Shown: one piece after another, positions 1 through 64,000 of the stretch | Numbering within the stretch: the stretch's first letter is position 1 | Layout: each line of letters starts with the position of its first letter | Origin: Lysobacterales bacterium | GTDB lineage: Bacteria > Pseudomonadota > Gammaproteobacteria > Xanthomonadales > SZUA-5 | Assembly: GCA_022844165.1 (NCBI GenBank) | Contig: JALHMH010000007.1 | Location: forward strand, 75,841-139,840 | Direction: 5' to 3' | DNA: 64,000 nt | Position numbers and translations under genes: made by a program | The notes under the pieces: model-generated | What the model saw: the letters and a program-made list of their open reading frames with translations, nothing else | What the model was told of the DNA's origin: nothing | Database searches by the model: none

Positions 1-788
1 TGCCCGTCGTCAATGCCGAGAAATCCGAAGAGTCCCGCGCGGCAGCGAATCGGGACCACCATCAACGAGCCGATACCAAGCGCCTTCAACGCATTGCGTT
101 CGATCGGCGGAAAGTCATTCAACGTGCCACGTATGCACTGGTCCTTTTGCAGCACGCGAATCCAGCGGGCTTGCGCGGCACTGATCGGCATCCTGACGCC
201 ATCGCGCAGCGCCGACAACCCATTCTTCTGCCAGATCGAGTGCCGGATACTGTAGTTGCCGGGGTCGGTGCCCTCGAATTCGAACAGAAATGCCCGTTGT
301 GCCTGGAAGCACTCACCGACACGCCTCAAGAGTTGCGCGATTCTGGCTTTGAGCGGGCCGTTCCCCAGCAGCAGCGGCGCCGACTGCGCCGCCAGGCTTA
401 AGCCGGCATCGACCGATTTGCGATCGCTGATGTCGAACAGCACACAATGGAAAGCCTCAGCGTCGCCATCACTGCCGCGTTCGACCCAGGAGCGGTCCTC
501 GACCCAACGCCATCGATGACCGCAACGAATCCGATACTCCATGTGCCAGCGCTCGGGATCCGCCGGCAGCGCGAGAATGTCGCTTTCGATCCGCGCCAGA
601 TCTTCCGGATGCATCAGCTCGGCAAAACAGGCGCCTCGCTGGAGCGCCTGCGCGTCGATGCCCCAATCGATGGCATTGGCGGACACTTCCTCAATCGGCC
701 AGCCCGGTGCATTGCGCCAGCGAATCGCAATGGCGCCGGTGTCGGTGATGGCATTGGCAAGGAGGATTTTTTCGACGTTGGCGATCAT
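1..788 (-). CDS. PAS_3 + GAF sensor protein, runs off the left edge (output domain not visible)
   Basis: Not in the ORF track; translated by hand from ATG 788 (AGGGG upstream): MIANVEKILL...LMHPEDLARIE...MEYRIRCGHRWRWVEDRS...VLFDISDRK (PAS/PAC), then ...LGIGSLMVVPIRCRAGLFGFLGIDD (GAF). No stop before position 1. Confidence 0.8.
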   Translation of the reverse strand, partial: MIANVEKILLANAITDTGAIAIRWRNAPGWPIEEVSANAIDWGIDAQALQRGACFAELMHPEDLARIESDILALPADPERWHMEYRIRCGHRWRWVEDRSWVERGSDGDAEAFHCVLFDISDRKSVDAGLSLAAQSAPLLLGNGPLKARIAQLLRRVGECFQAQRAFLFEFEGTDPGNYSIRHSIWQKNGLSALRDGVRMPISAAQARWIRVLQKDQCIRGTLNDFPPIERNALKALGIGSLMVVPIRCRAGLFGFLGIDDG

Positions 789-866
789 GCCTCGCCCCTA
801 ACTTGTGCTTGTCAGGCCGGAGTTTGCTACATCGTCCGCCCCAGAAAAGTTCGGTTGCCGACAAAA

Positions 867-3557
867 TCAGTTTTTGCGAGATTCTTGGCGCACTTCTTCA
901 AGATCCTTGTCGACCATGTCACGGATTTGCACAGGATGTTGGTCGTTCAGACCGGCGCGCATTGTCGCCAGTAGCTGTTCGGCCTCTGTATGACGCTGCA
1001 TACCGCGCAGACTGCGCGCATGACGCAATGGCGCAAGCAGCGCGAACTGTGAGCCGTCGGTCGATAGACGGGATTCTTCCAATAGTTGCCTGGTCAGGGC
1101 ATAGGCCTCATCGAATCGACCTTGGCGTTGTAACGATCCGGTGTATTGATAAAGCACGCGAAGCCGATCCGAATCGCCCGGAGCGAGCGTGCCAAGGGCG
1201 CGGTCGAGCGCTTCGCGGAACTCAGCATCGGCCTCTTCAAATCGCGCGTTGTTGCGCAACGATGAGGCAAACTCGCTGCGCGCCACGAGTGTGCTGCGGT
1301 GCGCCTGGCCAAACCGCGTCTGGGTACCTTCGAGGGACGCTTCCAAGAGCGCAAGCGCCTCTTCATTGCGCGCCACGTTCGAGAACAAGACGCTCAGGTT
1401 CAAGGCTGTTTGCAGTGTTTCAGGATGCGTCTTCCCCTGCTGCTGGACACGCTTTCGATACGCACGTTCCATGATCGGCAGCGCGCTGGCGATATCGCCC
1501 GTCAAATGCAGCAATCGCGCATAGTTCTCTTCCAGGGTCGTTAGCGTCGGGTGATCGACCTCCAGGTGTTGAACGCCCAAAGCGTGCGCTGCGCTCAGAT
1601 GTTCGCGAGCGAGCGTTAAATTGCCCATCCGCTCATGACGCAGCGCCAAATTATTCGCCGCAACAAGCGTAAGCCAGTGCGTCGGCCCAAGCAGCTTTCC
1701 CAACTCGATGAAGGTTGTTTGCGCGAGCGCCAGCGCGGCGCCGTGTTCGCCATTGTCAAACAACGCCGCGGATTTTTCAGTCAGCGCCTGCGCGGTATCA
1801 GGATCGATCGCACCGAAGGTCTCTTGCGCAAATCGGTAAGCCTCATCGGCAGCCGCCAATGCCCGCTCCGGCCGCTTTGCACCGCGCTCGCTCAGGGCGA
1901 TGTTGATGGATACATAAGCGCGCAATCGCGCGGCCCAATCCGCCGGGCATTCAAGACACTGCCCCGCGCTCGCCAGTTGCCCGAGCGTCTGACGAAACTC
2001 CACAAGCGCCGAATCGAACTCGCCGAGTTCTGTCAGGGCGCGCGCATGCGCCGCGAGAATATGCAGCCGCACCGCGGTGCTGGCAGCTTCCTCTCGCAGC
2101 AGCTCGGCCAACGCCTCGCGCGCTTCAGCCACACGACCACCCTCAAGCAAGGCGCGCGCCTTTCCAAACTCCGTCAGCTGAAGTCGCGCACCGGTGATGC
2201 CCGCCGCCCGAAAGTCGGCCGCGGCAGCGGCGAAGTACTCGACGGCACGCGGCGTATCGCCAAGCGCGCGCCAGGTTTCTGCCAGGGATGCGCGCATGCG
2301 CGCACGTGCGACAGGTGCGTCGGACAGGTTGCGTTCCAGTGCACGGTCGGCGTCGCCCAGGACGTCGTGAACGGTGACGGCCCGGCCCTTTGCAAAACTC
2401 GGATTGGCACGCGACAACAGCCCGGTCATCAGTTCGATCATGCCTTCGGATTCCTGGCGCTGGGCTTGTTCGCGCAGAGCGAACTGCATGCTGATGGTCG
2501 CGGCGCCAAACAAGGCCAGAGTGACAGCGGTTGCCGAAGCCACCAAAATACGATTGCGCCGCGCAAACCGGCGCATTTCGGCGTACAGGCTGGCTCGCCT
2601 CGCCAAGATTGCCTCATCCGCCAGATATCGGCGCAGGTCCTCGCTGAATTCAGCAGCGTTGCGATAGCGCTGGTCCTTTTCCTTGGCCAACGCTTTGGCG
2701 AAAATCGTATCGAGATCGCCGGCAAACCTGGCGTCGACACTGGCCAGAGGCCGCGGCACAGCGTTAATGATGGCGTTGAGCACTTGCGCCAGATTGACGC
2801 CGGTCACGGTGTAGGGCATCGCGCCGGTCAACAGGCGATAGCCAATCATGCCGAGCGCATACACGTCGGTGCGGATATCGACCGCACCGGGCTCGCTCAT
2901 CGCTTGCTCTGGGCTCATATAGGCCACGGTGCCGACCACAACGCCGACACCAGTCAGTTCGTCGCCGCCACGGTCGGCCGACAGGCGTGCAACGCCAAAG
3001 TCGAGCACCTTGGGTTGGCCGTCAGCTTTGACCAGAATGTTGCTGGGTTTCAGATCGCGATGAATGACACCGCGGATATGCGCGTGTTCTACCGCGTCGC
3101 AAATGCGACGCAAGATATCCAGACGCTCAGGCACACCGATCGCTGCGCAGTAATCGAGCAGCGGCGTGCCTTGCACATACTCCATTGCGATATACGGTGC
3201 ACGGCCCATCTCGGCGGAGGTACGGCCACTGGCGATCACTTGAGCGATGCCGGGATGGGTGAATCGCGCGAGGATCTGCGCTTCCTGTTGGAAGCGCGCC
3301 AGGTGTTCGGCGTGGGTGATGCCGACGTGCAGCGTTTTGATGGCTACCAGACGCTGCGGGTGACGTTGTTGCGCCAGAAACACAACGCCCATGCCACCGG
3401 CACCGAGCACACGGACGATGGAAAAATCGTCGATGTCATGCCCAATCCAGGCCGCCGGCGTGAGTGCCAGCGGCAGAACCGTTGGTCCTGCCGCCGCCGA
3501 AACGGCGACCCGCGATGGCGGGTCGACGGCCTGCATCAGCGTTGCCGGCTGCTCCAT
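867..3557 (-). CDS. Hanks-type Ser/Thr kinase with TM helix and C-terminal TPR repeats
   Basis: LGAGGMGVV, VAIK, IHRDLKPSNIL, DFG, GTVAYMSPEQ, DVYALG; hydrophobic segment, then HP-TL-type TPR repeats. Start placed at MEQPA (3557) because the ORF-track start overlaps the upstream gene. Confidence 0.9.
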   Translation of the reverse strand: MEQPATLMQAVDPPSRVAVSAAAGPTVLPLALTPAAWIGHDIDDFSIVRVLGAGGMGVVFLAQQRHPQRLVAIKTLHVGITHAEHLARFQQEAQILARFTHPGIAQVIASGRTSAEMGRAPYIAMEYVQGTPLLDYCAAIGVPERLDILRRICDAVEHAHIRGVIHRDLKPSNILVKADGQPKVLDFGVARLSADRGGDELTGVGVVVGTVAYMSPEQAMSEPGAVDIRTDVYALGMIGYRLLTGAMPYTVTGVNLAQVLNAIINAVPRPLASVDARFAGDLDTIFAKALAKEKDQRYRNAAEFSEDLRRYLADEAILARRASLYAEMRRFARRNRILVASATAVTLALFGAATISMQFALREQAQRQESEGMIELMTGLLSRANPSFAKGRAVTVHDVLGDADRALERNLSDAPVARARMRASLAETWRALGDTPRAVEYFAAAAADFRAAGITGARLQLTEFGKARALLEGGRVAEAREALAELLREEAASTAVRLHILAAHARALTELGEFDSALVEFRQTLGQLASAGQCLECPADWAARLRAYVSINIALSERGAKRPERALAAADEAYRFAQETFGAIDPDTAQALTEKSAALFDNGEHGAALALAQTTFIELGKLLGPTHWLTLVAANNLALRHERMGNLTLAREHLSAAHALGVQHLEVDHPTLTTLEENYARLLHLTGDIASALPIMERAYRKRVQQQGKTHPETLQTALNLSVLFSNVARNEEALALLEASLEGTQTRFGQAHRSTLVARSEFASSLRNNARFEEADAEFREALDRALGTLAPGDSDRLRVLYQYTGSLQRQGRFDEAYALTRQLLEESRLSTDGSQFALLAPLRHARSLRGMQRHTEAEQLLATMRAGLNDQHPVQIRDMVDKDLEEVRQESRKN

Positions 3558-3588
3558 CCTGCACCATTTCATCCCTGTTCCGTGCAGT

Positions 3589-6306
3589 TTACTCCGGTTG
3601 CACCGGCGCCACGATGCCGAAGATGCGATTGGCTTGCGGTTGATGATCGCCCGGGGTGTTGTCGGTGAGCGGGAAAACCACGCGATTACCGGAAATGACG
3701 GCACCGCTCACCGTTTGCCAGGCGATGGTTGTGCTGTCGCCCACCACTGTTGGGCCATAGCGCCGCAGCTGCCAGCCGCTGCCCGAGAACTCATAGCCGT
3801 GATAGATGATTTCAGCCAGCGCATACGGACAATTCTGAAACTCGAACTGCAACGGCAGTCGCCCCTGAACGAATCCCGTGTCGTCCAGTACCGTTTCGCT
3901 GCTCAGTGAGGCAACGTTGACAATTTGTGTGCAGGCTGTGCCGCTCTTTTCCTGACCGGGGTTCAGCTGAATATCGCTGAGCGTACCTTGTTGTGCTTCG
4001 CCTTTGTCCTCTGTATCGAAGACGAAACTCGCCACGCCACTTTGCTCAGCATCGACGATACCGTCGCCATTGCCATCTCCGCCGTTCGGTGCAGAAGACT
4101 CGGTGGCATTCGAAGCGCCATCGAGGTCGCTGTCTGCGTGTTGCGTCGATCGCATGGTTCCGCCGGCCGTTCCCGTGTGCACGGTCGGCGTACCGTCGGC
4201 TGCATATGAGACCGCCAGACCAGCGCCGCCAACGGCAGGCGAACCAACGCCAGTGGGCATCCAGGACAGGCCACCGTTGTCGCTGCGGTACACGCCACCT
4301 GGCGCGGCATCTTTTCCGGCGACGCTGGCATAGATGCGCTGGCGGTTCTGAGGATCGGCTTGCAGTGCGAGGACTTCCGTGCCCGAGATGCCGTTGTCTT
4401 GACGCGTCCATCGCAGTCCGCCGTCATCGCTGCGGTAGATGCGGGCCTGGCCCGGCTGGCTGGGATCGGACATGCCGACAAACACGCGCCCGTCGACGAC
4501 GACCAGCGCGGAGACGTCCCAAACAGCACCGGTGCCGCTCATCCTGGGTAGTCCTTCGGTGGCCTCCGTAAACCGTCCGTTGTGGGCGACGAACACCCCG
4601 TTCGAGCCGATGGGTAGCGCATCTGCGCAGCTGGCGCAGTAGCCGTTGGCGCGTGTACCGACGAATATCTGACCGGGTTTGCCGATGGCAATTGCTGTCG
4701 GAGTCGGCGCATACGTGCCGGGTGTGCAGGCGCCAACGGGTAGCGTATCGAATGGTTGCCATGAAGCGGCGGCATCAACGCTGCGCCAGACGCGCGGCAC
4801 TTTGAGCCCGGCCTGCCCTTGGTCACATTGGATGCGGCCATCCGCCGCAAAGTAGAGCACCTGCGCAACACCCTGTTTGACCGATGCGGTGTCGACAACG
4901 AGCGAGCGCACCTGCCCCAGTTGCGCCGCGCCACCGGTGGGCATCGGCACGAGGCGATCTGCAGCGGACCAGCTGCGACCGCTGTCGCTGCTCACAAAGA
5001 CGCCTCCGCGATAGCTCGACTGCGGCATCCCCAGCGGCGCAAAGTCGGCGCCAACGGCATACACGCGGACATTCATTGGCGACAGCGCGTTGCCGGGGTC
5101 GTATACCAGCGCATTGATCGTATCGAGCCCCAGATCTGAATTCGATCGAAACCAGGTGAGGCCGTTGTCCTCTGACCGATAAAGCGCCGGCAGTGTCGGC
5201 CCTGCGCGATCATTGCGCACGCCCGCAAGCAGAATCGAGCCGTGCGGCGGCTGCGCGGCGATCGCGGCGATTGGCGTACTGCGAGGCCCGCCGCCGACAT
5301 TCGTCCATTGCCGATCGGTACTTCCTGCAACAAGCACACCCTCTGCAGAGAACGCGACCCATCGGTTGTGACGCGAATCGATCAGAACTTCGCCGATGGC
5401 TTGTGTGCCCGAGCCACGCTGCGTGACGAAGCTGGTACCGCCGTCCTGACTCTGCGCAACGCCTTCGGTCGTGCCGAACAACAACCGCTGACTATCCAGC
5501 GGATCCGAGGCGAGGCTTTGCAGACGCGCCGTACCCAACTGTGGTGTCAGATCCTCAAAGGCGCTGCCGCCATTCGGCGACCGATAGCTGCCGAAAGCAC
5601 CGGAGAGGAAAAACTGGCCAACAACGTTGGCATTAAACGCGAACAGTTCGGCCCGCGCTGCGCCGTCGGCATCCCACGGACCTGCCACCGGCGAAAACCG
5701 CGCGCCACCGTCGGTACTCAGATACAAGCTTGCGGGGTGGTTCTTCAGATTGCGCTCACCGGCCCACACCAGGACACGGCGGCTGTTATTTGGGTCCACC
5801 GCAACCCGCTCGATGCGCTCGGGCAACTGCGTGTTCGCGACGCGCGTCCAGCGCTCGCCGGCATCGTCGCTGCGCCACAATCCGGCACGGGTCGCCAACC
5901 AGAGCTGGTTCGATGCGCTCGCGGCGTAGGCAATGTCCAGAGTCGCAAAACCCGGCGCGGTTGTTGGTAAGCCAACGCTCTTGCTGCGCCAGTTGCGTCC
6001 GCCATCGACAGAGATGAACGCACCGCCGGCGCCGGCCAGTGCCAGGATTTGTGCTCGATTCGGATGCGCAACGATGCGCAGCGCACCCGGCAGCGCCGAG
6101 GTCAGTCCGGCAGATGCGCTATGCCAGGTGGTGCCACCATCCATCGACTTGTAGATGAATCGGTCGGCGCTTGCGTAAATAGCGCCATCGCTCACCGTGG
6201 CGCTGTCGATACGTCCGCCTTCGGGTCCGTGCGAGGTCCAGCGCAGATCAGAAGCGTGCGCCTGGAGGCCGATCATCATAGAGAGGCAGAGTGCATTGGT
6301 TTTCAT
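3589..6306 (-). CDS. Secreted BNR/Asp-box beta-propeller protein with a C-terminal choice-of-anchor-U-like domain
   Basis: Signal peptide MKTNALCLSMMIGLQAHA; many S-x-D-x-G-x-x-W repeats; C-terminal DGNGDGIVDAEQSGVASF...RRYGPT...LTDN.PGD. Confidence 0.75.
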   Translation of the reverse strand: MKTNALCLSMMIGLQAHASDLRWTSHGPEGGRIDSATVSDGAIYASADRFIYKSMDGGTTWHSASAGLTSALPGALRIVAHPNRAQILALAGAGGAFISVDGGRNWRSKSVGLPTTAPGFATLDIAYAASASNQLWLATRAGLWRSDDAGERWTRVANTQLPERIERVAVDPNNSRRVLVWAGERNLKNHPASLYLSTDGGARFSPVAGPWDADGAARAELFAFNANVVGQFFLSGAFGSYRSPNGGSAFEDLTPQLGTARLQSLASDPLDSQRLLFGTTEGVAQSQDGGTSFVTQRGSGTQAIGEVLIDSRHNRWVAFSAEGVLVAGSTDRQWTNVGGGPRSTPIAAIAAQPPHGSILLAGVRNDRAGPTLPALYRSEDNGLTWFRSNSDLGLDTINALVYDPGNALSPMNVRVYAVGADFAPLGMPQSSYRGGVFVSSDSGRSWSAADRLVPMPTGGAAQLGQVRSLVVDTASVKQGVAQVLYFAADGRIQCDQGQAGLKVPRVWRSVDAAASWQPFDTLPVGACTPGTYAPTPTAIAIGKPGQIFVGTRANGYCASCADALPIGSNGVFVAHNGRFTEATEGLPRMSGTGAVWDVSALVVVDGRVFVGMSDPSQPGQARIYRSDDGGLRWTRQDNGISGTEVLALQADPQNRQRIYASVAGKDAAPGGVYRSDNGGLSWMPTGVGSPAVGGAGLAVSYAADGTPTVHTGTAGGTMRSTQHADSDLDGASNATESSAPNGGDGNGDGIVDAEQSGVASFVFDTEDKGEAQQGTLSDIQLNPGQEKSGTACTQIVNVASLSSETVLDDTGFVQGRLPLQFEFQNCPYALAEIIYHGYEFSGSGWQLRRYGPTVVGDSTTIAWQTVSGAVISGNRVVFPLTDNTPGDHQPQANRIFGIVAPVQPE

Positions 6307-6477
6307 AGTAAAGTTCCTTAGCGCAATTCGCGCACGAGTCAAGTGAGCGGTCCGTTCGCCGCCCTTTTATTGATGCATAGATCGTCGTTGAGGAACTGCT
6401 GCCGCCAGTCGATGTGAGAATTTGCGAGAATTGGGGACGCTAAATCCTCGCCACAAAGCCGCTTTTACGAGCTACGT

Positions 6478-7548
6478 TTGTTAGCCTTGCGCATGGTCGG
6501 GAGAGAGCAAACGGAGATGCGGCTCCAAGCCCTGGAAAATTCACCGAGTGGGGCTGAGTTGCGGCCGGGCAGTCTGGCTGACCTGCATGAATCTAACGCG
6601 CTCCTTGGCGGCGTGTTCGATTTGTCTCCCGTTGCGATGGCGCTGCACGAACCCGAACATGTGATCCTCAATGCCGCCGCACAGCAGTTGTTGGGCACCG
6701 AGCGAGATGCCGATCCTGCGCGTTTCCTCCGGGCGCTGTCCGAGAAACTCGGCGCAGCGCCGCGCACTGGCGAATTCGTCAATGTCGATAGCGAAAGGCA
6801 TTTTGTGGTCAATCAAACCCGACTCGTTGGTGCGGGCGAGTTGTGGTTGTGGTCGATACTGGACGTCAGCGCCACCCATCAATTGAAGCGTCAACGCGAT
6901 CAGTTGCTGACGTTTTTCATGCACGACCTGCGCCATCCATTGTCGTCGATTCTGGCGGTGACAGGCGATGAACATGCGGCGCCGGTCGCGCCGACACCGC
7001 AGCAATTTGCGGAGATTCGCCGGCTCGCCAGGTTAGGGCTGCGTTGGGCCGAAGACATGGCCGCACTGCTCCAGGCGAGTAGTCTCGAACCACGAACATT
7101 CCAGCAGATTCCGCTGCACGAGGTGGTCGACGAAGCGGTGCAAACCTGGTGGATCCATGCACGCACGTCGGGAATCGAGCTGAAACTGATGAGTAACGAT
7201 GAGGTCAACGTCCGCGGTCACCGGGAGTCTTTACTACGGGTGATCAGCAACCTCTTGCACAACGCGATCGAGCACAGCCCACCTGGGAGCGTCGTCATTC
7301 TGGGTTCGACACGCAGCCCCCTGGGTACACAACTGCGTATCCGCAATCGCGTGCTCGCGCCGGGCGACCGTCGGCGCGGACTCGGATTGGGTTTGCGGTA
7401 TGTGCAAAGCGTAGCCAAGCAGCACGGAATCAGTTTCGCCGCTGGAATGCCGGCGGACGGCGAACACTTCGAGGCGACGCTGCATTTCGTCGCCGACGTA
7501 TTGCGCGCGCCGCCATCGCGTCGCGCGTTGCAGGCCCAACGCCCATGA
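6478..7548 (+). CDS. Cytoplasmic sensor histidine kinase with a degenerate ATP lid
   Basis: H-box FMHDLRHPLSSI, N-box NLLHNAIEHS, G2 GLGLGL; ATGA overlap with the response regulator; start uncertain. Confidence 0.8.
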   Translation: MLALRMVGREQTEMRLQALENSPSGAELRPGSLADLHESNALLGGVFDLSPVAMALHEPEHVILNAAAQQLLGTERDADPARFLRALSEKLGAAPRTGEFVNVDSERHFVVNQTRLVGAGELWLWSILDVSATHQLKRQRDQLLTFFMHDLRHPLSSILAVTGDEHAAPVAPTPQQFAEIRRLARLGLRWAEDMAALLQASSLEPRTFQQIPLHEVVDEAVQTWWIHARTSGIELKLMSNDEVNVRGHRESLLRVISNLLHNAIEHSPPGSVVILGSTRSPLGTQLRIRNRVLAPGDRRRGLGLGLRYVQSVAKQHGISFAAGMPADGEHFEATLHFVADVLRAPPSRRALQAQRP

Positions 7549-8237
7549 ACATGTACCCGATCGCCGTTGTTGAAGACGACGAAAACATTCGCCAGTTCCT
7601 GATTCGCGTTTTGAACGAAGCGGGATACGAAGCTCATGGATTCGAACTGGGCCGCAAATACATCGCAGCGCTCGCGCAACAGACATTCGCGCTTGTGGTG
7701 CTCGATTGGGAACTGCCGGATGTAAACGGGATCGAAATTGTGGCATTGATGCGCGGCTCGATGAACTCGGTCACGCCGGTCTTGTTTGTGACGCATCGGG
7801 ATAGCGAGGCCGATGTCGTGACCGCCCTCGGCGCTGGCGCAGACGACTTCCTGAGTAAACCGGTTCGAAGCATGGAGTTGATTGCGCGCGTGAACGCGCA
7901 GCTGCGCCGCTCGCACACTGTCCAGGAGGAAGACGAACGTATCGTCGGCAATATCCAACTGAATCGGCATCTGGCCTACGCGCAAATCGGCGATCAGCGA
8001 ATCGAAATGACCGAACGGGAATTTCTGCTGGCGTGGTTGTTGTTTGGCCGTGTCGGCACGCTGATGACGCGCGAAGAGCTGGCACGCAGCCTGTCTGGCG
8101 CACGTGGCATGGTCGATTCACGAAGCCTGGATACTGCGATTTATCGGATGCGCAAGCGCCTCGCGATCGAACCGAAGAATGGGCTGTTGCTGCGCACAGT
8201 GTATGGCGTCGGATATCGCCTGGAGCGCGTCGGTTGA
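7545..8237 (+). CDS. OmpR-family response regulator
   Basis: VVEDD, LDWELPD, GADDFLSKP receiver; winged helix LRTVYGVGYRL. Confidence 0.92.
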   Translation: MNMYPIAVVEDDENIRQFLIRVLNEAGYEAHGFELGRKYIAALAQQTFALVVLDWELPDVNGIEIVALMRGSMNSVTPVLFVTHRDSEADVVTALGAGADDFLSKPVRSMELIARVNAQLRRSHTVQEEDERIVGNIQLNRHLAYAQIGDQRIEMTEREFLLAWLLFGRVGTLMTREELARSLSGARGMVDSRSLDTAIYRMRKRLAIEPKNGLLLRTVYGVGYRLERVG

Positions 8238-8353
8238 GCGCTGTTGGAAAATCTCTTCCGGCCGCCTAGGCAGAAGGCGGGATCGCGCCGAGCGCCGCCG
8301 AGTCCTCCGCGGACGGCTATGCTCCCGGCACAATTTGCCGTCCGACGTTGCCG

Positions 8354-9913
8354 ATGAATATCCATGCCGACAAGATCCTGATCCTTGACTTTGGTTCGCA
8401 ATACACGCAGCTCATCGCGCGGCGAATCCGCGAGTTGGGTGTGTATTGCGAAATCTGGTCATGGGACCACGAACCCTCGGAAATAGCGGGTTTTGCGCCG
8501 AAAGGCATCATTTTGTCGGGCGGGCCGGAATCGACGCTGGATCCGCAGTCGCCGCGGGCGCCAGAGCAGGTCTGGAGCGCCGGCGTGCCCGTGCTCGGCA
8601 TCTGCTACGGGATGCAGACGATGGCCATGCAACTGGGCGGGCGAGTCGTGCCGGGGCACGAGCGCGAGTTCGGATATGCCTCGGTGCTGCCCACCGGGCG
8701 CTCGCGTCTGCTCGATGGGCTCGACGAGAATCCGGCAAATGCGCTGGATGTGTGGATGAGCCACGGCGATCGTGTCGATGCCCTGCCGCCTGGCTTTCAG
8801 ACCATCGGCGCCACGCAGACCGTGCCGATTGTTGCGATGGCCGATGAGCGACGTGGGCTTTATGGCGTTCAGTTTCATCCCGAAGTCACGCACACCGCCA
8901 AGGGGGGCGCGATCTTGCGTCGCTTCCTGGTGGACATCTGCGGCGCCGCGACGCTTTGGACCTCAGAGCTGATTATCGACGATGCCATGGCGCGCGTGCG
9001 CGCTCAGGTCGGTTCCGACATCGTGCTTCTCGGCTTGTCAGGCGGTGTGGACTCGTCGGTCGTTGCAGCGCTGCTGCATAAGGCCATCGGCCAGCAGCTG
9101 ATCTGTTTGTTCGTCGACACCGGACTGCTGCGCTACAACGAAGGCGATCAGGTGATGGACCAGTTCGCCGGTCAGCGGCACCTGAACGTGGTTCGCATCG
9201 ACGCGCGCGAGCGGTTTTTCGACGCTCTGAGCGGCGTGGCCGACCCTGAAGCCAAGCGCAAGATCATTGGTGCCGAATTTGTGGCGGTGTTCGACGAAGC
9301 CGCGCGTCGCTACGGCAATGCCCGGTGGCTGGCGCAAGGGACGATCTACCCCGATGTGATCGAATCGGCCGGCTCGAAGACTGGCAAAGCGCACGTCATT
9401 AAGTCGCACCACAATGTCGGCGGCTTGCCAGCCGGGATGCGCATGGGATTGGTCGAGCCCTTGCGCGAGCTGTTCAAAGATGAGGTGCGGCGATTGGGTG
9501 TTACACTCGGCCTGCCGCCCGAGATGGTTTACCGCCATCCGTTTCCTGGTCCCGGCCTTGGCGTGCGCATTCTCGGCGAAGTCACCCGCGATGCTGCGGA
9601 CGTGCTGCAACGCGCGGACGCGATCTTCATCGATGAGCTGCGCGCTGCCGGTTGGTACGACAAGGTCAGTCAGGCATTCGCCGTGTACCTGCCGTGCCGT
9701 TCAGTGGGCGTCGTTGGCGACGCGCGCGCCTACGAGCCGGTCATCGCCCTGCGCGCGGTCGAGACCATCGATTTCATGACCGCACACTGGGCGCATTTGC
9801 CCTATCACTTGCTCGATCATGTCGCACGGCGCATCGTCAACGAAGTTCGCGGCGTCAGTCGCGTGGTCTATGACATCAGCGGCAAACCGCCTGCGACCAT
9901 CGAATGGGAATAA
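8354..9913 (+). CDS. guaA: GMP synthase (glutamine-hydrolysing)
   Basis: [51 protein letters not shown]. Confidence 0.98.
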
Positions 9914-10035
9914 GCGATCGTGGAATTGTGAACCCTGGCTAACCAGCAGTGATGCAGCTATCTGCCATCGGCCTGCATTCCTGCGTTTAGCTCTGACAGC
10001 GGTACACTTACACAACTCTATGCCTGGGCCTTGCC

Positions 10036-12102
10036 ATGAGCCGCACTAAAGTGGGTCACTACGACATCGTCGCCGAACTCGGTCGCGGCGGTATGGGGGT
10101 GGTCTTCAAGGGTTACGAGGCTTCGCTCAATCGGCATGTGGCGATCAAGATGCTGAGCGAGTCGCTGGCCGGCGATACGCAGGTCGTTGAGCGCTTCTTT
10201 CGCGAAGCGCGAAGTATGGCGCAGCTCAACGATCCCCACATCGTACAAATTTACTTTGTCGGCGAGGACCAGGGCCAGCCGTACTTTGCGATGGAATTCG
10301 TCGAAGGCGAATCACTGAGCCAACGACTCAAACGCGATGTTTCGCTTCAGCCGATGGAGGCAGCGCGAATCTTGCTCCAGGTCGCGCAGGGCTTGTCCAC
10401 AGCGCACGATCGTGGCGTCATCCATCGCGACATCAAACCCGCCAACCTGCTGATCACGCAGCGCGGCGTGGTAAAAGTGGCTGACTTCGGTATCGCGCTG
10501 GCTTCTCAGGATTACAACAAGAAGCTCACTGGCACTGGCCAGTTTGTCGGTACACCCGGCTATCTTTCGCCTGAGGTATGTCTTGGCAAGCCGGTTGATC
10601 AACGATCCGATATCTTCGCGCTCGGCATTGTGTTCTTCGAGATGCTGACCGGCCGTACGCCCTTCAAGGACGAGTCGCCGCTCGGCATGATGCTGGAGGT
10701 TGTGCAGGCAGAAATTCCGGATGTACGCGAAATCAATCAATCGGTCGATTCGCGGCTGTCGGACATCTTGCGGCGCATGGTCGCCAAAGATCCAGCGGAT
10801 CGCTATACCAGCTGTGCTGAGCTGATCGCCGATCTTGTCGCATGCGGCGTAAACGCTGCATCCCCGGTCACACCGGCGCGACCTGCCATGGCGCCACTCG
10901 CAGGAACGGCGGTCAACGCACCCACTCCGCCCGAAATGCGCAAATTGTCTGCGGCGTCGATCGCACCACCGCCAGCCCCGCCGACGGCGGCCGCAGCAGG
11001 TTCGCGTCAAGCGCATGTTGGTGACGCTGTTGCGTCGGCGCCCGCCACAAGGCGATCGGCATTACCGTGGGCAGCGGCGCTTGCCGGGCTCGCCATCGCC
11101 GGTGGTGCCGGTGCCTATTACACGAACGCGTTTTCGCTTCGCGATCGCATTGACGGTATCACCGCCGCCGAGCCGGCCGCCGTTGTCGCGCCGACGACCG
11201 ATGCCGCGCCCAGCGCAAAAGTCGCGGCGACGGCGGTTGCGACGACTTCATCGGCTGAGCCTGTGCCCGCAGCGGCGCCAGACGCGCCAGCGCCAACGTC
11301 GGCCGAGAGTGCCGTTGCGCCGACGTCTGCGGAACCCATGGCCGGCGCTATGGACACGACGCATGTCAAAACCGCCACGATGGTCTCGCCACCTGAGCGA
11401 ACATCGGCTGCGGCTACGCCTGCCGCATCGCAGCCGCCGCCAGCAGCGGTGGCGACACGATTGGCCGAAGCCCCGGAACCGCCGCAACCAGCGGAAGTGC
11501 CCGTTGCAGAAACCAGGGATGAGAAAGCCTTTCCGCGGCTGGCGGCACGACAAGGCGAGCGACTTGCGCGTCGCGCAGAGCTGGCCGACAAGACCGCCGT
11601 GCGAATTGCGCGGTCCACGCCTGCGGAAACGCCGACACAATCGCCTGCTGCGTCTTATGCGGGTCCGCCGCGCGTCCTGGTCTTGTCATTCGGCGATCCT
11701 GCCGTTGCCGGAGCGGCGGAGCTCAGCATTGAGGAGCGGATTGGCGAGACCCAGGTCGTGCTGGTCGATGAAGATCTCGCGGGTTTGTCGGGCATTGAAG
11801 ATGGCTCACTCGACGTTGCCCGGTTGGTCAACGCTGCCTCGCGCGTCGCGGATTTTGTCGTGGTCGTCAAAGCAACGCCACTCGGATCGCAGCCGCTCAC
11901 GTTCTATGGCGAGGTGATGACGCAGTACACGGCGCGGATCGAACTGTCGACTTACAATGTGCGCAATCGCAGCAAGCTCGGTGGCCATCAGGCACAAGTC
12001 AGCTTCACCCATTTGAACGCCGATCCGCAAACGCGCGAAGCCGTTGCGCCTTATCTGGGACGCATTGCAGAGGTTATCGCTGGTCGCCGCGCCCGCAGTT
12101 AG
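10036..12102 (+). CDS. Membrane Ser/Thr kinase with Ala/Pro-rich extracytoplasmic linker and small C-terminal domain
   Basis: LGRGGMGVV, HRDIKPAN, DFG, GTPGYLSPE; TM ALPWAAALAGLAIAGGAGAYY. Confidence 0.9.
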   Translation: MSRTKVGHYDIVAELGRGGMGVVFKGYEASLNRHVAIKMLSESLAGDTQVVERFFREARSMAQLNDPHIVQIYFVGEDQGQPYFAMEFVEGESLSQRLKRDVSLQPMEAARILLQVAQGLSTAHDRGVIHRDIKPANLLITQRGVVKVADFGIALASQDYNKKLTGTGQFVGTPGYLSPEVCLGKPVDQRSDIFALGIVFFEMLTGRTPFKDESPLGMMLEVVQAEIPDVREINQSVDSRLSDILRRMVAKDPADRYTSCAELIADLVACGVNAASPVTPARPAMAPLAGTAVNAPTPPEMRKLSAASIAPPPAPPTAAAAGSRQAHVGDAVASAPATRRSALPWAAALAGLAIAGGAGAYYTNAFSLRDRIDGITAAEPAAVVAPTTDAAPSAKVAATAVATTSSAEPVPAAAPDAPAPTSAESAVAPTSAEPMAGAMDTTHVKTATMVSPPERTSAAATPAASQPPPAAVATRLAEAPEPPQPAEVPVAETRDEKAFPRLAARQGERLARRAELADKTAVRIARSTPAETPTQSPAASYAGPPRVLVLSFGDPAVAGAAELSIEERIGETQVVLVDEDLAGLSGIEDGSLDVARLVNAASRVADFVVVVKATPLGSQPLTFYGEVMTQYTARIELSTYNVRNRSKLGGHQAQVSFTHLNADPQTREAVAPYLGRIAEVIAGRRARS

Positions 12103-12108
12103 CCGCGC

Positions 12109-12747
12109 TCAGAACCTGTAAGCCACTGCGCGCATAAGGTCTGCCGCCCACTGCATCAGGCGCGGCAGAGGTTGCGGCAACGACATTGCGCCGTGCTCGA
12201 CCGCATTCTCGCGGTGGCGAGCCTCATCGCATTGCATGGTCTCGAGAACCGCGCGGGTGGCCTGATCGTTGTCTGGCAGCCGCCTCAGGTGTTCGCCCAG
12301 GTGGCTCTCCACCTGGCGCTCGGTCTCGACGACGAAGCCAAGACTCAACCGATCACCAAGAGTGCCCGCCAGCGCGCCAATCGCGAATGCCCCGCCGTAC
12401 CAAAGGGGGCTCGCGATGCTGGCACGAGCACCCAGCTCAGTGAGTCGCATCTCACACCATGCGAGGTGGTCGGCCTCCTCAGCGGCTGCGCTCAACAGAT
12501 GCTTGCGCAAATCCGGATCGCGGGCGACGCTCGCCTGACCAAAATACAGTCCTTGCGCGGCGACCTCGCCAGCATGATTGATGCGCATCAGGCCGGCAAC
12601 ATGCCGGCGCTCCTCGTCGCTGAGCGCGGCCTGTTCGTGGTTCGAAGCGGGCGAGGCGCGCCCAGGAGAGTCTGCTGGGGCGTGCGTAATGCGTAACGCG
12701 CGATCGGCTTCAGCCAACAACCGGTCGGTCAGCGAAAACTGGCGCAT
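12109..12747 (-). CDS. coq7: Demethoxyubiquinone hydroxylase (di-iron Coq7)
   Basis: MRINHAGEVAAQGLY, EEADHL, ETERQVESHL, DEARH di-iron motifs; start MRQFSL. Confidence 0.93.
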   Translation of the reverse strand: MRQFSLTDRLLAEADRALRITHAPADSPGRASPASNHEQAALSDEERRHVAGLMRINHAGEVAAQGLYFGQASVARDPDLRKHLLSAAAEEADHLAWCEMRLTELGARASIASPLWYGGAFAIGALAGTLGDRLSLGFVVETERQVESHLGEHLRRLPDNDQATRAVLETMQCDEARHRENAVEHGAMSLPQPLPRLMQWAADLMRAVAYRF

Positions 12748-13808
12748 CAGTGCATTGCCTCCAAAAAAAGTTCCGCTGGATGGCGGACTGCAACATCGAG
12801 TTTTGCCGCAAGAAGACGTTCGCGCAAGTGCTGTGCGCAACCGACGTTCGTCGTCACCAGAGTGCTGACAGCCAATTGCCTCAGCTCATCGATGATCGGC
12901 GCCGCGAGTCGATCGGCCAACGCCGTATGGGATAACACATTCGGCCCGGCAGCGCCGCAACAGCCAAGACCTCGCAGCGGCGAAATCGTCATACCCATGG
13001 CCCCCAGCAGCGTCGGCGCCGCACTTGCCGCATGCGAGCACGGCGTCCACAACGCGACGTGCAACGGTACTGCATGAATTCGTAATCGCCAACGCGCTGT
13101 GTCTTTCATCATCCATGCGCACCATTCATCGACCTGATGCCCGGCGCTGCGCAAGCTCTGGATGCAGCCACTGTCCAGGGCGATCAGGCGTTGCGGCTGG
13201 GTCTGCGCAGGTGGATCAAAACCCAGGTGACGATCAAGCGCACCGCAGCATGGCAAGAGCGCAGCTGTGATCGGCGCGCCGAGGCGCTCTGCGATGCTAA
13301 GTACTGCGCGCTGCGCCGACGCCTCCAGCGTGCGCGCAAGGCAGCCAACATAAAGTTGCGTCTTCTCGGGCCCGCCGGGCACCACCGGCACCGGCGGTCC
13401 AACACGCTCCAGCCATCGCCCTTCGCGCGCCGGCACACAACCGCGCACACTCGCGGCAGCTTGAAGCGCGCGCGACAGGCCACCCGGCGCCCGCACCATT
13501 CGGCGCAACAAGCGAAGCCGCCAGGGCAAGCGGGATCTGGGCAAGCGCCGCGCCGTTCGTTCAATGATCTCGCCGTACTCGACGCCGGCCGGACAGACCG
13601 TCTCGCAGCGGCGGCACTGCAGGCAGCTGTCGAGCGACTCGATCGTGCTGTCATCGACCGGTACGCCGATTTCGATCCGCTTCGCCAACGCGATTCGTCC
13701 ACGCGGCGACTGCGTTTCCAGTCCGGAGACTGCAAACGTCGGACAATGCGGCAAACACAAACCACACATGACACAGCGGTCGGCGAGCGCTGCAAGACTT
13801 TCGCTCAT
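12747..13808 (-). CDS. GlcF/HdrD-like Fe-S protein (2x 4Fe-4S plus CCG domains)
   Basis: CVMCGLCLPHCPT, SPRGRI, CLQCRRCETVCP, CCGA twice; stop overlaps the coq7 start. Confidence 0.85.
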   Translation of the reverse strand: MSESLAALADRCVMCGLCLPHCPTFAVSGLETQSPRGRIALAKRIEIGVPVDDSTIESLDSCLQCRRCETVCPAGVEYGEIIERTARRLPRSRLPWRLRLLRRMVRAPGGLSRALQAAASVRGCVPAREGRWLERVGPPVPVVPGGPEKTQLYVGCLARTLEASAQRAVLSIAERLGAPITAALLPCCGALDRHLGFDPPAQTQPQRLIALDSGCIQSLRSAGHQVDEWCAWMMKDTARWRLRIHAVPLHVALWTPCSHAASAAPTLLGAMGMTISPLRGLGCCGAAGPNVLSHTALADRLAAPIIDELRQLAVSTLVTTNVGCAQHLRERLLAAKLDVAVRHPAELFLEAMH

Positions 13809-14020
13809 CCTGATCGCCGCTCGCCTTGCCGGCTCCATGCACCTCCGGAATGGCCTTTCAAAGCCAAAATGAATTCAACGCGACAGAACCGCAGTGTCTC
13901 ATTGTCGACCGCTGGTTGCCGCTCATCTTGGAAGCCGAACGCGCTGGATCTCTCAGGCGCCCACTGCAAGTGCTTGCCGCCGCTGACATCCCACGGCAGT
14001 CGATTGAACAACAATGGCAT
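13805..14020 (-). CDS. Possible 71-aa hypothetical protein
   Basis: ATG start; its TGA overlaps the ATG of the Fe-S gene (ATGA); no family recognised. Confidence 0.3.
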   Translation of the reverse strand: MPLLFNRLPWDVSGGKHLQWAPERSSAFGFQDERQPAVDNETLRFCRVEFILALKGHSGGAWSRQGERRSG

Positions 14021-14183
14021 GTGCGAGCACAGGATTGAGCGGGAACGGTAGTCTACGGGTCAGAACGGCAAGCGTTTTGTGAACCGCAACTGCCGGCTTG
14101 CAGCAATTTAGACTTGCAGACTAGCCTTCAGACCCTCTACACTCTCCGGCTCTTTGAAAGTCTAGGTCCATGGAGTGGTCCAC

Positions 14184-14612
14184 ATGAAAACGGTCAGCGC
14201 TAAGCCGGAAACCGTAAAACGCGATTGGTTCCTGGTCGATGCCTCGGGCAAGACGCTCGGCCGCCTGTGCACGGAACTCGCGCGTCGTTTGCGCGGAAAG
14301 CACAAAGCGATCTACACGCCGCACATCGATACGGGCGATTTCCTCGTCGTCGTGAATGCCGAAAAAATTGCCGTCACCGGCAACAAGCTCAACGACAAGC
14401 TCTATCACCGCACCACAGGTTACATTGGTAATCTGAAGACGGTCTCGTTGAAGAACATGTTGGCTGACCATCCCGAACGTGCGATCGAAATCGCCGTCAA
14501 GGGCATGTTGCCGAAGGGCCCGCTGGGCCGCGATATGTATCGTAAGCTCAGAGTTTACAAAGGCTCCGAGCATCCGCACGCCGCGCAGCAGCCGGCCGTA
14601 CTCGACATCTGA
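14184..14612 (+). CDS. rplM: 50S ribosomal protein L13
   Basis: [41 protein letters not shown]. Confidence 0.98.
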
Positions 14613-14626
14613 TTTAGGACGCACCC

Positions 14627-15019
14627 ATGGCTTCGACGCAACATTACGGCACCGGCCGCCGCAAATCTTCCGCCGCGCGCGTGTTTCTGCGCCCAGGCAA
14701 AGGCCAGATCACAGTGAACGAGAAGTCGCTTGACCAGTTTTTTGGTCGTGAGACGGCACGAATGGTGGTGCGTCAGCCCCTGGAGCTGACCAATCTCGCC
14801 GAGCGATTCGACATCCTGGTGACCGTTGCTGGCGGCGGCATGACCGGTCAGGCTGGCGCCATTCGCTTAGGCATCTCCCGGGCGCTCGTCGAATACGATG
14901 AGAATCTGAAAAGCGATCTGCGCAAAGCTGGCTTCCTGACGCGTGACGCCCGCGAAGTTGAGCGCAAGAAAGTCGGTTTGCACAAAGCCCGTCGCGCGAC
15001 CCAATACAGCAAGCGCTAA
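14627..15019 (+). CDS. rpsI: 30S ribosomal protein S9
   Basis: [40 protein letters not shown]. Confidence 0.98.
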
Positions 15020-15070
15020 TCGCACTTGCCCGATCCACCCGTGTCGCCCGCGGGTGCATCGCAGCGACAT

Positions 15071-15144
15071 TGGGGGATCGTTCAACGGTAGGACAACGGA
15101 CTCTGACTCCGTTTATCTAGGTTCGAATCCTAGTCCCCCAGCCA
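15071..15144 (+). tRNA. tRNA-Gln (anticodon CTG)
   Basis: Acceptor TGGGGGA/TCCCCCA+GCCA; anticodon arm ACGGA-CTCTGAC-TCCGT; T-arm CTAGG-TTCGAAT-CCTAG; 74 nt. Confidence 0.96.
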
Positions 15145-15768
15145 AAAACATGGCCGCCGCAAGGCGGCCATCTTTTTTGGCTGGGGGACTGGGTGAGAAC
15201 CTATGAGGTTCGACTCGGAGCGCAGGATGCGCGGAGAGCGCGAGCGAAGCGAGGCCAAAGGCCGCGGGCCATGGATGGCCCGCGCAATCCTGGTCCGCCA
15301 GCCAAAAACATGGCCGCCGCAAGGCGGCCATCTTTTTTGGCTGGGGGACTGGGTGAGAACCTATCAGGTTCGACTCGGAGTGCGGGATGCGCGGAGAGCG
15401 CGAGCGAAGGCGAGGCCAAAGGCCGCGGGCCATGGATGGCCCGCGCAATCCTAGTCCCCCAGCCAAAAACATGGCCGCCGCAAGGCGGCCATCTTTTTTG
15501 GCTGGGGGACTGGGTGAGAACCTATCAGGTTCGACTCGGAGCGCAGGATGCGCGGAGAGCGCGAGCGAAGGCGAGGCCAAAGGCCGCGGGCCATGGATGG
15601 CCCGCGCAATCCTGGTCCCCCGGCCAAAACATGCCGCCGCAAGGCGGCCATGGATGGCCCGCGCAATCCTGGTCCCCCAGCCAAAAACATGGCCGCCGCA
15701 AGGCGGCCATCGACGGCACAGCGCGCGCCCTGATGCGCTGCCTCGCCCCAGCCAAAAACATGGCCGCA
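15126..15768 (+). repeat. tRNA-Gln-linked tandem array: 3 full 160-161-bp units and 3 truncated units
   Basis: AATCCT(A/G)GTCCCCCAGCCA (1-2 mismatches) starts at 15126, 15286, 15447, 15608, 15665; partial copy ~15746. Full units also contain the inverted tRNA end TGGCTGGGGGACTGGG. Confidence 0.93.
15150..15178 (+). terminator. Intrinsic terminator after tRNA-Gln, repeated in each full array unit
   Basis: ATGGCCGCC-GCAA-GGCGGCCAT then CTTTTTT. Confidence 0.75.
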
Positions 15769-15773
15769 ACTGA

Positions 15774-18700
15774 TCAGGGTTCCGTTCGTCGCCGCGGATC
15801 CAGGCCCTCTGCATCGATCACGCGATTCTCGCGAAGCAGGTCGTAGATCAGATCGGTGAGTGCGGCCATGGCCTGTCTATCGGATTTGAGCATTAGTGTC
15901 GCCAGCTTTTGGTGTGATGTCAGCGCGCGCACCACGCCCTGTTGCACGGCGCCGGGCAGGTTGCCCCTGAGCGCCTGGTCTCGTGAGTTGTTCTCCACTT
16001 GAGCGACCACCACATCGTTCTCCTTGGCGATCGCCGCGATGTGGTTGACGAACATCGCCTGATCTCGTAACGGCGTAGCCTCTCCGAATAGCCGGTTAAG
16101 GCGGTTGATGATCTCCATCAGGTAGTCAGGCTGGTCATCCCGTACCTCGCCCCCTGGGCCGATTGGCTTCAATTTGGGTGGCTCAGTGCCGGACTTCTTG
16201 GCCGGTTCAGTCGACTTGATCTCGAAGCCCGTCAGTAAAATTCCATCCAGGTCGACATTGTCCGGCGTCACGCCCCTCAGCCGCTTGGTCAATAGGCGCG
16301 CGAAGGCAGTGAAGTTCTCCAGCTCCGGGTCACCAAAGTCGATAATCTGCGCAATGTACGCGTAACTTCGGCAGAAGCGCCCCAATCCGCTCTTGAACCC
16401 AAGCAGCGCGCTCAGCTGTTCGCTGTAAGCCTTACGTTGATGATCGGCCGACTTGGACGCCGCTTCATCCCCGCGCTGGCGGGCAGCCTCGTAGCTCGCC
16501 TCCCATTCGGCAACGGTGTCTGACAAAGCCTTGACCCGCTCGTTGAACTGGCGCGTGGTCCGCTCGGTCGCCGCGTACAGCGCCTTGTGCCGTGCATCTT
16601 CCTTCTTGGTCACGTCGCCGACGGTCTGAAAGCGCGCCTGCTTGAACCGTTCCAGATCCACTGACGCATAAAGGTCGTGCGCGTCAAGTTGTTCCTTGAT
16701 CTGGTAGACCACGTTCGGATCCTGCACATCCTCGATTGCGGCACCGTCATCGTATTTCGCGAACGCGCGGCGAACGCTGACCGGATCGTTGATGAAGTCC
16801 ACTACGAAGGTGTCGTCTTTGCCCGGCGCCGTGCGGTTCAGGCGCGACAGGGTCTGCACAATCTCGACGTCGTTGGCGATCTTTTTGTCCAGGTACATGG
16901 CGACCAGCTTGGGCTGATCGAAGCCGGTCTGAAACTTGTCGGCGACCAGCATCACCCGGTACTCCGGTCGCTCGAAGGTGGCCGCCAGGTCATGACTGTC
17001 GGCACCCGGATTCATGCTGGCCTCGGTGAACTCTGCCTTGTCGTCAACCACGAAGGTGTCGCCAGCGATGCGCTGATCGGCGGCGTGCGTGATCTGCTTG
17101 CCGGTCAGCTTGCCGGAAAAGGCCACCAGTGAGCGGATGCCGGCGTATTGCGGATGGCGCTCGATGTAGCGATCGAAACCGATCTTGTAGCGCACCGCGG
17201 CCGCGCGTGAACTGGTTATCACCATCGCCTTGGCCTTGCCGTCCAGGCGATTGCTGACGTTGCGGCTGAAGTGCTCGATGATGAATTGCACCTTCTGGGT
17301 GACATTGGTCGGGTGCAAGCTCATCCACTGCGCCAGCGCCCGCTTGGCTTGTCGTCCGCTGACGCGCTTGGCGTCCTCGACCTGCTTCGCCAGATTGAAA
17401 GCCGTCTGGTACGGCGTGTAGCCGCGCAGCACGTCCAGGATGAAACCCTCATCGATCGCCTGCCGCATCGGGTACTTGTGGAAAGCAACCGGTGGGTGTT
17501 CCTTGCTGCGTTTGTGGCCGTCCACAGGGCGCCCGAACAGCATGTACGTCGAGTGCTTGGGCGTCGCGGTGAAGGCAAAGTGGCTTAGATTCTTCGGTCG
17601 TAGTCGCGATTGCTGCAGCTTTTCCAGCAGTTCCTCGATGGTCAGTCCGGCGATTCCCCCTTCGCCGCCCAACGCCAGCGCGGCTTGCAGCTTGGTGGCG
17701 CTGGTGCCCGTCTGCGAAGCATGCGCTTCGTCGATGATCACCGCGAAATTGCGGTTCTTCAGGCCGTGCTCGGTGACGATGGCCTCCATCGCATACGGGA
17801 AGGTCTGGATGGTGACCACGATGATCGGCGTGCCCGCCAGCAAAGCCTCAGCCAGTTGCTTGCTCTTGGATTGAGAGGACTTCTGGCGGTCAATCGCCGC
17901 GATCACGCCGAAGCGGTGGTCGATCTGTTTGACTGCGTCCTGCAACTGGCCGTCGAGTACCGTGCGGTCGGTCACGATGACTACGCTGTTAAAGATGGCC
18001 TCGCCATCGTCGCGGCGCAGCTTGATCAGATCGTGCGCAGTCCAGGCGATGGTGCTGGTCTTGCCGGAGCCGGCGCTGTGTTCGCACAGGTACTGCATGC
18101 CGGGGCCGTTGGCCTTGGCATCGGCTACCATCGCGTTCACGGCCGACCATTGGTGGAATCGCGGGAAGATCAGCGTCTCGCGACGGGACCAGTTGCCTTT
18201 CAGGTCCACCACGTCCTTCTTCTCGGTGTAGACAAAGCTGTGAAAGATGCGCAGCCAGGCGTCGCGCTGGCAGATGTCTTCCCAGAAGTAGGCCACCGGG
18301 TACTCGCCATCCTCGCGCGGCGGATTGCCGGCCCGACCCTTGTGGCCACGGTTGAAGGGTAGGAACAAGGTGTTGTCGCCATCCAGCTTGGTGGTCATCC
18401 GGATATCGGAGTCCGACATCGCAAAGTGGACACGGCGCCGCGCTTGAAGGTCAGCAGGGGCTCGCGCCGACGCGTCTTGGCATCGACTGGCAGTCGGTCG
18501 GACTTATACTGGGCCATCGCCGCATCGGCGGACCGTGTGAAATCGGTCTTGAGCTCGACCGTGGCCACCGGAATGCCGTTGATGAAAAACACCAGGTCGA
18601 TGGCCAGCGTGCGCGACGGGTGGTACTGCAATTGCGGCACCACGCGCAGCCGGTTCGCCGCGTAGCTCTCTTTGACCTTGGCGTTGCGCTGGTCTTCGGG

Positions 18701-19024
18701 CACAGCCTCAGACATCTCGATATGTCCGCAACCCGCCAGCGAGAATCCGCGCCGCAGCAGGTGGATGGTGCCGTCCTTGTCCAGTGCCTGTGCCAGTCGC
18801 TCCAGCAGCGTCTCGCGCGCAAGCGCCGGGTCGCCATGGTTCGCCTTCAGCAGGCGCTGCCAGCGCTCCTTCTGACTGTCCTGCAGCCAGCCCAGCACAT
18901 CCTCGGGGTAAAGCGCGCGCTCGGTGTCGTAGTCCTGCGTGGTACCCACCAGCCAGCCCTGATCGCGCAGGCGCGCCAGCACATAGGCTTCGAAGTGCCT
19001 TTCCCGGTGATCTCGGTCATTCAT
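15774..19024 (-). pseudogene. hsdR: Type I restriction subunit R, split by a 1-nt deletion (real lesion or sequencing error)
   Basis: N-part IDLVFFINGIPVATVELK; C-part HSAGSGKT, DEAH, FTATPK, KFQTGFDQP. Adding one base at 18430/18431 restores KRGAVVHFAMSDSDIRMTT. Confidence 0.88.
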
Positions 19025-19158
19025 TGGGGTGCCTCGTTGGACCTGTCATCTGCGTGACGCGCCACAAAGAATCGCTCATACCACTCGCCAAGGCGCTTAC
19101 CGGCCTGGCGGATCAATCCCGCGAGTGCGGCGTCGTCTACGGCGCAGAAGGTGTTCAC
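19021..19158 (-). CDS. 45-aa mini-ORF coupled to both neighbours, probably an internally deleted gene
   Basis: GTG overlaps the GIY-YIG stop (GTGA) and TGA overlaps the hsdR ATG (ATGA): MNTFCAVDDAALAGLIRQAGKRLGEWYERFFVARHADDRSNEAPQ. Confidence 0.5.
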   Translation of the reverse strand: MNTFCAVDDAALAGLIRQAGKRLGEWYERFFVARHADDRSNEAPQ

Positions 19159-20063
19159 AATGCGTCTCCCGCTGCCTTCGCGAGTTGGTCAGCTTCCCAG
19201 TCCTTGTAGGTCTTCGGGGAATTCTTCAGTCGCCAGTCCAACGTCCCGTTGGCCGGGCGACCCTTCACCGCTGCGGCGGCTGCGCTCGGGCTCTTGAATG
19301 CATAGTTGGTGGTGAACACGCAGTGCGTCGTTCGTGGTTCCAGAACTCCCATGCGGAGCAGTTCGGCATGCGGTTTGGCGTAAGCGTGGTCAGCAGGCCC
19401 GGTCCACGCAAGGCGCGCTTGCGAGCCGGCCTGCACGATGAACTCGCCACCCTCAAGAATGGCCGCAGCGGCGATTCCGTACTTGCGATCGCTCAGCTCG
19501 AACTCGGGACTGCCGCTGGCCGCCGACACGTGAAGTGCTGGCGTGTTGGGTCGCTTGTTGCTGATGAAGAGATCAATCCGAAGCGCAGGAAGCACCATCA
19601 GCACGTTTTCGAGAAAGGCCTCCATGTTGGCCTGCGCAGCTTCGCTTAAGCCAGGGCGCGCAGGCGTGTTGCCGTTCTCCAGCGGCACGCGCCCCACGGC
19701 GCGCGCCTCCTCGACCAGACGTGCTTCCAGGTAGCGCACATGCGCCTTGTTGAGGACGTTCGCGGCCGAAGTGACCAGTACCGCGGCAGTCCACCAGTCC
19801 TTCTGCCCGTCGTGGTTGCGCATGCGGGCACTGATGTCCTCGGCCTCGCCGATGTAGGCGAGAGGAAGACCGTCGCGCTCACCGATCAGCAGATAGACGC
19901 CGGTGTAGCGCGCCTCCTTCCGAGCCAGCGCGTCGCTGATCTGCGTGCGCGGCACCATGAGCAGGTGACCGGTCCAATTGAAGACCTCGGCGGTCAGCAT
20001 GCCATCCGGGCGACCGTCGATGAAATACAGCTCCAGCGAGCGACCTTTGGTCTGATGGCTCAT
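19155..20063 (-). CDS. GIY-YIG nuclease-family protein with C-terminal DUF4357-like domain
   Basis: TGVYLLIG..AYIGE..R..H..KDWW, LNKAHVRYLE, C-terminal FKSPSAAAAAVKGRPANGTLDW. Confidence 0.85.
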   Translation of the reverse strand: MSHQTKGRSLELYFIDGRPDGMLTAEVFNWTGHLLMVPRTQISDALARKEARYTGVYLLIGERDGLPLAYIGEAEDISARMRNHDGQKDWWTAAVLVTSAANVLNKAHVRYLEARLVEEARAVGRVPLENGNTPARPGLSEAAQANMEAFLENVLMVLPALRIDLFISNKRPNTPALHVSAASGSPEFELSDRKYGIAAAAILEGGEFIVQAGSQARLAWTGPADHAYAKPHAELLRMGVLEPRTTHCVFTTNYAFKSPSAAAAAVKGRPANGTLDWRLKNSPKTYKDWEADQLAKAAGDAL

Positions 20064-21299
20064 GCGACCTCCCGCAGATCGATCTGGCCGGTGACGGCGG
20101 CGGTGATCAGGGCGGAGCGGCGTTCTGACCGCAGTATTAGGCTGCGCTCGGTGGCCGCCATGATTGCGTCGAATCGCTTCGTGCTCAGTGCAATGTGCTC
20201 AAGTATTTGGCGCTGCTCGGCAAGCGGCGGCAGGCACAGCCGGAGATCGCGGAATTCGTCCCAGTAGAGGCGCATGCGGAAGTCCGCGATTCCGCGCGAA
20301 TGGCGTCGCATCTCCTCGATGGCCATGGGCGTCCGCAGCAGGTGCTCGATGTAGGCAGTTTCAACAGGCACCATCGGAGAGGCGACGACGTAGGCAGGAC
20401 TGACGAGTCCGTGGACAGATACGGCGCCGACCGCGCCCTGCCAGGCGAGCATCATGTTGTACGCGATGTCGCCGGGCTCGACGCGCTTGTACTTGGTGCG
20501 GTCCTCGCTAAGCCAGACGCGCCTATCACGGTCATCCTGATCCATTTCCTCATCGCTGATGCCGTCGTGGATCGAGATTGACAGCACTGGCAAGGAGGCA
20601 TCGCCGGTACGAATCGCTTCCCGATAGACATGGGCGACGCGCCTGACTTCCCAATGTTTGGGGATTGACTCTATCCAGTTGACGCCGGAGTCCTTCATCG
20701 ACGCATCCGCATCGAGACCCTTGGTGACCGCGTGCGTGATCAGCGCCTGGCGCTTTTCCTTCAGCAGTTCGATGAAGCGTGCCTTTTTGGCGATCAGCGC
20801 GTCGATACGGGCGGTCTCGCGGTCAAGAGCGCCGGCAATCTCGCGTTGCTCCACTCGGGACGGTGCCGCTATCGGATTCGATGCCAAGGCCTCCTGCGTC
20901 ATGGATGGGAGCGCAGTGTTGGTTGAGTAGAGACCGAACGGGATGGCTGACGCCGAATAAAACAGGAAGCGCGCATCGGCATTGGCGTTGATCTGCGTGT
21001 AGAACATTGTGTCCACAGTCCAAAATCGGCCGTTGACGTACACAGGTCGGTCAATGGTGCCCTTCCGACCCAGCAGAACCGATTCGCCTTCGAATAGGTA
21101 GCTGTCGGCACGGGCGAACTCGCCACCGGAGCCGAACACCGGATACTCACCCTCTGGGTTCTCAACCAGTTTGTGATCGCGGCCATTGCAGATCGTGGCC
21201 AGGCGCTTCATGGCACATACAGCCCAATGGCGAGGGACGACGCCGAGCCACTCAACCCCGGATTCTTTGTGCGCCGGGATACTGTTTGTAGCGACTCAT
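20060..21299 (-). pseudogene. hsdS: Type I RM specificity subunit S with a 1-nt insertion near the N-terminus
   Basis: Two TRDs; conserved EQ..I...LD.ETARID.LI..K..LLKEKRQALITHAVTKG and ERRSALITAAVTGQID. ATG 21299 is coupled to the abi stop; removing one base from GGG 21276-21278 gives [19 protein letters not shown]. Confidence 0.85.
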
Positions 21300-22216
21300 G
21301 CGCCAGCCCCTGAGTTTGCGGGGTCGGCCCACAACGGAGGCGCCTTCCAATTCGTCGGGAAGCCCATTGCTGCGGTGTCGACTTCATACCCATCGATCAA
21401 CGCGATCAACCGCTGCCGCCAACGGTGCGCAGGTGCGATCACGTCCATCAGGTACAACAACATCAGCAGCGTGTTGTAGAGCTTGTGCGAGTCCGGCACA
21501 AACTGCCCACGGAGCACCGCGGGTTTGCTGCGAGGCGCCTGCGGTCGCACAGTGAAATCGCGATTCCAGAAGCGCGCGTGGTGGGCGCAGGTGTTACGCA
21601 CCACGGTCAGATGGTGCAGCCAGGACTGCAGGACCGCCTCGTCCACGCCGTAGGGTGCAGCGATGCGGCGGCGCGTCGGCATCGGCTGCAGATTGCTGTA
21701 CCAGTGCGACAACAATCCCAGTGACATCACCTCACAGACGGCCCAGACCGGCGGCAACGGCTCCTGGTAGGTATCGCGCAAATGGCGAATGAAGGTCTCG
21801 TCGGACCGCGTCACTTCGTCCGTCAGCTGCGCCAGTTGGCGCTGATGCCAGTCGTCCCGATAAGCGATGCTGCGGTCCAGATGCGCGTGACTGCCATGGC
21901 AATGCGCCAACTGGTAGGCCCACTGTGTACGCACCGACACTTCGATGCGTTCGATGGCATCCATCACCAGAAGACGCAGTTCGCGATCGAAGATGTAGAG
22001 ATTCAGCACATCCTCAAAGCGCGTGCCCGGTTTGAAGGTGTGCGTGGCGTGATCCGCCTCGAAGGGCAGCCAGTAGGCGCAGAGCCGGTAGTAATTCAGG
22101 TGCCGGAGGTAGAACTCGGCTTGCGCGGGATCGGCGATCAGCATGCCGCGGCTCTGCAGCAGGGCGACCTGCGCGGTCAGCGTGAGCGCTGGCTTGGTGA
22201 AGGGCAGCTTGCTCAT
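21296..22216 (-). CDS. Abi_2/AbiF-family HEPN ribonuclease
   Basis: [54 protein letters not shown] motif RNTCAH (Rx4H). Confidence 0.88.
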
Positions 22217-22254
22217 GGGCGTTGCCCACGGCCGCCAGGGCGCGCGAATGCGGA

Positions 22255-22321
22255 CCCCAGAAAAGAGAAACCCGCCGGTTTGAGGGTGCCCTTGCGGGTA
22301 GAGCCTTGGCGGGTATTGTTG
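22255..22321 (-). ncRNA. Candidate abiF-associated structured RNA (putative antitoxin or cis-regulator)
   Basis: Minus strand: ACCCGCC...CCC-GCAA-GGG...GGCGGGT then TTCTCTTTTCT, between a promoter and the abi ATG. Confidence 0.65.
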
Positions 22322-22327
22322 CCCGCA

Positions 22328-22356
22328 AGTCTAGCCGGGACTGCCTGGACCGACAA
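22328..22356 (-). promoter_or_regulatory. Sigma70-type internal promoter for the RNA + abiF unit
   Basis: TTGTCG-17 nt-TAGACT on the minus strand. Confidence 0.65.
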
Positions 22357-22397
22357 GCCGCCGGCGCGCGCTGATGCGTTGCCCATGCGGCCACGGT

Positions 22398-24416
22398 TCA
22401 TTGGGTCACCTCGCCCAACAGCGCCGCGATCTCGGCTTCCACGGCCTTGAGTTCGGCATCGATCTCCGCCAGCGGACGCGGCGGCTGGTATTTGTAGAAG
22501 TAGCGGTTGAAATTGATTTCAAAGCCCACACGGCCAGGCTCGCCATCCTTGTCGTCGCAAAAGCTCGCATCGATCCAGGCATCGGGCACGTGCGGCAGCA
22601 CCTCGCGCGCCAGATAGTCCTGCGGCAGCTCGCCGAGCGGCACGTTCTCGTAGTCGGTCAGTTCTGGATCGGCCATCACCGTGCCGTCGGCCGCACGGAC
22701 CACCTCTCCCGCCGGATCGCGCACGCCCAGCGCGTTGATCAGTGCCTTGACGAAGGACTTGCCGACCTTGCCGATGATCGGGTTGCGCTCGGCCGTCAGC
22801 GCGGCAAAGGCTGCCGCCCACTCGAAGGCGCGGATACAGTCGTGATGCGCAGTCAGCGCCGCTTCCCACGCCGCGCGCTGCTCGTCGGTCAGCGCTAACC
22901 AGGCCTTTTCCTCACGCAGTTTCGCCAGCGTTGCGTCACTGACCTGCAGGGTCATGCGCAGAGGCCGCAGGACCTTGATGCGGCGATAACCGAAGCGGCG
23001 GTAGTCGAGCATCCGGCTGAGTTCGTGGTCACCGCCCTCGGCGTAGATGCCAGCAATTTGAGTGATCTGGTCCTCGCTGACACGCCGCCGCTTGTTGCCC
23101 TCATTGCGCATCGGGGACCAAAGGCTGGTGGCGTTGATCAGCTGTACGTGGTTCCGCCGGTTGCCGGGCTTCTTGTTGGACAAAATCCACAAATAGGTGC
23201 CGATACCGGTGCGGAAGAAGATCTCGGTGGGCAGCGCGATGATGGCGTCGACCAGATCCTGCTCCAGCAGCCACCGGCGGATCTCGGATTCGCCGGAACC
23301 GGCGCCACCGTTGAACAGCGGCGAGCCCGACAGCACGATCGCCGCGCGACCACCTCCCTTCTCGCGTCGTTCCAGCTTGCTGGCCAGGTGCAGCAGGAAC
23401 AGCATCGAGCCATCGTTAATACGCGGCAGACCGGGGCCGAAGCGGCCGTAATAGCCCTTCTCTCGATGCTCCTTGTTGACGGCCGCCGCGTCCTTTTCCC
23501 ATTTCTTGCCGAAGGGCGGATTGGACAGGCAGTAGTGAAAGCGCTCGCCGGCGAACTGATCATTGGACAGCGTGCTGCCGAGCTTGATGTTCCGGGACAG
23601 GTCGCGACCAGGGTCCGTCGGCAGCTGGCGCAGCAACATGCCGGTCAGGCACACCGCGTGCGTTTCCGGTTCCAGCTCCTGCCCGTACGGCACCAGAACG
23701 GGCGGCACACGCGTGCGATTGCCATAGTTGGCGACATGGTCCATCGCATCGGACAGAAACCCTCCGGTGCCGCAGGTGGGGTCGTACAGCGTGCGGATCA
23801 GACCGGGGTTGGCCTCGAACAGCGCATCGTCCGGGTCCAGCAGCAGCGTGGTTGCCAGATGCACCACGTCGCGTGGCGTCATGAAGTCCTCTGCCCCTTC
23901 GTTGACCTCGGCGCCAAAGCGTCGGATCAGGTGTTCGTACAAATTGCTCATCACCCGGTCAGGCACGACGTCGGGGTGCAGATCGATGCCGGCGAAGTTG
24001 CGGCAGATCCGGAACAGCACGTTCGCCTTGTCCAGGCGCACCAGCGTGTTTTCGATGTCGAACTGCTCGAAGATCACTCGCGCGTTGTCCGAAAACTGCA
24101 CGATGTAGTCCTGCAGGTTCTGCCGCGTCTTGCCGTCACCCAGCGTGTCCAGCGTGTACTGCGAGACGTTGTAGAAGGGATAGCGCGTGATCTGGCGCAG
24201 GATCAGGTCAAGGTCGATGCCGCTGTCCTTGTACTGCGCGGTCGCTTCCCGAACCGCATCCCGCGTAGGCTCCAGCACGCATTCCAGGCGACGCAGCAGG
24301 GTGAACGGCAAGATGATCTTGCCAAAGTCCGTGTGCTTGAAATCGCCCCACAGGTCCTCGGCGTTCTTCCAGATGAAGTCCGCCAAGGACGCGCCAGTTC
24401 CGCCCGCTTGTGCCAT
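22398..24416 (-). CDS. hsdM: Type I RM m6A methyltransferase subunit M
   Basis: ILPFTLLRRL, TPRDVV, DPTCGTGGFL, NPPF, EINFNRYFY; intact. Confidence 0.95.
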   Translation of the reverse strand: MAQAGGTGASLADFIWKNAEDLWGDFKHTDFGKIILPFTLLRRLECVLEPTRDAVREATAQYKDSGIDLDLILRQITRYPFYNVSQYTLDTLGDGKTRQNLQDYIVQFSDNARVIFEQFDIENTLVRLDKANVLFRICRNFAGIDLHPDVVPDRVMSNLYEHLIRRFGAEVNEGAEDFMTPRDVVHLATTLLLDPDDALFEANPGLIRTLYDPTCGTGGFLSDAMDHVANYGNRTRVPPVLVPYGQELEPETHAVCLTGMLLRQLPTDPGRDLSRNIKLGSTLSNDQFAGERFHYCLSNPPFGKKWEKDAAAVNKEHREKGYYGRFGPGLPRINDGSMLFLLHLASKLERREKGGGRAAIVLSGSPLFNGGAGSGESEIRRWLLEQDLVDAIIALPTEIFFRTGIGTYLWILSNKKPGNRRNHVQLINATSLWSPMRNEGNKRRRVSEDQITQIAGIYAEGGDHELSRMLDYRRFGYRRIKVLRPLRMTLQVSDATLAKLREEKAWLALTDEQRAAWEAALTAHHDCIRAFEWAAAFAALTAERNPIIGKVGKSFVKALINALGVRDPAGEVVRAADGTVMADPELTDYENVPLGELPQDYLAREVLPHVPDAWIDASFCDDKDGEPGRVGFEINFNRYFYKYQPPRPLAEIDAELKAVEAEIAALLGEVTQ

Positions 24417-24455
24417 TCCATGCCCCTGCATCGATCGCATAGGGTGAGCCTAACA

Positions 24456-24664
24456 GCAGAATACTTTGAAGGCTGGCCTGGATATGGTCGCCGAGCGCGC
24501 AAACGAAGGCCGCGGGCCGTGGACCGGCGCTCACACGCCAATAGGCGAGACGACCGGCGGCTGCGCTGCCGGGCCGGAAATGCGCGAAGCGCGCGGGGTT
24601 GTGGCAAGTACGCTGCAGAGCGAAGCCAACTATGCTAGGGCGGTCTGAGGCGAAGCTTCGCTAG
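24456..24664. mobile_element. Non-coding miniature element (family C), homologous to 62639-62889
   Basis: 24526-24664 aligns by eye with the 62.7-62.9 kb copy (CGACCGGCGGCTG..GCCGGGCCGGAAATGCGCG..GTGGCAAGTACG..GCGAAGCCAAC..GGCGGTCTGAGGCGAAGC.TCGCTAG); left end approximate. Confidence 0.7.
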
Positions 24665-24673
24665 AGATCGGTC

Positions 24674-25564
24674 ATGCACATCCGTAAAGAGAACCTTGAG
24701 GGCGCGCAGGTTCAGGCTCTTCTTCGAGAGCATCTGGCCTCGATGGAGCACACGGCGCCGCCGGAAAGTCGCCACGCTTTGGATCTGTCGGGGTTGCGTG
24801 ACCCTGCTGTCACGTTTTGGAGCATCTGGGACGGTGAGACATTGGCCGGGTTCGGCGCACTCAAGCATCTGACCGCAGAGCACGCTGAAATCAAGTCCAT
24901 GCGCACTGCGGCGCCGTATCTTCGCCGCGGAGTGGCATCGCGCATGTTAGATCATCTCATCACTGAAGCAGCCAATCGTGGCTACACCAGAATCAGTCTT
25001 GAAACCGGTTCGATGGCATTCTTCGAACCTGCGCGCCGCCTTTACGAATCCTTCGGCTTCGTTCAGTGCCAACCATTCGCCAATTACCGACCAGACCCCA
25101 ACAGCACATTCATGACGCTTGACGGGTTATCGCCCAATTCCGGCGTCACCCGGATCAACCAGAAATCTCGGAGTTCGTGTATGACCAGACAGCTCATCAG
25201 CTCGGGCTCAACATTTGAGCAGGAGATTGGCTATTCCCGTGCAGTCGTAGATGGCAACTGGATTTTTGTCTCAGGAACGACCGGCTTTGACTACTCCACC
25301 ATGACGATCTCAGACAGTTTGACTGAACAGACGGAGCAATGCCTCAGGAACATTGAGGCAGCGCTGCATCAAGCCGGGTCAAGCCTCAAAGATGTGGTGC
25401 GTGTCACGTATGTCTTACCCAATGGTGCAGATTTTCCGCAATGCTGGCCGATCCTTCGCCAGTACTTCGGCGAGGTACGTCCAGCCGCAATGATGATCTC
25501 CGCGGGGTTAGCCGATCCTCGAATGCGCATTGAAATGGAGGTCACCGCACTAAAGCAGTCGTAG
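24674..25564 (+). CDS. GNAT acetyltransferase (YedL/YsnE-like) running in frame into a RidA/YjgF domain
   Basis: EIKSMRT..RRGVA..LETG (GNAT); second domain MTRQLISSGSTFEQEIGYSRAVVDG..RPAA..IEMEVTA has its own ATG (25181) and GGAG SD. Confidence 0.8.
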   Translation: MHIRKENLEGAQVQALLREHLASMEHTAPPESRHALDLSGLRDPAVTFWSIWDGETLAGFGALKHLTAEHAEIKSMRTAAPYLRRGVASRMLDHLITEAANRGYTRISLETGSMAFFEPARRLYESFGFVQCQPFANYRPDPNSTFMTLDGLSPNSGVTRINQKSRSSCMTRQLISSGSTFEQEIGYSRAVVDGNWIFVSGTTGFDYSTMTISDSLTEQTEQCLRNIEAALHQAGSSLKDVVRVTYVLPNGADFPQCWPILRQYFGEVRPAAMMISAGLADPRMRIEMEVTALKQS

Positions 25565-25579
25565 ATGCGGTCGCGCGCA

Positions 25580-26152
25580 TCAGGCTCGCGGTAGTGTCAC
25601 GCCTTGCTGGCCCTGGTACTTCCCGCCGCGGTCTCGATAACTCACCTCGCAGGTTTCGTCGGACTCAAAAAACAACATTTGCGCCACGCCTTCGCCGGCA
25701 TAAATTTTTGCTGGCAGCGGCGTCGTGTTCGAAAACTCGAGCGTGACGTGCCCTTCCCACTCGGGTTCGAGCGGCGTGACGTTGACGATGATGCCGCAGC
25801 GCGCATAAGTACTCTTGCCCAGACAGATCGTCAGCACCGAGCGCGGGATGCGAAAGTACTCCACCGTGCGAGCCAGGCAAAATGAATTCGGCGGAATGAT
25901 GCAAACGGGGCCCTTGAAGTCGACGAAACTGCGTTCGTCGAAAGCCTTGGGATCGACGATGGTCGAGTTGATGTTGGTGAAAATCTTGAATTCGTCGGCA
26001 CAGCGCACGTCGTAGCCGTAGCTCGACGTGCCATAGCTGATCAGTCGATCGCCATCCGGATTACGGCGGACCTGTTCGGGCGCAAAGGGCTCGATCATCT
26101 TGCCCAAACCTTCGCTCATCCGCCGGATCCAGCGGTCACACTTGATGCTCAT
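25580..26152 (-). CDS. dcd: dCTP deaminase
   Basis: [35 protein letters not shown]. Confidence 0.96.
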
Positions 26153-26661
26153 CGACGCGCGTCCAGGATTGCAGTCCATTCCGCAACTTTGGCCGACACC
26201 TTAGGCCCCGCGAGGAAGGCATCGACGTCGCCCTCAATCGTCAGACGCTCGATCTTGTCGCCTTGGCGAATCGCATTGACAACGTCCTGGCCGCTCGTGA
26301 CGGTGCCGAACACCGTGTGTTTGCCATCCAGATGCGGCGTCGGCCCGTGAGTGATGAAAAACTGGCTGCCGTTGGTGCCTGGGCCGGCATTGGCCATCGA
26401 CAGGATGCCCGCCGAGTTGTGGCGCAAGCCTGAAACGATTTCGTCCGCGAATTTGTAGCCAGGTCCGCCGGTGCCGGTACCCAGCGGACAACCGCCCTGA
26501 ATCATGAAATTGGATATGACCCGATGAAAGTTGAGGCCGTTGTAGTAACCGCGCTTGGCGAGATTGACGAAGTTGGCAACCGTCAATGGCGTTTCGTTGG
26601 CATACAACTTCAGGCGGATCACACCGCGGGAGGTCAGAAATACGGCTTCGAGACTGCTCAT
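26149..26661 (-). CDS. Cyclophilin-type peptidyl-prolyl isomerase
   Basis: [40 protein letters not shown]. Confidence 0.95.
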
Positions 26662-26723
26662 GGTTCAGGTTCTCGCGTAGGAGATTCAGGGCGCGCGATG
26701 CTACGACATCGTTCGCTATTGAC

Positions 26724-27140
26724 CTATCGGTATTGCATCGCCAGCTGTGCGCCGGCATTCAGGATGCCCAGCGCTATCGACATGGTTGCCGCCCAGAGAG
26801 CAACCGAAACACGATTTTGCTCGATAGCGGCATGCAGTCCACGATGTATCAGCCGCAGCAACGCGTAGGCGGCCAGTTGCACGACGAGCGCCGCGAAACC
26901 CCACTGGGCGAGCGCCATCACCGACGACGAATTCGCCAACGACGCGCCGACCGGCAGCGAAAATCCGATCATGGCGCCGGCAAGCATCGTGGCGGCGGCT
27001 GTGTTGCCTTCGAAAATCAGGGTCAGTTCGCTGTGCGGCGTCAGGAACGTGTACAGCGAAAAAAACACACCGAGCAGCAGCACGCCCATCGCAAGCAACG
27101 ACAGAAACTGCGGCAGTTCAGACAAGTAGTTGGGCATCAT
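26724..27140 (-). CDS. DUF350/YjfL-like membrane protein
   Basis: Four hydrophobic helices; YTFLTPHSELTLIFEGNTAAA signature; start MMPNYL. Confidence 0.75.
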   Translation of the reverse strand: MMPNYLSELPQFLSLLAMGVLLLGVFFSLYTFLTPHSELTLIFEGNTAAATMLAGAMIGFSLPVGASLANSSSVMALAQWGFAALVVQLAAYALLRLIHRGLHAAIEQNRVSVALWAATMSIALGILNAGAQLAMQYR

Positions 27141-27276
27141 GTTCAAAGGCCGTTCCTGGGCTCTTTCGACTATAGCTGGGCGCGACACCAGGTGCGCGGG
27201 TGCGCGTTCCATGGTTTCGAACCGGGTATCTTGTCGCCCCACAGCTTCGCGCACTCCTCTGCCAACGATCGGCGAT

Positions 27277-27933
27277 ATGAACCGGCATCGAAGAATTGCC
27301 ATCTTCCAGCGATTGCGCGAACTCAATCCGCAGCCGACCACCGAATTGCTCTACGCAACGCCCTTCGAACTGCTGGTCGCGGTGGTGCTCTCTGCGCAAG
27401 CCACGGATGTCAGCGTCAACAAGGCTACGCGCAAGTTGTTTCCGATCGCCAACACTCCAGCCGCAATCGCGGCGCTCGGCGTTGCGGGTTTGTCGCCTTA
27501 CATCCAGACCATTGGCCTGTTCAACACCAAAGCCAAAAACGTTGTCGCGCTATGCGAACAATTGCTCGCCCTCCACGGCGGCGAGGTGCCTGCCGATCGT
27601 GCTGCACTGGAGGCGCTACCGGGCGTCGGGCGCAAAACCGCCAATGTGGTCCTGAATACTGCATTCGGTCAGCCGACGATCGCCGTGGACACGCATATTT
27701 TCCGCGTCAGCAATCGCACGGGGATCGCGCCAGGCAAGGACGTCAACGCCGTCGAGGCGCGTTTGAATCGCGTTGTGCCCGCCGAATTCAAGCAAGACTG
27801 CCATCACTGGCTGATTCTCCATGGCCGCTACGTGTGCACGGCGCGCAATCCAAACTGCAGCGAGTGTCCGATTGCGGATCTGTGCGAGTGGCCCGATAAG
27901 CTCAATTCACATCGTGGGAGCAAGAAAACGTGA
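27277..27933 (+). CDS. nth: Endonuclease III
   Basis: LSAQATD, HhH LPGVGRKTANV, VDTH, C-x6-C-x2-C-x5-C. Confidence 0.96.
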   Translation: MNRHRRIAIFQRLRELNPQPTTELLYATPFELLVAVVLSAQATDVSVNKATRKLFPIANTPAAIAALGVAGLSPYIQTIGLFNTKAKNVVALCEQLLALHGGEVPADRAALEALPGVGRKTANVVLNTAFGQPTIAVDTHIFRVSNRTGIAPGKDVNAVEARLNRVVPAEFKQDCHHWLILHGRYVCTARNPNCSECPIADLCEWPDKLNSHRGSKKT

Positions 27934-28469
27934 GCGCCTTTCCAACCCTGACCACCGAGCGGCTGATCTTGCGCGTGCCCACTTCGAACGACCTGGACGA
28001 TTGGGCTGAGATGATGGCCGATGAAGAAACCGCCAAGTACATTGGCGGCACCATGCCGCGCTCGATGGTATGGCGCGGCTTGATGTGCATGATCGGCGCA
28101 TGGCACGAGATGGGTTTTGCGATGTTCACCGCGCGCGATCGCAACAGTGGTGCGTTCATCGGCCGGATGGGGCCGTGGTCGCCCGAGGGTTGGCCTGGAC
28201 TGGAAGTCGGCTGGGCAATCAAGCGCTCGGTGTGGCGTCAGGGTTATGGCGTGGAAGCCGCAGCCGTGTGCATGGACTACGCTGTCGACGTGCTCGGCTG
28301 GGCCAATATCATCCATACCATCGATCCGAACAACGAGGGATCGAAGGGCGTCGCCCGGCGCCTTGGCTCGAATTACTTGACTCCCGGTCGACTACCGGCT
28401 CCGCACGACAAGGCAGAGGTTGAAGTCTGGGGGCAAAGTGCGGCGCAGTGGCGGTTGCGGCGGACCTGA
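27930..28469 (+). CDS. RimJ/RimL-type GNAT acetyltransferase
   Basis: LTTERLILR, EVGWAI..WRQGYG.EA, IDPNNEGS..VARRLG. Confidence 0.88.
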   Translation: MSAFPTLTTERLILRVPTSNDLDDWAEMMADEETAKYIGGTMPRSMVWRGLMCMIGAWHEMGFAMFTARDRNSGAFIGRMGPWSPEGWPGLEVGWAIKRSVWRQGYGVEAAAVCMDYAVDVLGWANIIHTIDPNNEGSKGVARRLGSNYLTPGRLPAPHDKAEVEVWGQSAAQWRLRRT

Positions 28470-28547
28470 AGTTCGCCAACGCGCTGGCGCGACCGACCGA
28501 ATGGCTGCCAGAATCGGCGCTTCCATTTCCATCGCAGGGGATACGTA

Positions 28548-30188
28548 ATGAAGGCTTCGGACTTGTTCATTCGGGCGCTGGAATCGGAGGGCGTCAAGTA
28601 CATCTTCGGTATCCCCGGTGAGGAGAATCTGGACTTCCTGGAGTCTTTGCGCACCTCCTCGATTAAGTTGATTCTGACGCGCCACGAGCAAGGCGCAGGC
28701 TTTATGGCTGCCACGTATGGCCGACTCACGGGGCACGCCGGCGTGTGTTTGTCCACGCTCGGCCCGGGCGCAACCAACTTCGTGACGGCTGCAGCGTACG
28801 CACAATTGGGCGCAATGCCGATGCTGATGATCACCGGCCAAAAGCCAGTCAAGGCGAGCAAACAGGGGCACTTTCAAATCGTCGATATCGTCGACATGAT
28901 GCGGCCGCTGACCAAGTACACGCGCCAGATCATCGCTGCCGACAACATTCCGGCACGTGTGCGCGAAGCGTTCCGGCGTGCCGAAGAAGAGCGACCTGGG
29001 GCCGTGCATCTGGAGCTGCCCGAGGACATCGCCGATGAGCAAAGCGAGGCGATGGTACTCAAAGCCTCACATATGCGCCGCCCGGTCGCCGATGAAAAGG
29101 CCATCGTTTATGCGGTGGAGGCGATCACCAATGCCAAGCGCCCGCTGTTGATGATCGGCGCTGGCGCCAATCGCAAAACCACCAGCAAGATGCTCGCCGA
29201 GTTTGTCGACAAACTCGGCATACCGTTCTTCACCACGCAAATGGGTAAGGGCGTGCTCGATGAGCATCATCCACTGTGGCTCGGCAATGCCGCCTTGTCC
29301 GATGGCGACTTCGTGCATCGCGCGATCGAGAAGGCCGACTGCATCATCAATTGCGGTCATGACGTCGTCGAGAAACCGCCGTTCTTCATGCGCAAGGGTG
29401 AGCGCACCGTCATCCATTTGAATTTCTTTTCGGCCGAAGTTGATACCGTCTACTTCCCGCAGATCGAAGTCGTTGGCGATATGGCCAACGCGATCTGGCG
29501 CTTGAAGCAGCGATTGGAGCGACAGCCGCATTGGGACTTCGCCTATTTCGACAAAATCCGCATCGCGCTCAATCAACATCTGGAGCATCGTGTCGACGAC
29601 GCGCGCTTCCCGATCCACCCGGTGTGCATGGTCGACATCGTGCGCAAGGAGGTCGACAAGAACGGCATCGTGTGCCTCGACAACGGCATGTACAAGTTGT
29701 GGTTCGCGCGTTATTACCGCTGCTACGAGCCCAATACGCTGCTGCTCGATAACGCGCTGGCCACGATGGGCGCCGGTCTGCCGAGCGCGATGGCGGCAAA
29801 GATCGTGCACCCGGATCGTAAGGTCGTCGCGATCTGCGGCGATGGCGGCTTCATGATGAACTCGCAGGAAGTCGAAACCGCGGTGCGCTTAGGGCTCAAC
29901 ATCGCGATCGTGATCCTGCTCGACAACGCCTACGGCATGATCAAGTGGAAACAAGCCGGCATGGGTTTCGCTAATTTCGGCATGGACATGGGCAATCCGG
30001 ATTTCGTCAAACTCGCCGAGGCCTACGGCGCGCGCGGCTGGCGCCCGAAGTCCACCGGCGAATTTCGCGACATGCTGCGCGAAGCACTGGCCGAACCGGG
30101 TGTGGACATCATCGAACTGGCCATCGACTACTCTGAAAACCACGCGATTTTGAATAAGGAAATCAAGGAGTTGAGTGCGGCGCTTTAG
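28548..30188 (+). CDS. Acetolactate synthase large subunit-like ThDP enzyme
   Basis: IFGIPGEEN, RHEQGAGFMA, TLGPGATN, GDGGFMMN...N. Confidence 0.92.
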   Translation: MKASDLFIRALESEGVKYIFGIPGEENLDFLESLRTSSIKLILTRHEQGAGFMAATYGRLTGHAGVCLSTLGPGATNFVTAAAYAQLGAMPMLMITGQKPVKASKQGHFQIVDIVDMMRPLTKYTRQIIAADNIPARVREAFRRAEEERPGAVHLELPEDIADEQSEAMVLKASHMRRPVADEKAIVYAVEAITNAKRPLLMIGAGANRKTTSKMLAEFVDKLGIPFFTTQMGKGVLDEHHPLWLGNAALSDGDFVHRAIEKADCIINCGHDVVEKPPFFMRKGERTVIHLNFFSAEVDTVYFPQIEVVGDMANAIWRLKQRLERQPHWDFAYFDKIRIALNQHLEHRVDDARFPIHPVCMVDIVRKEVDKNGIVCLDNGMYKLWFARYYRCYEPNTLLLDNALATMGAGLPSAMAAKIVHPDRKVVAICGDGGFMMNSQEVETAVRLGLNIAIVILLDNAYGMIKWKQAGMGFANFGMDMGNPDFVKLAEAYGARGWRPKSTGEFRDMLREALAEPGVDIIELAIDYSENHAILNKEIKELSAAL

Positions 30189-30241
30189 TGCATAGGGAGC
30201 TGGTGCTAAGATGCGTTGAGCATGAAGTCTGGAGCATCAAC

Positions 30242-30499
30242 ATGCGTACTACACTCACCTTGGACGACGACCTGGCGTCGAGACTTGAGCTGCTTGCGCA
30301 GAAACGCGGCGTCAGTCTGAAACAGGTCGTGAATGAGACGATTCGCAAAGGCCTGCCGCGGCCGACCCGGCGCATCTTGGATTTGCCCTCATTCGACTGC
30401 GGTGGACCATTGCCGGGCATCAATCTGGACAAAGCCAACGAACTTAGCGGAATGCTGGAGGACGAAGCGATTCGCCAGAAGATGCTGGTTGGAAAATGA
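30242..30499 (+). CDS. VapB-type (RHH) antitoxin
   Basis: MRTTLTLDDDLA..SLKQVVNETIRKGL; ATGA overlap with the PIN gene. Confidence 0.8.
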   Translation: MRTTLTLDDDLASRLELLAQKRGVSLKQVVNETIRKGLPRPTRRILDLPSFDCGGPLPGINLDKANELSGMLEDEAIRQKMLVGK

Positions 30500-30815
30500 T
30501 CGTCCTCGATACCAATGTGCTGTTGTATGCGGTGGACAAACGGTCCGGTCGGTACGAGCAAGTGCGCTCATGGATGCAGCGAATGCTCGATGGAGGCGAA
30601 ACTTTCGGCTTGCCGTGGATTTGCATTGTGGGTTTCGTTCGAATTTCGACGCTACCCAGCGTGCTCGCGCAGCCACTGACTGTAGAGCAATCGCCAAGAA
30701 CCTTACGACCGATGCGCATATCGCGGCCGTAGCGCTTGCCCACGGAGGGCGAGTTGCCAGTTTCGATCGCGACTTTTTGCGCTTTGAAGGTATCCAACTC
30801 ATCGTGCCGGAGTAA
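30496..30815 (+). pseudogene. vapC: VapC PIN toxin with internal deletion and frameshift
   Basis: MIVLDTNVLLYA..LPW..GFVRIST..PLTVEQ in one frame; NLTTDAHIAAVALAHG..ASFDRDFLRFEG in another; junction ~30690, intervening segment missing. Confidence 0.8.
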
Positions 30816-30818
30816 ACC

Positions 30819-32255
30819 ATGTCATTGCGCGACACCTACCCGTACTTCCTCGCCAATCGCGCCGTATACGCCAACACTGATCTTGAGGTCACCGACAAAT
30901 ACACCGGCGCGGTCGCGACGCGGGTTGCGCAGGCAGACAGCAAGGCGATTCTCGAAGGCATTGCTGCCGCCGTAGCTGCACAAAAAGCGCTCGCGGACTT
31001 TCGCCCGTATCAACGCAAAGCGGTACTCGAACATTGCGTCAGGCGCTTCAAGGAGCGCTTCGACGAAATGGCGATGGCACTGTGCATCGAAGCCGGCAAG
31101 CCGATCAAGGATTCGCGCGGCGAAGTGTCGCGTTTGATCGATACCTTTCAGGTTGGCGCCGAAGAAGCCGTGCGCATCGATGGCGAGGTCATGAACCTCG
31201 AAATTTCGGCGCGCGCGCGTGGCTATCGGGGCTTCTGGAAGCGCGTGCCGATCGGACCGTGCTCGCTGATTTCGCCGTTCAATTTCCCGCTGAATCTGGC
31301 GGCACACAAGATCGCGCCAGCGATCGCCGCCGGCTGCCCGTGGGTCATGAAACCCGCAAGCCGCACGCCGATTGGTGCGCTGATCATCGGCGAGGTGCTG
31401 GCCGAGACCGATCTTCCGATCGGGGCGTTTTCGATTCTGCCCTGCCACCGCGATGGCGCGGATTTGTTTACGGTCGACGAGCGCTTCAAACTGCTGTCGT
31501 TTACCGGATCACCCGGCGTTGGCTGGGATTTGAAGGCGCGCGCTGGCAAGAAGAAAGTCGTCCTTGAACTCGGTGGCAACGCTGCGTGCGTGGTCGACGA
31601 AGACCAGGGCCATCGCCTCGATCACATCGCCGAACGACTGGTGTTTGGCGCTTATTATCAATCCGGCCAGAGCTGCATCAGCGTGCAGCGCATCTTGATC
31701 CACCGCTCGTTGTACGCGCCGCTGCGCGAGAAACTCATCGAGCGCGTGAGCGCCCTCGTGCACGGCGATCCAAAAAACGAAGACACGTTCATCGGCCCTA
31801 TGATCTCCGAGAGCGAGGCCAAACGCCTGCACGGCTGGGTACAGGCCGCAAAGGCTGCGGGCGCCACGATTCTGTGCGGCGGCGAACGCAACGGCGCGAT
31901 GCTGCAGGCAGCGCTGATTGAAGGCGCGAATCCCAAGATGGACGTCAGTTGCCAGGAAGCCTTTGGCCCCGTGGCGATGATCGAGCCGTTCGACGACTTC
32001 GACCATGCGCTGGAACGCGTCGACGACTCGATGTTCGGTCTGCAAGCCGGCATCTTTACCGACTCGATGAGCCGCTCGATGAGGGCCTGGGACACGCTCG
32101 ACGTCGGCGGCGTGGTGATCGGCGATGTACCGTCGTGGCGCGTCGACAACATGCCATACGGCGGCGTCAAAGACTCCGGCTTGGGGCGTGAAGGGGTGCG
32201 TTATGCGATCGAGGACATGACCGAGATTCGCCTGATGGTGGTGCGCGATCCGTGA
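30819..32255 (+). CDS. Aldehyde dehydrogenase
   Basis: ISPFNFP, FTGS, LELGGN, SGQSCIS, EAFGP, MPYGGVKDSGLGREG. Confidence 0.94.
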   Translation: MSLRDTYPYFLANRAVYANTDLEVTDKYTGAVATRVAQADSKAILEGIAAAVAAQKALADFRPYQRKAVLEHCVRRFKERFDEMAMALCIEAGKPIKDSRGEVSRLIDTFQVGAEEAVRIDGEVMNLEISARARGYRGFWKRVPIGPCSLISPFNFPLNLAAHKIAPAIAAGCPWVMKPASRTPIGALIIGEVLAETDLPIGAFSILPCHRDGADLFTVDERFKLLSFTGSPGVGWDLKARAGKKKVVLELGGNAACVVDEDQGHRLDHIAERLVFGAYYQSGQSCISVQRILIHRSLYAPLREKLIERVSALVHGDPKNEDTFIGPMISESEAKRLHGWVQAAKAAGATILCGGERNGAMLQAALIEGANPKMDVSCQEAFGPVAMIEPFDDFDHALERVDDSMFGLQAGIFTDSMSRSMRAWDTLDVGGVVIGDVPSWRVDNMPYGGVKDSGLGREGVRYAIEDMTEIRLMVVRDP

Positions 32256-32288
32256 TTTGCGACTCGCGCCAAGCGCGAGAGCGCCACG

Positions 32289-32771
32289 TCAGAGCCGCTG
32301 CAAACCTTCCATGATCAAACGCACCGCGTCGCGCCGGAGTTCGGCGCGAATGGTGTCTTCTTCCTGGGCCGCACCGATGGCTTGTTGCTCGTCGAAGCTG
32401 TAGATGCGCGAGAGCGCGATCGGCGTGTCGGGAATCAAGGTCGTGCCGTCGGCCGCGAGCACGGTATAGACGACCCGATAGTGCAACTCGTATTCGCCAA
32501 CCTTGGCGCGGTCGTCGAGCGTGATGATGTTGCGCTCGTTTTGTTCTGACACGATCTTAAGTGTGCTGCCGCCGCTGCCAAGCCGGGCGCCAGCGCTGGT
32601 CAGGTCGTTTTCAATGGCGATGACCAGTGGAGAGGCCGAATCGCCTGCAATCGCAACCGTGCCCAGTGCAGCAGGCAGCGGCACGGCCTGGCGCAAAGTG
32701 AAACCGCAACCGCCGGACACCAGAGCGGCGGCAAGTACGACAGCGAAGCGTGGGCTCATGCGCATATTCAA
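32289..32771 (-). CDS. lptE: LPS assembly lipoprotein LptE
   Basis: Lipobox [10 protein letters not shown]; directly after leuS; start uncertain by a few codons. Confidence 0.85.
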
Positions 32772-35344
32772 TCGCTGACAACAATGTTGACGAGTTTATC
32801 CGGCACGACGATGAATTTGCGTACGGTTTTGCCGTCCGTGAACCTCACGACATCGCTATCGGCGAATGCCAACGGCCGCAACACATCTTCGCCACTGCCC
32901 GGCGCGACTTCGATGCGCCCGCGCAATTTGCCGTTGACCTGCACCACCACGGTCACCAGGTCGCGCACCAGCGCGGCAGGATCGGCAACTGGAAAGGCTT
33001 TGGATTCCAGCAACTCCTCCGGGTGTCCCAAGCGTTGCCAGAGCGCGTGAGACAAGTGCGGCGTGATCGGATTGAGCATCAACGCAATTGCTTCCCACGC
33101 TTCCTTCAGCACGCTCCGTGAGGCCGGACCGGCGGGCACAAACTTGCTGATCGCATTGCTCAACTCCATCACCTTCGCGATAGCCGTGTTAAAGGTATAG
33201 CGCGCGCCGATGTCGCGGTTCACGCCGTCGATGGTCTGGTGCAACTTCGCGCGTAAGGCCTTGTCCTCGGCCTGCAAAGCAGCGACGTCGAGCGCTGGCG
33301 CTGCACCGCCGGCCACAAACTCGCCCGCCATCCGCCAAATGCGGCGCAGAAATCGCGCCATGCCTTCGACACCAGCCTGACTCCATTCCAGTTGCTGATC
33401 GGGCGGCGCGGCGAACATCGAAAACAGGCGCACGGTGTCAGCGCCGTACTCGTCGATCAGCGCTTGCGGGTCGACACCGTTGTTTTTGCTCTTGCTCATT
33501 TTTTCGACTGCGCCTATCGCCACCGGCGCGCCATCGATCTTGGCTTTGGCTCCCGCCATTCGACCATGCGCATCGCGCTCAACATCGACCTCGGCAGGAT
33601 TGAAGTATTGCTTCTTGCCGTCGACCTCGCGGTAGAACGTCTCTGCGACCACCATGCCCTGGCACAACAAATTGATCGCCGGCTCATCTGAGGTGACGTA
33701 GCCGCAATCGCGCATCACTTTGTGCCAGAACCGGAAGTACAGCAAGTGCATGACCGCATGCTCGATGCCACCGATGTAAAGATCGATCGGCAGCCAGTAG
33801 TTGGCACGCTGATCGAGCATCGTGTGCGCGCCGGGGCAGGTGTAACGCGCGTAGTACCAACTCGATTGCACGAAGGTGTCGAAGGTGTCGGTTTCGCGCC
33901 GCGCCGGAGCACCATCGATCGGATCGACAGTCTCGTAAAACGAAGGCATCGACTTGATCGGCGATGCGACACCATCGAAGCGCACATCCTCCGGCAATAC
34001 CACCGGCAGCAGATCGCCCGGCACCGGCACTGCATCGCCGTTGTCGCGATAGATCATCGGAATGGGCGCGCCCCAATAGCGCTGGCGCGACACGCCCCAA
34101 TCGCGCAGGCGGAAATTGACCTTGCGCTTGCCGCGGCCCTCGTGTTCCAGCTTCAGTGCAAGTGTGTCGAAGGCATCGTGGTAGCTCTTGCCATCAAGCA
34201 AGGGACCAGAGTTGATGCAGATACCTTTGTCGGTCGTCGCCGCGTTGTCCATCGATTTGCCGCTGTCGATGACGATGCGAATCGGCAAACCGTACTTGCC
34301 GGCGAATTCGTAGTCGCGCTGATCGTGTCCGGGCACTGCCATCACTGCTCCGGTACCGTATCCCATCAGCACGAAATTGGCAGCGTACACCGGCAGCCGT
34401 TCGCCGCTGATCGGATGGATTGCGTCGATGCCGAGCGGCACCCCTTTTTTCTCCATCGTTTCAACCGCGGCCTCTGCGACTGCCGCATGCCGGCACTGCT
34501 CGATGAATGCCGCCAGTTCGGCATTCTGCACTGCCGCTTTGTGCGCCAGCGGATGCTCGGCAGCGACGGAGATGAAGGTCACGCCCATCAATGTATCCGG
34601 ACGCGTGGTGTACACCGTCAGCGGCGCTTCGCCGTCCACCGCGAAGTCGATTTCCAAACCTTCGGAGCGTCCGATCCAGTTGCGCTGCATGGTCTTGACC
34701 GAATCCGGCCAACCGTTCATCTCATCGAGATTGCCAAGCAACTCATCGGCGTAATCGGTGATCTTGAAAAACCACTGCGGGATTTCGCGGCGCTCGACGA
34801 TGGCACCGGAGCGCCAGCCGCGGCCATTCTCGACCTGCTCATTGGCCAGCACTGTCTGGTCGACCGGATCCCAATTGACCACCGAGTTTTTGCGGTAGAC
34901 CAGACCCTTCGCGAACAACTCCGTGAAAAAACGCTGCTCGTGCTGGTAATACTCGGGCTTGCACGTGGTCACTTCTCGCGACCAGTCGTACGCAAAGCCC
35001 AAGGCCTGCAATTGCCGCTTCATATTGGCGATGTTGGCGTAGGTCCATTGTGCTGGCGGAACGCCGCGCGAGATCGCCGCGTTTTCTGCCGGCAAACCGA
35101 ATGCGTCCCAGCCCATCGGTTGCAACACGTTCTTGCCTTTCATGCGCTGGTAGCGCGAAACCACATCACCGATGGTGTAGTTGCGGACATGACCCATATG
35201 CAGCGCACCGGACGGGTACGGCAGCATGCAAAGGCAATAGAACTTCTCTCGCGAAGGATCTTCTACGACTTCAAAGGCGCGTGTTCGCGCCCAGAAGTCC
35301 TGGGCACCGGCCTCGATCGATCGGGCGTCGTACTGCTCTTGCAT
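32768..35344 (-). CDS. leuS: Leucine--tRNA ligase
   Basis: [16 protein letters not shown], editing domain TTRPDT. Confidence 0.98.
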
Positions 35345-35441
35345 GGCGGATCACAACACTGAAGCGGGCGTCGAAGGCTACCTGCTCACGTTAGTGCAGG
35401 AAACCCGTACGCCAAAATCCGTTCGACCAGCAAACCTGGTC

Positions 35442-36488
35442 TTAGGACTTTTGCCTGCCCGATTCCGTACGCCACAAGGAAAACAGTACGCCACCGACCA
35501 GGAGCGAAACTGTGACCGTCAAACTGATCACTGCTGGCACCTTGCCACCGAGCAGAAAGTGACCAACAAAGATCTTGGCGCCGATGAAGATCAGGATGAT
35601 CGCCAGCGCATACTTCAAATAATGGAATCGATGCACCATCGCCGACAACGTGAAATACAGCGTGCGCAAACCGAGAATCGCAAAAATATTGGATGTGTAG
35701 ACGATGAACGGATCCGAGGTGATGGCAAAAATAGCCGGCACCGAGTCGATCGCAAATACGAGATCAGCGATCTCGACCAGCACCAGACACAAGAATAACG
35801 GCGTTGCGAACAAAACGAGCTGACCGGTGCCTTTGCGGTCGGGAAGGCGCACGAAGAATCGCTCGCCATGGAGTTGATCGGTGACCCTCAAATGGGTGCG
35901 CATGAACCGCAGGAGCTTATTGTTGGCGATGTCAGGTGCTTCATCGCCCATGCGTAACATCTTGACGCCGGTATAAATCAAGATCACGGCAAAGAAGTAC
36001 ATGATCCAGGAGAATTTCAACACCAGCGCAGCGCCAATGCCGATCATCAACGCGCGCAATACAATGACGCCGAGGATGCCCCAGAACAACACTCGGTGCT
36101 GATAGATGCGCGGTACGGCGAAGTACGACAGGATCATCGAAATGATGAACACGTTGTCCATCGCCAAAGCCATTTCAAGCAGGAAACCGGTGAGATAGAG
36201 CTGCACTGCGCCCATCGCTCGCGCCTCTGGCGTCGCCGCTTTGGCAAGTTGCTCGTCCATCAAACCCGCGGAATCTTGCTGCAAGTAAATGAAGTACACG
36301 GCCACGGCCCACCCGAGGCCCAGGCTCAAATACATCGCGGACATCCACAGGCTTTCGCGAGTGCCGATTTCGTGCGCCTCGCGGTGTAAAACACCCAGAT
36401 CGAAAACCAGAATCGCCAAAACCACAGCGACAAAGGTCAGCCAGAGCCACAATGGCATTCCGAGCCAGATCGCTGTCAACCACTCCAT
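35442..36488 (-). CDS. TerC/Alx-family membrane protein
   Basis: LAMDNVFI, QHRVLFWGILG..LR, E.ADLVFAIDSVPA, SNIFAILGLR; start MEWLTA. Confidence 0.92.
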   Translation of the reverse strand: MEWLTAIWLGMPLWLWLTFVAVVLAILVFDLGVLHREAHEIGTRESLWMSAMYLSLGLGWAVAVYFIYLQQDSAGLMDEQLAKAATPEARAMGAVQLYLTGFLLEMALAMDNVFIISMILSYFAVPRIYQHRVLFWGILGVIVLRALMIGIGAALVLKFSWIMYFFAVILIYTGVKMLRMGDEAPDIANNKLLRFMRTHLRVTDQLHGERFFVRLPDRKGTGQLVLFATPLFLCLVLVEIADLVFAIDSVPAIFAITSDPFIVYTSNIFAILGLRTLYFTLSAMVHRFHYLKYALAIILIFIGAKIFVGHFLLGGKVPAVISLTVTVSLLVGGVLFSLWRTESGRQKS

Positions 36489-36564
36489 ACGAAGAATCCC
36501 TAGCGCAATGTTCCGATCAGCCAGGGCATCGATATCGCCAGCACGTGGCCACTGCGCCGCCCCT

Positions 36565-36637
36565 CCTGCTATCGACTCCGACATCGCAACGTGTTGCACG
36601 TTGCCAGAGGGGCCCGCAGTCGATCCGCCAAATTATG
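36565..36637 (-). promoter_or_regulatory. Structured leader of the TerC gene (candidate terC-motif cis-regulatory RNA) with extended -10 box
   Basis: TGcCATAAT, then outer stem ATCGACT/AGTCGAT enclosing CGGGCCCC and the perfect hairpin GCAACGTG-CAA-CACGTTGC-GATGTCGG. Confidence 0.5.
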
Positions 36638-36738
36638 GCACTTGTGGGGCGCAGTTGCGAGACAGGCACAATTAGTCGACACGATGATCGAGCGCGGTGC
36701 GCTAAACTTCGGCAATCCGCCGATCGACTCTCCCTGAC

Positions 36739-37626
36739 GTGAGTAAAGACGCTTCACATACCGACCGCGCCACGGTCATTGCTGCCCATGAGGCAGAAAC
36801 GCCGATGCCCCGACCGCCAAGCCTGATCGTCGTCAGTGGCGTTTTTTTGGGACATCAGATGGATTTGGGCGCCGACCCGGTGGTCATCGGACGCGCCACA
36901 GAAGCCGACCTGAGCCTGCCGCATCCCAGTGTGTCGCGCAGCCATTGCCGCATCTGGCGCCACGGCGAGTCGTACTTTATTGAAGACCTGGGCGCAACCA
37001 ACAAGACCTACTTGAATGGCCGTGTGATCGACCGCGCCGAGCTGCGCGACGGCGACCAGATCGGCATCGGCAATCACGCGCTCAAGTTTTTCTCAGGCAA
37101 TAGCCCGGAAGCAAGTTATCACCAGGAATTGATCGAACTGGCAGTGCACGACAGCTTGACCGGCTTTTACAATCGCCGCCATTTCCGCACACTCCTGGAA
37201 GAGGACGTTGAGCGCGCGCGCGCGGGCGAACCCCTGTCGATGATCATCATCGACCTGGATCACTTCAAGCATGTCAATGACAGTTTCGGTCATCTGGTGG
37301 GCGATCAGGTTTTAGCCAGCGTCTCTCAGTTGATTCGCGAGTTGTCGCCACAAACGTATCGGCTGGGGCGCTTGGGCGGTGAGGAGTTCGCTGCTGCACT
37401 ACCGGGCGTTTCATTCGTCGCAGCAGTCGCTGTCGCGGAGTCGTTTCGTGCTGCGGTCGAAACTCACCATTTCGACATTCGCGGCCAACGCCACCCGATT
37501 ACCACCAGCCTGGGCGTCGCGCACTGGGCAAACACGATGTCGGGCAGCGCCGATTTGCTGCGTCTCGCCGATGAACGCCTTTACCGCGCAAAAGCGAATG
37601 GTCGCAACCGGGTCGAATCAAGCTGA
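36739..37626 (+). CDS. FHA-domain diguanylate cyclase
   Basis: FHA: IGR, SVSRSH, DLGATNKTYLNG; GGDEF: DSLTGFYNRR, DLDHFKHVND, RLGGEEF. Confidence 0.92.
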   Translation: MSKDASHTDRATVIAAHEAETPMPRPPSLIVVSGVFLGHQMDLGADPVVIGRATEADLSLPHPSVSRSHCRIWRHGESYFIEDLGATNKTYLNGRVIDRAELRDGDQIGIGNHALKFFSGNSPEASYHQELIELAVHDSLTGFYNRRHFRTLLEEDVERARAGEPLSMIIIDLDHFKHVNDSFGHLVGDQVLASVSQLIRELSPQTYRLGRLGGEEFAAALPGVSFVAAVAVAESFRAAVETHHFDIRGQRHPITTSLGVAHWANTMSGSADLLRLADERLYRAKANGRNRVESS

Positions 37627-37669
37627 GCTGCCGATCGAGCAGACCCTTTCCCGTCAGTCGCCGACACCG

Positions 37670-37700
37670 AAAAAAGAACCCCGGCCGAAGCCGGGGTTCT
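37670..37700 (-). terminator. Intrinsic terminator
   Basis: AGAACCCCGGC-TTCG-GCCGGGGTTCT then TTTTT on the minus strand. Confidence 0.85.
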
Positions 37701-37723
37701 GGTTCACAACGGTCCAACGAAGA

Positions 37724-40700
37724 TCAATCGCTGCGCAAGCTTACGGTGTCCACGCGGAACGTCGTTGGCAACGAACTGTCGGTCGACGCCACAAAACGCA
37801 CTCGCACATTGCGGCCCTTATATGCAGCAACGTTGTAGCTGCGCTGCACGTAGGTGCTGGCACTCGCGGTCCTGTTGACGTTCGATAGCGTGACCAGCGT
37901 CGTGATCACGGCGTTGGTGCCGGCGTCGACCAGCTGCACCTGCAAACGATCATAGACCGTGGAGGTTGTGGTCTCGCTGGTCACGATGGACGTATAGAAC
38001 GACAACGTCGCCTGGGTGCCACCGGTGGGAATCAACGTCGGCGCACTCTGTACCGTCTGGCCGGCGCTGTTGTTGACGCCCAAATAGGCGTACGTGCCGC
38101 CACTTTGCGCATTCGTTTGACCCGCCAGGAGCGTATTGAACGATGTCCCCGTGACAGCCGAACGCGCCCAGGATCCATCTGGCGCAGTGTTCGTACTGGC
38201 GGTGATCGAGTCGAACGTACCATTGACCAGTCGCTCGACAACCGTGCCGCCGCCACCGCCCGTGGTCCACGATGCCGTGATTGTGAAATTCACCGTGCCC
38301 GTCGCGTAGCCGTAAACCCGCGCAAAGTACGTTCCCGCGCTGGGGCTGGCGACCGTGCAGCTTTCGTTGCCGCTGCCGGTGTATGGACGGCAGTCGTAAG
38401 TGGTGAGCGTCGGCGCCGAACCAAAGCGCGTGTACAAATCGACATCGCCCGAGGCGCCGCTGGTGGCGATCACCAGATTGCTCGCACCGGACGGTACGGC
38501 GATCGTGTAATCGACGAAACTCGAGTTGGCCGACGTGGAGTTGGTTGAGCCGGCGACACCTACGCCGTTGCTGAGCGCGTTCCCGCCGCCCGTGTTCTGC
38601 GTACCAGTGAAGTTACGTCCCGTCAGGTTGGCGCCGCTGACGGTGGCCGACAGACTGGTCGGGCTAAAGGTGTAACCGGACAGCGAAGGTGTCAACGTGT
38701 ATGTACCATTGGCCAGGTTGGCGATGGTGTAGTCGCCGCTGCTGTTGGTCGTGGCGCTGGCCGCACCGGACGAAACCGTCACGCCTGAAATGCCTGCACC
38801 GCCGCTGGTTGCGACACGACCAGAAATACTGAACGTCGTGACCACCGCCGTGCCGGTGAAGTTCTGCGCGGTGACGTTGGCGCTGGTAATCGACACGCTG
38901 CGGCTGGTCGGACTAAACGTGAAACCACTGGCGCTCGGGGTGACAGTGTAATTTCCGGCCACGAGATTACCGATCGAGTAGTTGCCACTGCCGTCAGTGG
39001 TTGTGCTGGCAGAACCCGCAGACACCGTCACGCCACTGATGCCCGCACCGCCGCTCGTTGTGACTTGACCAGATATCGCATATGTCGTTGTGGTGCCGCC
39101 GCAACTCGGGAATTTGAAGTCGCGAATGCGCGTTGCCCAGGCACTGGCCGGCCGGTACATGCCCACCGTCCAGAACGTGCAGTCATCGGCTGGATCGACC
39201 ACGGTTTGATGGTAGTCGCCCCATCGACCCGAGGACTCGACAGCGGTACCGGTCGCGATTTCCGTTTCGCCCTGGCTCATGACGCCCAGGGTATCGGTCG
39301 CCAGCCGGCCGGTGTAACGCAGCGATGCGAACACGGTCGGCGTCGTCGTCTTGGTCACGTTGTAGCTCATGCCGATGTTGCCCTGGCGGTCTGTCGCCAA
39401 TGCGCCAATCAAATGGTGCGTGCTGCTGTCGCCTGGCGAGAAGGTACCTTCCTGGTGCAGGGTGAAGTTGCCGGTGCCGCCGGAGCGACGCAGTTCGAAC
39501 CAGCGAATGCCCGCGTCGACAACGGTGCCCGTGCGTGCACTGTTTTGGTTGGTCGCAAAATTGCCAACAACAGACTCGATGCCGCCACCCAGATTGCGAT
39601 ACACCATCGAATTCAAGATGACTTCGCGGATCGGGTCGAGGCGTGCTGTTGTGGAACTCGGTTGCGGCACGGAAGCGAAAGTCGAATAGTCGCGGAACCA
39701 GGAGTTGAACTCGGTGATCTGGATTTGCGGCGACGTGCTGATGTTGCTGTTCGCAGGCGTGTTCCAGTCCAGATTCAGCGCGAACATCTGGATGAAGTCG
39801 GCACTCAGGTTTGCGCCCGTGCCGGCGTGCGCTTCGTCGTCATAGTGGCGCGCCAGGATGATCGGCATGCCGGACGGTGGCGGATTGGTGCTGCTACCCA
39901 TGAAGGTTGCGGGCGTCAGCGCCTGAAAGCCATAGCCCGAGAGTTTGGCGACGCTCGTGAAACGTTGTGCGGGTCGTGCGGTAGCGCCGTTCAACATATT
40001 GGCGCGGTCGAACGCGTAGACCTTGGCGCCGGTACCACTTTCGTTGGTCGTGCACACATAGGCATTGTGCCACACCGAGCAATGTGGATAGTCGGGAAGC
40101 GCTGGCGTTGCAAAGCCATAGAACCACCAGCCGCCGGACACCGGATTGTCGGTCTTCGATACGTACACGCACAGGCGATTAGCGCTCGATGACCCGCCCA
40201 TTTCCAGCATGAACCAACGATTCGCCAGCCGGTCCCAATGAATGATCGGATCAGAGACAGAGGTTGCGCAGGGATCGCCCGCCGGGGCCAACGTACGGAA
40301 TGCCGTCGGGCCAGACAGCAGCGTTCCCGTTTTGTTGTACACGCGGAAACTGGTGCCGGACGACCCGTTGATGCCGTACAAAATGTAATTCGCGTTGACT
40401 TCGACCACGGGATCGCCCGGGCTCACGCCAGTGCTGCTGTTATCGATGCTGACGCGGGGCAGGCTGTTGATCACGCTGGGTGCGCGACTGTTGCCGTCGT
40501 ACCATGCTTGCGCTTCTGCAAGAAGATCAGGTGCTGTGACCCATTCGGGTGGTGTATGCGGATCACGCGCGTCGAGCGGATAGTATACGCGACGCTGCGC
40601 TTCCTTGACCGGGTCGCCGGGCTGCCATTCGGGCGTTGTCGGCAGATTTCGCAAATCGACGTCGATGCTGACGGGCGTCACCGGCTCGCCGATCTGCACG

Positions 40701-40801
40701 CCACCACTGCCGCCGCCGCCACCGCCAACCAGCTGCGCGTTCGCACTCAATGCGGTCAGCGCGAGAGCGGCAACAAGGCCCAATTGTCTGTTGAGTTTCA
40801 C
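37724..40801 (-). CDS. Large secreted protein: unknown N-terminal domain, two carboxypeptidase-regulatory-like repeats, PPC domain and C-terminal beta-sandwich
   Basis: Signal peptide from GTG 40801; two ISG.V.TSGGAGISGVTVS..GxYT.TPS.SG.TFSP repeats; PPC motif SGDVDLYTRFGSAPT..YDCRPY.GSGNESC. Confidence 0.8.
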   Translation of the reverse strand: MKLNRQLGLVAALALTALSANAQLVGGGGGGSGGVQIGEPVTPVSIDVDLRNLPTTPEWQPGDPVKEAQRRVYYPLDARDPHTPPEWVTAPDLLAEAQAWYDGNSRAPSVINSLPRVSIDNSSTGVSPGDPVVEVNANYILYGINGSSGTSFRVYNKTGTLLSGPTAFRTLAPAGDPCATSVSDPIIHWDRLANRWFMLEMGGSSSANRLCVYVSKTDNPVSGGWWFYGFATPALPDYPHCSVWHNAYVCTTNESGTGAKVYAFDRANMLNGATARPAQRFTSVAKLSGYGFQALTPATFMGSSTNPPPSGMPIILARHYDDEAHAGTGANLSADFIQMFALNLDWNTPANSNISTSPQIQITEFNSWFRDYSTFASVPQPSSTTARLDPIREVILNSMVYRNLGGGIESVVGNFATNQNSARTGTVVDAGIRWFELRRSGGTGNFTLHQEGTFSPGDSSTHHLIGALATDRQGNIGMSYNVTKTTTPTVFASLRYTGRLATDTLGVMSQGETEIATGTAVESSGRWGDYHQTVVDPADDCTFWTVGMYRPASAWATRIRDFKFPSCGGTTTTYAISGQVTTSGGAGISGVTVSAGSASTTTDGSGNYSIGNLVAGNYTVTPSASGFTFSPTSRSVSITSANVTAQNFTGTAVVTTFSISGRVATSGGAGISGVTVSSGAASATTNSSGDYTIANLANGTYTLTPSLSGYTFSPTSLSATVSGANLTGRNFTGTQNTGGGNALSNGVGVAGSTNSTSANSSFVDYTIAVPSGASNLVIATSGASGDVDLYTRFGSAPTLTTYDCRPYTGSGNESCTVASPSAGTYFARVYGYATGTVNFTITASWTTGGGGGTVVERLVNGTFDSITASTNTAPDGSWARSAVTGTSFNTLLAGQTNAQSGGTYAYLGVNNSAGQTVQSAPTLIPTGGTQATLSFYTSIVTSETTTSTVYDRLQVQLVDAGTNAVITTLVTLSNVNRTASASTYVQRSYNVAAYKGRNVRVRFVASTDSSLPTTFRVDTVSLRSD

Positions 40802-40868
40802 GTATCGATTCCCCAATCCAAAGAATGAACGAACACCGCTCAACCCCTCGAGCGGCGATCCCTGCGAG

Positions 40869-41687
40869 CTACCCTTCCGGCGCGACGCTGGAGAACTCCG
40901 CGCGTCGCAGCAAACGCAGCTCGCCGCGTTTGCTGAAAACTTCGATTTGCGACTCTGGTTTGCCGAGCACCAAAACGCCCGTTTTGTTCGGCTCCTGACC
41001 CGGCTGTTGCGTCACCTCCACGCTAAAGTCGGTGGCGAACGGCGCTGAAGAGGCAATAGTCATGGTCGCGTTCAACGCATCCATCAGGCCCAGCACAATC
41101 GCTCCAGTGCCAGAGATCACACGTTGGCGCGTGCCGGGCAGCGGCCCTTCGAATTGACCCTCGATTTCTCCACCGTCGGTCGCAACATCGACTGCGCCTG
41201 TCACGCCGCGAAAAGTGATGTTGCCGCTGCGACTGCGCGCCTGCAGCTCCGCACGGAGCCCCCGCACCTCGATAAGACCGTTCTGTGTTTCGATGTCCAG
41301 AGAATGCTTCTCTGCCACGTACAAGGTGAGATCGAGGCGTTGACCAGGCTGCTGGGTCGCGCCATCGGGCAAACGCACGACAAGCGAGAAGCGATCGTCT
41401 TGTTCTGCATGCACCGAAAGGGCCGGTGCATCAGGCGGATTCTGTGCCACGCTGCGCCACTCGATTTGCGAAACGTAACCGCCAAAGCGCACGCGCACAT
41501 CGCCGAAAGGATTTCGAACCACAATCGGCATGCCAGCCAACAGCGGTTTGATCTGCGTGTCGCGTTGCAGCTCTGCTGCGGGTGCGAGCGGTAACCGCAG
41601 GTCTGTGGACGTCTCACGCGGCGTCGTGGCGCACGCCGCCAAGGCGATTGCCGCAGCCATCCACACCAAGTACCGCTGATCCGACAT
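40869..41687 (-). CDS. DUF4097-like (adhesin/beta-helix) lipoprotein
   Basis: Lipobox LAAC; repeated T.NG.I.V / SRSGNI / TDGGEI motifs. Confidence 0.65.
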   Translation of the reverse strand: MSDQRYLVWMAAAIALAACATTPRETSTDLRLPLAPAAELQRDTQIKPLLAGMPIVVRNPFGDVRVRFGGYVSQIEWRSVAQNPPDAPALSVHAEQDDRFSLVVRLPDGATQQPGQRLDLTLYVAEKHSLDIETQNGLIEVRGLRAELQARSRSGNITFRGVTGAVDVATDGGEIEGQFEGPLPGTRQRVISGTGAIVLGLMDALNATMTIASSAPFATDFSVEVTQQPGQEPNKTGVLVLGKPESQIEVFSKRGELRLLRRAEFSSVAPEG

Positions 41688-41796
41688 GCACGTTCCCCAA
41701 CGCACGCTGTGGCCGCTCGTCGACGCCAGCGAGTGGCGAACGAGACCTGAACTTCCGTACCGTGATTCCGGCTACCCCATGAGCCGGCGGGGGCGG

Positions 41797-41825
41797 ACTT
41801 TATTCAGTGCCGATTCAACTGTCAA
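41797..41825 (-). promoter_or_regulatory. Sigma70 promoter for the lipoprotein/secreted-protein operon
   Basis: TTGACA-17 nt-TAAAGT, followed by hairpin CCGGCT-CATGGGGT-AGCCGG. Confidence 0.6.
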
Positions 41826-41978
41826 CCATTGATGCGGGTTTCAACGTAACCCGTTGCTCGGATCGAACGAGCGGACGGCGCGCAGCAATGCCGTACATCC
41901 AGAGACAGGCAAGCATCCCGCTCCGTTGAGGGTTGGCGGTTGGTATTGTCGAAGCTCCGCTCTTTTGACTTTTGCAAC

Positions 41979-42815
41979 ATGCACGCGTTCCTGGACCGCA
42001 TTCTCGCGTTGCCGTGGGCCACGCTGACGCTGGATATCGCAGCCCGTATGGCAGTAGCAGCGTTGGTGTTCGTCGGCGGCTGGTATGCCTCGCGCCTGTT
42101 GCTCAAAGTGTTAGTCCGCGTGATGACACGCACCAATGTCGATCCGATGCTGCGCGAGTTCCTGCGCAATCTCGCCTCTGGCGCGTTGTTCGTTGTGGTC
42201 ATTGTTGCCACCCTCGACCAGCTCGGCGTGCCGATGACGTCGATATTAGCGGCACTCGGTGCAGCCGGCCTGGCTGTTGCGCTGGCGCTGCGCGATTCAC
42301 TATCGAATCTGGCTGCCGGCGTCATGCTCATCCTGCTCAAGCCATTTCGCGCGGGCGATGCGATCACTGTCGGTGGCGCCGGTGCGCAACAATCGGGTCG
42401 CGTCGAGAGCTTGAAGTTGATGCATACGGTACTGGTGACGGCCGACAACAGCGTGCTGGTTTTGCCGAATAATCTGGTTGCAAGCCAGCCGATCTTGAAC
42501 GTGTCCGCATTGCCAACCCGACGTCTCGACTTGCTTGTTTCGATTGCGCTGCGTGAGAACGTCCCCAAGGCCATTGACGTCCTGGTCACGACTCTGCAGG
42601 ACGATGTCCGCGTTCTGAAGGACCCGTCTCCGCAAATCACTGTGGAGCGGCTCACCGATACCGCGGTCGAAATTGCCCTGCGTCCATGGGTGTCGACCGC
42701 CGACTATTGGTCGCTGCGCGCCGATCTATTGCAGCGTATTCAAAGCGCACTCGCCGCGGCCGAGATCGCCAGCGCCGCACCACCCAAAGAATTCCGATTG
42801 GTGCGCGAAGACTGA
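41979..42815 (+). CDS. mscS: Small-conductance mechanosensitive channel
   Basis: LGAAGLAVALAL.DSLSNLAAG...KPFRAGD.I, PN motif. Confidence 0.9.
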   Translation: MHAFLDRILALPWATLTLDIAARMAVAALVFVGGWYASRLLLKVLVRVMTRTNVDPMLREFLRNLASGALFVVVIVATLDQLGVPMTSILAALGAAGLAVALALRDSLSNLAAGVMLILLKPFRAGDAITVGGAGAQQSGRVESLKLMHTVLVTADNSVLVLPNNLVASQPILNVSALPTRRLDLLVSIALRENVPKAIDVLVTTLQDDVRVLKDPSPQITVERLTDTAVEIALRPWVSTADYWSLRADLLQRIQSALAAAEIASAAPPKEFRLVRED

Positions 42816-43091
42816 TTGCGGCTCTCGCAGCCGATATGACCCGATCGGCGGTGCTTCTGGTGGGTCTTTGTCTCCAGCCGTCACTGCGCTGGTCGAGACG
42901 ATTGCGCAGCACACCGACGCGCGACACGCGCGCGCTGACTTTTTAGGCAAGCACCGTGATCGAATCCGAGACACAAATCCGATAAACGAATCGCAGCGGC
43001 GACCTTGTCGTTGCCTCGCCCCCCCGCGTCGGAACCCTGGTTGCGACCGCGGTGTGTCTGACAATCTCACTCATCTTGCGGAGAAAAGCAC

Positions 43092-43343
43092 ATGATCAAA
43101 ATGCGCAACATGTTGACAGCAATCGTGATGACGGCCGCCATTCCTTCGATGGCCATGGCTCAATATGGCTACTATCAATCCGATCAATCTCAGGAAGTAG
43201 TCCCCTCGTCATACGACCCGTGCACCTCATACCTGATCACAACGTATACCTACACCAGTTTCTCCGATCCCTCCGATACATACACTACGACCGATAGCGT
43301 ATCGATCTACAACGAAGACGCTTGCGGTGTGATTCAACCCTGA
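43092..43343 (+). CDS. Small secreted Tyr/Thr/Ser-rich protein with two Cys
   Basis: Signal peptide ending AMA|Q; GAGA upstream; downstream hairpin 43356-43382. Confidence 0.65.
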   Translation: MIKMRNMLTAIVMTAAIPSMAMAQYGYYQSDQSQEVVPSSYDPCTSYLITTYTYTSFSDPSDTYTTTDSVSIYNEDACGVIQP

Positions 43344-43709
43344 TCTCGATCGAATGGCACGGCTCGCATTCCGGGCCGTGCCGTGAGACGAGACACACGG
43401 ACACCGAATTCGGTGCGGCGCGCCAACTGTCGCTTCTGAACTTCGGTCCAGGCTCGCCTCGGGTTGAACTTTCAGGGAGGCGTTCGCGACCGGGATTGGT
43501 TCAAGAGAGCATTTCTCGCTGCTCGCAACCTGGTCCCGACCGATCTCAAATTCCCCGCACCAATGCCGACGCGCGATCGGCCGTTACGCTGCACTGATGG
43601 CGGCGCAACTCAGACTTGACGTCATGTTTAAACCAGCCTGCCGCAGCTGGCCGTAATGTCGTCGATCGAGGCATCTGAAATAGACGCCTACGTCGTGTTC
43701 GAACCGACC

Positions 43710-44657
43710 TCAGTTCATTCGCGACAACACCGCTGCCCGATCGACCATCGCCGTCGCTGTTCCCAGTCGCTCGCACGCCATGCCCGCAGCGAGATTGGCG
43801 TGGCGCACGGCGGCACCGAAGGGCGCGTCTGGCGCAAACGCCAGAGCAGCGACCAGGGCGCCGGAAAAGGCATCCCCTGCGCCGGTACTATCGACGGCGT
43901 TCACGACGGCGGGCGCGACGCGGTAACAGGCCTCTTCGTCGCCGCGGCGGTTGCGGCCATGCGAGACGAAGACACCCGCAGCGCCCAGCGTGATCACCAC
44001 CGTCGGCACACCGAGCGTGCGCGCCAGCGCGTGCAATTCGAGATCATTCAGTTGCGCCAGGCTGGTGGCATCGACGCGTTGACCGACGCCTTCCATCAGC
44101 GCCGCGAACTCGGTTTCGTTGGGCGTCAGCACATCGATAAGCGCCAACAACTCGGGCGCCAGCGGCTCATGCATCGGCGCTGGATTCAGCACCATCAGAG
44201 CGCCGATCTCACGAGCGCGACGTGCCACCGCCTGGGTTACCGCAAGCGGCGTTTCGCATTGGGTCAGCACGATACGCGCCGCCGAGCCAATCGCTTCGGC
44301 GGCAAACGCCGGCATCAGGGTGAGATTTGCCGCCAAATCGACCACAATCAGATTGCGCCCATCGGCATCGATCACGATGCTGGCGGTCGACGTTGGCCGA
44401 TCGGCACTGACTTGCCAACGCGTCGTCAGGCCTTCGCCTTGCGCAAACTGACGTGCGACGACCGCCAACGCATCGTCGCCGAGCGCGCCGACAAACAGCG
44501 TTTCCGCCCCTTGACGATGACAAGCCACCGCCTGGTTGAAACCCTTGCCGCCGGGACCAGTGGAGAAGCGCCCGACGCGCGTTTCGCCAATGACCGGGAA
44601 ACGCTCCGTCAACCAACAATGGTCCTGCACGAAACTGCCGACCACGACGACGCTCAT
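43710..44657 (-). CDS. rbsK: Ribokinase (PfkB family)
   Basis: VVVVGS, GGKGFNQAVA, NPAP, TPNETE, DSTGAGDAF. Confidence 0.9.
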   Translation of the reverse strand: MSVVVVGSFVQDHCWLTERFPVIGETRVGRFSTGPGGKGFNQAVACHRQGAETLFVGALGDDALAVVARQFAQGEGLTTRWQVSADRPTSTASIVIDADGRNLIVVDLAANLTLMPAFAAEAIGSAARIVLTQCETPLAVTQAVARRAREIGALMVLNPAPMHEPLAPELLALIDVLTPNETEFAALMEGVGQRVDATSLAQLNDLELHALARTLGVPTVVITLGAAGVFVSHGRNRRGDEEACYRVAPAVVNAVDSTGAGDAFSGALVAALAFAPDAPFGAAVRHANLAAGMACERLGTATAMVDRAAVLSRMN

Positions 44658-45961
44658 GACGTGAACTTGAGCAATACGCCAGCGATCGTGGCGGTCATAA
44701 ACGTGGCCAGCGAGCCGCCGAGCACTGCCCGCAATCCTAGGCGTGCGAGATCGCTGCGACGCTCTGGCGCGAGGCTGCCGATGCCACCGATCTGGATGGC
44801 GATGGAGGCGAAATTGGCGAAACCGCACAGCGCGTAGGTCAGGATCAGCTTGGTTTCGGCGCTGATCGCAGCGGCGCCCTCGCCCACCGGGATCGTCGCC
44901 AGTTGCCCGTAGGCGATAAACTCGTTGAGCACGATCTTCTGACCGATCAAGCCACCCGCGATGATCGAGTCTTCCCACGGAATTCCGATCAACCATGCGA
45001 TCGGCGACAGCAGCACACCGAGGATGCTGCCCAAGTTGATGACAACTGGCACCTCACGGCCACTGTTGATCCAGCCTGCGATTCCAGTGATGTCCGCGCC
45101 CCAGCCGATGACTGCGTTCAGCATCGCGATCAGAGCGGTGAACGCCAACAACATTGCGGCGATGTTGAGCGCCAGCTTCAAGCCGTCGGCCGCGCCACTC
45201 GCTGCGGCATCGATGATGTTCGCTGTGGTCTTTTCGAAATGCACTTTGACTTCGCCACGCGTCAGCGGCTCGCCAACTTCCGGCACCAGCAGTTTGGCGA
45301 TCACAAATGTGGCCGGCGCGGCCATGATCGAGGCCGCCAGGAAGTGTTTGGCGAAGATCGCCTGTTGTTCTGGATCGGGACCGCCGAGCATTTGCACATA
45401 GGTTGCCATCACGCCACCGGCGATATGCGCCATGCCGCCGATCATCATCGTCATCAGTTCCGACTCGGTCATCTTCGGAATGTATGGGCGCACCGTGAGC
45501 GGCGCTTCGGTCTGGCCGATGAACACCGACGCGCATACGGTGGTCGTTTCGGCGCCGGATACGCGCATGATCTTCGTGATCGCGAATGCCATGCCGCGCA
45601 CAATCAGCTGCATCACGCCCAAGTGGTACAGCACTGCCATCAACGAGGCAAAAAAGATGATCGTCGGCAGCACCTGGAAGGCGAAGATGAAGCCATAGGT
45701 ATTGGCATCCAGCAGGTTGCCGAAAATCAACCGTGCACCCTCGGCGGTGAAGCCCGACAATGTCACAAAACCGTGCGCCAGCGTATCGAAAATCGCCGCA
45801 CCAAAAGTGGTCAGCAACACAAACATCGCGAACAACACTTGCAGCACCACACCGGTGCCGACCAGCGTCCAATCCACACGCCCGCGGTTATTGGAAAACA
45901 GCCACGCGATCGCCAACAGGCTGCAGAGCCCAAACACCCCAAACGCAACGCTCCCCAGCAT
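44654..45961 (-). CDS. nupC: Concentrative nucleoside transporter (NupC/CNT)
   Basis: FAFQVLPTIIFF, FIGQTEAPL, NEFIAY, TYALCGFANFASIAIQIGG. Confidence 0.92.
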   Translation of the reverse strand: MLGSVAFGVFGLCSLLAIAWLFSNNRGRVDWTLVGTGVVLQVLFAMFVLLTTFGAAIFDTLAHGFVTLSGFTAEGARLIFGNLLDANTYGFIFAFQVLPTIIFFASLMAVLYHLGVMQLIVRGMAFAITKIMRVSGAETTTVCASVFIGQTEAPLTVRPYIPKMTESELMTMMIGGMAHIAGGVMATYVQMLGGPDPEQQAIFAKHFLAASIMAAPATFVIAKLLVPEVGEPLTRGEVKVHFEKTTANIIDAAASGAADGLKLALNIAAMLLAFTALIAMLNAVIGWGADITGIAGWINSGREVPVVINLGSILGVLLSPIAWLIGIPWEDSIIAGGLIGQKIVLNEFIAYGQLATIPVGEGAAAISAETKLILTYALCGFANFASIAIQIGGIGSLAPERRSDLARLGLRAVLGGSLATFMTATIAGVLLKFTS

Positions 45962-46049
45962 GCCCTCGCTCCTCGATGAGTTGTCCCAGGACTATAACCG
46001 CGTCAGCGGGAATCGAGGACACCTTTCGGTCGGCGGCGGCTCACAGTGT

Positions 46050-47525
46050 CTATTCGAAGCCATTCAAGAACACGCCGTCGCCGGCGCCGTTGCGCATGAT
46101 CAACACAACATCGTCGACTTCGTCGGCGAGCAGCATGTCCAGATCGCCATCGTTATCGATGTCATAGAGCGATGCACAAGAAGCGTTTGCGGTAGCCATG
46201 ATTTGCGTGATCGGCGCGAACACGCCGGCACCGTTATTGCGCAGTAAATACCAGCGCGATGCGCCGTAACTCGAGGTGACCCAATCGAGATCGCCGTCGC
46301 CATCCAGATCGCCCAGGTCGCTGGCGACCATCTGTCCGTTGAACGCATACATCGTCGCGGTTCCCAGTCCACCGCTGCCATTGCCGAGCAGAATCGCACC
46401 ATTGTTGCTCTGGCCATTGACGGCGGCGACATCCAGATTACCGTCGCCGTTGACATCGCCGAGTACTAGTTTCCAGAGCAAACCGCCGCCGGAGACATTG
46501 GCACTGGAAGTAAAGGTACCGTTGCCGTTGCCCGTCAGCACGATCACGCGATTGTCGTTGCGCGTGCCCACCACCAGGTCCATCACCCCGTCGTTGTTCA
46601 TATCGCCACTGGCCAATGCGTACTCACCATTGCCCCCCGAATTGAGGTCGACGCGATTGCCGAACACGCCGCTGCCGTTATTGCGCAGTATCGATAGCGT
46701 GTTGCCGACTTCTGTAGCCACTACCAGATCGGCATCGGCGTCTCCATCGATATCCAACGCAGCGATGCCGTGCGGCACATCGGCAACCGCAACTTGGGGC
46801 AACACATGGAAGCGTCCATTTCCCAGACCCAGCGCCACCGACACCGAATCGCTGCTGGTGTTACTGGTGACAATGTCGATCAGACCGTCGTTGTTAAAGT
46901 CGGCCAATTCGCTGGGGCTGGCCTCCAGGCCGATCGCCGGTGGCGGCAACAGCACGGGTCCCAAACGTCCGCTGCCGTCGGCGCGATTGAGCATCACCCG
47001 CAAGTCCGCACTGATTTCGTTGACCGCGATGTAGTCGACCCAGTCGTCCTGATTCAAGTCAGCGAACGCGCCGCCATACAAACGTGTCAGCGCGCTCGAC
47101 GTGCGCACCGAGACGTTATCGATTTGCGTAAACACCGCCGGCGCGGCGCCTGCGCGCACCGTGAACGCGAAGCCGTAACCCGCCGTTTGCAGCGGTGTAT
47201 TGTCGGCGCCGCGTAAGCTGCCAGCCATTTGCACGGCGACAACTTCGCCTGGGAAGTAGCGTTTGTTCGGTGTAAACACCAGCTGCGTGTTACCGTTTTC
47301 GAAAGCGATGGCGCCTACCAGTGGCCCGCGCTGTTGACCAAAAAAACGGATATTGCTCGCCGTAAACGTCGCCGGGTCGACGGCGCGATCGAAGTTGATG
47401 CGGATCGTCGCATCATTTGCCTGATTGTTGGCATTGCGTGTCGGCGAGTGAGAACTAACCGACAACGCATACGCAGAGCAGCCGAGCAATGAGCCGGCTA
47501 TGCCCACCAAAGAATTCCATCGCAT
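46050..47525 (-). CDS. Secreted Ig-like + FG-GAP/VCBS-repeat protein
   Basis: Signal peptide; repeated D-x-(N/D)-x-D-G-x-x-D; C-terminus DGVFLNGFE. Confidence 0.85.
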   Translation of the reverse strand: MRWNSLVGIAGSLLGCSAYALSVSSHSPTRNANNQANDATIRINFDRAVDPATFTASNIRFFGQQRGPLVGAIAFENGNTQLVFTPNKRYFPGEVVAVQMAGSLRGADNTPLQTAGYGFAFTVRAGAAPAVFTQIDNVSVRTSSALTRLYGGAFADLNQDDWVDYIAVNEISADLRVMLNRADGSGRLGPVLLPPPAIGLEASPSELADFNNDGLIDIVTSNTSSDSVSVALGLGNGRFHVLPQVAVADVPHGIAALDIDGDADADLVVATEVGNTLSILRNNGSGVFGNRVDLNSGGNGEYALASGDMNNDGVMDLVVGTRNDNRVIVLTGNGNGTFTSSANVSGGGLLWKLVLGDVNGDGNLDVAAVNGQSNNGAILLGNGSGGLGTATMYAFNGQMVASDLGDLDGDGDLDWVTSSYGASRWYLLRNNGAGVFAPITQIMATANASCASLYDIDNDGDLDMLLADEVDDVVLIMRNGAGDGVFLNGFE

Positions 47526-47669
47526 GAGGCACCCATCGGACCAATCGCCTCCCCTGCGCGCCGAATTCTGAATCAACCGCGCGGGCGAATCCGTGCGCGT
47601 CCGCACGGTCACTGCGCACCGCTGGCGACCACATCGACTTGCCGCGCGCCGACGAAACCGGGCGCTGGA

Positions 47670-48179
47670 TTAGCGGATCGCCTCGAAGTTGCCTAGAAAC
47701 TGGCGATCGGTACTGTTCAAAGGCGTGGTGCCGCGGAGAATCGCGCCCGTGGCGATCCAATCGTTCATCAACGCCTGCAAGTCGATACCCGTGGGCGTGG
47801 ATCCGGGCGGCATGCGCGGAATAATCGATGCTGGCGTGCCGGCGTTGGCGCAGTTGATGCGCAAGAACACCAAACTCTGCCGCGGCGAACCCGGCACCAC
47901 GCGGCGAAAATCCGGATAACCGGACGGCGCACCGGTCTCGTCCTCGCCCAACAAATTGAGCTTGGCGTTGTTCGGCAGCACATTGAAGCCGCCGAGACTC
48001 AAGTCGGTATGGCATACGCCGCAACGCTGTTGAAGCAACGGCTGCACCTCGACGTAGAAATCCACTTGGAAGTTGGGCGCAATGGCGTCGAGCGGCGAGC
48101 AATCCTCGGCTTTGTTGTGCGGCGAGGACGCGGCTTCCTGCGACAACCAGCAAGCCAGCAGCAATACGATTCGGCGCAT
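47670..48179 (-). CDS. Secreted monoheme c-type cytochrome-domain protein
   Basis: Signal peptide; VQPLLQQRCGVCH (CxxCH); VVPGSPRQSL, RMPP, WIATGA; C-terminus DRQFLGNFE. Confidence 0.75.
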   Translation of the reverse strand: MRRIVLLLACWLSQEAASSPHNKAEDCSPLDAIAPNFQVDFYVEVQPLLQQRCGVCHTDLSLGGFNVLPNNAKLNLLGEDETGAPSGYPDFRRVVPGSPRQSLVFLRINCANAGTPASIIPRMPPGSTPTGIDLQALMNDWIATGAILRGTTPLNSTDRQFLGNFEAIR

Positions 48180-48275
48180 AAGAACTCAGGTCGGCGGGAT
48201 GCGCTGCAGTTTTGCGCGAGTTGGCACCTGGCGACTGAGATGGCGAGCACAGCGACAGCCATTGCCTGGAATCGC

Positions 48276-50483
48276 CTATGGCATCGTTAACGCCTGCATG
48301 CAATTGCGTGTATTGGCCGGCTCGTAGGGCGGCAACACCGGATAAAAGCGAATGCGCTGGCAGCCATCGCCGGTGTCGAACGGTAACCAGCGCACGGCAC
48401 TCGAGAATTCCAGGCGCAGATCGCTGCTCGGCAGCTTCTGGAACAGCGCGTTCCACACCCGAAGCGCGCCGGTCGCGCCGGAGAGTCTGGTCGGTTCGTT
48501 GTCGTCGCGGCCAAGCCAGACGATGCCAAGGTGCTCGCCGGTATAACCGGCATACCAGCTGTCGCGCAGACCATCACTGGTGCCGGTTTTCCCCGCCGAA
48601 TCGATGCGCATGCCGGGTCCCTGGCTCAAGCTGCGCGCGGTACCCGAGAGTGTGGTTTCGTTGAGCGCCACCGTCACCAGCTTGACAACATCTTCGCCGC
48701 TCGCTTCGCCGCTGGGCCGCGGCACGCGGCTTAACACGCCACCACGTTCGTCGAGGACCGAATGCACCGCCGACAGCGGCACCACATTGCCGCCACTGGC
48801 CAGACCCTGATAAAGCTGGGCAACTTCGTAGGGGCTCAAATCGATCGAACCTAGAATCAGCGAAGGCAGCGGCTGGGCCGGCGGCATCACGCCGAGCGTG
48901 CCGATCAGCTGCGCCAACTGCACCACGCCAACGTCCAGCCCGACACGCGCGGTCGCGAGGTTGTAACTCTTGGCCAACGCGTCGACCAACGGCACCGTGC
49001 CATGACTAGTGCGATCGAAATTTTGCGGCTGCCAGGTCTTGCCGGTGGGCAGGCGCAGACTCAACGGTTCATCGGACACCAGACTCGCGAGGCTGTAACG
49101 CCGCGGTTGTGAAAGGGCTAACAGATAGACAAAGGGCTTGAGCAACGAACCCACCGGCCGTTTTGCGTCCAGTGCCCGGTTGAACCCTGCGCTGCGTGCG
49201 TCGCGCCCCCCGACCAACGCCAGCACTTCGCCCGTGTGAGCATGCGTCAGCACCACAGCAGCCTCGGTTTTACCCTCGGCATCGACCGTCTTCAGCGTTG
49301 TGGCGATGGCTTGCTCGGCAAGGCGCTGCGCACCGGGATCGAGCGTTGTCAAAATTGTCAGGCCCTGACTCTGCAGCGCGCTCTGATCATATTCTGCGGC
49401 CAGCTGCGCGCGAACCAATTGCATGAACGCCGGATAGCGCACACGCGACGGCGGCCTCGGCACCACGGCAAGCGGCGCTTTCAACGCCGCCGCATGTTCG
49501 TCAGCATCAATGAGCCCGGTTTCCAGGAACTGGCCCAGCACGATTCTGCGCCGCGCGATGGCGCGCTCAGGGTTGCGCCGCGGATCGTAGAACGAAGGCC
49601 CCTTGACGAGACCGGCGAGCAACGCGATCTCGGGGGCGTCGAGCGCGTCCAACGACCGTCCAAAATAGAATTCAGCGCCGGCGCCGAACCCGTGCACCGC
49701 CAACGCACCGTTCTGGCCGATATAGGCGCGATTCAAATACGCCTCGAGGATGGTCTGCTTGTCGAATCGTGCATCGATCACCACCGCAAGGCCCATCTCC
49801 ATCAGCTTGCGGCGCAACGAGCGATCGTTGCTGAGCAGCGTATTTTTCACCAGCTGTTGAGTGATCGTGGATCCGCCTTGCACGAGTTTGCGTGCGCGGA
49901 TGTTTGCCCACATCGCGCGGGCGATGCCCCAGGGATCGATGCCCTCGTGATCCTTGAAGTTGCGATCTTCGACAGCCTGGATACCGGCAACGAGCAGCGC
50001 TGGCATCGCCGCGATCGGCAATGGCAAACGCTCGGTGTCGTCAGTCGGCAAGATGGTTGCGATTCGCGCCGGATCCACCCGGACTTGCTTCAGATCGCCT
50101 CCCCCTATGCGCTTGAGCGTTGCGATGCGGCCGCTCTGCAAGCTCAACCGAAACCGCTCCGGGGCAGCGCGACCGTCGCCAAAATCGAACCCGCGTGTGT
50201 GAATGTCGAAACTCGCACCGTCGCGGCGGAAACTTCCTGGCGTAGCCCCGGTCGGATCGGCCCGATAGCGCGCTTCCGACAGCTCGACTTCCAGTTGTTC
50301 GGCACTGAGGCGTTTGCCGACGCTGAGCAGCATCGGACGGGCGTATACCTTGGAGGCGACGGGCTGCGCGCCCAGATCGAAACGTGCATCGATCACACGA
50401 TTGAAGTAAACGATCGCCGGCAAGAGCACGCCCAACGCCGCGCCAAGGCCAAACCAACTGCAATTCTTCAGGATGCGCCACAT
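48276..50483 (-). CDS. mrcB: Penicillin-binding protein 1B
   Basis: UB2H region; EDRNF, GGSTITQQL (transglycosylase); SLLK, SYN, KTG (transpeptidase). Confidence 0.93.
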   Translation of the reverse strand: MWRILKNCSWFGLGAALGVLLPAIVYFNRVIDARFDLGAQPVASKVYARPMLLSVGKRLSAEQLEVELSEARYRADPTGATPGSFRRDGASFDIHTRGFDFGDGRAAPERFRLSLQSGRIATLKRIGGGDLKQVRVDPARIATILPTDDTERLPLPIAAMPALLVAGIQAVEDRNFKDHEGIDPWGIARAMWANIRARKLVQGGSTITQQLVKNTLLSNDRSLRRKLMEMGLAVVIDARFDKQTILEAYLNRAYIGQNGALAVHGFGAGAEFYFGRSLDALDAPEIALLAGLVKGPSFYDPRRNPERAIARRRIVLGQFLETGLIDADEHAAALKAPLAVVPRPPSRVRYPAFMQLVRAQLAAEYDQSALQSQGLTILTTLDPGAQRLAEQAIATTLKTVDAEGKTEAAVVLTHAHTGEVLALVGGRDARSAGFNRALDAKRPVGSLLKPFVYLLALSQPRRYSLASLVSDEPLSLRLPTGKTWQPQNFDRTSHGTVPLVDALAKSYNLATARVGLDVGVVQLAQLIGTLGVMPPAQPLPSLILGSIDLSPYEVAQLYQGLASGGNVVPLSAVHSVLDERGGVLSRVPRPSGEASGEDVVKLVTVALNETTLSGTARSLSQGPGMRIDSAGKTGTSDGLRDSWYAGYTGEHLGIVWLGRDDNEPTRLSGATGALRVWNALFQKLPSSDLRLEFSSAVRWLPFDTGDGCQRIRFYPVLPPYEPANTRNCMQALTMP

Positions 50484-50589
50484 GGGTGGCGAGCATATCC
50501 GCTAGCGTTGGCAGACGCGAAAGAACAAACTCGGGCGGATTGGGGCAAGTGCGAAGTGGTTCATAGTCCTTGAAAGCGGTTGCCCGGCC

Positions 50590-50750
50590 GGCTGTTGAGA
50601 AGCCGCCTGCTGGTGAGAACCAGGGATGGTCCGCTCATGGACCGAGCACGCAAGTGCTTGATCCACGTAGAGCGAGTGCGCGCCTGCGCCGGACTCGCGA
50701 CATCGAGAAAGTGCAGGAAAGCACTTTCTCAGTGTCGTGATAGTGTGGTG
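50590..50750. mobile_element. Degenerate family A MITE (inverse of 59571-59722) abutting a family B end remnant
   Basis: GGCTGTTGAGAA..AACCAGGGATGGT..GAGCACGCAAGTGCTTGATCCA..GCCGGACTCGCGAC..TTTCTCA..TCGTG|ATAG|TGTGGTG. Confidence 0.7.
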
Positions 50751-50812
50751 CGCACTCGTGGAACAATCCGCAAAACCCTATTAATCCAAGAATCACCCGG
50801 CGCCACCCAACT

Positions 50813-53800
50813 GTGATGATCATCATCGACACACCCACCGTCAGCGACTGGCGCGCCGAATATCGAGCGTTACGTGCAGCCCATCCCGGCGCCACACTGG
50901 TGCGCTACCGGCACGCGCCGCATTGGCTCGCAGACGATGCGATCGCACGCCTCGCCAAGGCCAGCGCCGCCGCCGGCGGATTGGCGATGCCGATTCCGGC
51001 TGGGTGGCTCGGCGTCGATGCGTCGGCATTGGACGATGCAGCCTTCGCGCGGTGTGCGCCAACGTCCATCCCCATCGACTGCGATCCGCCGCTATGGGTC
51101 GCTGTGCCGGTCGCAAGCGATGCCCTGTACCTGTGCGATCACGTCGTCGCCGATGTGGCAGCCGACCCGTGCCCGCCCGAGATCGGTGCATGGCTGGCAA
51201 GAATTGGCGCAACACCGCAACCGACAGTGCAAGCGGCGCGCACGCAACAACCGGTGGTATTGCATTTGCTTCACGGCTGGGGCGGCGGCGCTGCGCGCTT
51301 CGTGCGCGATCTGGCAGGCGCCGACGCCAGCAACGCACATCTGTTGTTGCAAGCCGTCAGTTGCGAAGGGGTTCACGGCGTCGCTCTGCGTTTGATCGAT
51401 GCGGCAAACGGCGCGATGTTGCGCGAATGGCCGCTGCTACCGCAAATCCGCAATATCGAGATCGCCCACGCCGGTTACCGTGCGGTGATCGAAGACTTGG
51501 TCGCCACACACGTCATCGAGCAAGTCTGGGTTTCCTCGCTGGTTGGGCATTCTTTGGATGCGCTGGACGTGGCGCTGCCGATCCGTTGGATGGTGCACGA
51601 CGCTCTGCCTTTTTGGCCGAAGCTCGATCTTGATTTTCACGATCCAGCGCTGCACTTCGACCACACGGCGCTGGCCGAAGCGCTCGCCGGGCCGGGCCTG
51701 TTTCGAGGCATCGGCGCAGCCGACTGGATGCGTTTGCAAGAGGCCGCCACCGAGCAGTTGCTGCGCCGCCAAGCGACCATTGTCGCGCCTTCCGCGTCGG
51801 CTCGCCGCCAGTTACTGCGTGTTGCACCAACGCTGGCGCCATTGCCAGCAGCCGTGATCGCGCACGGCACCGCACCGCTGCCGCGCGTGCACTTTGCAGC
51901 GCCGACCCGCGGCAAACTCAGGTTGGTGGTCATCGGCCGACTACAAGGTGGCAAAGGCGGCGAGTTCCTGCGATCGCTATTGCCGCAGATTCTGATTCAC
52001 GCCGACCTCTATCTGCTCGGCGCCGGCAAAGCGGCGCACGATTTGTTCGGCCAGCGGGGTGTGCACATCGTTCTTGACTACGAGCGCGAGCACTTGCCGC
52101 GATTGTTGGCCAGCATCGCGCCGCATGCGGCGTTGTTTCCAGGCACGGTCTCGGAGACCTTTTCTTATGCGTTGAGCGAAGCCATGCATCTTGGAGTGCC
52201 GCCGATCGCCAATCGCATTGGCGCTTTGGCCGAACGGGTCGACATCGGTCTTCTGCTGCCGCCAGAACCGCCCGCGTGGATTGAGGCGATTGCTGCGCTG
52301 GATCGCGACCGGACACCGTTGGCGCAATGGCGCGAATCGCTGCTGGCGCGCGCACCGCGTTCGCTGGACGCCATGCGTGCAGACTATCGGCCGCTGCTGC
52401 CACACGGCGAGCGCGAACCGTTGCGCTATCGTTGCCTTCCGTGGGGACCAACCGATGCGGCATTGTTGGCGGCGCAGTTCGAACGCAGCATGGCCAGTCG
52501 CGCAGAACGAACGGCGCAGGCGCTCATCGTCGCCCAACAGGCGGAATTGAGCACACGCGGCACCTGGGGATTTTCCCTGCAACAACGCCTGGACGAGCGC
52601 ACGCGCTGGGCGCAGAAGCTGCAGGCGGAACTCGGTGCCCAAACGGCGCTCAGAGAAGAAGCGCAGCGCCAACTGCGTTTGTCAGAGCACGAGCAACGTG
52701 CGCGAAGCATGCTGATCGAGGCGCGCTTGTACGAATCCGAGAGCCATCTGAAGCGCGCACAAGACCATTTTGAAGAACTAACGATCGTGCAGAAGCGACT
52801 GAATCACGACAACGAAGCCTTGCTGGCGGAGAACCGGCGACTGGCTACACTTGAAGTCCAACTGAGCGCCGATCGCGATCGCCTGCTGGGTGCCAAACAA
52901 ACGCTGGAGCACGAACGTAACATGCTGCTGGCGCAACGCGACGAGTTGCTGTCGAGCACCAGCTGGCGCCTTACCGCGCCGATCCGCGCCATCAGTCGAT
53001 ATGTACGCGACTTGCGCATGACGCTTGGGTTCCGGATGGCTCGCGTGAAGAGCGCCATACAGCGGTTTCGCGGCAGCCTTGCACGGCGCGGCTTGAGACC
53101 AACGCTCGAACGCGCGGCGCGCGAACTCAAGGATATGCAGCGCCAGGCCCCGAGTGCGCCCGCCTTTGCGCCGCCGGCGATCGATCCTGACTACACGCCA
53201 TTTGCTCTGCCGACCAGTACGGCACCGCGTGTATCAATAATCGTGCCCGTGTTCAACCAACTGCACTTCACCTGGAACGCGCTAAGGGCTATTGCCGACG
53301 TCGGCGCAAATGCGGATTTCGAGGTCATCGTCGTCGACGATGCCTCCGGCGACGCAACGGCAGAACGCGTTCCAACGGTGACCGGCGTTCGTTTCCACCG
53401 CAACTTTGAAAACCTCGGATTCATCGGCGCCTGCAACGCCGGCGCAGCGATGGCCCGAGGCGAGTACCTGGTGTTCTTGAACAACGATACCGCCGTTCAA
53501 CCGGGCTGGCTCGACGCATTATTGGCGCGCGCTCAACGACCCGGCGTCGGCCTCGTTGGCGCCAAACTGATCTATCCGGATGGCCGCCTGCAAGAGGCCG
53601 GCGGCATCGTCTTCGATGATGGCTCCGGCTGGAATTACGGGCGATTTGAACACCCGGACGATCCGCGTTTCGACTTTCCTCGCGAGGTCGACTATTGCTC
53701 CGGCGCGGCGATCCTGATTGCCAAGAACCTCTTCGATCGGCTCGGCGGATTCGATGCATTTTATGCGCCAGCATATTACGAGGACACCGATCTGGCGTTC

Positions 53801-55135
53801 AAAGTGCGCGCTCAAGGTTTGCAGGTCTGGTACGAGCCCGCAGCGCGCGTAGTGCACTACGAAGGCATCAGCAGCGGCACCGACCTGACGCAGGGCACCA
53901 AACGTTTTCAGCCGATCAACCGACAAAAATTCGCCGAACGCTGGCACGAGGCGCTCGCCGGGCAACCAGCGCCAGTTGAGCGCGATCGCATCGCCAGCGC
54001 GGCGCTGCATCGCTGCGCCGGCCGCGTGCTGCTGATCGACGCCAACACGCCCGAGCCCGATCAAGACTCGGGCTCGATGCGCTATGTCCATCTGATTCGC
54101 GTCTTCCAGGACTTGGGTTTTCAGGTCACGTTTTTTGCCGACAACCGCGCTTACCTGCCGGGTTATACCGAGCGGCTGCGGGCGCTCGGCGTTGAGGTGT
54201 TGTTTCATCCCTGGCTCGCCGATCCTGTCGCGTTTTTCAAACAACGCGGTGCCGAGTTCGATGCGGTGATGATTTCGCGCCACTACGTCGCGCGGCATTA
54301 CGTGGCGCTGGTGCGCGAACACGCCCATCGCGCGAAATTGGTCTTCGACACTGTGGATTTGCATTTTCTGCGCGAACAACGCGCCGCCCAGGTGGCCGGC
54401 AGCGAAGCGCTGGAACGCGCTGCGGATGCCACCAAGGCAGCCGAGATCGAGCTCGCACGCAAGTGCGATGTCACTTTGGTTGTCAGCCCCTTCGAGCAAA
54501 AGCTACTTTTGGAGCTGGTGCCTGGTGCGCGCGTCGATGTGTTGTCGAACATCCACGAGGTTGCCGGACGCCGTGCCGAGTTCGCAGCGCGCAAGGATTT
54601 TTGGTTCATCGGCGGTTTTCAGCATCAGCCGAATGTCGATGCGATGCAGTGGTTCGTCGGCGAGGTATGGCCGGCGATACGCGATCGCCTTCCGGATGCG
54701 CTGTTCCACATCGTCGGCAGCAAGATGCCCGACTGCATCGCCGCGCTGGCCGGCAATGGCGTCATCGCACACGGTTTTGTCGATAACGTCGAGCGCTTCC
54801 TCGACGGTTGCCGGGTCGCCGTCGCGCCGCTGCGTTTTGGTGCCGGCGTCAAGGGCAAGGTCAATCAAAGCATGGCCTACGGTCAGCCCGTCGTCGCCAC
54901 CACGTTGGCCGTCGAAGGCATGGCGATCGACCATGAGACAGAAGCGCTGGTCGCCGACGACGCGCAAACGTTCGCGCTGGAATGCGCGCGCCTATACGGC
55001 GACGAAGCGCTGTGGCTCAAGCTTTCGGATGCCGCGTTACGGAATATCGAAAAGCACTTTTCGTTCGCCGCCGCCAAACTGGCGCTGGCGCAGGTGCTAA
55101 GCCCGGCAGAGCTTACGAAGGCGCCGAATCAGTAG
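50813..55135 (+). CDS. Multidomain glycosyltransferase (GT4 - coiled coil - GT2 - GT4), likely surface-polysaccharide synthesis
   Basis: ETFSYALSEA; coiled coil ending SSTSWRLTAPIR; GT2 VSIIVPVFN, VVDDAS, FLNND, YYEDTD; C-terminal GAGVKGKV. Confidence 0.88.
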   Translation: MMIIIDTPTVSDWRAEYRALRAAHPGATLVRYRHAPHWLADDAIARLAKASAAAGGLAMPIPAGWLGVDASALDDAAFARCAPTSIPIDCDPPLWVAVPVASDALYLCDHVVADVAADPCPPEIGAWLARIGATPQPTVQAARTQQPVVLHLLHGWGGGAARFVRDLAGADASNAHLLLQAVSCEGVHGVALRLIDAANGAMLREWPLLPQIRNIEIAHAGYRAVIEDLVATHVIEQVWVSSLVGHSLDALDVALPIRWMVHDALPFWPKLDLDFHDPALHFDHTALAEALAGPGLFRGIGAADWMRLQEAATEQLLRRQATIVAPSASARRQLLRVAPTLAPLPAAVIAHGTAPLPRVHFAAPTRGKLRLVVIGRLQGGKGGEFLRSLLPQILIHADLYLLGAGKAAHDLFGQRGVHIVLDYEREHLPRLLASIAPHAALFPGTVSETFSYALSEAMHLGVPPIANRIGALAERVDIGLLLPPEPPAWIEAIAALDRDRTPLAQWRESLLARAPRSLDAMRADYRPLLPHGEREPLRYRCLPWGPTDAALLAAQFERSMASRAERTAQALIVAQQAELSTRGTWGFSLQQRLDERTRWAQKLQAELGAQTALREEAQRQLRLSEHEQRARSMLIEARLYESESHLKRAQDHFEELTIVQKRLNHDNEALLAENRRLATLEVQLSADRDRLLGAKQTLEHERNMLLAQRDELLSSTSWRLTAPIRAISRYVRDLRMTLGFRMARVKSAIQRFRGSLARRGLRPTLERAARELKDMQRQAPSAPAFAPPAIDPDYTPFALPTSTAPRVSIIVPVFNQLHFTWNALRAIADVGANADFEVIVVDDASGDATAERVPTVTGVRFHRNFENLGFIGACNAGAAMARGEYLVFLNNDTAVQPGWLDALLARAQRPGVGLVGAKLIYPDGRLQEAGGIVFDDGSGWNYGRFEHPDDPRFDFPREVDYCSGAAILIAKNLFDRLGGFDAFYAPAYYEDTDLAFKVRAQGLQVWYEPAARVVHYEGISSGTDLTQGTKRFQPINRQKFAERWHEALAGQPAPVERDRIASAALHRCAGRVLLIDANTPEPDQDSGSMRYVHLIRVFQDLGFQVTFFADNRAYLPGYTERLRALGVEVLFHPWLADPVAFFKQRGAEFDAVMISRHYVARHYVALVREHAHRAKLVFDTVDLHFLREQRAAQVAGSEALERAADATKAAEIELARKCDVTLVVSPFEQKLLLELVPGARVDVLSNIHEVAGRRAEFAARKDFWFIGGFQHQPNVDAMQWFVGEVWPAIRDRLPDALFHIVGSKMPDCIAALAGNGVIAHGFVDNVERFLDGCRVAVAPLRFGAGVKGKVNQSMAYGQPVVATTLAVEGMAIDHETEALVADDAQTFALECARLYGDEALWLKLSDAALRNIEKHFSFAAAKLALAQVLSPAELTKAPNQ

Positions 55136-57739
55136 CTCCCCACTGGCGCCGCGCCTGGCGCCCAGATCGAGTTTGCAGGGCTGATTTGCCGTCAACGACA
55201 CGCACATGCCCAAGATCAGCTGTGCGTCTTGGGTGCTGGTATGCGCCGCGCCGAAGCGCGCCGTGCGTGTTGCGACCGCCGACTTGAGCAATTCGACTCC
55301 ATCGGCCTCGCCATCCACGCAGCGAGCCAGTCCAAACCAGGTTTGCGTATCGGCAGTCAGCGCATGATTCGCGGGCAGTTTCGCGACGCGAATGGCCAGC
55401 GCACGCGCCAGAGGCGTTTGGCTGTCGCCACCCAACCACAACTGGACACGACCGAGGTTGGACAGCGGAAACGCCAGGCTCGGGTGATCCGCAGCGTGCT
55501 CCCGCTCGAGCGCGTCGAGCGCCTCTTGATAACGCCGCAACGCTGCGGGCAGATCGTCAGCGCCTTCGTCCATCAGCCCAAGATTGTTGAGCGCGCCCGC
55601 CACCGCCGCATGGCTGGGCTTCAACTGCTTTCCGTAGATCTCCAACGCACCTTCGAACAGCGTCCGGGCTTCGCTACCGTCACTTTTATCCCGGAGAACC
55701 AAACCCAGGTTGTTCATCGCAGACGCCAACGGTACCGAATCGGGTACCGTCTGCGAGAAGATCGCGATCGCCTCGCGAAGCAGCGCTTCGGCCGCGGCCA
55801 GATCGCGCACTTCAGACTGCGTGACACCCAGGTAACTCAAGCTCTGCGCCACCAGGCGATGGTCCGCGCCATAGATCTTTCGTCGCAGCGCCAGAGACTC
55901 CTGGAACGCGTCAATGGCGGCAGGGAATTCGCCACGCGCCAAGGCCAAAGTGCCCTTCGCATCGAGTGCGGTAGCGAGCAACGCCGAGTCCGAATCGCGC
56001 GCCAGCGTCAGGGCCCGTCCGTAATACTCGTCTGCGCGATCCAGGTCGCCCTGGCGCCAATGCCACGCGCCGAGCCGCAAAGCCACGTTGGGCGACGCTT
56101 CGTCCGACAAACTCGCAGCGCGTTCCAGCAACGGGCGCGATCGCGCATGGTCGCCCTGCAATTCGAGGGTCGCGGCCAGTGCCAGTCTGACGTCGACCTC
56201 GAACACCGGATCGCGCCTTTCCTGTGCCAGTTGCAACGATTGCTGGAGCGCCCTCTCTGCTTCCTTGTAGTTGCCAAGTTCGCGCTCGACCAGCCCAACC
56301 CGGTACATGGCTGCGCCGCGCTGGTCCGGTGCGATCGCCAGCGCACGCTCGGCCAGCGAACGCGACTCGGCATAGGCCCCGAGATTGCGCTGCACATCGG
56401 CCAAGGTCAGCAACAATGCGGCATGCGTATCGGCTGGCAGTTGTTGCCGTTCGAGTTCGCTGCGCCCACGTTGCAGCAGTTCGCTGGCGCGCAGGTCCTG
56501 CCCGCCCTGTCGGGTGCGATCGGATTGCTCGAACAGACTCATCAGGAACGCGACGGTCGAGTCACTGCGATCGCGTTCGATCTGCGCTTGTGCCAGCGCC
56601 CGGACGGTGCGTTCCGCCTCTTGCCATGAGCGCAGGCTGAAACCTGCCACGATCAGGATCAGCGCCAGACTGAAGCTCGCCAATTGCCAGTGACGACGCA
56701 TCCACAAGGCGAATCGATAACGGCGCTGGCCGCCGCGCGCTGCGACCGGGCGCAGATCAAGAAGTGCGTTCAGATCGGCTGTAAAGGCTGCGGCACTGTA
56801 GCGGCGCTGCGGTTCGCCAGCGACCGCGCGATGCAGGATCGCGACCAGATCGGCCGGCAGGCGTTCGCCACTCACGCTAGTGCGATGCACCTTTGGCAAA
56901 TCGCCGCGCATCGCGGCAGCAGAGCGTTCGACGGGATCCTCAGCGTGCGGCAACTTGCCGGTCAGCAATTCGTGCAGCAACACGCCAAGGCCGTAGATAT
57001 CGATCGCCGTGCTCACTGGTCCCGCGGCGATTTGCTCTGGCGCGGCGTAAAGCGCTGTATACGGCGGTGTGGCAGTGCTTGCCTCATCGGTATCCAATAG
57101 CTTGGCGATACCGAAGTCGAGCAATACCGGCGCGCTGCTATTGTCCACCAAAACGTTGCTGGGCTTGATGTCGCGATGCACGATGAGCTGCTGATGGGCA
57201 GCTGCGATTGCATCCAGGAGTGGCAAAACCAGCGTGACTATTTGCCGCCAGCCCAGTTTTCTGTCTCGGCAATACTGATCGATGCGTTCGCCCTCGATAT
57301 ACGGCATCAACAGATATGGGCGGCCATCATCGAGTGTGCCGCTGGCGATCAGGTGCGCAACGTGGCGGTGCTCCAGGCGCGCCAGAACCGCGCATTCGCG
57401 AGCAAAGCGCGACCACTGTTCGCGATGTGTCGTCAATACTTTGAGCGCCGCGCGTTGTGCTTGACCCTCGCGCTCTACGAGGTACACGGCGCCCATGCCA
57501 CCCTCGCCGATCTGTCGGAGCATGCGCCAGCCGGTCAACTTGGCAGTGTTTTGCGGTACCTCCACGACAAGGCCCGGGTCCAGTAGCGACGGCTTCTCAT
57601 GCGCGTCCAGCAGCGCCTCGACTTCAGCGCGCATAGGCGACTCGCACTGCGCAGCGAGCCACTCACGGCGCGATCCCTGGGGCTGCTCCAGCGCCGCATG
57701 GAACAGTGTCCATTGTTCTTGCCAGTGTTCGCGATCCAT
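55097..57739 (-). CDS. Ser/Thr kinase-TPR protein, ECF-associated type
   Basis: N-terminal LF..AL...R..WL...C...R.EV..LL.AH; IGEGGMGAVY, HRDIKPSN, DFGIAK, YAAPEQ; TM; TPR repeats. Confidence 0.9.
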   Translation of the reverse strand: MDREHWQEQWTLFHAALEQPQGSRREWLAAQCESPMRAEVEALLDAHEKPSLLDPGLVVEVPQNTAKLTGWRMLRQIGEGGMGAVYLVEREGQAQRAALKVLTTHREQWSRFARECAVLARLEHRHVAHLIASGTLDDGRPYLLMPYIEGERIDQYCRDRKLGWRQIVTLVLPLLDAIAAAHQQLIVHRDIKPSNVLVDNSSAPVLLDFGIAKLLDTDEASTATPPYTALYAAPEQIAAGPVSTAIDIYGLGVLLHELLTGKLPHAEDPVERSAAAMRGDLPKVHRTSVSGERLPADLVAILHRAVAGEPQRRYSAAAFTADLNALLDLRPVAARGGQRRYRFALWMRRHWQLASFSLALILIVAGFSLRSWQEAERTVRALAQAQIERDRSDSTVAFLMSLFEQSDRTRQGGQDLRASELLQRGRSELERQQLPADTHAALLLTLADVQRNLGAYAESRSLAERALAIAPDQRGAAMYRVGLVERELGNYKEAERALQQSLQLAQERRDPVFEVDVRLALAATLELQGDHARSRPLLERAASLSDEASPNVALRLGAWHWRQGDLDRADEYYGRALTLARDSDSALLATALDAKGTLALARGEFPAAIDAFQESLALRRKIYGADHRLVAQSLSYLGVTQSEVRDLAAAEALLREAIAIFSQTVPDSVPLASAMNNLGLVLRDKSDGSEARTLFEGALEIYGKQLKPSHAAVAGALNNLGLMDEGADDLPAALRRYQEALDALEREHAADHPSLAFPLSNLGRVQLWLGGDSQTPLARALAIRVAKLPANHALTADTQTWFGLARCVDGEADGVELLKSAVATRTARFGAAHTSTQDAQLILGMCVSLTANQPCKLDLGARRGASGELLIRRLRKLCRA

Positions 57740-57745
57740 GCGCAC

Positions 57746-57755
57746 ATCGTAGTCT
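57746..57755. promoter_or_regulatory. Overlapping divergent -10 boxes (putative leaderless starts)
   Basis: Plus-strand TAGTCT (57750-55) is 6 nt from ATG 57762; minus-strand TACGAT (57751-46) is 6 nt from ATG 57739. Confidence 0.5.
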
Positions 57756-57761
57756 TAGCGT

Positions 57762-58247
57762 ATGGATGTCGACAACGATGCGCTATTCGCCAGCGTCTAT
57801 GCCGAACTCCGCCAGCTCGCGCGGCGGCGCCTGCGTGGCGGCGTAACGCTGTCGCCGACGGCGCTGGTTCACGAGACTTACCTGCGCCTGACCGGTTCGT
57901 CACTGCCCACAATCAAGAACGCGAGGCATTTTGTGGCCATCGCCGCGATTGCCATGCGTCGGATTTTGATCGAACGCGCGCGCGCGGCGCAGCGCCTGAA
58001 GCGCGAGCCACCCAGCGCGATGACCGACCCGCATGGCGCAGTCATGCCAGCGGCGAAACTGCTGGAACTCGACGCGGCGTTGGGCCGGCTGTCGCAGCTC
58101 GACGCGGAGATGGCTCGGGTTGTCGAGCTGCGATACTTCGCCGGGCTCACGGTAGAAGAAGCGGCCGATGTCATCGGAATCGCGCCACGAAGCGTCAACC
58201 GTGCCTGGACCGCAGCGCGGGCATGGCTGCAGCGCGAACTGGGGTGA
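57762..58247 (+). CDS. ECF sigma factor, kinase-associated (ECF43/Sig70_X6-like)
   Basis: VYAELRQLA, TLSPTALVHETYLRL, AMRRILI, VVELRYFAGLT.EE.A, R.W..ARAWL. Confidence 0.9.
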   Translation: MDVDNDALFASVYAELRQLARRRLRGGVTLSPTALVHETYLRLTGSSLPTIKNARHFVAIAAIAMRRILIERARAAQRLKREPPSAMTDPHGAVMPAAKLLELDAALGRLSQLDAEMARVVELRYFAGLTVEEAADVIGIAPRSVNRAWTAARAWLQRELG

Positions 58248-58322
58248 TGCGGCCTAAAAATATCTGGCGCGGTTTTTCGCCGCACGGCGCATTAGCGACT
58301 AACCCTGCTTCGGATTGTCGCC

Positions 58323-59570
58323 ATGCGCCATCTGTTCCTTCTTTTGCTGTTGCTACCGTGCCTCGCGCATGGCCAAGATTTCCTGACTCGCGATCTGGTC
58401 GTCAACAACCGCCAGCTACAGGAAATTCGCTTGGGCGCTACCACACGCTTGCCGCCGAGCGGCATCGCCAGCGCCGCCTTAGTCGCGGTCGTCGTCACCA
58501 ACGGTCCCGTCGGCGGCACCACCAGTTTGATGGGCAGCGTGATCGATGGCGGCACCCTTTACACGGGTGGCACGGCACCGACGTTCGCGTCGATTATCGC
58601 CCAAGGCAGCGCCTTCGGCCTGGGCGGCGGTTGTCAACGCGGCACCATCACAGACTTCCCAGTGATCAACCAAAATCGCCCGCGCGTCGCGCGTTTCGAT
58701 GCCGGAACCGGCTTGTTCACGCTGCTGACGCCACCCATACCTGGCAGTGATCTGTACGATTCAACCGCCTGCGTTGCGAAGAATGGCATCCTCTATTTTC
58801 TGGTCAGCAATCGCAGCCTGAGCCGCCTCGAAGTTTATTCGGATAGCGGTAGCGGCTGGACATTCGTGACCAGCTACAGCGGTGTCATCACGCCCTTCGC
58901 GGGCGGCATCCGACCCACGCTGGCGACTTATGCCCAAGAGAACGCGCTGATGACCGTGTATCAGTTGACCAATGGGCAAATTCTCGCGCGGCGCATCGAA
59001 CTGGGTCGCGGCGCCAGCGGAACCTGTTTGCTGGCAAGTCCATTGGCGCCGGTTGGATTTACGGTCGTGCTGGAGGCCGCGCTGATTCAGATGATCATCT
59101 CGGATTCTTGGTTCACTTTTGCGGCGGACGTCAATCGCGATGGCTTTGCCGAGATCTACACGTTCGACTTGGACGGCGCCTGCACGGTTTACAGTTTTGC
59201 AGCCAACGGCACGCCCATCGCCGGCAACGGCTACAACTGGGGCAGCTTCGCCGTAATACCGGGCAGGGTGTTCGGGGATCCGGTGAACTTGTTTTTCACG
59301 CTGCTGGCGACCGCTGCGATCGATTCGCCAGCGTCTTTATCGCCCTATGCCTCGCCGAAGTCGGGCAACGGCGGGCCGATAGCAGCGTGTGACGCAAGGC
59401 TATGGCAAATCGGCGACGGCTATATCGCTGCTGGTGCCGGTATCAACAACACGCATCTTTCGCTGCACGCGCCGGTGCGCGCTCGAGTTTTGCATCGTGC
59501 CGACCAGATTGCGCAGATGCGCCAGGAAGCCAACGTATTTGCTGGTATCGAGTGCGGACCTCGCTTCTAG
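58323..59570 (+). CDS. Secreted beta-rich hypothetical protein
   Basis: Signal peptide ending AHG|Q; several Cys; its TAG stop is part of the CTAG MITE site. Confidence 0.75.
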   Translation: MRHLFLLLLLLPCLAHGQDFLTRDLVVNNRQLQEIRLGATTRLPPSGIASAALVAVVVTNGPVGGTTSLMGSVIDGGTLYTGGTAPTFASIIAQGSAFGLGGGCQRGTITDFPVINQNRPRVARFDAGTGLFTLLTPPIPGSDLYDSTACVAKNGILYFLVSNRSLSRLEVYSDSGSGWTFVTSYSGVITPFAGGIRPTLATYAQENALMTVYQLTNGQILARRIELGRGASGTCLLASPLAPVGFTVVLEAALIQMIISDSWFTFAADVNRDGFAEIYTFDLDGACTVYSFAANGTPIAGNGYNWGSFAVIPGRVFGDPVNLFFTLLATAAIDSPASLSPYASPKSGNGGPIAACDARLWQIGDGYIAAGAGINNTHLSLHAPVRARVLHRADQIAQMRQEANVFAGIECGPRF

Positions 59571-59722
59571 CACGATGTTGAGAAACGCACTTCCTGTGCG
59601 TTTCTCAAGTCGCGAGTCCGGCACATGTCCGGACTCGCTCTCCATGGATCAAGCACTTACGTGCTCGACCCATGAGCGAACCATCCATGGTTCGCGCCCG
59701 CAGCCTGTTTCTCAACAGCCTG
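59571..59722. mobile_element. MITE family A (152 bp), flanked by CTAG
   Basis: TIRs CACGATGTTGAGAAA / TTTCTCAACAGCCTG (13/15); CTAG at 59567 and 59723; interior made of hairpins. Confidence 0.8.
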
Positions 59723-59726
59723 CTAG

Positions 59727-59940
59727 TGTGGTGTTCCGTCATTAAGTTGAACAATATTTCCGATGGATTTCGGCGTGAGGGTGAAAGTCGGTGGCTTTCG
59801 CGGCATGCCGCGAGCCGACTTGAACGACCGGCGGCTGCGCCGCCGGGCCGGACGACATCGCTCTTCTATGGCGACGAGAAGCAACGCTGCATGGGGTCGA
59901 AAGAAGCGGAAATAGTTCAAGGCAATTACGGAACACCACA
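59727..59940. mobile_element. MITE family B (214 bp), TGT...ACA ends, IS481-like
   Basis: ~35-bp imperfect TIR TGTGGTGTTCCGT..TTGAAC..TTTCCG / CGGAAA..GTTCAA..ACGGAACACCACA; CTAG on both sides. Confidence 0.82.
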
Positions 59941-59944
59941 CTAG

Positions 59945-60102
59945 TGTGGTGTCCCAGAAGTAAGTTGAACTAAATTTCCGATGGATTTCGGTCCGAGGCA
60001 AGGCGAGAGAAGGAGCCATAGCAGCGCTATGGCGACGACGAACAACGCAGCATTCGGGTCGAAAGACGCGGAAATTGTTCACCTTACTTTTGGGACACCA
60101 CA
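59945..60102. mobile_element. MITE family B, second variant (158 bp)
   Basis: TIR TGTGGTGTCCCAGAAGTAAG / CTTACTTTTGGGACACCACA; CTAG at 59941 and 60103. Confidence 0.82.
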
Positions 60103-60215
60103 CTAGCACGCGTCGGACGAAGTGATGGCCGCGCTATGGACAATGCAGCACTTGGTCCAAAAAGCGCTGAAACGATTCCAGTCGGTTGGGGGCACTCAAT
60201 AACATCGGCTTGGCT

Positions 60216-61073
60216 TCACTCATCCACCCAACGCACGATGCGTTGCGCGGCTTCGTATTGCGCGCGGGGCAAAGTGCGAAACAGGGCCGTCGGCAGGTCG
60301 CTGCCCCTGGGGCAGCCGAACTGCGCACAGGTGTACAGCGTCCACAACCCATCGGCATCGCAGCTCTTGGTCCGTTGGCACGCCAACCAATCTGCGGCCG
60401 GCATGAGCGCAGCGTCCAGATCCGGCTCGGCCGGGATCGGGACGCCGCGGAAAACGTCGTCGAGCGGCAGCGCTGCGTTCTCGATCAGGTAGCGCAGCGA
60501 TTCGACCAGCAATCGCGCATCCACGCCAAGGCGCACGTTGGCGTTGGCGACGGCGATCGCAGCCTGCGGCGATTCGATCGCTTCGATGATGCTCGGCAGT
60601 TGCACGTTGCGCGCGGCGAGTTCCTCGCGCGTCATGTCGCGCGATTCAAGATCGGCATCGGTCAGCCCCACACAACGCGCCATGAGCGCCTCGATCCAAG
60701 GCTGTCGGTTCGGGTCATCGTCTACCCGTTCGGCAGACGCATCCGGGCGCCGAACGATCGCGCAGGCAACGCGCACTTCTTCTTCCAGTGCAGCGCGTTG
60801 CGCAGGATTAACGTGCGGATTGGAGCGCAGAATGACTAACGATGAGCGGTAGTCGAGCGAGCGCCGCACGTCGCTCGCCAGTGGATCGTAGATCCGCAAC
60901 CGCTGCCGCGCTGGCCTGCCGGTGCCCTGCGAAATCGGCGGCGGCGCATCGCCCTCGTAGACTGTAGCGGTCTTGCCGCGGACCAAAAGCGCGTCGCTGG
61001 CGGTCTCGTAGAACACGACGAACGCCACCGATCCAAGCACTGCAACGATCATCCAGAGCGTGTTCCTGGTCAT
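60216..61073 (-). CDS. Membrane-anchored Cys-rich hypothetical protein (paralog 2)
   Basis: N-terminal TM; C-x4-C-x9-C-x4-C..GSDL motif. Confidence 0.75.
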   Translation of the reverse strand: MTRNTLWMIVAVLGSVAFVVFYETASDALLVRGKTATVYEGDAPPPISQGTGRPARQRLRIYDPLASDVRRSLDYRSSLVILRSNPHVNPAQRAALEEEVRVACAIVRRPDASAERVDDDPNRQPWIEALMARCVGLTDADLESRDMTREELAARNVQLPSIIEAIESPQAAIAVANANVRLGVDARLLVESLRYLIENAALPLDDVFRGVPIPAEPDLDAALMPAADWLACQRTKSCDADGLWTLYTCAQFGCPRGSDLPTALFRTLPRAQYEAAQRIVRWVDE

Positions 61074-61837
61074 GCCTTTTCGATGCTCTTCAGCCAGCGC
61101 AGTATGGCCAGCAGCGCTTCGAAATCGCGCGGCGCCAACGCCTCATGGTAGGCCATGCGCAGATCGCTGCCCGGTTCGCAACCGTGCAAAGCGCAAACGC
61201 GTAAGGTGATCAGACTATCGGCGCCGCACGCGCGTGCGCGCTCGCATTCGCGGACGTCCAAAGCAGCGCGCATCAGCCACTCCGCTTCGCCCGGCAATAA
61301 TCGCCGGCCATCAGGAAATATCTGATGTTGCGGTAGCGCTCGACTGACATACGCATCGAGCCAGGCCGACATCAGCTCATCGCTGCTCTGTGCTGCGCGC
61401 AACGCAGCCAGCGCATCGATCGCACTGGGATTGCGCTCATGGATCGGTGCGCGGGTTTCTTCCATCGGCACATGCAACGATGGCACCGGCAACTTTGCGC
61501 ACCGGCGCTTCAACTCTGCGAGCGCCGGATCACGCCGCGGATCGCTGCGCCGACGGCCATCCAACGCCAACAACACCGGCACCCGGCAGGCGCTGTCGAT
61601 CTCGGCACGCAATGGCGCCTGAACCGCTGCATCGAGCAGGGAAAGCGCCGAACCGGGATCAGGCGCGAGCAGTACCGTCGCGCCAGGTGGCAACGCCGGA
61701 ACGGCAACGGCGGCCGGCTCGCTACGCAGCGCAGCGATTGACGGCGGTGCGATCGGCCGCAGCATCAGCACCAGTGCCAGCGATGCAACAGCAAAACCGC
61801 CGAGCGTGAGCGGACAACACCAGGATCGCTTCAGCAT
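61070..61837 (-). CDS. Membrane-anchored Cys-rich hypothetical protein (paralog 1)
   Basis: N-terminal TM; CERARACGADSLITLRVCALHGCEPGSDL; overlaps both neighbours. Confidence 0.75.
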   Translation of the reverse strand: MLKRSWCCPLTLGGFAVASLALVLMLRPIAPPSIAALRSEPAAVAVPALPPGATVLLAPDPGSALSLLDAAVQAPLRAEIDSACRVPVLLALDGRRRSDPRRDPALAELKRRCAKLPVPSLHVPMEETRAPIHERNPSAIDALAALRAAQSSDELMSAWLDAYVSRALPQHQIFPDGRRLLPGEAEWLMRAALDVRECERARACGADSLITLRVCALHGCEPGSDLRMAYHEALAPRDFEALLAILRWLKSIEKA

Positions 61838-62670
61838 CGTTTGCGCCCCAAGGTCACACGTTCGCGCTGCTCAATATCGAGCAGCGTTTGCACATCAGCA
61901 TAACCGGCCAGCAGTTCGCGCGCAGCCGCACCCTGTCGATGACCGTGCTCCATCAGCAACCAGCCGCCCGGTTTCAGCGCCCGCAACGCAGCATCGGCTA
62001 TCGCTCGCAAATCGGCCAAACCGGCCTGCGCCGCCACCAGCGCCGTCGTGGGCTCCCGCGCCAACGCGGGCAGATGCGGATCGTCCGGCGCCAGATACGG
62101 CGGATTGGCAACGATGCCGGCCACGCTGCGCGGCGCCACCGCCGCCAGCCAGTCGCCGCGCCAAAAAGCCACCGGCGCCGACAGTGCACGGGCGTTGCGT
62201 TGCGCAATTCGCAGCGCCGCCGCGCTGCGATCGCTCGCCAGCCACGACCAATCTGGGCGCTGCAATGCCAACGTGATCGCGATCGCACCGCTGCCAGTCC
62301 CAAGGTCGAGCCAGTACCCGGCCGCAAACCGCGCCAACGCCGCATCAATCAAACACTCCGTGTCGCTGCGTGGAATCAGCACGTCGGGCGTGACCACAAA
62401 CAGGCGCCCATAAAACCCCTGCTCGCCCACGATGTAAGCGAAGGGCTCGCCATCGCAGCGCTGGGTCACGGCGTTCGCCAGCCACTGGCGCTGCGCCTCG
62501 CCGAGCGGTTCGTGGTCGTGGATCAGCAACCACGCGCGCGATACCCCCAGCGCATGCATCAACAAGCCGTCGGCTTCGGCCGCATCCACGCCAGCCACTG
62601 CGAGCTGCGCGCGCATGCGTTGGCGAAAACTGGCGATACTAGAGTCCTTGATGAAGCTGGATCTTGTCAT
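61831..62670 (-). CDS. prmC: Release factor glutamine methyltransferase with N-terminus altered by an insertion
   Basis: GEPFAYIVG, VLIPRSDTE, LDLGTGSGAIA, NPPY, EHG..QG. Current start inferred at ATG 62670; ancestral GTG at 62899. Confidence 0.9.
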   Translation of the reverse strand: MTRSSFIKDSSIASFRQRMRAQLAVAGVDAAEADGLLMHALGVSRAWLLIHDHEPLGEAQRQWLANAVTQRCDGEPFAYIVGEQGFYGRLFVVTPDVLIPRSDTECLIDAALARFAAGYWLDLGTGSGAIAITLALQRPDWSWLASDRSAAALRIAQRNARALSAPVAFWRGDWLAAVAPRSVAGIVANPPYLAPDDPHLPALAREPTTALVAAQAGLADLRAIADAALRALKPGGWLLMEHGHRQGAAARELLAGYADVQTLLDIEQRERVTLGRKRC

Positions 62671-62889
62671 TTGAGTCAAATTTTCGTCGGTGCGGCTTTG
62701 GCTGATGAAGCCCCCTTGAGTACAAGGGGGGTGAGGATTGGCGCTGACACGCCGCAAGGCGTGTGCCGAGCCGAACGACCGGCGGCTGTGCCGCCGGGCC
62801 GGAAATGCGCGCAGCGCTCAATGGGGGTGGCAAGTACGGTGTCTGGCGAAGCCAACAATGCGCGGCGGTCTGAGGCGAAGCCTCGCTAG
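62639..62889. mobile_element. Family C miniature element with CTAG duplication, inside the prmC 5' end
   Basis: CTAG at 62639-42 and 62886-89; homologous to 24456-24664; excision restores the reading frame MLTASIASF. Confidence 0.8.
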
Positions 62890-62928
62890 CTGTCAGCACG
62901 CTGATCTATTCTCGGGCGTTGGTCCCAG

Positions 62929-63717
62929 ATGGTAGCAATGCCGATGCGCTGCTGGCTGTTTGTTCTAGCAATTTTTGCCGCAGGCGACGCCTCCGCCTGG
63001 GGTCGCACTGGCCATCGCATCACAGGAGAGTTGGCGGCGCGGCAACTGCAACCCGCCGCCCGCGCAGAAGTCGAGCGCCTGCTGGCGATCGGCCAGCAGT
63101 CCTCGCTCGCCACAGCGAGCCTTTGGGCCGATGAAGTGCGCGAAAACGACCCCAGCTATCGTTGGTCGACACCGCTGCACTGGGTCAACTTCCCGCCAGG
63201 GCAATGCCACTACGAACCCTCGATCTGCCCTGAGAGCAAGTGCGTCGTCGCTGCAATCGAACGCTTCGCCGCAGAACTGGCGAATCCATCGCTGCCCGAT
63301 GCGCAACGCGCCGTCGCGCTGAATTTCCTGGTTCATTTCGTTGGTGACGTGCACCAACCGCTGCACGCCGGATTCGCCGCCGATCGTGGCGGTAACGATT
63401 TCCAGATCAACTTCCAACGCGCCGGCTGGAATCTGCATTCCGTATGGGACACGCTCATACTCGACAGCCTGGGGTTGAGCGCCGCCGCCTACGGCGACCG
63501 CATCGCCGCTTTGCCGCGCAGCACCCAGGCCAACGAACTCAACCCGCGCCGCTGGGCTGAAGAATCCTGCGAAATCGTTGGGCGCGCCGATTTTTATCCG
63601 CCCAGGCACAAAATCACCCGGCGCTATCTCGACAACATGCGCCCCATCGCCGACGCCCGCCTGAAACTCGCCGCAGATCGCCTGGCGGGGGTGCTGAATC
63701 AGGCGCTGCAACCGTGA
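62929..63717 (+). CDS. Secreted S1/P1 nuclease
   Basis: Signal peptide then WGRTGH; WADEVR, HWVN, HFVGDVHQPLH, LHSVWD. Confidence 0.93.
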   Translation: MVAMPMRCWLFVLAIFAAGDASAWGRTGHRITGELAARQLQPAARAEVERLLAIGQQSSLATASLWADEVRENDPSYRWSTPLHWVNFPPGQCHYEPSICPESKCVVAAIERFAAELANPSLPDAQRAVALNFLVHFVGDVHQPLHAGFAADRGGNDFQINFQRAGWNLHSVWDTLILDSLGLSAAAYGDRIAALPRSTQANELNPRRWAEESCEIVGRADFYPPRHKITRRYLDNMRPIADARLKLAADRLAGVLNQALQP

Positions 63718-63792
63718 ATCCTCGCGAGCGGCGGCTGCTTAGCTTGAGCGTTGGGTGACTTCGCCTCAGCATTCCAGAGAACAGCGTCGGGA

Positions 63793-63915
63793 CACCGCAC
63801 ACTCGTGAGTCGCGCTACGGCGCGACGCTTTTATCTGTTCCCACGGCGCACCGCACACTTGTGGGTCGCGCTACAGCACGACGCTTTTATCTGTTCCCGT
63901 CGGTTATCTGTTCCC
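63793..63915 (+). repeat. Two 56-bp direct repeats with REP-like palindromes, plus an extra TTATCTGTTCCC
   Basis: CACCGCACACT at 63793 and 63849; GTGAGTCGCGC-TACG-GCGCGAC and GTGGGTCGCGCT-AC-AGCACGAC. Confidence 0.7.
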
Positions 63916-63957
63916 ATCGATCCGCGTTCGCCCCACAAACGCAATGCGTACTCCGCT

Positions 63958-64000
63958 CTAAAGCGCATCCAGCGGGCTGGCCACGCCTCGTCCACCCTTG
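63958..64000 (-). CDS. intI: C-terminus of an integron integrase (gene continues beyond the window)
   Basis: Minus strand reads KGGRGVASPLDAL*, matching the IntI-type tail GGxGVxSPLD; only 13 residues visible. Confidence 0.7.
   Translation of the reverse strand, partial: KGGRGVASPLDAL

Follow-up and report, generated by a model that had tools for sequence, protein, structure and literature searches.

The gene for tRNA-Gln(CTG) and the repeat array that begins in it come after the rplM-rpsI operon (14175..15019, + strand) in the window, i.e., the whole 64-kb stretch of DNA that was analysed. The genes around the array are:

14175-14612, + strand: rplM (Pfam Ribosomal_L13, 1.1e-44)
14627-15019, + strand: rpsI (Pfam Ribosomal_S9, 6.9e-50)
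15071-15144, + strand: tRNA-Gln(CTG) with encoded CCA (ARAGORN; Rfam tRNA, 62 bits)
15774..24440, - strand: type I R-M operon (Pfam), neighbour of the array and outside the repeat
15774-18419 and 18395-19024, - strand: hsdR (Pfam), split over two overlapping ORFs
19155-20063, - strand: DUF4357 gene of the R-M operon (Pfam)
20060-21211, - strand: hsdS of the R-M operon (Pfam)
21296-22216, - strand: Abi_2 gene of the R-M operon (Pfam)
22398-24440, - strand: hsdM of the R-M operon (Pfam)

This tRNA is the sole one called by ARAGORN across the 64-kb window. At the locus both ARAGORN and Rfam tRNA called only 15071-15144, and the array units, recognised by neither, were rejected as tRNA genes or pseudogenes. 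No sigma-70-like promoter was found within 14000-16500.

In the array, three full units of 160-161 bp are followed by one that has lost 104 bp, then by a partial unit and, last, by a fragment of 22 nt:

15126-15285, + strand: unit 1, 160 nt, in register
15286-15446, + strand: unit 2, 161 nt, in register
15447-15607, + strand: unit 3, 161 nt, in register
15608-15664, + strand: unit 4, shortened to 57 nt (sequence in register, period-57 row of TRF)
15665-15710, + strand: partial unit (direct copy and terminator hairpin) in the decayed array end
15711-15745, + strand: 35 nt of unrelated sequence in the decayed array end
15746-15767, + strand: 22-nt fragment (tRNA end and start of the terminator), the final copy

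TRF reported a period of 161 with 3.3 copies, 96% matches and a score of 982 at 15126-15651, and a second row with a period of 57 at 15589-15717 that is due to the shortened units. Each unit runs from the tRNA's final 19 nt through a bidirectional terminator and an inverted tRNA 3' end to five small hairpins. This anatomy, with its direct and inverted copies of the tRNA end, had been proposed by the sequence-only reading and was borne out by the in-register units and by the matches to AATCCTAGTCCCCCAGCCA and GGCTGGGGGACTGGG. The same holds for its claim that unit 4 was deleted between two GGCCAT microhomologies: when the sequence was read in register, both breakpoints of the 104-bp deletion followed GGCCAT. 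Unit 4 also carries two 1-nt deletions, one in the A run and one in the terminator stem.

The array starts within tRNA-Gln at A58, so that the first direct copy (15126-15144) is the tRNA's own last 19 nt. This 19-nt end, AATCCTAGTCCCCCAGCCA, searched with A or G permitted at position 7, had five matches on the + strand with at most one mismatch, all within 15126-15683, while five matches were reached in 0 of 100 shuffles. The four downstream copies agree with the tRNA at 19, 18, 17 and 17 of the 19 positions. The tRNA's 10-nt end occurs three times on the + strand and three times inverted, and is confined to the array; no tRNA-end copy was found outside 15126-15767 in the 64-kb window. Inverted copies, GGCTGGGGGACTGGG, occupy 15179-15193, 15339-15353 and 15500-15514. 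Moreover a 27-nt core motif is present in three copies, a count reached by none of 100 shuffles.

Such features are those of tRNA-linked repeats (TLRs; Egan and Landy 1978; Rudd 1999; both as cited in PMC8144298), which sit in tRNA or rRNA operons just downstream of a stable-RNA gene at 1-5 units per locus, and whose hallmark is a terminal stretch of 18-19 bp that repeats exactly how the tRNA or rRNA before it ends on its 3' side (PMC8144298). The array has the position, the copied end (17-19 of 19 nt) and the number of units per locus of TLRs. In E. coli 22 TLRs are distributed over ten loci, 5S rRNA loci among them; TLRs would be co-transcribed with the upstream gene and then processed out, and although described as early as 1978 they lack an assigned function (PMC8144298). 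An RtT sRNA has been annotated, and is expressed, in Thioalkalivibrio (PMC8092127). In the literature covered, accounts of TLR- or RtT-like repeats beyond PMC8144298 and an editorial were incidental mentions; the latest version of PMC10542128 mentions neither TLRs nor RtT.

The terminators of the array, to which no single strand is assigned, are:

15150..15178: bidirectional intrinsic terminator 1 (9-bp hairpin at 15150-15171, A5 before and T6 after)
15310-15338 and 15471-15499: terminator modules 2 and 3, matching the terminator 1 module
15633-15648: degenerate terminator copy (terminator scan)
15689-15710: terminator-like hairpin lacking a + strand T tract (terminator scan)

The hairpins are of 9 bp, with seven of the nine pairs G-C and a loop of 4, and are flanked by an A5 run on the 5' side and a T6 run on the 3' side. 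The terminator scan returned 13 sites on both strands, against 2.3 +/- 1.4 in shuffles. A strong terminator ahead of every module argues for low module expression.

The three modules behind these terminators are:

15179..15304, + strand: TLR module 1 (inverted end 15179-15203; direct end 15286-15304, 17/19 vs the tRNA)
15339..15465, + strand: TLR module 2 (inverted end 15339-15363; direct end 15447-15465, 19/19 vs the tRNA)
15500..15626, + strand: TLR module 3 (inverted end 15500-15524; direct end 15608-15626, 17/19 vs the tRNA)

Folding energies were -74.0, -74.5 and -74.1 kcal/mol for modules 1, 2 and 3 (z -5.9, -6.0 and -4.7 respectively), and the minimum-energy folds of the isolated units consist of a closing helix and five hairpins. 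The closing helix (14-15 bp; 15/15 paired in module 2) is a copy of two parts of tRNA-Gln, its 7-bp acceptor stem and the T-stem 3' strand, and terminates with GCCA. It reproduces exactly the CCA as well as U1-A72, G2-C71, G3-C70 and G73, which we take to be the acceptor identity elements of GlnRS. Thus the acceptor-stem part of the tRNA mimic that had been read from the sequence stands, as a closing helix of acceptor-stem and T strands, while its split T arm does not: in the favoured fold AGGTTC and GAACCT form a local hairpin and the T arm is not rebuilt. Base pairs also form between the 5' flank and G73, C74 and C75. When the array is folded as a whole, its minimum-energy structure (-386.3 kcal/mol) pairs each inverted copy with the direct copy upstream of it, across the terminator, and the competing 86-nt hairpin has -68.8 kcal/mol; the RtT-like fold would therefore require prior cleavage or kinetic control.

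The closed multi-hairpin topology, with helix strands that match the local tRNA, recurs in the Tyr and Arg TLRs of E. coli and in an Arg TLR of Thalassolituus; of the 15 closing-helix positions, 14-15 are paired in the array, 11 in Thalassolituus and 8-10 in E. coli. Over 16 distinct rows (alignment A3) 95.8% of the cells of the shared fold were paired, a count biased upward by the fitting of A3 to the model's structure. Both sides had changed in 19 of the 33 pairs, compared with 0 of 500 shuffles reaching that number and 2-4 pairs in slid controls; in the closing helix such changes may stem from tRNA copying and not from selection at the RNA level. Six distinct stem substitutions were read among the array copies, five of them transitions that leave a + strand G-U pair and one that breaks a pair, a pattern that speaks for the RtT-type reading. 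A MAFFT alignment of all units (A1) was set aside, as it misaligned GGTTCGA.

The relation to RtT was then assessed with structure models and sequence profiles. Rfam RtT (RF00391) aligned over its full length (1-130) with all three units, at 26.7, 26.9 and 26.9 bits (E 0.040-0.046), and its consensus fold, i.e., a closing helix, a series of hairpins and a 3' tail ending in CCA, is that of the array units. These scores are below the gathering cut-off of 45 bits (no match in the gathering-threshold run), and because of this such units are missed by automatic annotation; RtT units of E. coli score 133-137 bits. A structure model built from eight enteric RtT units (R1), with which 125,225 bases were searched, gave seven matches. 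The array modules 1, 2 and 3 scored 27.2, 28.2 and 30.9 bits (E roughly 3.5e-6 to 3.1e-5), module 3 being the top match of the ~125 kb searched; TLRs of the E. coli arg operon scored 29.3, 26.2 and 21.4 bits, and a Thalassolituus unit 13.7 bits (E 0.11). R1 had no further match in the 64-kb window beyond the three array units, and neither Rfam RtT nor R1 had an RtT-like match in the gln tRNA operon of E. coli.

At the sequence level the likeness does not extend beyond the 5' module (GGRTGAGAAsC..GGTTCGAyTCG(G)AGCG..GAGAGCG), and the universal T arm accounts for a large part of that module. A sequence-only HMM from nine enteric units matched the array (E 0.013 and 0.047), and the reverse HMM matched the E. 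coli tyrT locus, which had not been chosen by pattern (E 0.0076). On the other hand, an HMM of the enteric core only (GGTTCGA to AATCC) matched the E. coli arg TLRs (E 2.9e-6 to 1.1e-4) and had no match in the array, its best match in the window lying elsewhere (E 1.8); the array core downstream of the scan pattern had no match better than E 1.4. As far as profiles can tell, these negatives argue against deep sequence homology with the enteric cores.

Among known systems, the closest relative of the array appears to be the set of TLRs at E. coli tyrT/tyrV (RtT RNA, rttR, RF00391), as indicated by Rfam RtT, R1 and the shared fold; the analogy to tyrT drawn from the sequence was apt. Both have: i) units in tandem that immediately follow a tRNA gene; ii) an end that is the tRNA's last 19 nt from AATCC, with the inverted end at the 5' side; iii) an inverted T-loop with the identical TC-to-GA change (GGRTGAGAA); iv) GGTTCGA followed by CTCG(G)AGCG..GAGAGCG; and v) a closing helix around five hairpins. 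They differ in the partner tRNA (Tyr, not Gln), in the E. coli unit of ~178 bp without an internal terminator, in the closing helix (8-10/15 vs 14-15/15) and in the 3' half of the core, where similarity is not detectable. The serV-argVYZQ TLRs of E. coli likewise join a 19-nt end and its inverted copy in a 13-14-bp closing helix round small hairpins (z -4.5), and their R1 scores (21-29 bits) are in a range comparable to that of the array (27-31 bits). Unlike the array they are without the GAACC..GGTTCGA hairpin module, and they share their 3' core with RtT (E about 3e-6), which the array units do not. The AATCC boundary of the copied end is common to the array and to the Tyr and Arg TLRs. In the TLRs of rrnA, rrnB and rrnD (RrA, RrB, RrF) a stable-RNA 3' end, terminator 1, a TLR that closes with a copy of this 3' end, and terminator 2 follow one another (PMC8144298), and the array repeats this layout, a likeness by published description, sequences apart. 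Those TLRs differ from the array in being linked to 5S rRNA and single-copy, with reported binding of Hfq and CsrA via GGA motifs; they are transcribed by read-through, and their 3' end maps beside the repeated sequence (PMC8144298).

Representative genomes were scanned with a degenerate core pattern built to skip most enteric RtT copies. Eight loci were found, against a chance expectation of ~15 by our own arithmetic (no tool), and two of them (Thalassolituus and Leclercia) were linked to a tRNA; the other six had no tRNA beside the match and look like chance. In Thalassolituus sp. UBA1087 two units lie directly behind tRNA-Ser-Arg-Arg and both of their ends match tRNA-Arg. They share with the array the 5' module GGATGAGAACC..GGTTCGACTCGGAG..AGAGCGCG and, in unit 1, the order of the hairpins, and differ from it in their partner, tRNA-Arg(ACG), in the lack of a strong terminator inside the units, in the truncated 3' end of unit 1 and in about 75 extra nt in unit 2. 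The sequence E value of 1.8e-4 is biased, since it was the search pattern that selected this locus, and its core downstream of the pattern was not matched by the array-core profile. In Leclercia the 5' part of tRNA-Tyr is fused to a TLR core exactly at GGTTCGA (R1 95.4 bits), which shows recombination at that common sequence. Ends that track the neighbouring RNA, as expected from the sequence, were seen for tRNA-Arg in Thalassolituus, and are the TLR hallmark in E. coli (PMC8144298). Whichever tRNA lies next to the unit (Gln, Arg or Tyr), both strands of the helix mirror it.

We therefore read the array as RtT-type TLRs, first seen behind E. coli tyrT, that are attached here to tRNA-Gln of an uncultured gammaproteobacterium resembling Xanthomonadales, with a probability of about 0.78. 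It is a further example of an old TLR class, a distant relative, and no new kind of element. By analogy to what was published for the rrn-linked TLRs, the modules would be made only upon read-through of the operon terminator by RNA polymerase. The recreated tRNA 3' end could then let tRNA-processing enzymes excise them, RNase E and exonucleases acting on the 3' side and possibly RNase P before U15182, which would yield RNAs of about 123 nt. Unequal recombination between units, or slippage, probably makes the array expand and contract, and the GGCCAT deletion of 104 bp would be one such event; amplification in place, as claimed from the sequence, was judged correct. The ends may stay matched because the tRNA gene converts the direct copies, and because selection or template switching acts on the inverted copy.

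The occurrence of the TLR design behind tRNA-Gln in a distant gammaproteobacterium of high G+C, and also in Thalassolituus behind tRNA-Arg, shows that it is old or recurrent. The array thereby offers comparative material on how the ends stay matched and on whether the fold is selected, and its unusually complete acceptor mimic makes a good in vitro substrate for RNase P, RNase E and GlnRS.

Alternatively, the array could be a non-autonomous mobile element, both ends of which are copied from the tRNA it lands behind and which is then amplified in place, a view we regard as unlikely. It would account for a common 5' module behind tRNA-Gln (array), tRNA-Arg (Thalassolituus) and tRNA-Tyr (enterics) with helix strands matching each. 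Moreover the E. coli TLRs are spread over ten loci (PMC8144298), and the Tyr and Arg TLRs have a common core; shared cores at different loci imply that cores moved between loci at some time. However, no copy of the array core was found outside the array within the 64 kb, either by motif search or by blastn, so that the dispersed copies of a MITE (which go with terminal inverted repeats and target duplications) are missing there. None of 48 ORFs (19 + 29, scanned with Pfam at E<=1e-5) encodes an integrase, transposase or reverse transcriptase, in keeping with the earlier statement that no integrase or transposase is nearby, and neither plasmids nor phages nor E. coli genomes were matched by the array units in blastn. 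Only two of the eight core-pattern loci in representative genomes were tRNA-linked, and tandem duplication with gene conversion accounts for the array without mobility. The non-autonomous element with templated termini proposed by the sequence-only reading was not borne out here.

A more far-reaching version, which strikes us as improbable too, would make TLRs structured RNA modules of the Gammaproteobacteria at large that can move between stable-RNA genes and re-copy both strands of the closing helix from the 3' end of a new host RNA. The array version would have gone furthest, as its acceptor/T minihelix of tRNA-Gln is complete, G73 and CCA included; tRNA-processing enzymes would excise it as an acceptor-end mimic that is charged, or that titrates enzymes or toxins of the tRNA-Gln end. 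If so, the 18-19-nt copied end from position 58 would reflect the copying mechanism and not chance.

Quite improbable in our estimate is a working acceptor mimic of tRNA-Gln, i.e., a CCA-ended RNA, released by processing, that would be charged or would bind or titrate acceptor-end enzymes or toxins. The identity pairs, G73 and CCA of the closing helix speak for it, as does a mimicry far more complete in the array than in E. coli (8-10/15). The G-U pattern of the stem substitutions among array copies also fits selection on a + strand RNA. But the anticodon and D arms are absent, neither ARAGORN nor Rfam tRNA calls the units, and a strong terminator precedes every module. The CCA would moreover be hidden unless cut, since the 5' flank pairs with G73 and C74-C75, and according to PMC8144298 the tRNA-linked TLRs of E. 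coli have no known phenotype.

tRNA 3' ends are frequent integration sites, and the array could be composed of att-site scars from repeated integration and excision of islands at tRNA-Gln, with the R-M operon as the latest arrival. The operon adjoins the last 22-nt copy, and on its far side lies a possible core remnant:

24506..24530, + strand: candidate TLR-core remnant, aligning to unit positions 15580-15607

When 1954 segments of 240 nt were drawn at random from the window, 5 reached its local alignment score of 33; its blastn E value was 0.21 (64 kb searched). Yet there is no integrase in the 48 ORFs and no tRNA-end copy beyond the island, which leaves an integrative island at the tRNA (att duplication) rejected as a candidate; near-identical 161-bp tandem units with an internal fold common to E. 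coli TLRs are likewise unexpected for scars. We hold this origin to be very unlikely. An assembly artefact or a protein-coding repeat is the least credible origin of all: long ORFs do cross the array (15193-15846, + strand, 217 aa; 15113-15814, - strand, 233 aa) and the start of the + strand ORF corresponds to the ATG of E. coli tpr, but open frames are expected at 64% G+C, the period of 160-161 is not divisible by 3 so that the frame changes between successive units, and the units vary at specific sites and in length (160 vs 161), which argues for real, distinct copies.

The R-M operon may have been inserted beside or within the array of TLRs, and its G+C profile was not distinct from the surroundings. 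The connection to a defence islet drawn by the sequence-only reading was not upheld, as nothing ties the array functionally to the R-M genes; what looks like a tRNA-derived mobile element by a defence island can prove to be an ordinary array of TLRs beside which an R-M operon was inserted. As a by-product, the array would place three + strand and 4-5 - strand terminators between the convergent r-protein/tRNA and R-M operons.

The tandem array behind tRNA-Gln is a real feature and a new member of the tRNA-linked repeat (TLR) class. The sole tRNA gene in the window, tRNA-Gln(CTG) at 15071-15144, starts 51 nt downstream of rplM-rpsI, in a region (14000-16500) that yielded no promoter-like site. 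The repeat begins within the tRNA at position 58 and has a period of 160-161 bp (TRF: 3.3 copies, 96% matches, score 982). The array and the operon that adjoins it are composed as follows:

15126-15285, full unit 1, in register
15286-15446, full unit 2, in register
15447-15607, full unit 3, in register
15608-15664, shortened unit of 57 nt, in register
15665-15710, partial unit, then 35 unrelated nt
15746-15767, final 22-nt copy
15774-24440, minus strand, type I R-M operon (hsdM, Abi_2, hsdS, DUF4357, hsdR)

Each full unit opens with AATCCTAGTCCCCCAGCCA, which is the last 19 nt of tRNA-Gln, followed by a 9-bp hairpin rich in G+C that has an A5 run before it and a T6 run behind it. Next comes GGCTGGGGGACTGGGTGAGAACCTA, which repeats the final ~25 nt of the tRNA in inverted orientation but with three differences in the T-loop portion, and then (T)CAGGTTCGA and ~75 nt of small hairpins. 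The 57-nt unit equals a full unit less 104 bp, with GGCCAT preceding both breakpoints. Motif counts in the array were far above chance (0/100 shuffles in each test), and terminators were present on both strands (13 sites vs 2.3 +/- 1.4 in shuffles). Thus the motif counts, the unit register and the GGCCAT deletion bore out in every detail the anatomy proposed in the sequence-only reading, i.e., an array in which each unit carries the tRNA-Gln end twice, once direct and once inverted.

In a permissive Rfam search of 13000-18000, RtT (RF00391), which in E. coli is released from the tyrT operon, aligned end to end (1-130) with all three full units, at scores (26.7-26.9 bits, E ~0.04) below the curated 45 bits. 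[quoted passage not shown] The three rrn-linked TLRs lie between two terminators and are produced by read-through, cleavage beside the repeated end being thought likely; the tRNA-linked ones are not known to have a function (PMC8144298).

Two E. coli loci, tyrT (L001) and serV-argVYZQ (L011), served for comparison. The tyrT units are laid out like those of the window. They have an inverted T arm (GGATGAGAAGC or GGGTGAGAACC) with the TC-to-GA change also seen in the window, then a short loop, AAGGTTCGA, CTCGAGCG..GAGAGCG and hairpins, and they finish with AATCC and the tRNA-Tyr end. In the arg units the inverted copy pairs with the direct copy as a closure, as in the window units, and the copied end begins with an identical AATCC in Tyr, Arg and Gln units. 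Since the E. coli tyrT and arg units share both copies, having the host tRNA end in both direct and inverted form is a general TLR property and not peculiar to the window locus. What is new in the window TLRs is the lineage (judged by GuaA, the nearest named relatives of the source genome were Xanthomonadales, Arenimonas and Silanimonas, at 73-78% identity) and the tRNA, and what is distinctive is a terminator in each unit and an unusually complete acceptor mimic. Automatic annotation would miss the array.

A 217-codon open frame runs through the array (15193-15846, plus strand), starting at the GTG of GGGTGAGAA, which matches the ATG position of the E. coli tpr (protamine-like) ORF within RtT. 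As the unit length is no multiple of 3, the frame was taken as non-coding.

The strength of the similarity was measured with a structure model (R1) built from eight enteric RtT units (four from E. coli and four of the six from Leclercia, one duplicate and one hybrid being excluded). Over 125,225 bases (the window plus nine loci), R1 gave seven matches, with E-values that are rough under a shortened calibration: the three window units (30.9, 28.2 and 27.2 bits; E 3.5e-6 to 3.1e-5), three E. coli arg TLRs (29.3, 26.2 and 21.4 bits; E 9.3e-6 to 1e-3) and one Thalassolituus unit (13.7 bits; E 0.11). Across the window nothing matched besides the three units. The window units are therefore about as RtT-like as the recognised TLRs that E. 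coli has behind another tRNA. The fold covaries: among 17 aligned matches (16 distinct rows), in an alignment fitted to the model, a procedure that favours pairing, 95.8% of cells were paired and 19/33 pairs carried changes on both sides (reached by 0/500 shuffles), while sliding the partners by 1-3 columns left just 2-4 such pairs.

Sequence-only tests of relatedness were weaker than the structure model. An HMM of the enteric units matched the array at E 0.013 and 0.047, and the E. coli tyrT locus, chosen independently, was matched by the window HMM at E 0.0076. With a profile of just the enteric core (the part between GGTTCGA and AATCC), the arg TLRs were matched (E ~3e-6) and the array not at all; the window core beyond the scan pattern had a best match of E 1.4, its three best matches (E at least 1.4) sitting within RtT units at the corresponding position. 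We conclude that architecture, fold and 5' module are common to the window array and TLRs, a claim that does not extend to the 3' core.

The expectation that the core would also lie behind other tRNAs with matching ends held at the family level (Gln, Arg and Tyr). A degenerate core pattern found eight loci in representative genomes, two tRNA-linked and six with no adjacent tRNA. Leclercia has an RtT array at tyrT/tyrV that includes an apparent hybrid, at ~4958-5098 of the L. adecarboxylata locus (L010), whose assembly likely contains homopolymer errors. In it the 5' two-thirds of a tRNA-Tyr gives way to a TLR core precisely at GGTTCGA; this apparent tRNA-Tyr with a long T-loop insertion scored 95.4 bits with R1 and drew no ARAGORN call. 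In Thalassolituus sp. UBA1087 (L005, 183-569, minus strand), two TLR units directly follow tRNA-Ser(GCT)-Arg(ACG)-Arg(ACG), an operon of the same type as E. coli serV-argVYZQ, and both helix strands match tRNA-Arg. Unit 1 resembles a window unit; unit 2 is similar in its 3' part to the core of the arg and tyr TLRs of E. coli. An RtT sRNA is reported as annotated and expressed in Thioalkalivibrio (PMC8092127); databases thus already contain RtT-like elements from outside the enterics.

The isolated module (inverted copy, hairpin core and direct copy; 126-127 nt) folds at ~-74 kcal/mol (z -4.7 to -6.0) into a 14-15-bp closing helix plus five hairpins, the topology of the enteric consensus. The closing helix comprises the 7-bp acceptor stem and the 5 bp of the T stem of tRNA-Gln and extends across G73 and C74-C75; 14-15 of its 15 positions are paired in the window (Thalassolituus, 11; E. 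coli, 8-10). The module fold does not restore the proposed split T arm: AGGTTC pairs locally with GAACCT. In a competing fold, the tRNA end, terminator and inverted copy form an 86-nt hairpin (-68.8 kcal/mol), and the whole-array minimum-energy fold uses these upstream pairings throughout; which of the two forms will be set by the sequence in which transcription and cleavage take place. Of six distinct stem substitutions among the window copies, five are transitions leaving G-U pairs on the plus strand and one breaks a pair, which lends modest support to selection on a plus-strand RNA.

A mechanism may be proposed as follows. Read-through of the operon terminator would yield modules, and RNase P, whose minimal substrate is an acceptor/T minihelix with CCA, might cleave before U15182. 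Modules would be released because the copied tRNA end recreates a 3' processing site, as proposed for RrB (PMC8144298). Unequal recombination or slippage would alter array size, while gene conversion from the tRNA could keep the ends matched, with selection or template switching acting on the inverted copy. A side effect of the array might be insulation of the r-protein/tRNA and R-M operons, which are convergent.

The type I R-M operon directly adjoins the array, the hsdR stop codon lying 6 nt from the last 22-nt copy. It is flanked by the decayed array end on the left and, on the right, by a 25-nt segment (24506-24530, 66 nt past the hsdM start) that can be aligned to the unit's last hairpin (5/1954 random segments scored as high). 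These two flanks suggest that the operon may have inserted into a formerly longer array. Its G+C content is not distinct, and none of 48 ORFs scanned in the window encodes an integrase, transposase or reverse transcriptase, as the sequence-only reading had stated for the first two. Within the operon, hsdR (15774-19024, minus strand) is read as two ORFs overlapping by 25 nt: 18395-19024, with HSDR_N, and 15774-18419, with the helicase and T1R domains. The gene is thus either frameshifted or split.

Elsewhere in the window, a single ORF (24674-25564, plus strand) encodes a GNAT acetyltransferase domain and, after it, a RidA/L-PSP domain; since there is an internal ATG near 25182, these are more likely two neighbouring genes than a fusion. 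A terC RNA motif (RF03067; 36569-36625, minus strand; 53 bits, above the cut-off) is situated upstream of the gene for a TerC-family membrane protein (35442-36599), and a 56-bp tandem repeat (63793-63898; 1.9 copies, 92% matches) is located close to the window end.
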